From NCBI GenBank assembly GCA_965113315.1, contig OZ220363.1: DNA of 64,000 nucleotides; one strand, written 5' to 3'. Within the stretch, counting starts at the first letter, position 1, and each line of letters opens with the position of its first letter. This document shows, in pieces, positions 1 to 64,000 of this stretch. This stretch comes from Podarcis vaucheri (lineage: Eukaryota). The notes beneath the pieces were generated by a model, which did no database searches, had not been told where the DNA came from, and was given only the letters and a program-made list of their open reading frames with translations. The position numbers and the translations under genes were made by a program.

Positions 1-787
1 CGTACAGAAATATCTGTAAAATCTGATGCATGGAAGGCTGTTTCTATTCTTCAGGACATTGCTTAGAGAATACAATGCCACCGTGACCACTTTTGCATGG
101 GGGAAAACAATTTGATATCTGGAAGAAAAGTGCCCAAACAGTCAAAAGTTCTTGGCACTGAGCAAACCTATGGTGGGTGTATTCACCTACTTAGGGGTGA
201 GGCATGTCACTGGATGATTGCTGGGGAGGGAAGGAAGTTTTTCCTGCAGTTGCCTATTCTACTCTTACTAAGTAGATAAACATTTCAGGCTGTAGTCATA
301 TTTCATCAGAAAAGTATATTAAGATGATTTTTTTAAGGGTGGTATGAATGTTAGCCATGTTGTTCATGCTTTCTGCTCTACACACATGTATGAGCAGCCT
401 TTTTCCTGAAGCTAAATTATTTGACAGTTACACAGACTTTTTTTTTTTAATGATCCAAGCAAGATCCACTGCCAAACCTTTGCTAAGTATGCCTGAATGG
501 CACCATTTAAAGGATTTTAAGTGCTATGTTATCTGAGGTCGTAGCTCTAGGCTGTACCGTGTGGGTGGGGAGCAGAGGAAGGACAGGACCACATAGGGAG
601 ACAGATGCAAACTGCTGCAGAACTAAGCTAGCTGCATTTTCCCTCTCTCTTACCTTGCACCCAAGAGCACCTAAAAGCCCAGTCCTCAACTCTATTTACC
701 AAGAAGTAAGATTAACAGATTACAGTGGGGCTACCTTCCATGTAAACGTGCTTAGAATTGTAACCAAATCTGAGTGGCTTTAAAGGG

Positions 788-1285
788 CGTGTTTATTCGA
801 TATACCATCAAAAGAAGAGTCAAATATGTAGAGGCAGTACGTTTCCAAAATTAGAACAGCATGCATTAAACGCTGAAATGAACTCTTCCTTTCCAGCTAA
901 TTGTATTTTACTGAAAGTGACAAGTGGGCCCCTCGATGGGTAGAAAGCTGAGGAATGGGATAGTGGGCTGAAAGGGGAGCAAGTAGCTAGCTTACATTAG
1001 CCCCATCAGTCCTTTTATCACCCTCCCGGTGCTTATAATATTGAAAGACATGTTTATTCACGGTATCATCAAAAGGAGAGTCACATGGGTAGACAGTGTG
1101 TTCCAAAAAGTAGAACAATGTGTGTTCTGTTGCGCTGGTCTCTCCCTTTCCAGTTAATTGTGCTTAACAGGATGTGGGAATCGCCCCCTTGACTGGTAGA
1201 AAGCTGAAAGACTGGCTAAATGGGCTGACTGGGAAGCAAGCTACTAACTTCTTATATTGGCACTCTCGCTCCTTTTATAAATCTC
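788..1285. repeat. Degenerate tandem duplication, two units of about 250-260 bp
   Basis: catcaaaagaagagtca...ttccaaaattagaaca...ccagctaattgt...ggtagaaagctga recurs as catcaaaaggagagtca...ttccaaaaagtagaaca...ccagttaattgt...ggtagaaagctga. Confidence 0.8.
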
Positions 1286-1402
1286 TGGGTGACTGTAATG
1301 TTAATGTCTTCTGGCAAGCAGCTCCTTTCAATTACTTCACTATTTTTTTGAGCTTTCTTTGTTCGTCGACAGTCACTTCGGTCAAGTATTTGTTAAGGTT
1401 AA

Positions 1403-1480
1403 GATGGATAGCTCAGCTGGTTAAGCATGACACTCTTAGTCTCAAGGTCGTGGGCGTGAGCCCCACGTTGGGCAAAAGAC
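1403..1480 (+). mobile_element. tRNA-Lys(CTT)-derived SINE head, truncated
   Basis: ggatagctcagctggttaagcatgacactcttagtctcaaggtcgtgggcgtgagccccacgttgggca resembles tRNA-Lys-CTT with a damaged T-loop. Confidence 0.65.
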
Positions 1481-3221
1481 CACAGTCATGGACCTAACTT
1501 AGACATGTTTATTAATGTCAATGGGTCTACTCAGAGTAAAAGCTAGCAGAATACTACTCCCTGCCCGCACTGTGTGTCAGCCACGATCTACAGAAGTGGG
1601 GAAAGACAGGCTTAGCCTCGGATCCAGGTTCTTTCATGTGGCGGCATTGGTTGTGATTGCTGCGGCAGCCAGGGGCGTTCTGAGACGGGGGCAGCATGCC
1701 CTGGGTGTCATTCCAAACGGGTGGAGACAAAATGCCAACCTCTGATTGGCAGCACCTCCCAGGGCACGCACCGCTCACCACACCCCCGAAGTGTACGCCA
1801 CACCCCCGGGACGCGCACTATGCCCCCCATGGGTGGCGTGCCATGCCTCCTGGGACCAGGAGCAGGTTGCTCCGCCTCTGACAGCAGCTGTAGACTGTAG
1901 ACTACCTGTTTCCCCAGCTCCACCTCCAGCCTGCATGCTTGGCTGGGCTGTGGATATGATGGTTGTCACAACCCCTTCTCTTGGGTTGCATCTGTGGTAA
2001 GGGTTAGAGTTGAGCCGTTAGCTTTCATTGGCATTTACTCACAGGTCAGCGTGTCTGCAGCCCTATGCAAGTGGCAGCCCAACAAATAAAAGTTGCATTT
2101 CGACCCCTTTTTAACTCCAGAATTTTACTTATTAAAATAAAAGAACCCCTTGCTGTACGTACCATCTTATGAACCTTCTTAAGAGAGACATTAGGCCAAA
2201 TGGCTAAACTTCTTTCTTCTGGGCCTATGAATCTGGCAATCTATACAACCATGTTTCCTGTTTTATCTGATCACGTATACAATTTTACCTGTATGTAAGG
2301 AAAAGGCTTCTTGGATCCTTTCTAGCAAAGATGTTAGATTCTGCTTGGTGGCCAACAGAGGCCCTTAGATATCATGTGCACTCTTACTGCCAGTCTACAC
2401 AATAGCTTTCATTTCTTACATTAGTTTTCATACTGGTGGCTGCAGAATCCTGGAGTGCTTTCCAGGGTCCCTCAACAAGGAAAACAACTTCCTTGGCTTA
2501 TCAGTTCACCTGCAGGGACAGTGATGTACAACAGGCTCAGCATTCTGTATGAACTGAGTATCACCCTTTAACTCTTCCAAGAATCCTGTGCAATCCTTAC
2601 CTGTCAACATGAAACCCTCCTTGAAGCTCAAAAAGTTGAGAATTGTGGTTTTAGAAAAATCCAAGAATAACAGTACTTGCCTCCTGCAGGTAGACATACC
2701 TGTCAACAGTGGCAGCCAGTGAGGTCGTTTGTTAGGAGGGGAAATACTATTGCTGGTGGTTGCAAAGCAGTAGAGGGAGAAAGGGAATTTCCACTTTCAC
2801 CTTCTGGCACCAGGAACTGGAGGTAGGGATTGGTCTGGGCCCTAGACATTTGGTTGCCTGAGGGAACTGGAAATGCGCCAGCAAGCTGGGTTACATAATA
2901 TCCATTATTAAGATATTTTGACATGTGAGACTGAATATTCTACAAGCATCTCTCCCTTTCTGACTGCAGAAATAGAATAAAAAAATGAAATAGCTAACCA
3001 CTTGTTGCCATTTCATGAGGGACAGCTGTTTACTCTGTCTAATGTTAGGGCCAGATGGTGCAGTTGCTGAATGGATAATTCCTCAGATTTGAGTGCAGGG
3101 TGCTGACGTCAGCAGGGGTAACTCCACTCTGTAACTCTGCACTTGCATATGACTGACAGTGGGACTTCCCACCTCCTCCGGTGCCTAATGGTAAAGCTCT
3201 AGCACAACTTTTAATATTATA

Positions 3222-3418
3222 CAGTGGTACCTCTGGTTACGAACTTAATTCGATCTGGAGGTCTGTTCTTAACCTGAGGTACCATTTTAGCTAATGGGAC
3301 CTCCTGCTGCCGCCACGCCACCGCTGCACAATTTCTGTTCTCATCCTGAGGTAAAGTTCTTAACTTCCGGGATAGCGGAGTCTGTAACCCGAGGTGTTTG
3401 TAACCCGAGGTACCACTG
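3222..3418. mobile_element. Tc1/mariner(Tigger)-like MITE
   Basis: TIRs cagtggtacctc...gaggtaccactg flanked by TA; related copies at 5874 and 43060. Confidence 0.8.
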
Positions 3419-5873
3419 TACTGTGCAAGAGTTAAATTTGCACTCGCCTTCTATTGGATCCCACACATTGTGGTAGTAGTAGTGATAATAATCATAATCA
3501 TAATATACAGCCTTCTATTTCAAGAATAAATGTTTTCCAAATAGGCTTACAGGGAACTCAATAGAAGCCATTGTCTCAATGATTTTCATCACCTGCCTAG
3601 CATAGGTACTGGGTAAACAGTTAAATGGCAATGCGCCTCTAGGGGAAGGGCTGTAGCTGAGTGGTAGAACTTCTGCTTTGCCTGAAGAGGGTCCCAGGTT
3701 CAAGGGCAGGAATTTACCTTTTCCTCTGTTCCCACATGATTTCTGCTAGCAGTTTTACCTAGCAAGCCACTTTATCAGCTGCTTCTGCCTGTCAGCTTTT
3801 GAAAATTCAACAGGGTGAGTTTGACTCATTCCTAAGACTTGATGTCTGTGGCCCTTTGCCCCGGAATAATTGAAGAAAAGACAAGCAGGTATGGTTTTGT
3901 AATCTTTGCCTTTATTCAAGCCATCTCCCTAAAATCAAGATAGTAAGAAACTGTGATACTTGAAGGGTGAGCAATGACTGTCAACTTACTATGGTGTTTA
4001 ATTCTAAACTATGCGTCTCCTGCTTAATTGGCAAGCAAAGGGAATAATTAAGTAATTAGCAGTTAACTACTTAAAAATAAAGTCCTGCTAGACCTTCCTA
4101 CAAGACCTTGAAGCTGAACTATTTAGCAGCTCCAGTATAGGAAATATCTTCATCCACAAACAAACAAATCTGCACAGCTTGCAAGAGTTTTCAGACTGCC
4201 ATAATTTGCTTTGAGCTAGCACTTTATTCCATTTCCTGTGACTTTAACAGGTGCAGGTTAATTAGAAATTCAGTCGATGCAACTCCCACCCCCAAATATA
4301 CAGCAAGAGAAATTGGAGGCTGGGCTTTTTTATTCTGGCAAGATCAAAATACCTCCATGTCCTGCTTGTTTGTGGACTTCCTGTAGGCATCTTGTTGGCT
4401 GTTGTGAGAACACGATATGGTACATGGGACCGAGGACTCTTGTTTTGATCCAGCAGGGCTCTTCGTATGTTACGGAGTCCAATAAGTAATTTAACATTTT
4501 GTCTGCTTTTGTCCAGAGTATCAAATGGAAGGGACTGGTTGACGTGGAGATGAACTAGAGAGCCCTGTATCTAATAAGAATTAATGGAATTTCAAGCTGC
4601 GTATCAAAGCCTTAGTGTTGTTAAGACAAGTTTAAGACAAGGGCCTGTATTGTAGTTACAGGGGAGGAAAGCCTAACTTGTGTTGACTCCCAGACATTTT
4701 TGCACATTCTGGGACATTGGTATGTACTTGTAGCCACTGACTTTTTATTATGGTTCCTGTCGGTATACCAGGAATTAAATCAAGCCTGCATTGGGCATGC
4801 ATGACTGACTCAGTGTGCACTAGAACAGGTGGAAGTCAGTGTGACCAAAGCTTTTCCCACAGCTGCATACAGTGCCTTAGTGATGAGAATAAATCCTGAT
4901 GTGACAGTCCCTGATAACGACAGGCCTGGTCTCACCAAGGCTGCCAAAACTCCATCATTTTGCTTTGTTTCCAATAAGGTCTTCAGCAATAACCCTTCAG
5001 TTGCAGGAAATTCTGCTGTTCTCAGAGCCTTTGTAATGTTTTAAAGATGACAGAATTCTCAAGATAATAATCAGCTCCATGAAAATATGTAGGAATTTTG
5101 GCTTGCTTAAGAGCTTCTGCTTTTGCTTGCTGCATTTCAAAGCCACACATTTCCGCAGGGTGCTCAAGCACATTTTTTTAGATTATTAATAAGATGTGAA
5201 TGTAGTAAAATGGTTAGCGTAATCTGCATTGTTCCCTTAATCATTCATGATGCCGCTATGACTGGCAGCTTAGCAGAAAGAACAAATATAACTGTTGGCT
5301 GATTTTGCTAACTTTGCTATCTGACTAAATTGCCTGGTGAATTAACTCTTCCCCTTTCATTGAGCAAACTGCATGTGTGATTTCAGCAAGACAAAATCAA
5401 CTTTGCACAGACGCTTTAGGAAGTACCTCCTGCAGACTTGAATGCCTTGCATTCCCACTGCATAGTAAAAAGGACACACAGCATTTTTTAATGACTGGTA
5501 ACCTATTTTTGAATATCCACTAGATTTAGAAATTCTGCCTCTGTTCCATTGCCATCTAGACCTTTCAAGTCATTCTTCGAATGGAGTTCGTAGATGATGG
5601 CTTGTATACAACAAAGTTGTCCTGTTTGCACAAAGACTCCTGCTTGCTCAATGAAACTTTCCCTCCCTCTCCTCTCCCTATGTGCCCCCCCTAAATATGC
5701 TCTGGAAGCTTGGGGGGAAACTCAGAACAGATTTTGGGGAGCTCAGAGGGATGACAGACATGGGAGATACCATCATACATGTGCGTATCCTTGTGTGAAT
5801 AGAATTACTTTCTTTGATACAACCCAAACTATTTATCTACTTCTCACAGAAACGATAGATAAAAATATTAGTA

Positions 5874-6115
5874 CACTGGTACCTCGGGTTGCATACACTT
5901 CAGGTTACATACGCTTCAGGTTACAGACTCCGCTAACCCAGAAATAGTGCTTCAGGTTAAGAACTTTGCTTCAGGATGAGAACAGAAATCGTGCTCCGGC
6001 GGCACGGCAGCAGCAGGAGGCCCCATTAGCTAAAGTGGTGCTTCAGGTTAAGAACAGTTTCAGGTTAAGTACGGACCTCCAGAACGGATTAAGTACTTAA
6101 CCTGAGGTACCACTG
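5874..6115. mobile_element. Tc1/mariner(Tigger)-like MITE, same family
   Basis: ta|cactggtacctc...gaggtaccactg|ta; internal cttcaggtta repeats. Confidence 0.8.
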
Positions 6116-7036
6116 TACATCCAAAGATGAAAGTAAACATTGTGGGAGTCATTGTACCTGCATTTGGATTTGCTCCCATATAATTCCCTCCTGATTTGGG
6201 TAGGGTTATTGCTTTATTATAGTGATGTTTCCCCACGTGTGGTTTTTAGGAAAGATCAGAGATGTCTTGTGTTGTTGTGCTTTCTAATGGCAGAGTTGGA
6301 TTTGTGTCTCAGTCCACAAACCTTAGCACAGAGCAGCAAGGTGCATACACAAAGCTGGCAATGTCCAGGGCTCCCCAAACCACAAGAGCCCTGACTGAGC
6401 ACCCAGAGAGCAGCAGGTGATGGAGGCCGTAGCAGACAGGCCCTGCATCAGCATCTCGGCCAACAAGGGCACGCTGGGACTGTCACTCGCCGCCACCACC
6501 ACGGCATCCTTTCCTTCTTTTATTTAACATCCTTTTATCGTTAGGCAGCAGCCAAGCATGTCCATGGTTACAGATGCTCATGCTATTTTTACTTTAAATA
6601 TATATTAGTCTTTGTCTACAACAAAATGGTGCCGAATCTCGAGTTTATCATCAGGGCAGTAGAAGCACAGTACGTTTTCTTTCTGTAGTCATGATGATGC
6701 TAATTAAATGAGTTCTTTAAAATGGGAAATGGCACATATTCAAAGTACTTCTTTTTTTATTAGGGTTGGCAAACTGCTTTTTGTTTAATTTTTGCTCTAA
6801 CATACCAAGGATACAAAAGCTCTTGTAAAGCAATGGAATGGAGATGGGGGAAGAAGCAAGAAGTAATTGTGTACTGCAGTAACACAGAGCTATGTAAATG
6901 TGTTTGTGCAAGGTTGCTGAAGACAATAAAGTCCAGAAGAAATTTAGAAGGGGGATTTCAAGCTCAGAGTTTGCACTGCTTATGTAGCAGGCAACTTTAC
7001 ACCTGAATTTGCAGCCCCGTATTTTGATTCTTTCAG

Positions 7037-7199
7037 ATTCAAACGGTCACCAAGAAAGTGCTTGTCCCTCAAGAGATCGATGAACCAGCCAATGCAACAG
7101 ACTCCATCTTTGACATGTTGAATGAAACAGAAGTGACGCCAGAACCTCAGCTAATCATTAAGAAAGGCCTCGAATTTAAGGATGGCATGAATGTCTTAG
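7037..7199 (+). CDS. SLC1A2: SLC1A2 (EAAT2/GLT-1) exon 5 homologue, extracellular loop [54 protein letters not shown]
   Basis: tttcag acceptor, G|gtatgg donor. Resembles mammalian EAAT2 [10 protein letters not shown]...NAT...NET...[15 protein letters not shown], with both N-glycosylation sequons kept. Confidence 0.96.
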
Positions 7200-8070
7200 G
7201 TATGGAAACACTTTTAGTGTATGTGTGCTTCACGGTTATTATTGTATCAATATTGTGCATTGTTTTGAATATATTGTTATCTTGTCATAACCCACCCTGG
7301 GACCTTAAGGTAAGAACGCTAACTAAATGATTAAATGTTTTATTGCATTCGTATTATATATGCTGTAAAATGCCTTCAGACTTTTTAATTTAAAATATAT
7401 GTAAAGCAATATTCAAGTCCAATAAATCATATCACATATCCTTTACATATACTCACATTTACATATTCATTTTTGCATATCCTCCTCTGTTTATCTGTAT
7501 GGTTGCAGGTGATTCCAAATCTGTTCAGTCACTGAGCATTTACACACATATACAGATGAATGCTTATCCATCTAAAAGCGGCATATGTTTATATCATTTG
7601 GTCATCGTGACAATCTTTTATATTATGATAGATTTTTTAGGAGATAAAATAAGAACAGTACATGCTTGAGTTTTCCTAGGAACACTGTTCTTCCTAGCAT
7701 GGGGCAGGACTGACTTATAGGCCAAAACACCTGAAGAGCATCAAGTCATCATATAACAGGTTACTGCAAGATATTAATAGTTGTATCACATGCATCACTT
7801 GTGCAAGGGAAATTTGCCATTATCTTTTCCCCACTCTGTTCCTTGTGCCCCCCCCAAAAAAAAACTTCTCCTGAGAGTAGAATAACACTTAGGGCCCTTC
7901 CAGACCGGTGTTTTACTGGGGGCGTATTCTGCAACATGTTCATGACACAAAAATAGTCTGAACTGACTTGAAGCCTGATTTAGTAAGGTTTATTTATTTA
8001 TATTTTAATTAATTAATAAGATTGCAGGAGTGTGGGTGCTTCGTTTTGACAGAGCCTCAGTAGCGTTTAA

Positions 8071-8220
<150 letters not shown>

Positions 8221-10387
8221 TGAGTCAAAGTCATCATCTGCCAAGACACGCTAAATCCAGTTGTATTCTGGACATCATTTTGTAGCTTTTCTGTAATTTC
8301 TGCATGACCTACCTCACTATATTGGTCTGAAGCTACAGCACTTATTTCGATTGTTTGCTTTTCACAGTTGTATCCTGCCCTTAGCCCACAAAGCTCAGAA
8401 TGGCATAAACAGGAGTTTTTTCCCCCCAACAGCTAGGCAGCCGGAACAGAATGTGTGAGGTTGGACCAAACTCAACCTGGGGAATTAATGGGATGCTGAG
8501 AGATTTGAGTTGAGGTCTTGTCAGTTCAAGTTCAGATGTGCCACACCACACCTCATTTGGTCAGAGAATCAAATGAGGCTGTTGCTATGTTTTTGCATAT
8601 TTAATTTACTGTGGATGCTCGGGGCTTTCTTCTATCAGAACACACTGGATTAGCCTCAGAAGAACTTGATCTTCGCACAGCCACTGTCCCTGCATCACTG
8701 CTGGGACCGATTCCTAATACGATACATCAACAGAAGGCTTACCTTCAACCCATGACTCTTGTTCATTTGCATAGAAGAGAACATTTAGTCTATGGAGACA
8801 CATTCCTTTATTTCATATCCAAAGGGACATTCTTTCCTATTATTTATGGCTACTCTCTTAGGAAAAGATCCACCCCCTCCAGCAGCTTTGGTGATTTATG
8901 AAACTCTTGTGAACACCATAATGACATAAAACAAAATTGGGCATCTGCTAAGGATGTTTCATAACCCTTATTTAAGGATTATCCTCAGTGACCATTTCAG
9001 GAAGCAGACTGCCTGGCACCTGAGAAAACTGTGCAAAATGGGGATTGTGCGAAGCTCATAGAAGCTCCTGATTGATTTGCTGCTTCTGGGCAATGCTTGG
9101 ATGGTTCATGAGAAGGTCAGATGGAGAGCAGACATTCCTTTTTTAAAAAAGCCCAGTTCCAGTTTTGCTTCCTAAATCTATCTCTCTATAAAAAATTAAG
9201 TTTCAGATTGCAAAAAAAAAAGAAAGTTAATATAGAGCATAAGAGTGGAGATTCCTTTAAGCCACCTGCTGCTCAGCAAAATTAATCATCATCAACGATA
9301 AATAAAGCTCTCTCTGACACAGTAACCCTTGTTGGTGGGTAGGCACCAGAAATTGCTTGGGAGCCTGGATATAGCCCACAGGACATGGGGTAGCCACTCC
9401 TGCTTCAAGGCCATTGTTGAAACCTTCACCTCTATTCCTGTCTGCATGGAATCCCAGCTGGAAGCTTCTCAGTAGCTTGAGTTCTGGGTATGGGCAGGGC
9501 CAGTGAGTCTCTTTGTGGGAGGTCTGGCAAGCCACCCATTCGCTAAGTGGTGTCATTATGAACTGCTGGAGGGGATGGATCATAGGAAAGAAAACAACCA
9601 AACAAAAGGCTTGCTTCTACGATATTATCAGCATGCATTAGGTTTGTCAGCAAGCAAGGTTTCGGCTGGTCTGCAAAACATTTTACTATCTGGGCACAAG
9701 CAATGTACTGGCACAAGCAATGAAAAGCTCAGCTGAGTCAGTTAACCATCCTAACTGCCTGGCAAAAGCCACCACTAGACTTTCAGGAATTGTAAGGCTT
9801 TCTCTGGTCCAAGAAATTATCAGGACTCTAATAATACAGTACTGCTTCTGTCGTAGCCACTCTCACAGTGCTTATCTATTAGGGGTGGAGAATTTTTTCC
9901 CCTTCTATCAAGAGCCCTTGACACACAGAATAAATCAGCTACTGCTACCAGCACCCCCTGCACACAAAGGGGAAAATGCATCTGTCCTGTCTCAAAAGGG
10001 CTTTAAAATTTGGCAGTTTGTGCTGACGGAAAGCCAGCCTATTTGCACTTTCACCTCTGAAGGCACAGATCAGTTTTCAAACGTGCCAATCCTCAGGCAG
10101 AAGAGCTTTGAAGATGCTCTGGTGGCTGAGAGCCACCCCCATCTGCTTCTTCAAAGGTAAAAATGGATCTGGTCCCCTATCAGCCAGTCAATTTCAAAGC
10201 TGTCCTCAAGACTGTGGACTGAATCCAGCCAACAGGATAGTGCTAGTTCAGTCAGTTTCTGCAGCATAGGGCCATGCAGCCCCTGGTCCCATCATTCAAT
10301 AGTGGGGGTGTTTGGGGCTGAAAGGTTTTCCATCAAAAGGTGATAATTTAAAGCTACATGGTATAGCTTTATCAGCTGCCTTTATGA

Positions 10388-10699
<312 letters not shown>

Positions 10700-12193
10700 T
10701 GAAATGCAAAGTTAGCAACACGTTCAGGGCCATTATAAATACTTTGCTAACCAGACTTACTCAGCTGAATGTGTGTGGATTAGCAATACCTGTGAGCTGA
10801 TCAATTAACCTAAAAATGAAGAAAAGGTGTAAACTGGATTTCACGTGCCCACAAACTCAAACCTGGTTCATAGCATTAACTGCTGTGATTGCAGCTACTT
10901 GGTTCAGATGACACCTGTTCCCTCAGGGATTGCCTGCAGGAATTGGGGGCTGGGTGAAAGTCTTCTCCAGGGCTGGCCTAGACCATATAAGGCTGCTTTG
11001 GAAGTATCATTTTCAGGGCTTTTTTCCCAGCCCTGAACTGAGTTCTGGAACCCCCTCAGGTGGTGCCATTGCCACTCTAAGAGAATGAGGGAGGTGTTCA
11101 TGGTGAGTTCTGGCACCTCTTTTTCTAGAAAAATAGCACTGGTCATTTTACCATATGACATCTAAATGCCTTGTTAGTCCATTCACAACTTGGATGGACA
11201 ATTCGTATGATGAGGGATTCATCTCATATAAGATTACAAAGGTGAATGGAGATCATTCATGACAGAAATCCTTCCATAAGCCCAGCACCCCAGGCCTAGA
11301 TCACCCGCCCTAAATCCAGTCCTAGACTTGTCTTTAGCACCAATAACTGCTGGGTCTTTTCTAGTTTTCCTCTTCAGAAGTCTGACATATCTTTCCAATC
11401 AGGCAAGGCTTTCCACTTTTAGTCATGATCTTCTCTGCTTTTCCAGCAGAACCTTCTCAGGTTTCAGACATATGCCCCCACCCCCCACCCCAGTTAACAG
11501 GAGGCTGTCATCTCCCTCTCTTCCCAAGGGACCTCTGCCAACTGACCTCTCCTTCTCTGAGTTCTTTAGTCCCTATGACAACTAGGAGTAGTTATGTTAT
11601 TAGAAATCATATCAGAGTTTTTAAAAATACTGTACAATAGCATGCATGGGGGGGTGTTCTTCTGAACATGGGGGTGTGAGGTTTAATTGTTTCCTCCCCA
11701 GCTGCATTCCCAACAAAAAAATTTCCTGTAACTATGAACCTTAAAAACTAAAGATCTTATTGGAGCCAAAGTGAGATTTTGCTTTGTGGCTCATTGCCAT
11801 ATGCGAGGGGTACGGTTTTTGTTGGAACTGTAATTAAGGAGGTAAGGGTTGCTGTGCTTCAGATGAAATATTCCATCATGCCTGCTATCAATTTTGGGTT
11901 GTTTAAACAAATTATCTGCCTTGGTTTCTAATGGCACATGTTGTCACATCTGGTTTTACCTGCATTCAACAACTGTCAAAATATATACATCTACAGGGGC
12001 ATGCACAAGCTTTGATCAAAACACTGTGCATAGGCAATTTTTACAATCATAGAATTTATACGCTTCCATCAGTTCCAGGACGGATGAGGCAGAAGTTGAA
12101 CTGTGGACAGACAGAGACCTGGTGAATGTGTGTGTAAGATGCCTAGTTGCTCCCCCAGAGTGTCAATAGAGCTATCTGTCCCAGGAAGTCTGA

Positions 12194-12463
<270 letters not shown>

Positions 12464-12762
12464 TGAACATTACAGACCTTGCCTATTGCAAAGAAGTTTA
12501 AAGTTGTGAGCCTCCATTGTAATAAACAGTGAAAAGCCTTGGCTGCTTTTGCCAGTTCCCAGGTAGAGCATCATGTATTGCAGCCTACATGGGAATTACA
12601 CAGTTTTCTACATGAAGTAATTTCTGTGTAGGGATTTGTAAGACATGAAAGCAGACCTTGATTTCTGTCTATAACCTGGTTTCAGAGGCAGTGCTAATGT
12701 GTTGTGTAGAGATTTTCATTGTACTTGATTATAAATAATGGAAAATAAATATACTCAAGTTA

Positions 12763-13540
12763 AAAGGTAAAGGTACCCCTGCCCGTACGGGCCAGTCGTG
12801 TCTGACTCTAGGGTTGTGTGCCCATCTCACTTAAGAGGCCGGGGGCCAGCGCTGTCCGGAGACACTTCCGGGTCACGTGGCCAGCGTGACGAAGCTGCTC
12901 TGGCGAGCCAGCACCAGCGCAGCACACGGAAACGCCGTTTACCTTCCCGCTATGAGCGGTACCTATTTGTCTACTTGCACTTAGGGGTGCTTTCGAACTG
13001 CTAGGTGGTGTTAGGTAGATTTATTGCTTTATTGTTCGGCGCCCAGCCATGCTTCCCCTGGGAGCCTCTGTAGCTTCTGTTTACGGAGGGTGGCTTTGTA
13101 GCGGTCGTAAAGCAATTAGCAGATAGCAAAGTTGCACAGCGGTTGTGTGTTTGAAAGAGCAGTAAACAAGTCCCACACGTTTCTTCTGTCCTAATATCAC
13201 TTTATTTGCTCAAAAGTAGCATATTTACAATCAATAACTTCCATCAGAATCAAGCTGCATCTTCTCCCTCTGTTTGCAGCTACGCAACAAAGCTGCTTTC
13301 ACTTTGCACTCAGCTCACAGCATTCCAAGCTGCTTTCCTCACGTCCTGGCTTATTTCCCTTGTAAGCGCCTCCCCTCAGCCTCGAGACACAGAAGGTTAA
13401 CCCTTCACTACACCCAACAGGTGTGCAGGAGCTGGGACCGAAAGACGGGAGCTCACCCCGCCACGGGGATTCAAACCGCCGACCATGCGATCGGCAAGTC
13501 CTAGGCACTGAGGTTTTACCCACAGCGCCACCCGTGTCCC
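12763..13540 (-). mobile_element. Sauria-type SINE interrupted by a nested LTR-like insertion
   Basis: (ACCTTT)n tail read as aaaggtaaaggt on +; body collinear with the copy at 42553-42905; TSD atactcaagtta at 12751-12762 and 13541-13552. Confidence 0.85.
13009..13419 (-). mobile_element. Solo LTR-like element nested in the SINE
   Basis: TG...CA ends with terminal inverted repeat tgttaggt/acccaaca (7/8), flanks ggtgg/ggtgt (degenerate 5-bp TSD), double AATAAA on the - strand. Confidence 0.7.
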
Positions 13541-13830
13541 ATACTCAAGTTAGCATGAGTTAAATGAATCACATATTGCTTTAATCAAAAATCATTAAAT
13601 AAGAGTGCTTATGGAAAACAAATGATATTTTTTTTGCAAAATCAAAAGACTGGTGTGTTAATAAAACTACTTTAAACTCAGTCAAAATCTTCTAAATTAC
13701 AATATTAGAGGCTGCACTGAAATAACAGGGAATGTGTTCCTACAGAAGTTGGAGTGATCAAGCAGTTCCCATATTTGTAAGAGAAACACTAACTAAGAGA
13801 AGGCCCAACTAAACAAGTGGATGTGTTTAA

Positions 13831-13974
<144 letters not shown>

Positions 13975-16868
13975 TAAGTAACATTAAAGAAACTTGTCAC
14001 TTTTCTCCAAACAGTGATGATGTGGCTTAACTACTCACTCAGGTGTCAACTCCTTCATGATCAATAATGCTTGCTACGAGAAGCACTCCTGGATGTGCAG
14101 CAGCTGACCAATGTTTATGCAACAAAGCATTTAAAGGAAATGCACACAGATTGTTTCTGATACCCAACTGTAGCAAAACTGGAGCGGAGCAGAAATCGGC
14201 AAGCATTGTTTGCAGACAGTAGGAGGATGTCAACTTAAAGCATGTGGTTGTTTGCTGTTTCAAGGAAATGTCATTGAAGTAAAAACATTTCACTTGATAG
14301 AGAAGTCCTGCCTCCTGAATGGACAAAGCCATAATTCAGCTGCAGAGGCAAGGTGTTAGCGAGGGGGTAGGGCTAAGGGCTTACCATTGTGTTTCTGATC
14401 ATTCTCATGTGGTAAAAAATCCCTGTCCCCTGAAGTAAGCCCTGTGGCGAATTGTGCTGCTGACATTTGCTTCTTTAGAAAAGGTCAGATTGAGCAAGAC
14501 AATATCATGGCAGCGCAAAGGAAAAGAAGTTCAAACCTTCCATAGAGGAATTGATGCCATAGAGGAATTGATGGGAGTATCTGGGCTTTTCACAGCACAA
14601 TCCTAGGCATCTTCTGAGAAATAATTGAGAGATTTCACACTGATTCACACAATCTTCCCTGGGCCTTTTTTCAAATTAGTTTCACTTTACTGTGCATTTG
14701 TGTGTGTTAAGAGTGCACTATACAAAATACTCAATAAAATACTGTTAGAAATAATTGCAGCTTTATAGTATGGTCATGTAATATACAGACCTTCCTCTCT
14801 TCTTTTTCTTGTAAAGGCTATTTCACCCTAAAAAGAATTCTTCTGAGACAGGTCTTCTGTGCACCGGTTTTAAACCTGAAGTGGCTCATAATTAGTCTAC
14901 TTAGATCAGGGGTGCCCAAACTTTTTTCAAAGAGGACTAGATTTGATGTGAGGGCCGACCAAAGTTGTTGAGCTTTTTTACCACAAAGTTCTTAAGCCTT
15001 TTTTTAGGATTGAAGTTTAACCCAAAGTTGCTGAGCTTTTTCTTGGATTTTATCCCAGGGCATCTACTGCCATGGGGGCTGGATTAAATCGACTGGCAGG
15101 CCGGATTAGGCCGCCGAAACAGAAAAAAGAGAGAGAAAATAGTAAGAACATGTCCCCAGTAAGAGTATTGCTGTTATGCATGTTATGTCTAGATTGCAGG
15201 TAGTCTGGATTCCAGGAGATCTTCCCATTAGTGCTGATGGGGCAGCTTGAAATACTTTCCCAAAGGACTATTGTATCTAGCAATTATATCAGTGCACCTT
15301 GTCAGTCTGTTACAGTTACTGAATAAAGCAGAAACATATTTTATTTTATTGTTGAGAAGCACCCAAGCAAACTTCTTACAAGTCCTGAGGTATAAAATAT
15401 GTCTGGGGTTTTTTAAGTACTTTTGGTATGAGCTGAATAGACTGACATGAATGAAATCTGGGAAGAAGGAAGAGCATTATAGCTTTTCATGAAAAAAAGC
15501 ATACAAAGGTAGTCATTCTTCATTATGAAAACTGAAATATTAAGAAACCAGGTCATTTATTAAGAAACCAGGTCATTCACTTAAAATATATCAGGAGTAA
15601 ACCTTTTCTAGTTTATTATACTGTGTCAATCTTGATTCAAAATTGCTGTAATACTGGGTTGCAAACTCCATCTTTAAAATTGTATAAAATATGCTGGATT
15701 TTATTTTATTTCTTTTGCTCTGTATAGCATAGGGAAGATATATACAGACTTCACAATGAAATCTTTTTTTAAGTGTTCTGATCTCCTGCTGTTCCTCCAC
15801 TCCAAAGTGAACAAAAATGGCATTTTAAAGAACAGTGTTATTTGTCCACAGCTGGAATTAATCCAGAGTCATTAGTGGTAGCCAAGAACTGCAAGTTTCC
15901 AAAGGGGAAATTGACAAGCTTAGCAAATGTCACGGAAAGGTCTCCAGCACAGAGATGCTATGCCCAAAGAAATGAAGAATTAGAAAGGGCCTTCTTGTGT
16001 AAATGGTTCATGTTCAGCTTCTAAAATGCTTGCTGAAATGTAGAGCTACCACTGCAAATTTAGCGTGAACACCTGATTTTTCTTCCCCTTTGGCATTCTG
16101 TGAAACCAAGCCAAAAAAATCCATGATTTATGACTGAAAAACGCCTGGGGGAATCTCATTTTAATTTTTAGTACTTAGGCCTGGTGCTAAATAATAAATT
16201 GAGGAACAATGAGGGCCTATGTAAATGAAATGGACATACCATGAAGGTTGTCTGAAATTACTCTCTATGGTAGCCTTTCTCCACATAGGAAGGTTTCAGC
16301 ATGCAGTGCAGCACCTCACAGAAGGGGGATGTTTCTCCATCTCACTGCAAACTTACAAAATGATTGTTGTGGATTGAAGAAAACCACCTGATTGGCACAA
16401 TGACTGGCTGCCATGATACATAGATACAGTCATCATGGGAAACAGTTGAATTAAAGGTTCTCTGACCCCTATTAAAACTGGGCTGGTAGTAAGTGAACTG
16501 CCACACCTACAGATGCCAGGCTTGTTTGGGGCAAGTGTTTCACAATGTATACTTCATATCCACACATCATGATAAGAATTGGGTGCTGCAAGTGGATTGT
16601 TTCATGCAATCTAACTGAAATTTATAACCGACCTGCTGCTGAATGCTATTTTGGCACCTGTTTATAGAAGGTGCGGTATTGGTCATCTACAAGGAAACAG
16701 ATTTCTAAGTGGCATCTCCTATGGCAGTGGCTTAACAGATGAAGACAAAAGAGAAGGGCATTTTAAATTATATGTATATCATTCTAAATGGTGCATGCCA
16801 TCAATAATCTTAAACAGATTTTTTTTTTGAAACCATGATATGAAGAAGAGAATGAAACAAAAATGGTA

Positions 16869-17037
16869 CCGTATTTTTTGCACCATAACACTTACTTTTT
16901 TCCTCCTAAAAAGTAAGGGGAAATGTCTGTGCGTGTTATGGAGGGAATGCATACGGGTGGCATGCCTACGGATTTTCCTCCTCTAGAAATTACGTGCGTG
17001 TTATGGTCGGGTGTGTGTTATAGAGCGAAAAATACGG
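16869..17037. mobile_element. Mariner/pogo-like MITE
   Basis: ta|ccgtattttt...aaaaatacgg|ta with extended imperfect TIRs (cataacac/gtgttata). Confidence 0.75.
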
Positions 17038-17137
17038 TAATCTGATTAGCATTTTAGCATCAAATCAGTGTATTCAATGACCATTTCTATTCAATTCCCT
17101 GCTTCTGTTTCTGAAAAAATGTATTTTGTCCATATCT

Positions 17138-17428
17138 TAGGCTTGCCATATGTTAGGAAAATGCCTGACATGTCCTGGTTTTCGGGTGTAAAAATGGTGT
17201 ATGGGGAGAATTTTGCTGAATTGGCAAAATGTCAGGGGAAACCTGGATGTATGGCAACGTGATGGAAAAAGCAGTGAATACAGTTCCAAAAAGCTTAAAA
17301 TCACTATTTTGGGAAAGGCAATTTGGGTTTGTTTTCCAAAAAAGTTCAATAATTTTGTGGTCTTCCTAAAAAAGCCCAAGAACTTTGCAGGTGTCAGGAA
17401 TTTTACTTTTTGAAGTAGGGCAACCCTA
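17138..17428. mobile_element. hAT-like MITE (TAGGGTTGCC...GGCAACCCTA type); shorter relative at about 20393-20506
   Basis: taggcttgccata...gggcaacccta imperfect TIRs. Confidence 0.55.
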
Positions 17429-17898
17429 CCATATCTGTACTGTGATCTGATGATATATTTTTTTGTGGAACACTTATAAAGTGCTTAAAATACACTCAGC
17501 AATGTTAGAAGTTTGATGGAAACGGGGATGTGACTGCACAAACCTATGAACCTGCTTTTTTTCCCAGTAGGACAAAATCTACAGTCATGTCACTATTTGA
17601 TTACATAGATGAACCTTCAAAAGAAAAAGTGTTGCCCCATTTTTTTTCACTTCATGATGGGATTTCTCTGTACAAAATGAACATGTGCAGCTTCTCAGAA
17701 ATCCCAAGAGACTGTGGGAACTACCCATTTTTTCCTTTGCAGCATCAGGGTCATGCAAATTATGAGATCTCTTGACTATAATTCTTTTTCAAATGTTCAA
17801 AGGAACATAAAGCTAGTAAAGGTTAAAGTAACCACTTTAGGTGTAAGATATGACACTAAGGTCTACTTTAACATCCTGCTGGTGCTTTGCTATTGCAG

Positions 17899-18130
17899 AG
17901 ATCGAATGAGAACCTCTGTCAATGTTGTGGGAGATTCCTTTGGAGCTGGCATTGTCTATCACCTCTCCAAGGCAGAGTTGGAAAACATTGATGCCCATCA
18001 CAAAGGGCACGAAGATATTGAAATGACCAAGACACAGTCCATTTATGATGACATGAAAAACCACCGGGAAAACAACTCAAACCAGTGTGTTTATACAGCC
18101 CACAACTCTGTCATAATAGATGAGTGCAAG
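17899..18130 (+). CDS. SLC1A2: SLC1A2 exon 10 homologue ([24 protein letters not shown]...SVIIDECK)
   Basis: ttgcag acceptor, AAG|gtacct donor, 232 bp; TM8 DRxRT motif. Confidence 0.97.
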
Positions 18131-18169
18131 GTACCTTTCACATTTATGGATATTGAGACTTGCATCTAG
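18131..18169 (+). CDS. SLC1A2: SLC1A2 GLT-1b/EAAT2b C-terminus by read-through into intron 10 ([12 protein letters not shown])
   Basis: In-frame continuation past the exon 10 donor; ends in DIETCI, the known GLT-1b PDZ-binding terminus. Confidence 0.92.
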
Positions 18170-20981
18170 TCAATCATACCTCATCTTCCTTTGTTTTTTA
18201 ACCTGTATGTATTTTTTTAAAAAATGTATCACTAATAATGGGACAATGCTGCATGCTATGTTGGTCAGATTAAAGACATGGGTACATATATTGTTTGCTT
18301 TCTTTGAGTATTTAAATTGCTAATGCATGCCATGTTTACAAATAACATTGTGTTCTACAGGGTGTTTTGGAAGGCAGTGCAATGCAATGGGGAATATTGT
18401 CCAGTTAAGCATTCTTATAGCTTCCCATTACAAGAAAGGTTGCAAATGCAGTTAATAAGGCCTATAGATAAATAGGAGAATTGATGTGGCAATTGGAACG
18501 GTTAAAACTACCTAAAAACAAACAAACAAAAAATCTCCACCATTTTCTCCTCCAGATCATAGCAATTCTGTTGCCTTTGTGTGTTTGGAGAATCCATGAT
18601 GGACCAGCTACCACATTTAAAGCCCTGCTGAGTAGCTGTAGCCTGAGGCAGGAGGCTTTCCCTCTCTGTTGGCATCTTCTTTTTCTTTCCCTCCCCTCTC
18701 ATGGACTGCAGTTGGGGGAGGGGGGTCAACAACACCAATTCCAGGGGTGACATAGTTTGGGAGCTTTTGGGGGAGTGTGTCAGGGGAACTAGGGGACTTA
18801 GAATCCTGTAGGTCCATGACCTCCCCCAACATGCCTCCTGAACTCCATGTTTCAGACCACACCAACGGCGGAACACCACTAACAGGCCATACCAGAGGAT
18901 CTCCAGCATCATAAGTGTTATTCTGCTGGAGGGCTTCTCTTTCCACTGGTGGAATGGCACTTCCTTCACTTCTTCTCATCCCTCGGCCAACCAAATGTGA
19001 TTTTGGCTTTTTAAATGATATTTAAAAGTGACAGTTCAGAGCGCAAGATAGTTAACTGTTTGGAAACAGAAGTTCAGTCGAATCCAGAAATTTTTCTTGT
19101 GCATCCCGCAGGGAGGAGCAGAAGCAACACAAAAGTAATTTGTTTCAGTGGGTTATGTTCCAGGAGCCTGCCATTTTCCCGAGTAGAAAAAGGCAGAAAT
19201 TGGAAGCACACTTCCTTGCTTCTTTTGAAATCAACGGCAGATACTTCCAAGTGAACGTAATTAAGATCAGGCTGTAAGGAAACTGGAGGAGAAAACATGA
19301 AGCTGTTTCTATTTATATACAGTTAGGGGGAGCAAAGATATGCACAAGAAAGAAGCACATTCTCATGCTTCCCCTGACACCCAAATAAATGCAAAGCCTG
19401 TCCTTTTGTGGATCGATGCTTTCCATGACACACTGTGGAGACACATGCACTGTACCTCGTCCTCAGCAACTGAGAGCTCTTGCGCTCGCCATAATATTTA
19501 TGCTTTATTTCCATTTTCATTGTGGGCCATTCCAATGCCATTTTTGTGATTTCTGTCTATTGCTGTTTGTAAATTACTTGGTTCAAGAAGAGATTATAAC
19601 AAGAATTGACCTGACCAAGAGTTACATGAACTTGAGGAAACTCCATGGCTGAATGAGAAACTAATTTGGATGCTTTGCATCTTGCTTCCAAACTCATCCT
19701 TGTGGACGCATCACTGTTGTTTAGCATGATATCTGAATGCAGCCATTGGCGAGACTGGGCCTGGCTGGAGAATTGAACAGAACAAACATTTTTCTTTAGG
19801 CAGATCTACAGTTTTCCCTAATGTGCTGTCATTAAAGGATTGCCATAGCCATTTCAGATTTTGATTAATGTTTCAGCTGGATAGTCATCAAGCTCACTTA
19901 CTTGATACTGATATTTTTAAGTCCCAGTAGGGAGAACAGAGGAGAGAAACCATTGATGGCTGCGTACAACATCAGGTTTCTAAAATCACACAAGTAATTT
20001 AAAAATAACAAAGCTTTGCCTGTAACTAAAAACAATTTGACAGAAAGGCTTTATAAATATGCCAGTTCTAAAGAAAGGCACCATTGCTCTGACATTATGC
20101 CTAGGACCTGAGTTTATTTCTCTGAAGTAGGCATCTACTGTTTTAAACATTTCTCAGATCACATAGTTATGTATAATAATAAAGTGCAGAAGAATCCCAT
20201 GGTTAAAAAATTGAGCCCCTTTGAGTTAAGCACATAGTTCAGTCATGCTCATTTAAATACTGTATATTGAAAATCTGGACAGAAAAGTTGTTGAGCCTTT
20301 TAAAAATTATTATTTTAAGTTTTGACCAAACTTTTTGAGTCTTTTTGCATGCAAAGTCTCAACAAACATCGCCGAAAACGACAATGCCAACAGGGGTTGC
20401 CATATGTTTGGATTTCCCCAGACATTTCAGCGATTCCTGCCCAGACTCAGTTTCCAACTGCTGATTGCCAGCTATGTACAGGAAATTCCAGACACATGGC
20501 AACCCTATTAAATTTGTCTGGATTATTCCTGATAAGTTTAAAAAATTACAAGCAGTGCAGAAAAGTATGTGAATGAAATTGTAGAAAATGCCCTGCAAGA
20601 GAGAAGTTTGCTGCAACTCTGGTCAGTGGTGGTTGTTGTTGTTTCTTTGTCTCAAGTATTAATATAATGACATGTCATTTCTACTTAATATACTAAACAG
20701 CTTCCTAGTTTGATTGCTTTGCACAGCTAATGTATGCTTTATTAGCAAGCTATGTCGATTGTTGTTGCATGGGCTGTTTTTCTGTATTATTATTTTTTAA
20801 AATCACAATTCACATTACTTCCTTTGCAAACTAACCTATAATTTCAGTTCCAAATATGTGGTGTATTCTGTTCTTTATAATGCATGTGTTTCCCTTTTAA
20901 TTATCTAAGAAAGAGGCTGGCTTTGTTTCAAACATGGGTACATTGTCATGCTTTCATGTCCCAATGCTCCCATGCGTCCAG

Positions 20982-21017
20982 TTTGTCCATCATGTGGAAT
21001 ATCAGTCCTGTCTTTAA
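20982..21017 (+). CDS. SLC1A2: SLC1A2 GLT-1c-like alternative terminal exon (FVHHVEYQSCL*)
   Basis: gcgtccag acceptor in phase 0, then TTT GTC CAT CAT GTG GAA TAT CAG TCC TGT CTT TAA. Resembles the mammalian GLT-1c end SLHYVEYQSWV (recalled). Not in the ORF track. Confidence 0.8.
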   Translation, partial: FVHHVEYQSCL

Positions 21018-21851
21018 GTTTTCATGCGAAGCTGAGGACAGTAACATGAAAGGTAAGCTAGGAAATAATGGGGTTCTGTTTAGAATTAGATGAAAGACTC
21101 CCTTACTATGTAAAGGTCCAGTTCATTTCTGCCCAGTCAAACAAGCACATTGGCCATTTTGGCTTATCTAGCCATGCATAGCACATCTCCACTGGGGGGA
21201 AAAGGTGGCGCATGGCTGGCTGTGGGGTTGTTGTTTTTTTCCTTTAGAAAAAATATTGACTGCTGAGATGTTGCTTACAAGCCAGTATTTCCCATGGAAT
21301 GATTTACCATTCTTGGTCTTCCACAATTGTTATCAAGTTAACATTGAAGTGTGAACTTTTAACTGAGACTCTGATATGGCTGTTTGTGTAAAATGAAGCC
21401 TTGTTAAGTATGGTTTGACTCAGTTCTAAGTGCACCTTCAACATTACACGATCGGACACAGTAGTGAACAATGATGTTTCCCAGCAGGTCCTTGCGGAGG
21501 ATCAATTCTGCCGTTTGCTACTTAGCTTTTTGTAACATACGTGCATATGTATGTGTGTATGATTCACATATACCGGTATGTGTAACTCTGTGCACATCGG
21601 GCCTATAGACCTGATTTCTCAACATTCTGCTTTGCGGACAGAGCACTATTGTAATTTTGAGTTCTTCCTGCAGATTGAGAAACATTGAAAGGGCAGAACT
21701 GATTCAGTACAAAATAAAAACACGTATGTATATTTTCACACATGGATTTAATGTAAATCTTGTAAATATTCAGTTTTGCTGTTTAATTCTTGACATTTCT
21801 CGCAAAAGTGCCTTGATCTTTAAGTTAGGTGTTGATGACAATTATTTACAG

Positions 21852-21926
21852 GTCACCCTGGCAACAAACGGCAAATCTGCAGACTTCAATGCTGTTGAAG
21901 AAGAACCTTGGAAACATGAGAAATAA
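21852..21926 (+). CDS. SLC1A2: SLC1A2 GLT-1a terminal coding exon (VTLATNGKSADFNAVEEEPWKHEK*)
   Basis: tttacag acceptor; resembles human [23 protein letters not shown]. Confidence 0.96.
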   Translation, partial: VTLATNGKSADFNAVEEEPWKHEK

Positions 21927-23402
21927 GGAAGGAACAAACCAGGTCCACCTCTAATATGCCCCAGAAGTTGTCTTGTGGTAAAAGCTGGTATCAAGATTCA
22001 AGAAGATTTTTCACTGTCTTCATTTAGTATAAAAACTATTTGCTTATTTAATGCTCTTAACGGAAACTTAGAAACAGTCTCATAAAGTCATTGCTCCTTT
22101 AGCATCTTTGCCAAATAATTCATAACCATCTCTCTCAATTGTGTCACCACTTGAATGGATGTGGCTGAAGGACACTCTGTCAGTTCAAGAGATGTATTTT
22201 TGCTGGGCTTCCTCTGTTCAACTCAAGACGTAGAGAATGTAGATGCTGCAAAAGAGGAAAGATCAGAAAGGCCCAATGGCTGGTGAGACTCAGGCTAATA
22301 AGCATTAAGTATAATGTAAAAGGTGCAGTATTTTGCAATGCCTCTTCTCCTGCTGTAGATGTCAACCAGCACCTTAGTGCATATCAAATACAGTTAGCAC
22401 TGTGGACTGTAATATATGATCACTGTAAATGTTTTATATGTGCTTTATTAATACGTGGCATATGATATTCTCAGTTCCCTATTATTCATGCCATCCTCAC
22501 ATCGATGGTCATATCCCAGTTCTTTTAACCATCCAGAGCCCCATGCATGCCAGAACTATGTAGTCACCCAGGGGATATCATTTCTGTCATTTCCGTCACC
22601 CAATACTTGAAGATATAGGAAAAATGATTTGCAGTTTATAGTGGTGGGTGGGTGTGAATGCCTGTGTGCACGGTCCCCAAAAATGAATTAATCCCTGGGC
22701 AGCATGTATACATGGCTTGACCATGATTTTTTCTCCAATTGAGTTCAATGGACTGTATTGCCAGTATATAAATTTAGGTGTGGAATATGTAGTTTTCAGA
22801 GCTAATAAACCATCCCAGATTGTATGCCATTCATACTAGCAACTAGCACAATTCTGATTATCGATACAAGTAGAAACATAGACTGCAATATGTGGCTGTC
22901 TCAATCCAGCGACGTCAAAGTACCATATAGATACATATCACTGGTATTTCAGCAGGAAAATCTGCAGCAAGTAATATCTTGTCACCCTTTTGCTGAGACC
23001 TGGGATGGAATAAGGTGCTATTCTTTAGGGATAAAATGTCTGCAAATAAATCACATCTTTTGCATTCATTTTGCTAAAAAGAAACGTAGCAGGTTTAATA
23101 TTGTTTAACAGCTGGAAGCTATTTATACACTGGCGAAAATGTTTTATATGCTTGGTCCTTGTGAACAGAGAACTGAAACGTAAGATATGGTAATAATCTT
23201 GTCAGTTATATCTTGTTTGTACAAATGGGTTTGGGTAAAGAATATCCATTCAGAATTGTAACAGAATTATATTTAGTAATTGTTGTGATGCCCAAACTGC
23301 AATAATTCCTTGACAACCCATCATAAAAGGACACGCTGCCACAGCAAATATCTGCAAGTTGGAGCAAGTTGGAGCAGGAAAGATTTAATCTCTTGTTGAT
23401 AG

Positions 23403-23539
23403 ATCATAGAATTGCAGAGTTGGAAGGGTCAGTGAGGGTCATTTAGTCCAACCATCTGCAATGCAGGAATCTTTTGCCCAACATGGTGCTAGAGCCAAAA
23501 ATATTGAGATAAAGTGTCTCATTCTCTACTAACTGAGCC
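23403..23539 (-). mobile_element. tRNA-Lys-head/CR1-tail SINE in the SLC1A2 3' UTR
   Basis: + strand atcatagaattgcagagttggaaggg...tgcaatgcaggaatcttttgcccaacatg...ctgagc is a reversed tRNA head plus CR1-like tail. Confidence 0.65.
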
Positions 23540-26500
23540 ACTCTGAACATGTTTGCCTTCCTGCAGACATACAGAGTATTATCCTTTACCAAACAGGCAT
23601 GAAGGATTTCCCATAGATTTCAGCAGAATCATGTTTCTCCCTTTTGCTCTCTCTGCATACATGAACGTAACTTCGCAGGCTGAGTCCTAGGAGGACTGTC
23701 TCCCATTAAACCAGCCTGCGCACCCACCCTTCTTGATCACCTTGAATTCTGGATGTCATGTAATTTAACTAAGCGGCCAGAGATGGGGTGGGGCAGGCTG
23801 TGTGGGAGAGCTGTGCTCATATCTTTCATTTCCCAACTAATTTGACGCACTGAAGGGAGAGAGGAGAAACAGCTCTGCTGATTCCTTGACATAAAGGCAG
23901 TGTGCTCTTGTAGGGGAGGAATCTACCAGTGGATTTTTATATTCTGATATTATACTTTTCATGGAACCCTACCCCATCTTTTGTGCACATGCTCATGTTA
24001 ACATCAATGAGGTACCATGGGGATGGCTTACATAGGTATTTCTATTCTTCCCCACATCACTTTATACTTGGCGGCTGCTCAGTGCACAATTAGAATGAGC
24101 AAACAAGGTCCTGAGCCAGCAATGTGATTTCCAGACCCCTGTCTAGGGTAATGGTTTGAGCAACACTAATAAAAAAATACTCCATTGCTTTTATTTTATT
24201 TTATAAACTAGGAAGATGTTCTCAAATTGAAACGGGGATAAATTCCACATGTGTGCAGAGTTAAGATTTTTTGAACGGATATCAACAGAAAGAACACCTT
24301 TTACAAAACTGGGGGGGGGAGGGATTTTTGTATGTTTTATAACTCAGGGAATTTCAATCTTACGATACTCCTTTCCCAACAATATAAAACAGGGAGAGGG
24401 AAGCAACTATTATATTGGAGGCCTGCATATTTTATCTTCTAGATAAATGCTATTACATAATTCTGTTGTGCTAACTGGTCAATTGACTGTCCACAAGTAT
24501 TTCTATTTAATTATGAAGTCTAAATATCCTTAGCTGCCATTTCATAGTTTGCTTAGTCAATATGAATCTAGGTTGCTAAACAAGGAAAAAAATAAAATAA
24601 AAATGAACCCTGTAAGTGGTCACAACACTAACGCACATTCCTTTTTTTAATAGACACTTCTTTCAACTTGCAAAAGTTCTATATTTTCAACATGAATTTG
24701 CACACTATGCTTTTTCCTACTAGCCTGAGGCATGCCATCTTTCGATACTATGTTCCATTCCTCTCTTATTAGGATGCAGCTTCTACCAAGGGGCATGTAA
24801 AATCAACTGTAATCATCTCTGCAACCTAATCTCCCATCTCCAACTGTCCCTTCTGCCCAGACTTGTGATAGTCATCGATACAGAATCAGTGACAGGAAAC
24901 AATTAAAAGTATTATTTGTAGGAAGTTATACGGAAGACCCTGACATTTCACCAACACTTCAAGCTCTTTCCAGCAAGAGTGTGCGTAGTAAGAGCATGTG
25001 TGTGTTTTAGTGCTTTCCCTGCTTAGGCTCAAAACCTTTCCCTTTTAGTTTCAGTCATTCCTGGGCAGGTGAATGCTTAAGTAAGTAGCAGGTGAGAAAC
25101 AATTGTCACTTCATTTGCTTCTCTTGACTAATTTTGCACCAGCACTTTGGATAAAATGATTTCTTTGCTCAGGTCTCACTTGCTCGTCTGCATAATTAAG
25201 AGGGCCTTGCTTTTACCTCTTTGTAGATTCTTTATAAAAGGGATCTAAGATTTCAAAATGCTGATAATCTGCCTCCCATTGTCATCAAGGGAAATGAAGG
25301 AGGGTGAGCACTTTGCATTAGACCTTCTCTAGCATCCCATTCGCTTGAAAAAGGTGACCAGGTTGTAATTTTGTATTGCTCTTGGGTGGCTTGGCTTTGT
25401 TCTTTGGCTAGTACCATTTAAGGACTTCAGAAAATAATTAATGGCATAAGGTGACATCCAGCAGGCGTCATACTCAGAGCAGACCTGTTGAAATTGAGTA
25501 CATTGATTTGCATGGGTCTGCTTGGACTATAACTAATGGGTGGGTACACTTAGGCTCCCTTGCACCTTTGGCAAGGAGACACATCCCCCTCTTACCTTGC
25601 ACCCTTGCAAGAGGATCCTGCACATGTCGCCTGGTCTCCCTGAGCAGGGAAGAAGCAGCCTGGGCAGTGTGTGGACCTGCTGGTGGGCTCCTACTTAACC
25701 TGACCAACCCCTAGATACACCCCTGGGTGGGTATCTTCCTTAGATTTCAAGGACAGCAGGCTGAGGTTTGGTCTTTGCTGGTGGCAATTCCATTGATGTT
25801 CTGCCTTCAATGGATTTCCATAGGACATAATCAGTAATTCATACTTGTATAAGTAAATCTCTTGAGTGTGGGGAAGGATCCAAACTCTTGTGCCCTATTC
25901 CTGTTTACTTTAACCCTTCTCTACATAAGAAGCTGGAGTTTCTCCTTTTCTTCTCATAGCTCCTTGGCTCTCCTCCCCTCTCATTTGTATCTCCTCTAAT
26001 CTTTTCTTCTACCAAATGTCTCACCTGTACTTCTCTAGAGTTTCTCAAAACGAAGAAACAAACAAAAAAGCCCCTCTCTCTTCCTGCCCAGACATGACCC
26101 TGGGCCTGGAACTCCTTCTATCTTTCTCTCGCTCATCATTGTGATACCTGTTATCTCGCAGCTACTAACATTTTTTCAAGCAGCCACTCTAGCCATGTTA
26201 CTCCATCTCTAATGCTCTTCTTTTCTCTACATGGAGAGAGAACTTTATGATGCCTGAACATCAGTGGGCTGGGCAGAGGTTCATTGAGATACATGGGATA
26301 GGTAAGGAAGAAGAGGGAGCTGGTCCTCCATATGTAATGGAGGTATGAAGCAATGAAACAGAATAATGACAGTCCTCCTGTGTTACTGGTCAACACTTGT
26401 CACAATTAAGCGTATTGTTTTCCATTTATTGTCCACACAACTTCAGTGGGGTAGCATTTTATGTCACTATTTGGGTTAAAATGGCTTGAGTTCGGCATAA

Positions 26501-29500
26501 TGCATGTGTAGTTATCTAGTCACCAGTATTACAGTCATTCTGATTATGTGACTAAGCCAAGTTCTTAGGCAGACCAAGCTTTGTGTTGCTGCAAGTTTGC
26601 CTACTATGCACTGAATGGCATCACACACTTGCTTGGATGTTTGGTTATAACACAAGTCAACCTACCTACATTTCAGCTGACTGAAAGCAGCCTCTAAGCC
26701 ACCCAACACTCTCTCAGTTGTCTTGGAACAGCCTTAACCAGCGGATAAAGAGAATTCATTATCCAACCCAGTCTTTGTTGGGTTTATTACGGTATTTCTT
26801 AAAAGGCAGAAAGCAAATATGTGCACATAGGACCTCTACACATTCAGGGATCCCCATTCCATTAACTGGAGGGATCTGATTTATTCCTTTCAAATCTGAT
26901 CTATTGCTGGAACAAGAAGATTATTTGAAATTAAGTTCCTTTTCAATCAGTGGCACACACATCCCTCAACTATTGTCTTTAAAACCAGGGTTTGTGCACA
27001 TTTATTCAAGACAAGGACACAATTTAATACTGTGAGTCTTTCACATTAACAGTATTTTGTACATAGCACATAATGCTTCACAGGGATTTTTTCATTGATT
27101 TTCTACAGCTTTGGAAGCTTATTTGCAAATCTTGATTACCAGTTGATATTTTTCAGTCAGTGCTGTAGATTCCAACATTCCATTTTTTAACTTCTTCCAA
27201 GCTTCTTCTTCAAGCTTCCTTTTGAATACTGCAACAACAAAAATCCCCTTCTTTCCTGTCCTTCCTAGTGTGAACTGTAATTTATGGAATGCATGAGGAA
27301 AATATGTATTTCTACTTCTAAATACATCTTCAATTCTAATGTAGGCATTTATTCATACCTTTGTCCAGCAGCCACAAACTACAGTGTAGACTGAATTAAC
27401 AAATTTAGTATCTGTAATTTGCAGACATACTGATATTTTCTTATACTGTTTACAGACATACCAATATTTTGTTATACAACCTTATAAGACAGAGAGAGAA
27501 AGCTACAATATTTGCAGGGAATCCATATTAAAGGGGAAATGGAAAATTTTCTTATAACATATATAGATTCATAAAAATTATCTGTGTTATATTAAATTAA
27601 CGTAACCCTGTAAACTTTATTTATAACCTCTAAGCAAAGCACAAATAGGAAATAAAGGTGTATTTAAATGCTGCAGTTCATTATGGAACACTATGTTGTT
27701 ATAATAATCTTAAGATTGATCAGATGAACAAATGATTGATCTGTTATTTTTGATACTTACAGTGTAATCCTATGCATGTTTACTCGGACAAAAGACCCAC
27801 TGTGTTAAACAGTGCTTACTCCCTAGTAAGTGTGTTTAGAATCACAGCCTTAACCTGGTGTCTTTACCAGGAGAATTAGGAAGGGTCTCCACCCTGCAAT
27901 ATACAAAGAGTCTGATCCAGAATCATTTATTCACCAGTATATTTTGTCCCCCAACCCTTCTCCTTACTTCATTTTCCTGTAGTCCCCAAAGTTTCCAATG
28001 GAATCGATTACAAAGTCTGTGTACTTTAGGATTGCAGCTTCTGAAGAAGGCCCTGATCCAGCTGTAGTCATGGGCCATCAGGCATAAGAACTGGTGTCCC
28101 GTAATTGGCATCAAGTGATGCATCCAGCTAGTTCAAAGTGGCTTGGGTGAGAACCATAACGTGGAAGGAGATGAGCATCTGTATTTATTTATGTGCACAG
28201 ACGTTATTTGCTGGATTGGCCAGAAGCCTTCAGAGACCAGGCCTGCAGTTCCTCCACAGTCTTTTCTAGACTGGCTAAAGTAACTGGCTTTGCCAGTTCA
28301 CTTCAAAGCCAGATCACAAGTTTTGCTGCTCGACAAATACTGTACAAGAAAGGAGGCGGCAGCAAAGCTGATAAGGGGTCATAGTTATTTAATGAATAAC
28401 AGCCCAAACCTAGCCATGTGTACTCAGAAGTGAGTCCTGTTGAATTCAAGGGGGGTTATTCCCGGGTATGTGGGTTTTATGCAGGGGGAAGGGAACAGAA
28501 GACAGGCAAATGGCCACATTCAATGGCCTGCTGAGCTCTTGCTGGTGTAGTCAGAAGTGAGGTTGGAATGGATCTTTTGTTTTTCCTTGTCTTCTTCCTG
28601 ACCAAGAATTTATTTTAGGCTAGGACACAAAGGTTTCCACAGGGAGAGTATCAATGAAGTTGGATCTTCCTCTGGAGGGCAGAGCTTTGCCCTTATAGTG
28701 TGAAATTGAATCGGTTTTATGGCCATGGAACACCTCAGTGATCATAGGGTTGCAGGGTCTGTCACATAAAATGATATTTATACAAGTTCAGACAACGTAA
28801 GGAACTGCAGAACTGTGTTTCATGTCTTTGCCTTTGTACAAAAGGACCAAACAATATTCTTATGGGACCATGTCAATCGACTTGCACATATAGAAATACC
28901 TCCTGATTTTTAAGACATTTATAAGAAAGCAAGCGGTATATTTTTCACCAGGATGAATGAGATCTGTTTTTCTTTTATTTCCTTAGCAGTTAATTATAAA
29001 GTATCTCTAGTCCTATGGCCTTGCTATTACCCAAGCACATTGAATGAGCAAATAAGAGTTATTAAAACCTGAGGAACAGCTTAAATACAATGTAGATGTT
29101 GTCTCTTGGCACACCAACTGCACAGCACACAGAGCAGAGGATATGTACTGAAACCATCAACGATCCATGAAACAGGTATATTTAACTAGAGAAACCTGTT
29201 GTACATGCCTTGCGTTTGGGTGAGCAAACTGTACAGTAGATCTAGAATGTTGTCAATGTAAACTTATTTTGTAATCCTCTTCTATTTTAAAAGCAGAGTT
29301 TTCAAATACTCTCGTAATTAGAGCCAAATGTGTTCTAGTGGTAAGATAAAAGTACTAATGATAGCTGTCAAAGCATGACACTCTTATGAATACCAGTCTT
29401 GGTGCGTTGTTTTCCGCATGAAGAACAGTGCCTCTCCGCACTTTGTGTAGATAATGTAGCTTATCTTCGTGTAATTTCAGTGAAATTGTGTATACAGTAT

Positions 29501-31539
29501 TAATAGTTGCCATTTGGTTTTTAATTTAACATCAGTTATGCTGGAGTAGAAACTTTATAATATGTTCCGAACAGAATTTGGGTTGGGTTGGCTGCTTGTC
29601 AGTATTTCCATCCCCAGGTATTTATCAGAATAATCTCCATAGGCAGATAACTGGTTTTATATGTTGATAATATAAACATGTTGGTGCATGTCAAAGTCTG
29701 AATAATTGTTGGAACCTTTTATTGCAGCCGACTCATTGTACATATGTTAGTCTTTGTTTTTATATATCTAACCAGCAGCATGCAAGTGTGTGTGTATGTT
29801 TGTAAATCCCTGGCACTTAGTGAATGTGACTGGCCGTCTCATTTTGCTGCACTGTGAATGCAATATCACTGCTACATTAAAGAATTAATGTAGGCATATT
29901 ATTCTGAGTTTATAATAATATATTTTCGTCTGTATACCTGATATGTTGGAAATGTAGAGACATGATTATTAGTAAGTCGCTGCATCAGTTAGCTCATTGG
30001 TCAGAAGTAAAAACAAACCTTGCTGTACTCTTTACTTTGGATGCCATGCTTATCGTTTGCAATTGCAATGTCTGTTTCTGCTTTGCAACATGGACTCCTG
30101 CTGTCATCCAACAACATTTCAAGATTCCTCTGATGTTCATTTGCTTTCACTTGTTCACTGACAACAGTATCCACTGAAGAATCTGAATAACCTGAGCCTG
30201 TCATTTTGCTTTAAATCAAGGCACAGACATGCCTGTTAACTATAGACACTGGACTGTTTCCAGCTAAGTTTACTCAGAATAGACACACTGAAATTAATGG
30301 ACCCAAATTGGCCAAACCCATTAATTTCAATGGATCTACTCTGAGTTTATCTAATGCTGGATGCAAGCCTATCATTATCATTCTTAAGATTTGTGTTACA
30401 CCAGCTAGCCAGAAGCACAGAGTCAATACTGCTTCCATTTTTCAAAAGTAAGCATATGAAAAATTATAACAAATCCCATTCATGTCAGTTTTGGAAACAG
30501 ACAAACAACTGTGTTTTTGAGGTGTGCTTTACCTGTTGTGTTTATGTGCAGTTGTATCTCAGAATTTCCATGCACCAGTAATCATACTTTTTATATATTA
30601 AGAATTTGAATGTCTCTGATAATAAAGAAGCTCTCTGAAAAAGAGCTACTAGTGGAAAGGCTGGCAGGATTCACTGTTGCTTTCACTCAATAAATGTAGC
30701 ACCTTTACTGTGGCATATTCCATGGGATAAAATATCCCATACGGAAGCTAGTTGTCATCTGCCTTAAAAGTACTCTATAGCTATTCCTTTTTTCGATTCC
30801 GGCTTACCTATTGTGAATTGCCTTTAGCAATTGCTGAAGTGGCAAATCACTCTGAGCCTGATGACCGCAAGTGTGTGAGACAACAGAAGGGGAAAGCCAC
30901 AAAATCTCAAGATCTGTGCATGTGTTCTTTTTCATATGCAACTATGGGCGAAATCCTATACACATTCATGTGGGGGTAAGTTACATTAAACTCAATGGAA
31001 CTTACTTCCAAGTAGATATGTATAGGACTGTGCTGTTTAGGGAAATTATTGCGCTCAGGGCCTTTGAGATCATGGCCATTGTGTATATCATCAATTTGCA
31101 GTTCTTCCCTTGAAATGTGATGTGATCCATTTAGAATACATCCAAAAGACACCATAAGCCTGGTCTTTGACATTGATTGGAAGTGTTCATCTGGGAATCG
31201 AAATGATGTACTTGTACAGTTCCTGTACCACATTTTGTGTAAAGACTAATGAATGCAGATGCGAAAACTTTCTATTAACTCTGGTTACTTTCTTGTATAT
31301 TGTAATGGGAATGCCTCATTTACTGAGTATATTTTTTTTGTAGTTTATAGTTCTAATTCTCCTAATCTTTATCTATACCTCCTTTAGTAACTACAGTATT
31401 TGCTTTTAATACTTTCTTACTGTGTGAACTGATTTCTGTAACTTATGTATAAAACAAAACTGGACATTCTTTATATACTGGAAATAATCAGCGAAGACAA
31501 TATTTCACTAAGTGTTGTACTTTTTATGTACATATCATC

Positions 31540-31545
31540 AATAAA
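31540..31545 (+). terminator. Candidate distal polyadenylation signal (AATAAA) of SLC1A2
   Basis: ...tgttgtactttttatgtacatatcatcAATAAAtgtgg; upstream TGTA motifs and downstream GT/T-rich sequence. Confidence 0.55.
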
Positions 31546-32095
31546 TGTGGATTCATAATTTTAACGGTTAGAGCGAGTGTCAATTATTACATATCAACTC
31601 TGAAAAGAATATGTTATGTGTTTGTGCAAAGTATTTTATTCCCCGACACTATTTCTACTTAGTATATGTAAATCTCTATTTTAAATTATTTATACATGGG
31701 GAGTTTTTTCGAGTATGACTCAGCTAAGGAAGTCTGTTCTTTTCTGGCAAAGAGGTCTGAAACCATACGTCTGACACAACCAAGCTTGCCTTGTTACTTA
31801 AATTTTGTGGTTTCGATATACCAAAGTTGATCAGAGAATAAATAATCTAAAATCAAAGGTTTCCAGTTGTCCCAGTGCAACGTGCTTTCTAGGCCAACGC
31901 TGTCCATGCACCGCAGACTGTTACATCAAAGCAGGTGAACCAATGGCAGCTGAAGGACATTGCACTTGGGTAGCAGACTTGTCTCTTAAGCAGCTAATTA
32001 TGTCCAACACAGAAACAGAAAACCAATTTTTAAACTCCTAAGCAGTGATGCTTCAGTCAGGGAGTTGGTGAACAAAAAAGGGCTGGAAAACTACT

Positions 32096-32109
32096 TTTAT
32101 TATTTTATT
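32096..32109 (-). terminator. Candidate distal CD44 polyadenylation signals (two AATAAA on the - strand)
   Basis: + strand tttatt at 32096-32101 and 32104-32109. More proximal candidates lie near 33937-33965. Confidence 0.3.
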
Positions 32110-34568
32110 CATGTCAGGACCAGGGATATTGGGTGTTTTCGTTTAAAGGAAATATCATCTGGCTTCAACTTAGAAAACAATGGAGATCGTTTCTGTAGAA
32201 GAAAACTGCCAAGCGTCAGTAAGTGTTTATAACTTTTGGAGACCACCAGTGTCCCTGATACAAATGGGGGGGGGGAGAGCAATGAAATAAATAAGCCACA
32301 GCTGTTTGAATATGCTGGCTAGAAGAAAATCCTCTGCCAGTGACTCAAGGACATCTAAAAGACGTCTGCTGACACCACTGTGCCTTGGAAAGGGAGTGAA
32401 TGAATGGCATTCTAATTGTTCCCACATGACACTAAAACAGTAAAAATGGTTCTCTCCACTTGGAAAGAATCCACAGGAGTGGGGGCTTTTAAAAGGTGGG
32501 TTCAAAAAGAGGGTATGCTGCTAGGAATCCGTAGCATTTCTGACTGTAAAGAAAACTAGGATTTTGCAGTGGCAATGGTGAATAAAATAAGAAACAATTC
32601 GTAGTGTTATTATCTGACAAGGTGCAAACATGTTTAAACAGCCAGAGCAGGGTGGAGGGCTAATGTTCGTCTACACAGTGTAGTGTGATCCAGATTAACA
32701 ATGTGGTACAGATGTCAATGCTTACCCCAAGCTGTAGCATTGATGCATGGAACACTCCTTCCACAAACAGGCCTACATTTCTGCATTGGTATGATAATGT
32801 GCATGGTGTTAATTAGGAAGTAATTAGGAGTTTTTAGTTTTTTTAAAAAATATGTCTCTTAAGAAAATTGGACATAAGAAGAACAAGGAACTGTGGTGAT
32901 ATATTTGCAACTATTTACTGTTATTCAGCTTCATAATATTTGTGTTTGATTTTCTCAGAGATTTTTATGTTAGTTTAGCTTAGTCCTACAGGTGAGTTGT
33001 ATTTCTCATAGCATTTGTCATGTGTAACCAACAGGCCATTTATAGCTTTCTACTGGAAAGGAAGCGATCATTTGCTATTCATCTCTGTGGCATATGGAGA
33101 CTGCTGTGGTTATTTTTATGTGCCCGGTGCAATCAAATGAAGTGTCTGAAGGAAAGGTTAAAACCCCTCTCCAACATCATGTTGCAAATATGATTCAGGT
33201 AATATGAGACGAATGGACTGTGTACATGCTAGTTTCCTAAGAAGGAACATATTCTCAACAGAGTGCAACCACCACCATAGTGCTGCTATGCACAAAAGCA
33301 ACTTATTGCCCACACACGGCCTGCTAGGATGGGAAATGTGTATGCAAAGGAATGCTGTACATGTGCGGTTCTTGGACCTCTGAATGGTTCTTGGAGCTAC
33401 CAGTAGCAGACAGTGTGTTGCAGCAATGGCACTCACCTGACCTCTGATCAGCCACATTGCTGCTGCTTTCAGGAAAGGAGAGTTAAGTGTGGTGCAAATG
33501 TACCAGCAGAGCCAATCTGGCACCTCTGCTAGTGTGTCCGCACTGCACCAGCCTCTCCTTCTTCCTAGTAAGCAGCTGTGATACAACTTATGAGTGCCAT
33601 CACCCCACCCAACCATCTAACTAGCAGTTACATGTGCTGTTTCTGACATTAGGCTGGCAGCCATGCATGGAACTCCAAAATGGAAAGAGTTATTTGAAGT
33701 AGACACAACACCCAGACATATAGGGTTTCGATTCAGACCCCCAATTCATTGGAAACATACAAAGGATCCCATAGAAAATCTACTGTTGTACATCCATTAT
33801 ATCTAAATGTGGTGTAGTCAAATGGAGCTGAATTAATACTTTTAACAAATATTCCAACTATGAACCATGCAATAGATATGCAACTTTGAAATGCAAAAAC
33901 AACATCACAGATTATTTAGATTATAGAGAATAAAAATTTATTTGCTATAAAATCAATTTTATTCTTACTCGCCTTTCCACCCTATTAAAAATTGTTACTG
34001 GACATTCCTGGAATTTTTGGATAAATTTGTCTTTCTGTATTCAATTATTCAGGACACAATTCCAAATATCAAGAAGTGAGTGAGATTCAAAAAGATGACA
34101 AATCCTTCAGGGCTAAGTGACAAATAAGAATTCTGTTCTGAAGTCTCCCTTTGCAATTAATATTGACGTTCTAGGCCTCAAGGTTATGCTCAGTACTTTA
34201 ATGCCTTAAAGGCACTGGCTAGAGATCCTGGTGACTCCATTACAATATAATGAGGGGAAAGCTGCACAAGTTAGGGGAAATAAGTTGAAGTTGGTGTTCT
34301 GCCTTATCAAACAGTAGACCACAACTGGGAGACGGGTGATGTTGGTGGTCGCCCATCTGAACCGGGCAAAATTAAGCAATCTTGAGCAGAGGAAACACGA
34401 CATTTTTATCTTGTACCTGACCATTAAAAATAGAGAAAGAAGAAAATGTATGCTTAATTATGCTTCAAAGACATCAGTAGCTCATTGCATTTGTGAGTTC
34501 TAGTCCCAGTTCCGTGCATTGTTTTTTTGCTTCTTCACCTCTGATGAAATTGGATTGGCGCAGCTCTC

Positions 34569-34776
34569 TTACACGCCACTCTTCAGGGCCACTTCTTGTT
34601 GGTTCTGCGTTTCATCAATTGCCTGGAATTCATCTGTTTGGTTTTCTGGCTTCTCATCATGCACCAAATGAACCATTTCCCGAGATCTACTGGCTTCTCC
34701 ATTCAATCCACCCTTGTTTTTCTCATTTATGCCTCCTTTGCCATTGTTGATAATAAGTTTTTGCTTCTGCCCACAT
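34569..34776 (-). CDS. CD44: CD44 terminal exon, long cytoplasmic tail (CGQKQKLIINNGKGGINEKNKGGLNGEASRSREMVHLVHDEKPENQTDEFQAIDETQNQQEVALKSGV*)
   Basis: ccattag acceptor in phase 2; resembles human CGQKKKLVINSGNG...GLNGEASKSQEMVHLV...DETRNLQNVDMKIGV. Confidence 0.96.
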
Positions 34777-35823
34777 CTAATGGAAAGGGAAAAACATGGG
34801 ATGTCAAAGCACACAATCACATTAAAAAGTGAAGTAAAACTCACTGATTCTGTCTGGGTTAATCAAAGCTTTAAAACATAAGAAAAGTCCAACATCCTGC
34901 CCTCACTTTGGCCAACAAGATGCCTATGGGAAACCTGCAAGTATGCATGTAGTATTTAATCTTGTGATATTTGAAGAAAAACTATGTTTTCAGTTAGGAT
35001 GCCATTTTGATTTATAGCTTCCAGACTGAACCATTTTAAAGGAAATGTTATCTGCATTTGATCATGGTTGGTCTGTGCTTGTCTGCTTCTTTCAAGACAA
35101 AGGAGGAAAACAGCAGCTACAAAAGGTCAGAGACTATCATTAATTAGTAAACGTTTATGTCCACACTTAGATCCATGCATCAACTTACAAACTAGCAGGA
35201 AATACTTCTGAAAAGTACCTTCTGTGTGGTAGAGAAGATAAAAACAACAACAATGAAGTAACGTGACTTTGATAGGACTGGAATGCAGATTGCAGCCAAG
35301 GTAGTAATTCTCAGTCCACAGTCAGTGGAGAGCTGTCCGCTCATGACTCAAAATGGGTTAACAGTATAGGATCATCTACAGTTACAGGCAGGTGGGTGCT
35401 TTGCTGCGTGGCAAAGAAGCCCACAAAAGTTACAAGCCTGCAATTTTTACTATCGTGCTGAGAGCTGGAAGGAGGAGGACAAGGACTTCCATCTCTCCTC
35501 TAACCTACTGCATTTCTATGCTGGGCTCAGAAGACAGGGCTTCCTTGCTTTGGCAGCCTACTTGGTTTCTATGCTGGTTGCATAGGACGAACGGAGAGCT
35601 CCATCCCTCCTGTGCCTGCCTGCTCTCACAGTGGCCACCTAGATGCCTATGGGATGCCCACATGCAGGACTGAGCACCCTTTAGGAAAATACTTGTATAG
35701 TGCAATTTCATGTCAAAGGGGAAAAAACACATTAAAAATACATAGTTGACAACCTCTCTCTCCCTCTCATCTATCTATCCATCCACACACCCACTATAAA
35801 AACAAGAAAAAAATTAAACTTAC

Positions 35824-35837
35824 TGATTACCAGCTAA
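35824..35837 (-). CDS. CD44: Candidate CD44 short-tail exon (exon 19-like), giving ...NSRRS*
   Basis: - strand ctgtaatag|TTAGCTGGTAATCA|gtaagt; AG+T TAG reads Ser-stop after the TM exon. Confidence 0.4.
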
Positions 35838-36111
35838 CTATTACAGTTGCAAGGTTAAAAGATATTCAGAAGCATAAAGAAGTTCCTTCATTGCTTACTT
35901 ATTTAAATATTTACCAGCCACACTTTTGTATAAATGCACTATTGTGTGCCTTGACATGTGCTTTTCAATGGACATCTCTTGAAAGAAGGAGCTGCTTTCT
36001 CCTTTGTATTATTTAAAGATGTCAAATCTTGGATCTTGGAATTTCCCAGCAACAAGACTAAAAGAAAGTTCTGGCACTAACCAGTGGAAATTTACAAAAG
36101 CCATTCCTTAC

Positions 36112-36190
36112 CTCCTTCGACTGTTCACAGCAATGCAAACACCAAGTATCAATGCCAGTGCCAAGAGAGAAGCAACTACAATAAGCCAAT
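36112..36190 (-). CDS. CD44: CD44 transmembrane exon ([27 protein letters not shown])
   Basis: cccacag acceptor, AG|gtaagg donor, 79 bp; close to human [27 protein letters not shown]. Confidence 0.97.
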
Positions 36191-37097
36191 CTGTGGGTGG
36201 AAGTTCGAGGGAGGGGAAAAAACATGGAAACTTTTACTGGCTAGTCATCTGGATAGAGAGTTGACACAGTAGTTGACATAGTATCATTAATAACCCCACT
36301 TTATTTCCTTAAAGGACCCATGCTTATTGTTTTCTTTCAATGTATGAAGCAACAGAGTGAGGTTTCCTCTCAGGTCTGGCTCACAAATATTCTTTCCTCC
36401 CCTGCATGCCCATATAAATGGCAAAAATAACTGTATGGAGACTCTTTTGTGAGAAGTGGGAAGCATACAGAAACCTGATCATAACAGCTGGTACACAGCA
36501 CTGCTGTGACTAAGAAAATGGCTGCTGCTTGTTTCCAGGTTCTTCCTTCGTTATGCTAAGATTTCTCCACAAGGCTGTGTATCCACATACAAGGCTGCAT
36601 GAAGGAAATACTTGCAAGGAACTAGCATGGTGCTGCAATATAATTTTTAAAGGTGGGTTCAGCCAGGTGCCTGCCCCCGCCCCTGGACTCCCCATCTCTG
36701 ACCCAGATAGGATGAGCAAGCAAACAACGATGGTGCTGAAAAGAAACAGTAGTAGCTGCTGCCTCCTGCTTCCTCACAGGCTCTGTCTGGCAGTGGCAAC
36801 TAGCAACAATGACACTGAGGGAGACCAGTGAGAGCGACTTGCCCCCGGGCTCCCCAGGAACTGATAACTAAGTTCCTGAGACGTTCCCTCCTGTTTCCTG
36901 CTACACTGACCTTGCAAATACATGACAAAAATGAAGCCACTTTATAATGAATCTGGTGGCCTATGTAACCAAGTGTTTTCCTTGTCTACCTGGCAGAAGA
37001 TCCTGAAATGTAAGGTGACGGTCATGCCTAGACTGAACCTTTAACTTAATTTCTCAGTGATTTAACCTAAGAAGTTCTACATGCAAAGCATCTAGAG

Positions 37098-37305
37098 CTG
37101 TGGTTCCCAAAGTGGGGCACACGCCCCACACGGGGGCAATTTGAGAACGAGTTATTAACAGTGAATGGCCTTTTAAGCTTCCTCCACGTGCATAGGAGTT
37201 CACTTCTTAAATAATAAGAATTATATGTCACCAGGGTAGGGTGGGGAATCAGGATTTTAGAGGTGCTGAGGTGGGGCATGGCCATAAAAAGATTGGGAAC
37301 CACTG
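37098..37305. mobile_element. hAT-like MITE
   Basis: TIRs ctgtggttcccaa...ttgggaaccactg; 8-bp TSD atctagag/acctagag. Confidence 0.75.
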
Positions 37306-37405
37306 ACCTAGAGGCTCACCACTTCCAGTGGTGGCAGTGAGAGGAGCAATCACAAACCAACAGGACTTTATAATAAACATAAATGGTAAAAGTAAAGACA
37401 CCAAC

Positions 37406-37504
37406 CTGGTATGATAGCCATTCGTGGCTCGCTTTTTGGCGATTCCCCTGTCTGGTCAATGTGTGTCCCTCTTCCGGACCCCTTCGGGTCATTTGGGTTA
37501 TCAC
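37406..37504 (-). CDS. CD44: CD44 membrane-proximal constant exon (xDNPNDPKGSGRGTHIDQTGESPKSEPRMAIIP)
   Basis: ttttatctag acceptor, CAG|gttggt donor, 99 bp, phase 1/1; PRMAIIP resembles human RTPQIP. Confidence 0.88.
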
Positions 37505-38417
37505 CTAGATAAAAAACAAACAAAAATGCATTACTCACAAAACATTAGAGCTGTGTTATATAAATCTGGAGCCCTTGAGTTTTCACAGACAAAAAAAATA
37601 CATGATATTGTCAAAGGAAACACAGGTGCGTTGAGTTTCATAACAAGGCCCTATTCCTTGACACGGGAATGGTAAAGTACAAGGATACAGCAGTGCTTAA
37701 GCTCCATATAAATCATAGTTTCCTCAGAGCTTTCATTTGGGTTTCTCCCCATCACACCTTGTTTGCCAACCATTTCAAAAAGCCTTCTTTTGTAAAATAC
37801 TGGCAGACTATGCTAAGGGAAGGGAAAAGTGGGATCCATTTCTCTATGAAAATTAAAATCAGTTTTCCAAACCATGATAAAATGCTTTCTTCTTTTAAAT
37901 TTCCAGCTAGTGGTATATTTATTTTATTCTTTAGCCCTGTATTTTGAGTTCTTCTGTGAAGTGTATCCCTGTAGCAATCAGGGTGAAACTGCCTTTCCAT
38001 AACACCACATACACTTATCAAATGCATGCAAATGCCGCAGACATTAGCTAATATTGCTACAGTATGTGTAATTGTTTGTAGTGACACTTATAGAAATACA
38101 GTATGTATTAATCTGTTACTAATTTGAAAATAGTTCCCGTAAGTGAGAAAAGGGAGAAAAATCAACTAATCTCCAAAACTGGAGTGACAGAAAGATTGTT
38201 GAGAAACGATCACACACCTTCCTTCGACTAGTGCAAACGCATTCATTAAAATCAGAGTTTGATCATGCATCTTTGCAAGAAGCCATGAAATAAACAGAAT
38301 GTAATCACAGTAAGATTTCCATCTAAAAGCTATTTGTTTCCACACCATATTTCCCCAGGATTTTGATGTATGGAAAAGTAAAGGTTAGCTGAAGTTCCTG
38401 GAATTTATAACTCTTAC

Positions 38418-38603
38418 TGGCAGTAGGCGATGATGGATGTCTGTCAGAACCACTGTCAATTTCAGGAAAAACTCCAGGTAATACATAATCTTGAGTGCCA
38501 TTTACAAGAGGCTCTTCTTCAGTGCTCCATTCAGGACGCAATTCATGTAACTGTGGATCTTGTGTTGATTCTTCAGTTTTGGTTCCATCCTTTGAGACTA
38601 CTG
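38418..38603 (-). CDS. CD44: CD44 stem repeat exon R11 (AVVSKDGTKTEESTQDPQLHELRPEWSTEEEPLVNGTQDYVLPGVFPEIDSGSDRHPSSPTA)
   Basis: acaacag acceptor, A|gtaaga donor, 186 bp, open, phase 1/1. Confidence 0.85.
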
Positions 38604-40064
38604 CTGTTGTAATGATGGTTGAATTAACTATTAACTATCAATTAACCTTGAAATTTGCAGAATTAAAACCGGGTGTTTTTTTTTTTTTACAAAATTCCTA
38701 CTATACTGAAAGTTTAAAAAGAACAAAATAGGGAAGTTTGCAATGTTTCTGATCTGCTTTTGAAACCTTCCATTAGTAATGGACAGTCACTCAAGTGAAC
38801 AACAGCCAGAAGCAGCTCAGATCAACGTAACATTGGATCCAAGGAGCACTTGGCAAAAGATGCCACATTAGAGTGTGCATACACATGGAAATATTGTCTA
38901 ATAATAAAATTCATGCATGGCTCCTGCTAACAAGCCCATTAACCCACACCATGCTTGGGAAGTAAGGTGTCGTCATTTCCTTCCCTTTTTCAAAACTTAA
39001 ACAAACCCACTGGCTCAAATTCAGTCCGATTTTTATCTCTACAGAGATAAATATTCAAGAAATGTAAAGCACACCAGCAGTTTGGAAAGCCCAAGTATAT
39101 GCCAGGAACAACAAAGTGAAATGAATAATCAATATATCAGTTCTTACTACAGATATTAAGAGATGCTCTAATTGTCTACCTAAAAAGAAACACTAGCCAC
39201 TGAAACTAGGAAGGAAACGAGTCTCTAAAGTACACCAAAAACTTCAACACACTGCCATGCAAAACCTTACATCTTGGCATTAATACTGACATAAAGACAG
39301 TATTTAAAGACATCACTAGGCTCTCAAGTAGGAGATGTAACAGCAGACAGCATAATAGATACATTTTGTGAAGGATCATTAGCTTCACATGATAGCAAAA
39401 TGACATAATTGAAACAATAAATGCAAATATTTGCAGAACGGAATAGAGAAATCATGACCTAAATTGTTTTAGAAAATTATTCCCCTGTACATATCCTACT
39501 CTCTCGCCCCCGCCCCCGCAAAAAAAACAACAAAAAACATATGTTTGGGAAACAGTCAATTTGATCACAACTCAAAATGCAATACTCCTTTCAACAAATT
39601 TACGTTGTGTAAACCTGCAGTGCCTGGCAAACAGACAAGTACTTCTCACAATCTTGGTGGCTATCAAAATGGTCATGGCTATCACAATCACATGTGCTCC
39701 CTTAGCCACAATTAAAGAATATTAAGCAAGGAATTTTAACAGGGAAATTTCAAAACTGAAGTTCAAAGATATGGAAATGTCATTAGGCTGCAACTGCTTA
39801 CAAATGATTTTATGACATTATTTTTTGAGGTGATCTTCACATGGTACAGTCCCCAAGTAGCAACTTCAACACATTCGTTTTACCAATAAGGTCTTGGCCA
39901 AGGTTACAATTTAGTTTCTGTTCCTCGATGTTATATAAGTTCAGGTTACATGCAATTTAATTTTCGGTGTCTGTTTTAAAATAGACATGAAAATTAACAA
40001 CATGAGATTATCTCACCTAAGATAGACAGGGTTAAAAGAATCCCACCACCATTCTACTGAATAC

Positions 40065-40211
40065 CTGTATGATCAGTATTATTTTTTTGACTTATTCCTC
40101 TTCGAGGAACAATTCCAGGAATTAAGACATCTGCTGTTGATTTTGTCGTGTATTTGTCTTCATGACCCCATTGCCTCACTGGTTCTGGGGTTGAATCTTC
40201 TTTGGCCACAT
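40065..40211 (-). CDS. CD44: CD44 stem repeat exon R10 (DVAKEDSTPEPVRQWGHEDKYTTKSTADVLIPGIVPRRGISQKNNTDHT)
   Basis: ccatag acceptor, CAG|gtattc donor, 147 bp, open; not in the ORF track. Confidence 0.8.
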
Positions 40212-41532
40212 CTATGGCAATGGTAAATGAATTGAGATTATAAAAATAGCAAAACTATTAGCTGCTTTTCACTCTGATCCACTGACTTCTTACTCTACCA
40301 GCAGAATATTTCTATCCAAACAACATGCTGGGATGCCAGATTTGCTACAATTCAGAAATTCCAAAAGACTTTGACAGTGATCTGGCTTCCCCCTTGGTTT
40401 TATTTTCTGACCCAACATCTGACATCACCAGCTGACACTGACAGTTGATTAGGCATGCAGAAAATTTCATCAACTTGACAATGACATTTGTGTTATATAC
40501 TTTTGATGGAAGAGAAAACTATTCATGAGCTACAGCCAAGTACTTGTCAGTTGTGGATGAGAGCCCACGTTCTTCAACCTTCTGCTCTCTACTCACCACT
40601 CCCTTTCTCATTTCAACTCTTCTATAGGTTTTAACTTGGGCTAATTTTATTATAAATCATGTCATAATAAAATGATCATCACAGCAAACATCATTATTTG
40701 ACTCTGGGTGATTGGCATATGCAAATAATAATAATAATGAATGAGATATAAAGAATTAAAATGTAAGACTTAGTTTCAGAACCATATTTGTATATCTTGT
40801 TTATGTTCTACAAGCTCTACACATGATAAGAAATTTAAACCAAAGGACATTATGCCCTACAGACTAGCTTGAGAACAAAACAAAACATCAGCATAGAAAT
40901 ATCTGGTCAGGTACTATCAAGTTCTTGTGTCGTGGAATGAATGCTTTTGTCTATATTGCCAGGCCTGTTTTTTCTGGAGCCAGCTTTATAAACTTGACGG
41001 GAGGAACATCTCCTTTAAATGGGGTTTGCATAAAATCAACTCTTAGAACAGGAGTTGTTCCTTATTATTATTATTATTAAGGAATAGCAAGCTTGCCTCT
41101 AGTGAGAGAACTTTTAATTCTAATTTTCAGAAGGCTATGCCTCAGTACAATTTATGCCCTAATCCCTATTTTGAACAAATCACTTGTCCTTGTCATGTAT
41201 CATTGCCTAAAAATATCCCCATAGGGCACTTTCAAATCTCAGAGGCTAGAGCTAACGTTCAAAAGTTAAAATCAGAGGATTTCCTAGAGCATGAGACATT
41301 GATCCCAAAGAATCAGTCCCTCTCAAACTGCCCGAAAACAGCAACCTTATGTTAAAAGGAACAAATAATATTCTTAGGTTAGAATTCCAACCTTAAAATC
41401 TAGACATTAATCAACGTTTCCATTTGGTGGAAAGGCGGGGTACAGATTTAAAGAACGACAAATGCTTTGTTTCAAAAACAGTGCTTCATTTCATACATTG
41501 TGATGAAATGAATAGATTATTCAGCGCAATAC

Positions 41533-41685
41533 CTGTTTGTTTGCTTTCACTATCTGAATCAACTCCCATCGGTATACCATCTCTAGAAGTATTTGTGGGA
41601 TATATTTCTTCAGCATCCCAGCCTGACTGATGAATGGGAGGTAATGGTTGTTGAGTTGAGTCTTCATGATCGTTGTGTATGACAG
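41533..41685 (-). CDS. CD44: CD44 stem repeat exon R9 (AVIHNDHEDSTQQPLPPIHQSGWDAEEIYPTNTSRDGIPMGVDSDSESKQT)
   Basis: aaacag acceptor, CAG|gtattg donor, 153 bp, open. Confidence 0.8.
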
Positions 41686-41945
41686 CTGTTTGGTGAATCA
41701 ATGATGAACTTAGGTTTGGACGTGTTAAAATACAAAATGATGGCTTTTGCAAGCCACTCCCCTCCCAATAACTCACTGCGCAATGTCCTCAACTTTACTC
41801 ATATTTACATGCAATTACATTTCTTGTGCACCTTACATGTTCAACTATATTTACTGACTGAAAATAAGAATCCAGTTGTGAGCAATGTGATTTCCCACAC
41901 CATCACCAATCACCACATAATTAAGAATGGATCTGCCACAACTAC

Positions 41946-42125
41946 CTGTATGATAGAAATTATCTATGTTATTGTTTCCAGCTGGAGGAATAACTTCTAT
42001 GGGTACTTCATCCTTCGTGCTGTTTGTAGAATAATCATCTTCTCTACCCGATTCATGATGTATATCATGTACCGTTGGATCACGAGTAGCAACTTCATGT
42101 TTGATATCATCACTGGAACCCACAG
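41946..42125 (-). CDS. CD44: CD44 stem repeat exon R8 (AVGSSDDIKHEVATRDPTVHDIHHESGREDDYSTNSTKDEVPIEVIPPAGNNNIDNFYHT)
   Basis: tcatag acceptor, CAG|gtagtt donor, 180 bp, open. Confidence 0.78.
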
Positions 42126-42552
42126 CTATGATAATGATGGTTGGGTTGGGTTAATGTTAAGTGTTCTGTAACATTTGCAGAACTACATCCCACATGATTT
42201 GCTTAGCATCGCGTTTAATTTTTTAAAATTAGTATTGCTAATGGATATCCATTACCACATTTTAGTGGATCTCAATGCAAATTTAGTTTCCTTACAAACC
42301 AGGACACAAAAGGAATATAATTCATTTGGAATATATCAACAGAATGAAAAAACAAAAACAAAACAAAAATGCACACTTCCTCTTTATATAGTTACATGAA
42401 ATGTTTTCTTTTTATTCTAACTTTCTGATAGAGGAATACTACTAAGTAGCAAGTTATCTCTAGATATTTGCAGTGTATTTTATTGTTACTTAAAAGCTTT
42501 ACTGTGTGCATGAATGAAAAATGGATGTTCAAGGCTTATACCATAACTATAG

Positions 42553-42905
42553 GTAAAGGTAAAGGGACCCCTGACTATTAGGTCCAGTCGTGACCGACTC
42601 GGGGGTTGCAGCGCTCATCTCGCTTTATCGGCCGAGGGAGCCGGCGTACAGCTTCCGGGTCATGTGGCCAGCATGACTAAGCCACTTCTGGCGAACCAGA
42701 GCAGCGCACGGAAACACCATTTACCTTCCCGCCAGAGCGATACCAATTTATCTACTTGCACTTTGATGTGCTTTCGAACTGCTAGGTTGGCAGGAGCAGG
42801 GACTGAGCAACGGGAGCTCACCCCATCACGGGGATTCAAACTACCAACCTTCTGATCGGCAAGCCCTAGGCTCTGTGGTTTAACCCACAGCACCACCCGC
42901 GTCCC
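42553..42905 (-). mobile_element. Sauria-type SINE, full length
   Basis: gtaaaggtaaagggacccctg tail end; TSD accataactatag (42540-42552) and accttaactatag (42906-42918). Confidence 0.88.
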
Positions 42906-43059
42906 ACCTTAACTATAGACCACTGCTATTCCAATGATGCTGGAATCAAGTTTAAATATTATGATTGCATGGCCAGTTCTCATATCAATAACAGACTATT
43001 GTGCCCTATCATGACACGAGCATCTTCCTTGTTTTGTTTAATGTCAATGAATTTCTATA

Positions 43060-43249
43060 CAGTGGTGCTTCGGGTTACAGACTCCGCTAACCCGGAAGTA
43101 GTACCTCGGGTTAAGAACTTTGCCCCAGGATGAGAACAGAAATTGCGCACAAACAGTGCAGCAGGCTCCATGTACCTCAAGTTAAGAAAGGTTTCAGGTT
43201 AAGAACAGACCTCCGGAACGAATTAAGTTCGGAACCTGAGGCACCACTG
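43060..43249. mobile_element. Tc1/mariner(Tigger)-like MITE, same family
   Basis: ta|cagtggtgcttc...gaggcaccactg|ta. Confidence 0.78.
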
Positions 43250-43364
43250 TAATTGATTTCCCTTAAGATTAAAATTGCAACCTGTTATCTAGCTCAATAC
43301 AGCAGCCTAATTCATCTAGAACGTAACAAAGAGAATATCTGAATTTTCTTCTTCTTGCTTGTAC

Positions 43365-43529
43365 CTATATGTGAAGTTTCATTTCCATGCACGTATTCAA
43401 CTGAAGAAATAATTCCAGGTACAAAATAATCTGTTGACGTGTTTGAAGGATGCCTGTGTTCATTGTTCTGGCCAGGATGTGCTTCTTGAGTAGACTCTTC
43501 ATGGTCACTACCACCATCAGAGACCACAG
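43365..43529 (-). CDS. CD44: CD44 stem repeat exon R7 (AVVSDGGSDHEESTQEAHPGQNNEHRHPSNTSTDYFVPGIISSVEYVHGNETSHI)
   Basis: gtgacag acceptor, TAG|gtacaa donor, 165 bp, open. Confidence 0.78.
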   Translation of the reverse strand: MWSLMVVVTMKSLLKKHILARTMNTGILQTRQQIILYLELFLQLNTCMEMKLHI

Positions 43530-43639
43530 CTGTCACAATATAGTTAGATCATTCATTCATTCATTTATTACAATGCTTATGTAATCTATTACAAAATTGT
43601 TTACTGAGAGGCACATTACCTGGCCTTCTACTGCACATA

Positions 43640-43877
43640 GATTCAAGTTACAAGAAAGGAGATTCCAGCTAAACATTAGGAAGAACCTTCTGACAATAGG
43701 AGTAGCCTAACAGTGGAACGGACTCCCTTAGTAGGTGAGGGACTCTCCTTCACTGGAGGTTTTAAAGCAGAGATTAGATGGTCAACTGTTGTGGAAACTT
43801 TTGTTGAGATTCCTGCATTGCAGGGGCTTGGACCAGATGGCTTTTGGGGGTCCCCTCCAACTCTATAATTCTATGGT
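43640..43877 (+). mobile_element. CR1 LINE 3' end fragment
   Basis: agattccagctaaacattaggaagaac...ttcctgcattgcagggg...tccaactctataattctatg, a typical CR1 3' terminus. Confidence 0.75.
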
Positions 43878-44500
43878 TACTTGGGAGGCTTCTGACTCTT
43901 TCTAAATAATGTATATGTTAGCCCATCAGCATCCCTAAAGGGCATGTTGATGGCAGAATTTCCTTCAAAAGATTTCAATGAAACAGATTGGTTTAACAAC
44001 AACAAAAATTGTATCTCTACAAGACTATTCATGTACAGTTTTGTTTTTGTAACTTGGAGGCCTAATGCCAAGTAGCCCTTCAGCCCTAGATTTATTTGTA
44101 TTTTACCTGTCCTTACTACTCCACCACTAAATTACTCCATTCATCTGACTGATGCTAAGTCAGTGGTCACTGTCATCCCTGAAAGTCGCAGTTATGGCAA
44201 TTTATTTCCGTACTTTCTGCATTTATACACCCACCTTCTAACAGTGACTCATAAAAAACACACACCTGGGTTTGAAGGCTAAGTATGGAGAGTCGTCTCC
44301 TGTAATTACTGACTCTGCTTTTAAGTGGGTTATGAATACCATTATTTTGTTGCAAATGAATGGAACTTTATTATCAACTGGCAGAGAGAATGAGAGTAGT
44401 TGGGATAGCTCTTCAAATGGAGTACGGTGACAATGCAGTACATTTGAAAAATAATACAAAGAACTGCAAATTTATTAAAGTTCTATTTCCTGGGAGGTAC

Positions 44501-44674
44501 CTGTATGATGCGTCTCCTTTTCATGCTTTCCTTCACTTGAAAGAGTAACTATAGGTGGGATATTATCCATAGTTGTGTTTGTGGTATCTTCATCTTCACT
44601 TTCCCACCCAGGATGCATTGCATGTGGTTTTTGTGTGGTGTCTTCCTGCTTGCCATTATCACTGGAGGCAACAG
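44501..44674 (-). CDS. CD44: CD44 stem repeat exon R6 (AVASSDNGKQEDTTQKPHAMHPGWESEDEDTTNTTMDNIPPIVTLSSEGKHEKETHHT)
   Basis: acaacag acceptor, CAG|gtacct donor, 174 bp, open. Confidence 0.8.
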
Positions 44675-44888
44675 CTGTTGTAATGATGGTTTGAATATTT
44701 TTCAAATGTTACATAGGTATCGTTCTTTTCATCAGTTCTTACTAAGTGCTATGTTTTGTTGAATTGAATCAATATCGTATCAGGTTTTTAAGTATAATTA
44801 CGTTTAGTCTGATGGCATTTACCTACTATGATTTACAGTTCAAGTACCTTTCATCCAACACCAGAAGAATTAAAAGCCATTAGAATTC

Positions 44889-45018
44889 CTGTACTTGGAA
44901 GACACCCAAGGAGATGTTTCCATTTCAAGACTGCTTCAACTTGGAAGAGTTATTTCAGGCAGGAGATAATATCAAGCAGCAAACAAATTTTGCATACTTT
45001 TTCATCACACCATGCTTC
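44889..45018 (-). pseudogene. Decayed CD44 stem repeat exon (donor GT>GA, frame disrupted)
   Basis: - strand CCTGCCTGAAATAACTCTTCCAAGTTGAA...GAAACATCTC resembles the 3' half of the repeat; ends ACAG|gaattc instead of ACAG|gtattc. Confidence 0.5.
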
Positions 45019-45154
45019 CTGTGTTTAGTGAAAGTCCATTTATTTAAATGGAGTCAGGATTACATCTTTACATAGTTTGAGATAGCTTCTAATTTATCTA
45101 GAGAGATTACTGAAAAAAGAAGTAAAATGTTTTTACTATTTTTCCAGTCAATAC

Positions 45155-45334
45155 CTGTGTCTGAACGTTCATTTTCATGCTCACTTTCAGCTGCATGAAG
45201 AATTCCAGGCAGCAAATGATTTCCAGATGTGTTTGTGAGATGTTTTTCTTCATTATCCTGTCCAGAGTGCTCACTGTGCAACATTGTATCCCGACCGGAA
45301 TCTTCATAGTCAGTGCTATCACTGGAGTCTACTG
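45155..45334 (-). CDS. CD44: CD44 stem repeat exon R5 (AVDSSDSTDYEDSGRDTMLHSEHSGQDNEEKHLTNTSGNHLLPGILHAAESEHENERSDT)
   Basis: gtaacag acceptor, CAG|gtattg donor, 180 bp, open. Confidence 0.8.
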
Positions 45335-45527
45335 CTGTTACAAAGATGGCTGGGTCAGTTTTGAATTCTCTGCTTTCACATGCGCTTCACTAAGTGCAAT
45401 TCTACTTAACCCCAGCATGGAAAGTGGAAATCAGTAACCACAATAGCCCTTTTAGATGAGACAGAACTATAGCTCTATCCAAAACGTATTCTATGGCTAT
45501 AAAATCTACACAGAAAACAGGGGCAGT

Positions 45528-45841
45528 ATACCTGAATGAGCGTCTCCACCCCCATCGTTCTGCCCGGACACTGAGGTCCAGCGCCGAGGGCCTTCTGGCG
45601 GTTCCCTCACTGCGAGTAGCAAAGTTACAGGGAACCAGGCAGAAGGCCTTCTCAGTAGTGGCACGCGCCCTGTGGAATGCCCTCCCACCAGATGTCAAAG
45701 AATAAACAACTATCTGACGTTTAGAAGGCATCAGAAGGCAGCGCTCTTTAGGGACGTTTTTAATGACTGATGTTTTAATGTATTTTTAATCTTTTGTTGG
45801 AAGCTGCCCAGAGTGGCTGGGGAAACACAACCAGATGGGGG

Positions 45842-45897
<56 letters not shown>
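45528..45897 (+). mobile_element. LINE (L2-like) 3' end with (TTA)n tail
   Basis: YLNERLHPHRSARTLRSSAEGLLAVP...QKAFSVVARALWNALP resembles an L2-type ORF2 C-terminus; (ATT)n run at about 45843-45897. Confidence 0.7.
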
Positions 45898-45898
<1 letters not shown>

Positions 45899-45944
45899 TC
45901 TAATTTAGCTAAAAGATTTAATGATAATGAATCACTGTCTGTAC

Positions 45945-46102
45945 CTGTATGTGGCATTTCCTTTTTACTCACTTTTTATTCTGAGAAATGATTCTAAGTG
46001 GCTAATTAAATTTAGATGCATTTGCAAGGTATTTAATGTCACTGTCCCAGCCAAGATCATATACAACCATCTCTGCTTCATGAATCTTTTGAAGCCTCTT
46101 GT
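45945..46102 (-). pseudogene. Decayed CD44 stem repeat exon (...GWDSDIKYLANASKFN*PLRII...)
   Basis: Keeps the GW-D-S-D motif and the CATACAG|gtac donor, but has an in-frame TAG and a frameshift. 5' boundary approximate. Confidence 0.6.
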
Positions 46103-46279
46103 CTGGGAAAGCAAATCTTTCTGCCATAGGACTCATTTTGCCGGACTCTGGAGTATTTATAAATACTTGTCCAGATCAAGTCAACATAGGCCTTTGGTCA
46201 TCAACCTCAATGGAAGACTAAAGTAACCCAGTCTAAAAAAAGAAAAGGCAAGAATAGGTGGTGTTTTTTTAAAAAAAAC

Positions 46280-46393
46280 CTTTTCATGTTTTTTCTCTCT
46301 AGCTGCAATAAATTTGCCTTCACTGCCCAAGAGGATATAAACTAGCCTACATGTGTGAATCATGAGAGGAATCTTTGTAGTTCATTCCAACAG
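46280..46393 (-). pseudogene. Decayed/truncated CD44 stem repeat exon (AVGMNYKDSSHDSHM*)
   Basis: Family-type acceptor gattcagacattattatagcag|CTGTT followed by an early TAG. Confidence 0.5.
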
Positions 46394-47071
46394 CTGCTAT
46401 AATAATGTCTGAATCTGTTTTAAAGACAACAAATGGTAGCGAATGGTAGCCTGATAAAGAATAGACCCATTAAAATCAGTGGACTGGGATAACATGAATC
46501 CATTCATTTCAGTGGATCAGCTCTTGATTTAGTTAGACAATACCCTATGTTAGCAGTTTCCTCCTCATAATTATTTGATGCCCATCTTATCTAGCTTTAC
46601 GGGCACTATCAGAATTTTAGGTGAAGTCAATTAAAATATTAGGTTAAGGCTTAAGCAGTATTAATTATTAGGTTAAGACTGAACTCCATATGCATTGTCA
46701 AAGTAATAAATTCCATCTCGGGAAACAATAACTTCCAATCTAACATGCCACATTTCTCAAATTATTTTCCCAAAGAAGTATACATGGCTTCATCTTTAAG
46801 AGGACTTCAACCCAATAAGACTTCAAAAACATTTCTGTTTTGCTTAGAAATTTACTGATGTGCTATGCAAGCTTGCTACTATTTTCTTGTGGATTTGGGG
46901 TTTTCTAAATTGTTTTTAAATTTATTGTTTGATCTTGAGTTTACATATTTGTCAGTCATCTTGTGGAAGTTTTGTCGTTGTTGTTTTGAAAAGTGACTAT
47001 ACATTTATTAAATGAATTTAAAAAGTGTAGAAAAGTTTAACAATGCCGAATTTTCTTTTTCTTCCTAGTAC

Positions 47072-47255
47072 CCGAATGAGATATTTCCAAATCCTCTTCA
47101 TGCTTGTTTACACTTGAAATGAGACCAGGCATAATTCCATTTTTAGATGTTTTTGTAGGATATCAATTTTCATTGCTCCCACCAAGATGGATCTCATTAA
47201 TCTATATACCACGATTATCAGTCTTCACAGTTAATCTTACCCGTGGAGACCACAA
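47072..47255 (-). pseudogene. Decayed full-length CD44 stem repeat exon (VVVSTGKINCED*...EIHLGGSNEN*YPTKTSKNGIMPGLISSVNKHEEDLEISHS)
   Basis: AG and GT sites intact and clear homology, but two TGA stops and a length of 184 bp (frameshifting). Confidence 0.72.
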
Positions 47256-47450
47256 CTGCTACAATGATGACTGAATCAATACCACATTTTCACTATCAGG
47301 CCCATGTTATGTAGATGAAATAATTTTCTTAGGATGTATCAGTAGTTAAGGCTGCAATCCTGATTCATGCTGACTTCATAGGAGTCAGGATTACACCCTT
47401 CGTAGGAAATAATAATGATTGGGGCTGAATAGAACTTTTCTGAGATATAC

Positions 47451-47618
47451 CTGTATAAATGGATTCATTTTTTTGCTCATTTTCACTTGGATGAATAATT
47501 TCAGGTAGTGTCTCTTTGCTGGATGAGTTTGTGGGGTATCTTTCTTCATTGGACCATTCAGGATATATGCCATGAGTTGGTGGGCCTTGAGTGGATTCTT
47601 CAACTTTCATCCCATTAT
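47451..47618 (-). CDS. CD44: CD44 stem repeat exon R4 (DNGMKVEESTQGPPTHGIYPEWSNEERYPTNSSSKETLPEIIHPSENEQKNESIYT)
   Basis: aaagcag acceptor, CAG|gtatat donor, 168 bp, open. Confidence 0.8.
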
Positions 47619-49000
47619 CTGCTTTTGTGGTGAAGTATTTGTTAAATTTAATATATGCAGAACCACTGTCTATTGTACATGCATTTTGCAGTTCAATATG
47701 AATCCAACTACACTGGTGGCACGCAAGAAAAAAGGGTGCCTTTTAGGGGTCTGTTTATCTGTCACTAAGTCAAGATTCTCTATTACACTTTTAGTATAAG
47801 CACTTTTCAATAAAAAAAATAACCAGTTCATATTTCAGTTAATTCATTTTAGTTAAATCCTTTGAAACAATATCTTATCTAGCCATTATTATGTACATGT
47901 GAAGCAAGCATTTTGTATTCCACAGCTATAAAATGATTTTGGTTTTAGTTAAATGATATGAAGACAACATATTTTGTTCATTTCTTATTTGCAGACAGCT
48001 TGGTTTCTAAAAAAAAGAAAAGAAATAAGCTTGCAAAGGAGGTATTTTGACTTCCTCATAGACACATGCTGTTTATGGCACAATTTGTAAAAACAAATTT
48101 GTTCTTTCAATGTTGTGACGGCAAAGCAGGCAACAGAAATACAAATTAGTAAATACTGTAGATAATTTTGGTTATCTACAGTAAATGTGGAGTATTTTCT
48201 ACTTGAAGAAACGCTAAAACAACAGTAATGGGCTGCATCTACAGAACAGAGGCCCAAGCAAAATAATTGTGTGTAAAGCACTCTGACACTAATATTCTTG
48301 GTGTCAGAGATTGAATTATATTGGGGTGGTGATGTCAAGATGAAATAAAACTAATATGATATGAAGCCCTACTCAGATGATGAAATGTGACTTATCTGTT
48401 TGAATGGAATAGTGGCTCTTCTCAAAGCTACCTCTTTTTAAAACTTAGGTGCCACTGATGCAAAAGAACATGGGTCCACCATTCTTTAACACTGACTGAG
48501 GTAGCAGGACAGAGAAATGTGCGTAGGATCCTGCAGAAGGGATGGCGCCATTTGGAGGTTGGGCCTCAATGGACTGGCGGTAATGCCATCCATTATTGGG
48601 AATGCTAACAATCCATTATTAATGGAAAGTTTTGTCAGACTGCCATGATTATCTTAGTGCCCTAATATTGGAATACTAGGAATTCACTTTAAAGGGTAGT
48701 AAGAAGGCCTAAATATATGTGAGATGCAGGTCTGTGAATGTAGCTGCCGTGTAAGGGGCAGGTGAACTGGATCATAACCGTGACATAGGAGGGGCTGCTG
48801 CTTTCCTCCTGTGCAATTACCACAATAAAAATTGCTTCCGTTTTTGAAGCCATGTTTCACCCCAAATGGAGAAGCATCAGACCACAGTTCTAATAAAGGC
48901 TGGACTTCTCACTGAGACATAAAAGCCTTCCTATTCGCTGACATAAAAGAGAAATAGAACTGAACATAGGAAGATTACATTAACATCCTGCAAGCAGTAC

Positions 49001-49174
49001 CTGTCTGAGAAGATTCATTGTCATGAAGCTTCTCACTTTGAGGAATAAGTGTTTCTAGGACACCAAGGATCGTTCTGTTTGTGGCAGAACCACTTCTCCG
49101 CCCAGCTTTGCCCACTGTGGATAACTGATCTTGATGTGATTCTTCACGTTCAGCACTTTCATTGAAGACTAAAA
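49001..49174 (-). CDS. CD44: CD44 stem repeat exon R3 (VLVFNESAEREESHQDQLSTVGKAGRRSGSATNRTILGVLETLIPQSEKLHDNESSQT)
   Basis: caatag acceptor, CAG|gtactg donor, 174 bp, open. Confidence 0.75.
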
Positions 49175-49459
49175 CTATTGTAGCAATGATAAATAATGCA
49201 GGAATCAGTAACTCAGTATTTTGGATTTCCGTGTGTTTAGTAGATAGTGAGAGACTCAGAAAGCTCTGTGCGTGAACTCCAATGGAAACAGGCTTCCCCA
49301 ATTGTTTCGCCATAGGATGGAAACCTTATTTATGCATGTAGAATAGCTACCTCAACAGAAGTTCATAGGTAAGCCCATTCTGCCTGTCAGAATTCTCACC
49401 TCAAGAAGGAGTCACTGTACTGAGGTGGTTATTTGAATCAGTATAGTTCAAACCTTCCA

Positions 49460-49651
49460 TGGGGAAGAAGCTTGACTCAGTGGCAGAGAACCTGCTATGA
49501 ATGCAGAAGGGTTCCATCTCTAGCATCTCCACATAGGACTCGGAAAGACTCTGTCCGAAACCTGGCACAGCTGCTGCTAATCGTTGTAGACTGTCCATCT
49601 TGAGCTAGATGGACCAGTGGCGTGACTCACTATAAGGCAGCTTCCTGTGTT
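49460..49651 (+). mobile_element. tRNA-derived squamate SINE (Squam3-like); head-only copy at about 3641-3702
   Basis: ggggaag..gactcagtggcagag head and gagctagatggaccagtgg...ataaggcagcttcct tail. Confidence 0.6.
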
Positions 49652-50412
49652 TGAGATGGCATGCTAATCACTAGTTAGTGCAAGAAGAGGTATAATTTTA
49701 TCATTTTGTATAATTTTTCTTTCTGTGTGGAAATGGATAGAATGACTAATGCACAAACCAATTCGGCCAAAATGCTTGGATGAAAATTCAGTCTTCTTAC
49801 AGAATCAGCTACTTCCACTGAGTTCAGTAGGCTTACATCAGCTTAAACCCAGATTCTTCAATTTGCATACTGTAGCAATAAGTCTGGCAACCAATACAGC
49901 TCAAGCTGCTGCATTGCCACAACAGGGATAAAACACAGATAACTTCAGAATAACCAAACAGCAAAGTGGTCTTGATTTATACCTCTGTGTTCTCACACAC
50001 GGCACATCCTTAATATTCGGACAAACCACTGGCCCATCAAGCCCAGTACAGTCTACTTTTAGATATTTATATAGGTTTACTAGCAAATGGTATAAACATA
50101 AATTTTATCGGTATTACATATCTGGGGTACTTTTGACACTGATAAAAGATTGTACCTATCTATTTAAAATGTAACTAAAAATAATGGGAGAAAAATGACT
50201 GCGAAGAGCAAAACTCTCAACAATTTGGAACTCACACCTCTAATATATGGAAGAATAACTAAAGGAAACTCACAACGCCCACCAACCCCTTGACTAAAAG
50301 TTCTAATTTTAAGTATGGTTAAACACCATTTCTCCAGAAACCTGGATCAGGAAATGAAAGCAAACAATCCAAATGAACATCTAATTCTACAGTTCACTAT
50401 TGGTTCTGATAC

Positions 50413-50601
50413 CTGTATGGTGGGAAGATTCTTCCTCCAGAGTTCTTTCTCTTTCACTTGATGGAACAAGCACAGGATGCAATACGTCTGAAGCTGTGGT
50501 TGTAGGTAATGTGTCTTCAGTTTCTAATCCAGAGAGAGCACCATCTAGTGGAGTCTGAGTTGAGTCTTCCTGCTTGAAGAAATCATCACTGGAGGACCCA
50601 G
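50413..50601 (-). CDS. CD44: CD44 stem repeat exon R2 (AGSSSDDFFKQEDSTQTPLDGALSGLETEDTLPTTTASDVLHPVLVPSSERERTLEEESSHHT)
   Basis: ataacag acceptor, CAG|gtatca donor, 189 bp, open. Confidence 0.8.
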
Positions 50602-52289
50602 CTGTTATGATGATGTTTTGAATCAGTTGCAGTGTTATGCTTGCTGAACAACCATCCAGATTGTTCACTTTATCTTGTTAAACTAGACATGGCTTGCTTT
50701 TTCAATTATGTGCATAAGCAAGAGGAGGAGGAAAGTAGATAGTTTTTTTGGGAAAGTATTGTTGAATTCACAGCCACCCAGTGTCATCACCTCGATTATC
50801 AGAAGTTGCTGATTTTCCAGACAGTGCCCCAGAGACCAGTAGGAATAGCGGAAAGGCGTGTAACAGTATTATAGGCAGAAAAGATGTGACAACAGCTTGC
50901 ACCTTTAACTGATCTATCAAACGTCTTTGATAGATGCCAAGGCTTTGTACAACTAAAATCACAGCACCATCTTAAGTCCATAAACTTTCTCTTTCTTGTC
51001 TTCTTTTTCTTCTTCCTTTTTCATTGAAATTGTACTTTTTGGAATATGTTTAGACATTTGTTCCAGGCTCTAAGGCCAAATGCTGCAGATAGATAATGTT
51101 GGTTCACACATTCAACTTGAAAAAAATATTTTGGCCGGCATTCTGAGCCAGATGTAGTTCAACCATTTCAGCATAGCCTTATACAGTTCTAAAGGTGCTG
51201 CTGTTTAAATCCAAGGAAACTGTCAGAAGCATCTTGAGGTACCACCACCACACCACCAGATTTTTCCTTCAGAGTCAAACCTTTTCCCAGCATTCAGCAG
51301 GAAGCATAATGTGTTGAACATTATGATGACTGCCTGAGATGAGCCCAAGAGAACATGCTTTAGATTTTGAGAAATAACACCAAGCCCACAGAAAGCCCTT
51401 TGGAATAAGAAAGCAAGGTCGACCCCATCTGCAAGAGAAAATGCTAATACATTTCCATAATAAACCAAACCAAAATTGCAATGCAAGTTGTGTATGTGTT
51501 TGTATAAATTCCATTTGTTCATCTTTCATTCCCTAATATTGCAATCGTCCTCTAATGTTGGCAAATCTATGCTCTTGGGTTCAAAAGATCTCTGTTTTCA
51601 TGTGTTTGAATAGCAGTTTATATAGTTCTTTCTTTAAAACAAAGTGAAGCATCACAAAATGAGCTCATGTTAGCTCACAACTTTCTAAACAAGGAACTGA
51701 TTTGAGCCAATTTTGTGAAGTCTACAAGCATTGGCTACTTGAAAAACACAGCGGCAACTTGATTTGGTATGGGCCAATCTCATCATGTTTCTATGCTGAC
51801 TTTTACTGGCTGCGTGTCTGATCTATGTGTACTTTAGCACTGCCAAGCTCCCTTTGTGTAGCACTGAATTGAGGCCAACGTGGTTACATATGACCGCACT
51901 TTAAAAAATGCTGCTTTAAGATATGGTTAGACAGGGATGACATGTTGGTTTGGAACTTCTGCAAATTTCAGGGAACTTTGGAGTCTAAAATAAATTCAGA
52001 TTTGGGATTTGTGACTCACTCTTGCTTAGCCAAAGCCAAATAACACGTGAGCCTTGGGTTTCATGGTTTTGTTAAGATTTAACAGAACACATCTGGGGGG
52101 AAATGCCTTCAAATGTGTGACTCTGCTTTCTTTTTTTAAAGTAATCACAGCATATTATCTGCAGATGTAGTAGCAGATATAGCACTGCACCATGATTCTA
52201 ATTATTAACTAACTTCTAGACTTTGATACTGTGAGAGTTGATGCTGACATGAAAGAGGTATCGTCAAGATCATGCTTTAGTAGTCATAC

Positions 52290-52463
52290 CAGTAGCTGTT
52301 GAATAATGTTCATCATCACCTAGAGGAACAATTCGGGGTAGCACATCCTCCCTTGTGCCATTTGTTGAATATCTGACTTCACTGTCTTTTTCAGAGTGTA
52401 CACCATGCAGAAATGAATCATGGGCCGAGTCATCATGCTTGACATCTTTGGTGGAGACCACAG
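52290..52463 (-). CDS. CD44: CD44 stem repeat exon R1 (AVVSTKDVKHDDSAHDSFLHGVHSEKDSEVRYSTNGTREDVLPRIVPLGDDEHYSTAT)
   Basis: acaacag acceptor, CTG|gtatga donor, 174 bp, open. Confidence 0.8.
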
Positions 52464-54683
52464 CTGTTGTGACAATAGTTGAATTTATATTTATTTGACT
52501 ATATTCCACACTACCACCAACCAATTAACATTGGTATTATTTCTTGGGTATAACACATGGGTATAACATAAGTTCAGGTATTTTTAATGCACAGCTCACA
52601 TATCCATGCCATTTCGTCTTTAGCATCAAGTGGAAACTTACATGGGTGAGAGAACCCTCTGAAATTCACCATCGCAGGCACAACAATTTGAAATCAAATG
52701 CAATACTTTACAGTGGACAGTTCACACATGTCCATTGAATGCCATCAAATACTGAATAAATAAACAACCATGAATCAGGAGTGTGTCCTCTTTAGATTGT
52801 AAATATTCACTCTGGCTGAAAATTGCTACAAAAGTAGTAGATCTGCAAGCAAAACCCATGATATGGGACAGAAAATTTTCCCAAATGAAAATTTTTCTAG
52901 TTTCTGTTCCCTAACTGGCAATGAATGGCTGCCAATTGCTAATGTAATATCGGAAAAGTTTGGATGTTTCAAAGGTTTTGTTCTATTTACTAAAACACAA
53001 GTAAAAGAAATATGCTAGGTTAGATAACCATGTAGGTCATCAGAAAATTTTCTGATGCAAGCACTTCTGGAAAACCCACATCAATGGGCAAATGTCAGGA
53101 TCATAGCCCTCAAATGTCTTGGAAAAATAGAATTTTGGAAACTTAACATTTTACTTTTCATCAGAGTGGCAGAGTGCATTTATTTTAAGTTCAGGTGGGC
53201 AATCGCACAATAGTGCCACTAGTTTTGTACTACTGCTGAAGAAAATTGCAATCATGACCACTGATGAGTTTCAGAGATCATTACAAAAATCCAAACTCAA
53301 CCCTTCTGTTACCATCAAGTGCTATGCATCCTAACCTTTCCACTTATAACCAAAGGTTGTCATTAAAACAAAAACTGGGATTGGTTCTGTGCTTTGAACA
53401 GCAACTTGATACAGAAAAGTAAGGGTACTTCTACACTGTCGTTACTCCTGGGTGCTGCTCAGTCATGTACCAGAAAACTCAGGTTATACAATTAAAGCAG
53501 GTTTGGCACCCTTGTGCAACAAATCTGCTTCTCCTAAAAATCAGCCTTAAATGCAATGGAAAGTGTGTAAAGTGTGGGATAACAATGGCTTTATTAAAGT
53601 AGTAAGCAAGCAAGCAAGTAAGGCTGTTGCTAAAGGCACAAAAATATATGCCTCCAACTACTGTATGAAATTATGTTGGAAAACAGTAAAATAAAGTTTT
53701 GATCCACAGAATTTTTTCCTTTGAAATGCACTCTTTGACTTACGATTTGCTTTGCTTCACTATGGAAGAACTATAGCAAAATGCATGATTCAGACAATGC
53801 AATGAGACCCACTACACTTCTGATAGAAACAAATGACTACAAGCCGCTTGACTGATTTCACTAAATTGTATTTTCCACAATTAGAGAAAGAATAATCCAG
53901 GAAGATATGCACAACATATGTTAGTTTAACATATAACTTGATGCTTGTTGCTAAACCCAAAGAATAGCTTTTACCACCACCACAATATAACCACCATCTC
54001 ACCATAGCAAAATAAATTTGACCTCATAGACCACCTGTGCACAAATAACATGAATGATAAAAGTCAGAGCCTAGAGATTAAGTGTACTGATAGGAATAGT
54101 ACTTTCCCAAATACAACTGAAGGCACCAGCACACTTTGCAATGTCCCCATCATAGAGATAATCCAATGCAAAAGAAACCAAACTAGTTTAAGGATGTTTA
54201 CCAAGTAAAGCGTTGTTTCATAATATGCATTCCTAGGACAAATGCCTAACAGATACCAGTGCGAAGAGGTAAGGCAAGTCAGAGCTAAATGAAGCTCAAG
54301 CATAAAACACAAAATGAGACTTTAATTTTATAAGTATGCACCCAAGTTTGCATTTCCAGACTAAGCCAATAGGACTGTACCATTATCATATGCAAACACG
54401 AAGTCCTGCTCCCAGTTTAGGATATGCATAGAAATAATGGCAGAGTAAAATAATTCATGGTACTCAATTAAACCTTCTTTGCTTTGTGTTGTCTATTATT
54501 AAGCAGTAATCTTGCATTATATCCAGAATTGCATTATAAATTAATTTTGGATTCGATGTTGTGGTATTTCTGAATTATGTATGGCGCAAACTATTCCTTA
54601 CATCCAAATCCCATGGTTTACTGAGACACATCTAATGACTTTCATTATAGTGCAGTGCATTCATTACAGGAATTAATGCTTAC

Positions 54684-54854
54684 TGGTTTTTGATGGCCGA
54701 GGTTCGTTATCACCACTGCTGTTCCATTCAAGAACGGTTTCAGGATTTAAGTGCCCAGACCCTTCTCCATAATGATCATCATCATCGCCACCATCATCAT
54801 CATCGCCACCATCATCATCATCAAAAACATCACGATGTTCTTCAGAACTCTTAT
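54684..54854 (-). CDS. CD44: CD44 acidic variable exon (DKSSEEHRDVFDDDDGGDDDDGGDDDDHYGEGSGHLNPETVLEWNSSGDNEPRPSKT)
   Basis: cactag acceptor, A|gtaagc donor, 171 bp, open, phase 1/1; not in the ORF track. Confidence 0.78.
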
Positions 54855-55769
54855 CTAGTGATTTGATTATGTAAACCTACGATAAGCTTTTAATATCATT
54901 ATCCATTTCCCAATCACCAAAGTAAGTATCTTTCTTATTTGTGGTAGTGTTTTCAGAGCTCCTCATTAGAGATGAATAATGAGTAAGAGATTAATAATGT
55001 GTAATAGATTTATTGGGTGGAAATAAACCAAACAGTGGTGGTGGTGCAACAATGTACAATGTGCATTAAATCAATAAGAGTGTCTGTGATCCAGTGCATG
55101 GCAAGAAGATGGTTGAGTTGGTTACAGTTGCCTTGTATCACTGTATCACAAGGCATTGTGAGTGATATAATAAAGAGAAGAGAGAGCATTTACAAGGCAC
55201 TCAATACATCAGGATATGCTCCTGGGAGGCACTGCAAGATCCTTTGGATTCCACTAGAGAAAAGTTGGAGCTCTGAATATGGGTGATTTGACAAGAATCT
55301 CAGTGGAAATGCTATATTCTTACTGTATAATTTGCTACCATAAGAAAAGAGACAGTTACACAGAAGTTAAGAGACAGCACAAGAGAATTTTCAGTTTATG
55401 CATCCCACTGCCACCACAAATAATGGAGCTGGCATTAAGAACAACCAATGGATAAGAAGAAATAAAGTTATTGACAAAGCAACCCAATATTAGGATGCTT
55501 TGAGGGGTTATTAAAAGAGCAGGGGATCTCAGCAATACATAGATGTAGCAATAGAGGATACATATTCAGTCCAAATGAAGATTCATGTATATTCAGTCTG
55601 AACTGTATATTCAGATCCAAAGATTTCTGACTACGTGGGGCTTTATTGAATAGAAAAATCCTTACAGAATTAGGGGCTGTTTTCTACAATCAACACACTA
55701 CTTCTGATGTTACCATTAAGTTTGTATTCTAGACAATTATAAACGATTGTTAGCAGTTAATTTTTTTAC

Positions 55770-55856
55770 CCCAAGTTCCTTCAATGGGATGATGCACCTC
55801 CTTAAAATCAATACTGGTGGACATTTTCTCATGTGAGTTGTGATGAGGGCTGACAG
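55770..55856 (-). CDS. CD44: CD44 variable exon, loosely v7-like (AVSPHHNSHEKMSTSIDFKEVHHPIEGTW)
   Basis: ctgaacag acceptor, GGG|gtaaaa donor, 87 bp, open, phase 1/1. Confidence 0.68.
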
Positions 55857-58557
55857 CTGTTCAGACAACAGAGGAATGAGTTATGATATTTTTATTTGTT
55901 AAGCCAACATTTCCCAGCTAAGCTACTATCCATCAACACCTTCCTGAATAAACAACTTGCCTGCCAACAATAAGATTAATAAGAGGAAGGGAGAAAGAGG
56001 CTTAACAGTTAGGCGTTTGGTGCTTAATTCAAGAAAGAGGGGTCTGTTCCTATAGTTCTTGAATTGACTTCTCACAGGAATTGAAAACCTTGTAGTATTT
56101 ATCAAAATCAGAAGAGTTTATTTATACACTAGAGAGAAGTTAGCTTAGGGCACAGAAGAAGAGCAGGGCATTGATAAAATAAAGCCAAATATAATATTAA
56201 CCAATAAGGAAGCAAAATAAAGTTGAGGAAAAATTAAGTGAGGGTATTGAATCCCTTTATTTAAATTGTGGTGCATCTACAAGCCATTTTTGTGAATCCC
56301 AAAGCCCTTACTCACACCCACCCACCAAAGTTTTACCGTATGTATTTTTGTGCTTACAATGGGTGGAATCCAATCAGGGCACTTACGATAACAGAAGGCT
56401 TTTAATTCAGCAGGTGCCATTTGCTAATGGACGGGGAGGGCAAAAGATTTTTCCCAATTCACTCTTCGTCCTGCAATCCATCCCCACTATAGCTTATACT
56501 GTGTTTTGGAAGGTACCCCAAGTTTCTGGAGCTGTTTTTCAGGGGCACTGTGGAAGAGATCAGCAGAAATGTTTCCTCCTCTCAACCACTGGATCAAAAG
56601 CCCTTCCATGAGCTCAGGGAAGGGTAAGAACGAGGATACCTTTCTGTATGTATGTATGTATGCAAAGGGTTGCCTGTTATTGACTATATTATTTTTTTCT
56701 GATTTTAGCGTTTCCTCTGTTTAAACCTTGCATAAGAGAAAAATAGGACAAAGTGCCAGGCCAAGAAGCACTGCTCACAAAACTGTCCTCAAAAGATCAC
56801 TAAGAGAACTGGATCCCATAAAGTCATTTGCCCATTTTCTGTCTCTCTTGTTTCCCATTGCTAATTGGCCACAGTAAGCTGCTATTTTTTAATTCTTGTT
56901 TGCAACTTTGATTTGGTTTAAAGAGAAATGTCAAGCTGATGTGGTCAAGAATCCTTAAACAGGGAGAAGTAAATACAAGGCTTTGTGTGTTTGTTATAGG
57001 CTACAGAAAGATCAGTTATAATGACTGTTTTCTGGTCCATGGTAACGCCAGAACTGTCTAATAACGCTGCACTATGGTTTGATGCTACATTCATGAGCAA
57101 GAAAGAGCTGCTATGAGGCTTGTGCCCCTTCTGCCCCTTTCTGATCACAGAGAGAATATTTATTTTCATTTTCTGAGAAACCTGGCTTGCCATTATGTAG
57201 GAACTAGGGACAGTGGTTTAAGAGAAGCTGTGGTTGTTTAAACAAGCCTGGTTCATAACTCAAGGTTTGAAGTTGGCTTGTTCAGAAACTGATCAGAGTT
57301 TGGTTTACATCAATCTCTGGTTCATATGTTATCAGTTAAGATTCTTTGAAACTGGAACTAAATGCTCCAGAAACCTTCTCCCTGCCACATGGAAGGAGAG
57401 CAGAAAACAAGTATGCCCAAGACTCACGGAAGCTTCTTTCACTTTGTGCATGGTTTGTGTGCCTAAACCATGGCTTATCATTATGTGCAAATGCAGTGAA
57501 TGTGAAAATCATCTAGGTTATACCATCTAGGTATTATACTACAGTATAATACCAGGCTAAGGTATCACAGTGTAATAAAATTGTTAAGAGTAATGAAGAA
57601 AGCCAAAACAATGCCTTTCTGGATTCAGAATATGAATGGCAATTACAGCGGTGAATGTTTTGACAAGATAATGATTTCATGTCAACGGGCTTTTGTGACA
57701 GTTCTCAGAAAAATATAGCTATGAAGTTTTAATTGGTGCCTAAAAGAGGAGAAGTGGAAAGGAGAAAGCCATGACTAAATTATAATTATTGAAAATAATG
57801 GCAAAGCAAATGGAAGAGAGTACAGTGCAAGACTATGGAACTAGTTCCTCCTCTACAGTTACATGGGGAAGATACCTGATAAAGCTAATTTACACAGCAA
57901 AGATTTTACCCTAATTCTTATTTTCACAACTAACTTTTATCCATTATTGCATATATCTAAAACAATTTCAAAATGATCCATATTATTTAGAAATATTTGA
58001 ATTGAGCACAGTGCTGCAGAAGGCTTCCCATATTGCACATTGCAAGGAAAGGTGCATGTGTGTGCTTAGTATGGGCGTACCTTTTTCACAGGCACATATG
58101 TGAAGCTGAGGCATTTAATACCTTCTTGGCCAGAGGGAATTGCTGCATTGTGCTACAACCAGGTAACAACAATGAAGCTGCTAGGTCAATCCACATGACC
58201 ACTTTCAGCATAGTAATTGCTGTGCACTTCCACTGGCAGTTCTCCTGTGGCTACATGCAGTACAGTATGCTGATTTGTGCTTCCGCACGATGGTATAAGT
58301 GGTTGGAGAAAAGAGGACCTGCGGTCAACTTGTGCACTGTTCTATGTGCCACTGGCGACCACATGACTGCAATCCTCTCATATTGCCAGTGCTCAAGCAT
58401 AACAGTCACTGTGCTGGAGGCGGCTGCAATGCTGGTTTCAGTCACAGCAGGCAAAAGAAGACTAGCAGTAACTTCTCATCGAGAAGACGAGTTTGTTGCC
58501 CGACCATTTTTAAGAGCGGGGGGTGTCAAACTGACTAGAACATTTGTAAGGCGTTAC

Positions 58558-58686
58558 CCTTCCTGGAAGTTGCGTTGCGCACTTCTTTGTGTTCCTCCGA
58601 CTGCCACCATAAAGGGAATTCTTCAGGAACCTGTCGAACTAGAGTAGAGTTTTCAGGGCGCTTCTCATTGTTTGACACTTCACCAG
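58558..58686 (-). CDS. CD44: CD44 variable exon, v6-like (AGEVSNNEKRPENSTLVRQVPEEFPLWWQSEEHKEVRNATSRK)
   Basis: cattacag acceptor, AGG|gtaacg donor, 129 bp, open, phase 1/1; contains Trp like mammalian v6. Confidence 0.78.
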
Positions 58687-59087
58687 CTGTAATGATGGCA
58701 GAGTAACTAACAGGTTGGATATATGCTGTGGCAGATTAACTCCATTAATCTGTCTTCCATCACCATCACCAGGACTTCCTCTTAATGGAGAATGAAGGAT
58801 CACATCCTGTGTTCTTGAATGGCGTTAATGTTGAGTTTGTTAGTTTGTTTGTTTATACAACACAGGCAAATAGTCCTCAGCTTGGCCATAATCCAAAATA
58901 AGGAAAATGTATAAAGGGGCACCAACAGAGAGAAAAGAAGCCAGAATAACACACTAAATGGTATGAATAATGTGAGTGCAAATTAAAGATGTGAAGGCTG
59001 AGTGTATGTTGGGAGAATAAGCAAGTATGAGTAAGCTTCAGAAAATATCTACAAGGCCATTTTCCCAGTAAAAAGAATTGTGCTTAC

Positions 59088-59192
59088 TGATACTAGGAGA
59101 AAGCTGAGTTTTTCTGCCATACTTATCCCCTTCGAGTCCAGGTGTTTTGTATTCTTCTGTTGGATCTTCTTGCTTCTCATGTGAGTCTAAAT
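59088..59192 (-). CDS. CD44: CD44 variable exon (DLDSHEKQEDPTEEYKTPGLEGDKYGRKTQLSPSI)
   Basis: catgacag acceptor, A|gtaagc donor, 105 bp, open, phase 1/1. Confidence 0.72.
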
Positions 59193-61680
59193 CTGTCATG
59201 ATGAAGTTAAAGGGTTGTAAAGATTTTCATTTTTATCCACAACACATTTGAATATTTAGCCATAACTGGAAAAGCAAAACTGGAATTTAGTGCTCTTGTG
59301 CACTATGAGGATGGTTTAAGGAGTTACTTGCTGAACATTTTCCATCATTATTTACTTCTGTTCCAGTGCTGAGTCTTGGTCTTTTCCTTGTGGCCGTGCA
59401 GAGAAAGGGAAGAGCGCTATCATTTCCTCATCCATTCATTTACATCACTCTGTGAGATGAGGAGATGTAAACCTGATGGAGAGCATTCTCAATGATAAGA
59501 GGGAAAGCAGCAGCAATCCAAAGGGGGAAAAGCCTTGGTGGAGAGAAAGAGATCAATGAGAAGAAAGAAAAATCTCACTGGTGAGAAGACAAACCAAGCG
59601 GTATCTTTCCATTTCAGCACAATGGAAAATGTGAGAGTGAATATAGCAAAGATGTTCATGCTGGAAATTATTTCATGTATTTTTTTTCCAAATGACAGCT
59701 TGTTGCTTTCATGTTTATTCTAAGAACAGCAATTCTTAGTTTTCAGCTTTGAGTTCCCAAAACATGTGCAAGGAATGGCATTTATTCTTCACTCAGAGTA
59801 TAACATCGCCCATTTTCTTGGATGATTTCCAGTACAGCAACATCATCTGACAATCAGTAATTATCTATTAGGTTCACAGAATCAGACAAAATGGAAGGGG
59901 TATTGCAGGCAATATAGCCCAGCCCACTGCTCAATGCAGGCTGCAACCATGGCATCCCTGAGAGATGGCCATCCAGCCTCTTCTTAAATGAAGCATGGAA
60001 GTAGACTTCTGATGGGTTCGTTCCCCAAGAAGCAACACAAGCATAGCAGGATTAGCAGTCAACTGAAGCCTCTTCCCAAACTTAAGGTTTCATCTAACCA
60101 AAGTTTAGTGTACAGAAATGTATGGAATAAATACATACTAAACATACAACAGAATGTATTCAGTGCTTGGCTGGAATGCAATTCGGTTGACAAAATAGAA
60201 ATCTTAGGCAGGGGAATTTGTTTCGCAAACACAAAGACCCCCAGAAACAACAGGGGTGCATCAAGAGGATGAAGCAGCTAAGAGGAAGACCCCCAATCCC
60301 TGGTTGCACCAGTGCACAGATCAACAGGCTCAGGATGACCTTTGATCTAGTTATAGAGCAGAACTGCAGAGAAAAGACCACTGTTTTATTCAGCCTCAAA
60401 ATTCAGAACAACTAAAAACAATTATTTATTTTGCAGATGATGTCCTGGTGATAATGTGCAACATGGACAACTGTAACAAGAGACCAAATAAATAAATAAA
60501 TAACCAATTCTAGATCAAACAGCTGCAGCAATTTTAAAGTACCATTAATTATACATTTATAAAATCAAGAAGTTGGTTTGGTCCAGGCTAGTGGACTAAT
60601 TAGATTAGTGCTAAGTGGTTTTATTGGCTGGCTCTTTAATACTCCTTATATCAGCTTGCCCTTTTCATGAACTTATATAGTTTGGGAGTATCTAGCTTAT
60701 GAACTTGCCATCATTTCTCAAAAAGCTGGTTTGAATCTCCAATCGCTATAATTCCTTAGACCACCCTTGAAGCGAGAAAGCTGAGATCAAGATTAGAAAC
60801 GCACACGTATTCACAAGTTTCTGCTCCGCTGCCAATTCCACAAATCTACTGTTGCAAGTTAGAATGACATGTAAGCAGCAGACCCACAACTATTATCTGT
60901 GAAAAGAAATAGCTGTGGTGTGAATTGCACAAGATTTTCCAGTAAAGGCAACTGTACAAGTGATGTGCAAAACTGGTTCAAATCTGTACTGCTGTCTACG
61001 TTTTGATGCAAACATTTAAATCGTGCAGTTATGAATGACAATACGCATGCAGTGTAAAGCCGGTGATTCAAACACACTGCTTTTGCAGGTATTGGCCTCA
61101 AATTCTTGCTGTCCCAGCATGCAGGACATATTTCACACATCCCTAATACCAATCTTCCTTCCAGCACCTTTACGCCCTGCCCTGGCTTCCGGAGCATCAG
61201 CTGTTAGTGAAGCCTTTCTCCATGTTATGCATTGCTACATGAAGGGAAGTCACTACCACCAGTGCAAATTGTACATTTTACTCAACATTAGGAGTTACCT
61301 TGCACTGAGGGGGGGGGAGAATTAACATTATTTTAAGAAGCAGGAAATAACTAGTGACACTACTGTGTGAGACCATTAAAATACATTTTTGTTGCTAGCA
61401 TGCAGCTAATTTCCTTCTTGCTCATTATTTCTTCAAGAAGTCCCAAAGTAAACCTAAACAGGTTTATCTAGAAAGTTGCAATGTCAACCACATCATTCAG
61501 CAGCTAAAACGTACATTTCAGTGAATGATCAAAAGAAGCCCATTTAAATGGCAGTGCTGGCCAACTTGCATGTATTGAGATGACCATACAAATAAATGAT
61601 AAATGATGCCTTAATAATAGTTCGTGTGAAAAGTGGTGATCCAGAGAGATATCAAAATCATCTGGGCTCTGGTCAGAGAA

Positions 61681-61686
<6 letters not shown>

Positions 61687-61766
<80 letters not shown>
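61687..61766. repeat. Compound (CT)n(CA)n microsatellite
   Basis: Directly visible. Confidence 0.95.
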
Positions 61767-61767
<1 letters not shown>

Positions 61768-62602
61768 TTCATGAGACACAAAAATTAAGTGCATACAAAG
61801 AACTCCAAGATGAAAGCAACATTTTTAACTCCTATCAGGAAAACCTGGATCACAGAATCTCAAACTGAGGCTTCTCTCCATCCCTGAGAGATGACCAGAT
61901 GAATCTAGACTTCTAATTCAAACAAATAGCCATAGAACTACCCTTTAGATTTTCAATGAATATTTTTTAGTTTTTCTATATTGTCCAACTGAGAAAAAAG
62001 GGATCCTCAAGCACCATTCTGTCAGTATGGCCTCAATTAACTGAAAACCACATACTCATGCAGTATGTATCAAAAGGAAAAATGCCTTTCACAAATGGAA
62101 GACAGCTTTCTGAAGAGCCTAGTTGCATATTTCCAGAAGACTCCTGGACATCTGACACAATAGCACACTGGAGATATTAATGCAATAGTTTAATTAATCA
62201 CAACTTTAAACACAGACTTGTAGAGGCTAGATTTGGCAAACTTGTACATTCTACATAGCACTGCTTCATGGAGTGGGTATCAGGCCCATGCACATTCCAC
62301 CACTACAAGTAGAATTTATTTGTGATCAGCATACATACACTAACCATGAGATCAGTCTTCCCTTTTTTGAGGGAGACATATCATGCCTCTGGACCAATCA
62401 GACATGCCACACTAGGGACAAAGAGCAACACTGATCGTGAGCTCACCACTGCAACAATGTACACAACTACACAACATAAAGATTGTGCAAACTAATCCTT
62501 ATTCAATCTTATTTCTACCACACATCACATTTCCCTTCTTGTCTCTTCCAGAAGAACAGGAAAGTTTACATAAAATGTACCTAATACAATTGTTACACTT
62601 AC

Positions 62603-62728
62603 TAGGACTTTGGGGCTGCTGGTCTTTAGAATGTCCTCCTTCATGGTGGCCATCATGTGTATTTGGAACATCAGTTGCATCTTCATCCTTCCCCGCAAAA
62701 GGCTCTTTTGAGGTAAAAGTACCATCAT
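62603..62728 (-). CDS. CD44: CD44 variable exon, loosely v5-like (DDGTFTSKEPFAGKDEDATDVPNTHDGHHEGGHSKDQQPQSP)
   Basis: tacacag acceptor, A|gtaagt donor, 126 bp, open, phase 1/1; His/acidic-rich. Confidence 0.8.
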
Positions 62729-63020
62729 CTGTGTAATAATAGATAAATGAGTTGCATAATGGATAAATGAGTGACCTACCACCCATACTGTTTTCATTAT
62801 GAATTCTTCGAACAACTTTGTGCATTTTTTCATTATATTACTGGAGCAGTACTCTAGTTTCTGCTATAATAGACTAACAAGGGCACTACTCTAGAATTTA
62901 TCGGCACTATGTTAGATGAATCATTTACAATATTCTTTTGTTTATGGCAGAAGGAAATTATCCTCATTGATAGTTGCTACTTTTTCACATCATGACTTAA
63001 GTAGTAAATCCCAGTGATAC

Positions 63021-63191
63021 CTGTATGATGGGGAAAACGTGACGAGATACCCGGACTGATAACATTGGGATCTGTCGTTGATCTGTCATTTGCAGAACCA
63101 CTGCCACCAGTATTTTCATCTTCATTAATGGGTGGCCGTTTTGTGAATCTCTCTCCATCAATATAGTGTGATCCATCAGGATTGTATATTT
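63021..63191 (-). CDS. CD44: CD44 constant exon 5 homologue (EIYNPDGSHYIDGERFTKRPPINEDENTGGSGSANDRSTTDPNVISPGISSRFPHHT)
   Basis: cttcctctttccgacag acceptor, CAG|gtatca donor, 171 bp. IYNPDGSHY resembles human IVNRDGTRY and SGSANDRSTT resembles SGSSSERSST. Confidence 0.85.
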
Positions 63192-64000
63192 CTGTCGGAA
63201 AGAGGAAGTAAGGAACTAAACATAGCTGAACAGAGGAACATTTCCAGCAAGATAGCTGTCCTGTTGCAGTACTATCTCCCATGTGGTAACTTACCACGGA
63301 ACCTGTGCCTTCAACTACTTAGAGCCAAGTTCAAACCTTGTTTTAAGCAGCAGTGAGTGTCACACTTACATACTCCCATCTGTTCTACGAAGAGGCAACC
63401 AGTGTTTATTGTTACATCTGAATCGGAAACTCTGATTAGTTCAAACTAAACTATGGTTTTTGAAACAAGCCAGGATGATAAACTATGATTTGATTCTGGA
63501 TTGTTTTAAAAAAAACAATTTAAGTTTAGACTAACCACAGTTAATCCTTCTTAGGCTTAATGATAAACTGCAGTTAATTAAAAAGAAGCAATGGGTGTTT
63601 CCAATCTCCTCATGGACATGGTACAGGAGGAGAGAGAAAGCTGGAGTGTACAAGCCTAAGGATTGTTTGCATAGTCCTAAACTGCAGTTAAAATTGTGCC
63701 CAAACTGGGCTAATGTCAAGATCCTGCCAAATGATGAGGAAAACCTTTCCACATAGGCATACGTATAAGAAGACAAGTGGTTATATTCTCCTGACCACTT
63801 TTAGAATGTTTTATGTACAAAGTAGTTGGATGCAAATTGTACAAGTCATCTCTTCTTCGTAAAACGTAGCCATTCTGTGGTTGTAATTCGAGGACCCGAT
63901 CCCCGCTTGGGGAATAAAGACACGTGGACACAGAATGTAACGTTAATGGGTAAGGTAAAGGCCACAACTTTATTGATTACAGCATGTGAGAAGGTATTGG

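Follow-up and report, generated by a model that had tools for sequence, protein, structure and literature searches.

A tandem array of eleven symmetrical exons in the CD44 variable stalk of a lacertid lizard, very probably old and orthologous across squamates

The minus strand of the window (the whole stretch of DNA analysed here, 64,000 nt) carries the CD44 gene of a Podarcis-like lacertid, in particular its variable stalk region. The P. raffonei CD44 model maps collinearly on the window by tblastn, with upstream exons at 54682-63192, followed by an exon array at 38418-52463, an exon at 37377-37499 and the transmembrane exon (Table 1). The array is thereby placed between the extracellular exons of CD44 and its membrane-proximal and transmembrane exons, as is the variable (v) exon region. 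The link (hyaluronan-binding) domain is present in the matching RefSeq protein (Pfam Xlink, E 1e-20), and its exons lie beyond the end of the window. No runs of N occur in the window.

The array consists of eleven homologous exons of 147-189 bp, all of phase 1-1. A first-pass annotation of this DNA had proposed at least 11 homologous CD44 stem exons of phase 1/1 on the minus strand, and all 11 were recovered intact, with homology supported by leave-one-out profiles (marginally for E3). Its statements on the reading frame also hold: all 11 lengths are multiples of three and all exons are phase 1-1, so the frame is kept by any subset, and the junction codon is never a stop because every exon ends in G or A. 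The ACAG/GT ending that it gave for most exons is found at the 3' end of 8/11. The total of 1890 bp (630 aa) was nearly right, the summed length being 1893 bp (631 codons), with the 3-bp difference arising at tandem acceptors. The splice sites of E7-E12 are base-exact from RNA-seq joints, and those of the other five exons match the RefSeq CD44 protein of the congener.

Table 1. CD44 exons and decayed exon copies in the window; E, exon; U, repeat unit.
Feature	Position	Strand	Length	Evidence and remarks
CD44 exon just upstream of array	54682-54855 (approximate limits)	-		acidic D/G run then EGSG; tblastn with CD44 model residues 354-416, translation
E1 (U1)	52290-52463	-	174 bp	open frame, AG/GT sites; 98-100% identity with Podarcis CD44 models; leave-one-out E 3e-10
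E2 (U2)	50413-50601	-	189 bp	leave-one-out E 2.9e-8; fits Podarcis CD44 models
E3 (U3)	49001-49174	-	174 bp	most divergent unit; leave-one-out E 0.42; orthogroup SH-aLRT 100
E4 (U4)	47451-47621	-	171 bp	tandem acceptor 47621/47618; leave-one-out E 1.6e-17
Decayed exon, stops and frameshift	47048-47289	-		nhmmer E 4.8e-21; tblastn to Rhineura unit 4, 56% identity, E 1.7e-8; three-frame view
One or two decayed exons	45937-46423	-		5' half 46305-46423, 3' half 45937-46056; nhmmer E 1.3e-7 and 1.1e-6
E7 (U5)	45155-45334	-	180 bp	RNA joint 44674-45155, 60 and 57 reads
Weak decayed fragment	44911-44976	-		nhmmer E 0.033; weak
E8 (U6)	44501-44674	-	174 bp	RNA joints on both sides
Decayed exon, in-frame stops	44028-44147	-		tblastn to Hemicordylus unit 8, 47% identity, E 1.8e-5; RNA depth near nil
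E9 (U7)	43365-43529	-	165 bp	RNA joints on both sides
Decayed exon, halves 42901-42975 and 42387-42479	42387-42975	-		nhmmer E 8.5e-5 and 0.004
E10 (U8)	41946-42125	-	180 bp	RNA joints on both sides; missing in Zootoca models
E11 (U9)	41533-41685	-	153 bp	RNA joints on both sides
E12 (U10)	40065-40211	-	147 bp	RNA joint 40211-41533, 51 and 58 reads
E13 (U11)	38418-38603	-	186 bp	last unit; orthogroup with alligator, turtle and bird units, SH-aLRT 98
CD44 transmembrane exon	36102-36233 (approximate limits)	-		translation and tblastn
CD44 cytoplasmic-tail exon	34572-34778	-		69 aa, 100% identical to P. raffonei CD44

The exons are copies of a common repeat. When each exon in turn is sought with a profile of the ten others, against 3393 six-frame pieces of the window, 10/11 are recovered with E values between 3e-8 and 2e-17; by sequence alone, E3 is a marginal member in this search. 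In the DNA alignment of the exons, about 20 nt of intron sequence before the acceptor (..TTCAACCATCATTACAACAG/) and the donor ACAG/GTA are common to the array, and neighbouring exons resemble each other with their splice-site flanks included, as tandem exon duplicates do. The origin by tandem exon duplication proposed in the first pass is borne out by the shared flanks and profile, and the units form an acidic, Ser/Thr-rich stalk with glycosylation sequons. The units are only 19-32% identical in amino acids to the first and therefore represent a divergent repeat, not a near-identical amplification. Elsewhere in the window, the protein profile detected no additional copies, and with the DNA profile two upstream CD44 exons matched, but only faintly.

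Each unit has 49-63 residues, contains no cysteine and typically ends in H-T, with a T-N-x-S/T N-glycosylation sequon usually at a fixed position (present in 81% of 243 units). Composition amounts to 22% Ser+Thr and 20% Asp+Glu, below the charge-hydropathy boundary, and on this composition the stalk is probably disordered; it is probably also glycosylated. An AlphaFold2 model of the complete P. raffonei protein, run on an alignment of 30 sequences, had a mean pLDDT of 33, and since the link domain itself failed, the low confidence of the stalk carries no information. The profile search found no PDB match for the repeat, and no Pfam family covers the unit.

Two stranded RNA-seq runs were mapped over 6 kb comprising 6/11 exons (E7-E12). 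Between the RNA source and the window, about 1% of exon positions differ; 8/10 of these exon differences are nonsynonymous, too few for a dN/dS test. The joints 40211-41533, 41685-41946, 42125-43365, 43529-44501 and 44674-45155 (GT..AG, minus strand, 29-83 reads each) connect the five consecutive exon pairs from E7 to E12 exactly. E7-E12 are thus transcribed and spliced as CD44 stalk cassette exons. It could be that the exons are in practice constitutive, always entering the long form together as a single block, which would fix a long stalk without combinatorial diversity. This is what the five well-supported neighbour joints suggest, as do a per-base depth that is similar over E7-E12, an 849-nt contig carrying E12 to E7 consecutively without gaps, and the fact that no exon-skipping joint was seen in this region among the 15 joints listed from the two runs. 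However, this RNA view consists of two runs and six of the 11 exons, with 36 less-supported joints beyond those 15 and with the joint that would bypass the whole array located outside the 6 kb, and the RefSeq/Ensembl models of three lacertids include isoforms without contiguous middle blocks. We regard a constitutive block as rather unlikely. The annotated isoforms of P. raffonei and P. muralis, which are automated RefSeq/Ensembl gene models, omit contiguous blocks only (E9-E10, E3-E4, E4-E8, E3-E8 or E3-E9). The combinatorial use proposed in the first pass is therefore only putative.

Block skipping may be regulated, and any functional consequence of the array would be putative. Long isoforms would take the exons consecutively, so that the hyaluronan-binding domain is set off from the membrane by a longer stalk, probably disordered and glycosylated; the shorter annotated isoforms drop contiguous mid-array blocks. 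Nearly all annotated lizard models keep both ends of the array and drop the middle. This partly recalls mammalian epithelial CD44, in which v8-v10 are commonly retained. A comparable design is known from CD45 (PTPRC) at the leukocyte surface, where the cassette exons A, B and C code for disordered, O-glycosylated stretches and so alter ectodomain length and glycan load. Unlike lizard CD44, this is another gene with three exons only and no recognisable tandem repeat.

The array is already known as gene content. All 11 exons are held by the P. raffonei X2 and P. muralis X4 CD44 models at 93-100% identity to the window, and the novelty suggested in the first pass, which depended on the array not being annotated across sauropsids, falls with these isoforms. 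Across P. raffonei (XP_053243970.1 and isoforms), P. muralis and Zootoca vivipara, the exons follow the order of the window at 81-100% amino-acid identity, although the Zootoca models have 10 exons against 11 here; the longest lacertid CD44 model measures 1173 aa. Because the exons are in public gene models, gene content gains nothing new. Those models are automated and come without a published description of the repeat, and the genome of the window is slightly different from either Podarcis model. A description of non-mammalian CD44 repeat exons was not found in the literature searched, where only a 2008 paper surfaced, stating that none of the non-mammalian genomes available at the time had CD44 variable exons (PMC2531186).

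The distribution of the repeat extends well beyond lacertids. The 11-exon profile, run against 1.84 billion representatives, gave 46 matches at E<=1e-3; the 16 named matches examined are all from sauropsids, either as CD44 or as unnamed proteins, 7 more are unnamed Logan ORFs and the other 23 fell outside the look-up. By profile, 5-11 units are found in the CD44 of geckos, tegu, snakes, turtles, alligator, ratites and other birds, and counts per CD44 are 7-12 in squamates, 9-11 in turtles, 11 in alligator and 10 in emu. A link-domain search returned squamates and turtles for all of the best 120 of 1525 matches. Within squamates, the units are collinear reciprocal best matches. The unit tree (59 columns, SH-aLRT support only) places each of the 11 units in a squamate-only orthogroup with SH-aLRT 93-100, gecko included in 9/11, so the array should be older than crown squamates. 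Beyond squamates, U11 clusters with units from alligator, turtles and birds (SH-aLRT 98) and U1 with turtle and alligator units (SH-aLRT 80-84); the deep branching between squamate and other units is mostly poorly supported. Sister paralogues in the tree are U2 and U6, and U4, U5 and U7 together with a decayed unit. The repeat was amplified separately in turtles, crocodilians and ratites.

From this evidence, the locus is very probably a CD44 variable stalk with an old, tandemly duplicated array of 11 intact symmetrical exons, orthologous across squamates. A long-ago tandem exon duplication would have created the array, the ancestor of living squamates would already have had all 11 units, and two unit types or more, the first and the last among them, would be older still, dating from the ancestor that squamates share with turtles, crocodilians and birds. 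Later unit losses would account for the decayed copies in the window and for the unit missing in Zootoca.

A different history would make the sauropsid array the one-to-one counterpart of mammalian v1-v10, inherited from an array of about ten exons in the amniote ancestor, with the mammalian exons diverged past recognition. The two are alike in gene, position, symmetric cassettes and a Ser/Thr-rich glycosylated stalk, and the exon number is similar (10-12); mammalian CD44 v exons measure 90-204 bp and are multiples of three. The sauropsid exons, in contrast, can be recognised as copies of a single repeat and have a common consensus, and no match at E<=1e-3 was named mammalian or amphibian among the 16 that were looked up. 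Orthology between squamates and turtles, crocodilians or birds also covers only the first and last units, and most squamate units form squamate-only clades, some as sister paralogues, which suggests later duplication. A one-to-one correspondence is improbable. A recent amplification specific to lacertids or a narrower group, creating a new combinatorial stalk-length system, is scarcely credible: the units are indeed clearly homologous and tandem, and the 2008 statement would fit (PMC2531186), but the identity to the first unit is low, the positional orthologues in Rhineura, Varanus, Anolis, Python, Hemicordylus and geckos are closer than any paralogue in the same genome, and arrays occur in every sauropsid order sampled.

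The lineage-specific array put forward in the first-pass annotation is likewise unsupported, unless the orthogroups are artefacts, with one-to-one squamate orthologues for all 11 units (in geckos for 9/11) and arrays in turtles, alligator and birds. Each unit has its closest relative in its positional counterpart in other squamates, which is not the pattern of a lacertid-specific expansion. The array is very probably an old and ordinary feature.

More tentatively, and with somewhat less than even confidence, the sauropsid CD44 stalk may go back to one exon-sized ancestral repeat that carried an N-glycan sequon at a fixed place. The sauropsid ancestor would already have had several copies, and squamates (reaching about 15-17 units, of which 11 remain here), turtles, crocodilians and ratites would each have gained and lost units on their own. 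If true, this history seems to have no description in the literature searched and is at odds with the mammalian-only statement for CD44 variable exons (PMC2531186). Should the mammalian v exons in turn derive from that repeat, the origin of the whole CD44v system would be explained.

CD44 variant isoforms have been studied intensively in mammalian cancer and epithelial biology, yet where the variable exons came from is seldom addressed. In sauropsids the variable region is long, expressed and built of a recognisable repeat, whose history of gain and loss is traceable. The sauropsid array would offer a cleaner system for the origin of CD44v and for the effects of stalk length and glycan load.

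Alongside the intact exons, four to six decayed repeat copies are present in the window. The copy at 47048-47289 is the orthologue of an extra unit between U4 and U5 that is kept intact in Rhineura, Varanus, Anolis and Hemicordylus. At 45937-46423, the 3' half retains a relic donor (...HTG/gt) at 45945, and RNA depth is near nil over the read-covered part, which extends up to 46039. The halves of the copy at 42387-42975 lie within or at the edge of a high-copy interspersed-repeat stretch, where read depth is very high on both strands (42440-43239).

The stem-exon array that the first-pass annotation placed in the CD44 gene is real, expressed and was correctly read; it is also ancient, pan-squamate and already annotated. 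Most of one CD44 gene lies on the minus strand of the window, whose sequence contains zero N runs. The RefSeq CD44 of Podarcis raffonei (XP_053243970.1) is collinear with it from 63192 down to 34572, with 100% identity between the window and this model over the cytoplasmic tail. The full-length congener model contains the Pfam Xlink domain, and the Xlink exons lie past the window end.

A phase-aware scan for AG/GT sites gave eleven intact exons (E1-E4 and E7-E13) of 174, 189, 174, 171, 180, 174, 165, 180, 153, 147 and 186 bp, all of phase 1-1. They sum to 1893 bp, or 631 codons; the exon set proposed earlier stands, while its total of 1890 bp was one codon short, at a tandem acceptor. Eight of the eleven exons end in ACAG|GT and the final base is G or A in every one, and therefore no junction can create a stop. 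The shared consensus described for these exons is present in the translated alignment, where amino-acid identity to the first exon is 19-32%. In a leave-one-out profile test, ten of eleven exons were recovered from among all 3393 six-frame pieces of the window (E 3e-8 to 2e-17), with E3 being marginal (E 0.42). The copies are old and divergent, rather than near-identical.

Coordinates of CD44 features in the window
Feature	Position	Strand	Basis
Extracellular CD44 exons	54682-63192	-	
Eleven open exons, between extracellular and membrane-proximal exons	38418-52463	-	
Membrane-proximal CD44 exon	37377-37499	-	
Transmembrane exon	~36102-36233	-	translation
Full-length decayed copy carrying stops and a frameshift	47048-47289	-	protein and DNA profiles
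Decayed unit in two halves	46305-46423 + 45937-46056	-	protein and DNA profiles
Decayed copy, weak	44911-44976	-	protein and DNA profiles
Decayed copy	44028-44147	-	protein and DNA profiles
Decayed unit in two halves, inside or bordering a high-copy repeat stretch	42901-42975 + 42387-42479	-	protein and DNA profiles
Tandem NAGNAG-type acceptor, E4	47618/47621	-	
Tandem NAGNAG-type acceptor, E7	45328-45334	-	
Tandem NAGNAG-type acceptor, E13	38597-38603	-	

In DNA alignment, similarity among the paralogues continues into the upstream intron for about 20 nt (TTCAACCATCATTACAACAG|) and ends just past the donor GTA. This conserved intron end is probably the branch point plus an acceptor, the latter probably weak and pyrimidine-poor. 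The A/C-rich stretch is common to E1, E2, E8, E10 and E13, about 20 nt upstream (e.g., 44675-44694), is kept among paralogues with only about 25% protein identity, and is possibly a common splicing control element. The tandem acceptors of E4, E7 and E13 follow the patterns aaag|cag| and acag|cag|tag|, and could produce isoforms that differ by one or two residues.

Decayed copies of the repeat lie between the intact exons. The full-length one is the orthologue of an extra unit that is intact in Rhineura, Varanus, Anolis and Hemicordylus. Faint DNA-profile matches were also seen in two upstream CD44 exons on the minus strand, 58559-58723 and 62604-62798 (E 0.0015 and 2e-4), one of which encodes ...STQ...WW...N-A-T; both might belong to the repeat family as highly divergent members.

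RNA-seq covered 6 kb of the window (40040-46039, E7-E12), with two stranded runs from coded organism A, which is the same species or a close relative, and contigs from two more runs. Five joints fall exactly at predicted boundaries (40211-41533, 41685-41946, 42125-43365, 43529-44501 and 44674-45155), each supported by 29-83 reads in a single orientation and all with minus-strand GT..AG sites. An 849-nt contig runs uninterrupted through E12-E11-E10-E9-E8 into the start of E7; the exons are therefore used in mRNA. Per-base depth was alike over E7-E12 and near zero on two decayed copies (44028-44147 and 45937-46039). No exon-skipping joint was present among the 15 best-supported of 51 joints in this stretch, outside which a joint skipping the entire array would fall. 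In the RNA samples examined, the repeat exons are included as a run. In every run, two intronic stretches, 42440-43240 and 45440-45840, showed very high two-strand depth with many loose ends, and are high-copy interspersed repeats; the former overlaps a decayed repeat exon. A long (AAT/ATT)n microsatellite (45834-45908) lies beside another.

All eleven exons occur in P. raffonei isoform X2 and P. muralis X4 at 93-100% identity. Zootoca models are without E10, and other isoforms miss contiguous blocks: E9-E10, E3-E4, E4-E8, E3-E8, E3-E9 or E3-E10. E11 and E12 are in all models listed; E1, E2 and E13 are each absent from just one or two. Combinatorial use of the exons is a candidate property only. 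The array is not novel: it is already annotated in public sauropsid CD44 gene models.

A search of 1.84 billion representative proteins with a profile built from the eleven exons yielded 46 matches at E<=1e-3, 23 of which were looked up. The 16 named ones were all sauropsid, either CD44 or unnamed proteins, and came from Podarcis, Salvator, Gekko, Lerista, Vipera, two turtles, Alligator, emu, ostrich, goose, falcon and ground tit; the other seven were unnamed short ORFs from assemblies. None of those looked up at this threshold was named mammalian or amphibian. Among the best 120 of 1525 matches in a link-domain search, long CD44 isoforms were found in dozens of squamates and turtles. By the exon profile, lacertids have 10-11 units, Rhineura 11, Hemicordylus 12, geckos 7-10, turtles 9-11, alligator 11, and emu and ostrich 10; iguanians, Varanus, tegu and snakes have 9-11. 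According to a 2008 paper (PMC2531186), the genomes of chicken, Xenopus and stickleback lack variable exons, and v3 is exclusively mammalian; the broader form of this absence statement is outdated by sauropsid gene models. Our literature search found no published description of the sauropsid repeats.

The expansion had been thought lineage-specific, but the array is pan-squamate. In score matrices, reciprocal best hits between Podarcis units (U1-U11) and those of other squamates line up collinearly along a clean diagonal, with partners for 9 of 11 units in the gecko Paroedura. A maximum-likelihood tree (113 units, 12 species, 59 columns, SH-aLRT support only) placed all eleven within squamate-only orthogroups (93-100). 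The U11 clade (98) includes bird units as well as the units that come last in alligator and turtles; U1 clustered with units of turtles and alligator (80-84). The orthogroups of U2 and U6 are sisters (96), and a group restricted to squamates unites U4, U5, U7 and one more unit (80); these patterns indicate duplications on the squamate stem. Chelonia has three near-identical units, Malaclemys a repeated four-unit block, and emu and ostrich CD44 a two-unit period that recurs four times in identical form. Turtles, alligator, emu and ostrich show later duplications of their own; the ratite repeats reflect either very recent tandem duplication or an assembly or annotation artefact. From these comparisons we conclude that the sauropsid ancestor had a small multi-unit array, that the 11-unit set is older than crown squamates, and that units have gone on being gained and lost independently in other lineages.

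The 618 exon-encoded residues include 22% Ser+Thr and 20% Asp+Glu but lack Cys, and by the charge-hydropathy boundary they class as disordered. Of 243 sauropsid units, 81% have an N-x-S/T sequon, in most cases at the conserved T-N-x-S/T site. The stalk would likely be a disordered, heavily glycosylated, acidic spacer, the disorder being judged from composition, as structure prediction was uninformative. The number of spliced-in cassettes would likely set its length, as in mammalian CD44v. Eight of ten exon differences between the window and the RNA source are nonsynonymous (n=10, too few for a test), and in this small sample the exons are fast-evolving at short range. The exon directly upstream of the array (54682-54855, minus strand) encodes a long acidic Asp/Gly run and then E-G-S-G, which looks like a glycosaminoglycan attachment site, similar in concept to the SG sites of mammalian v3 or exon-5.
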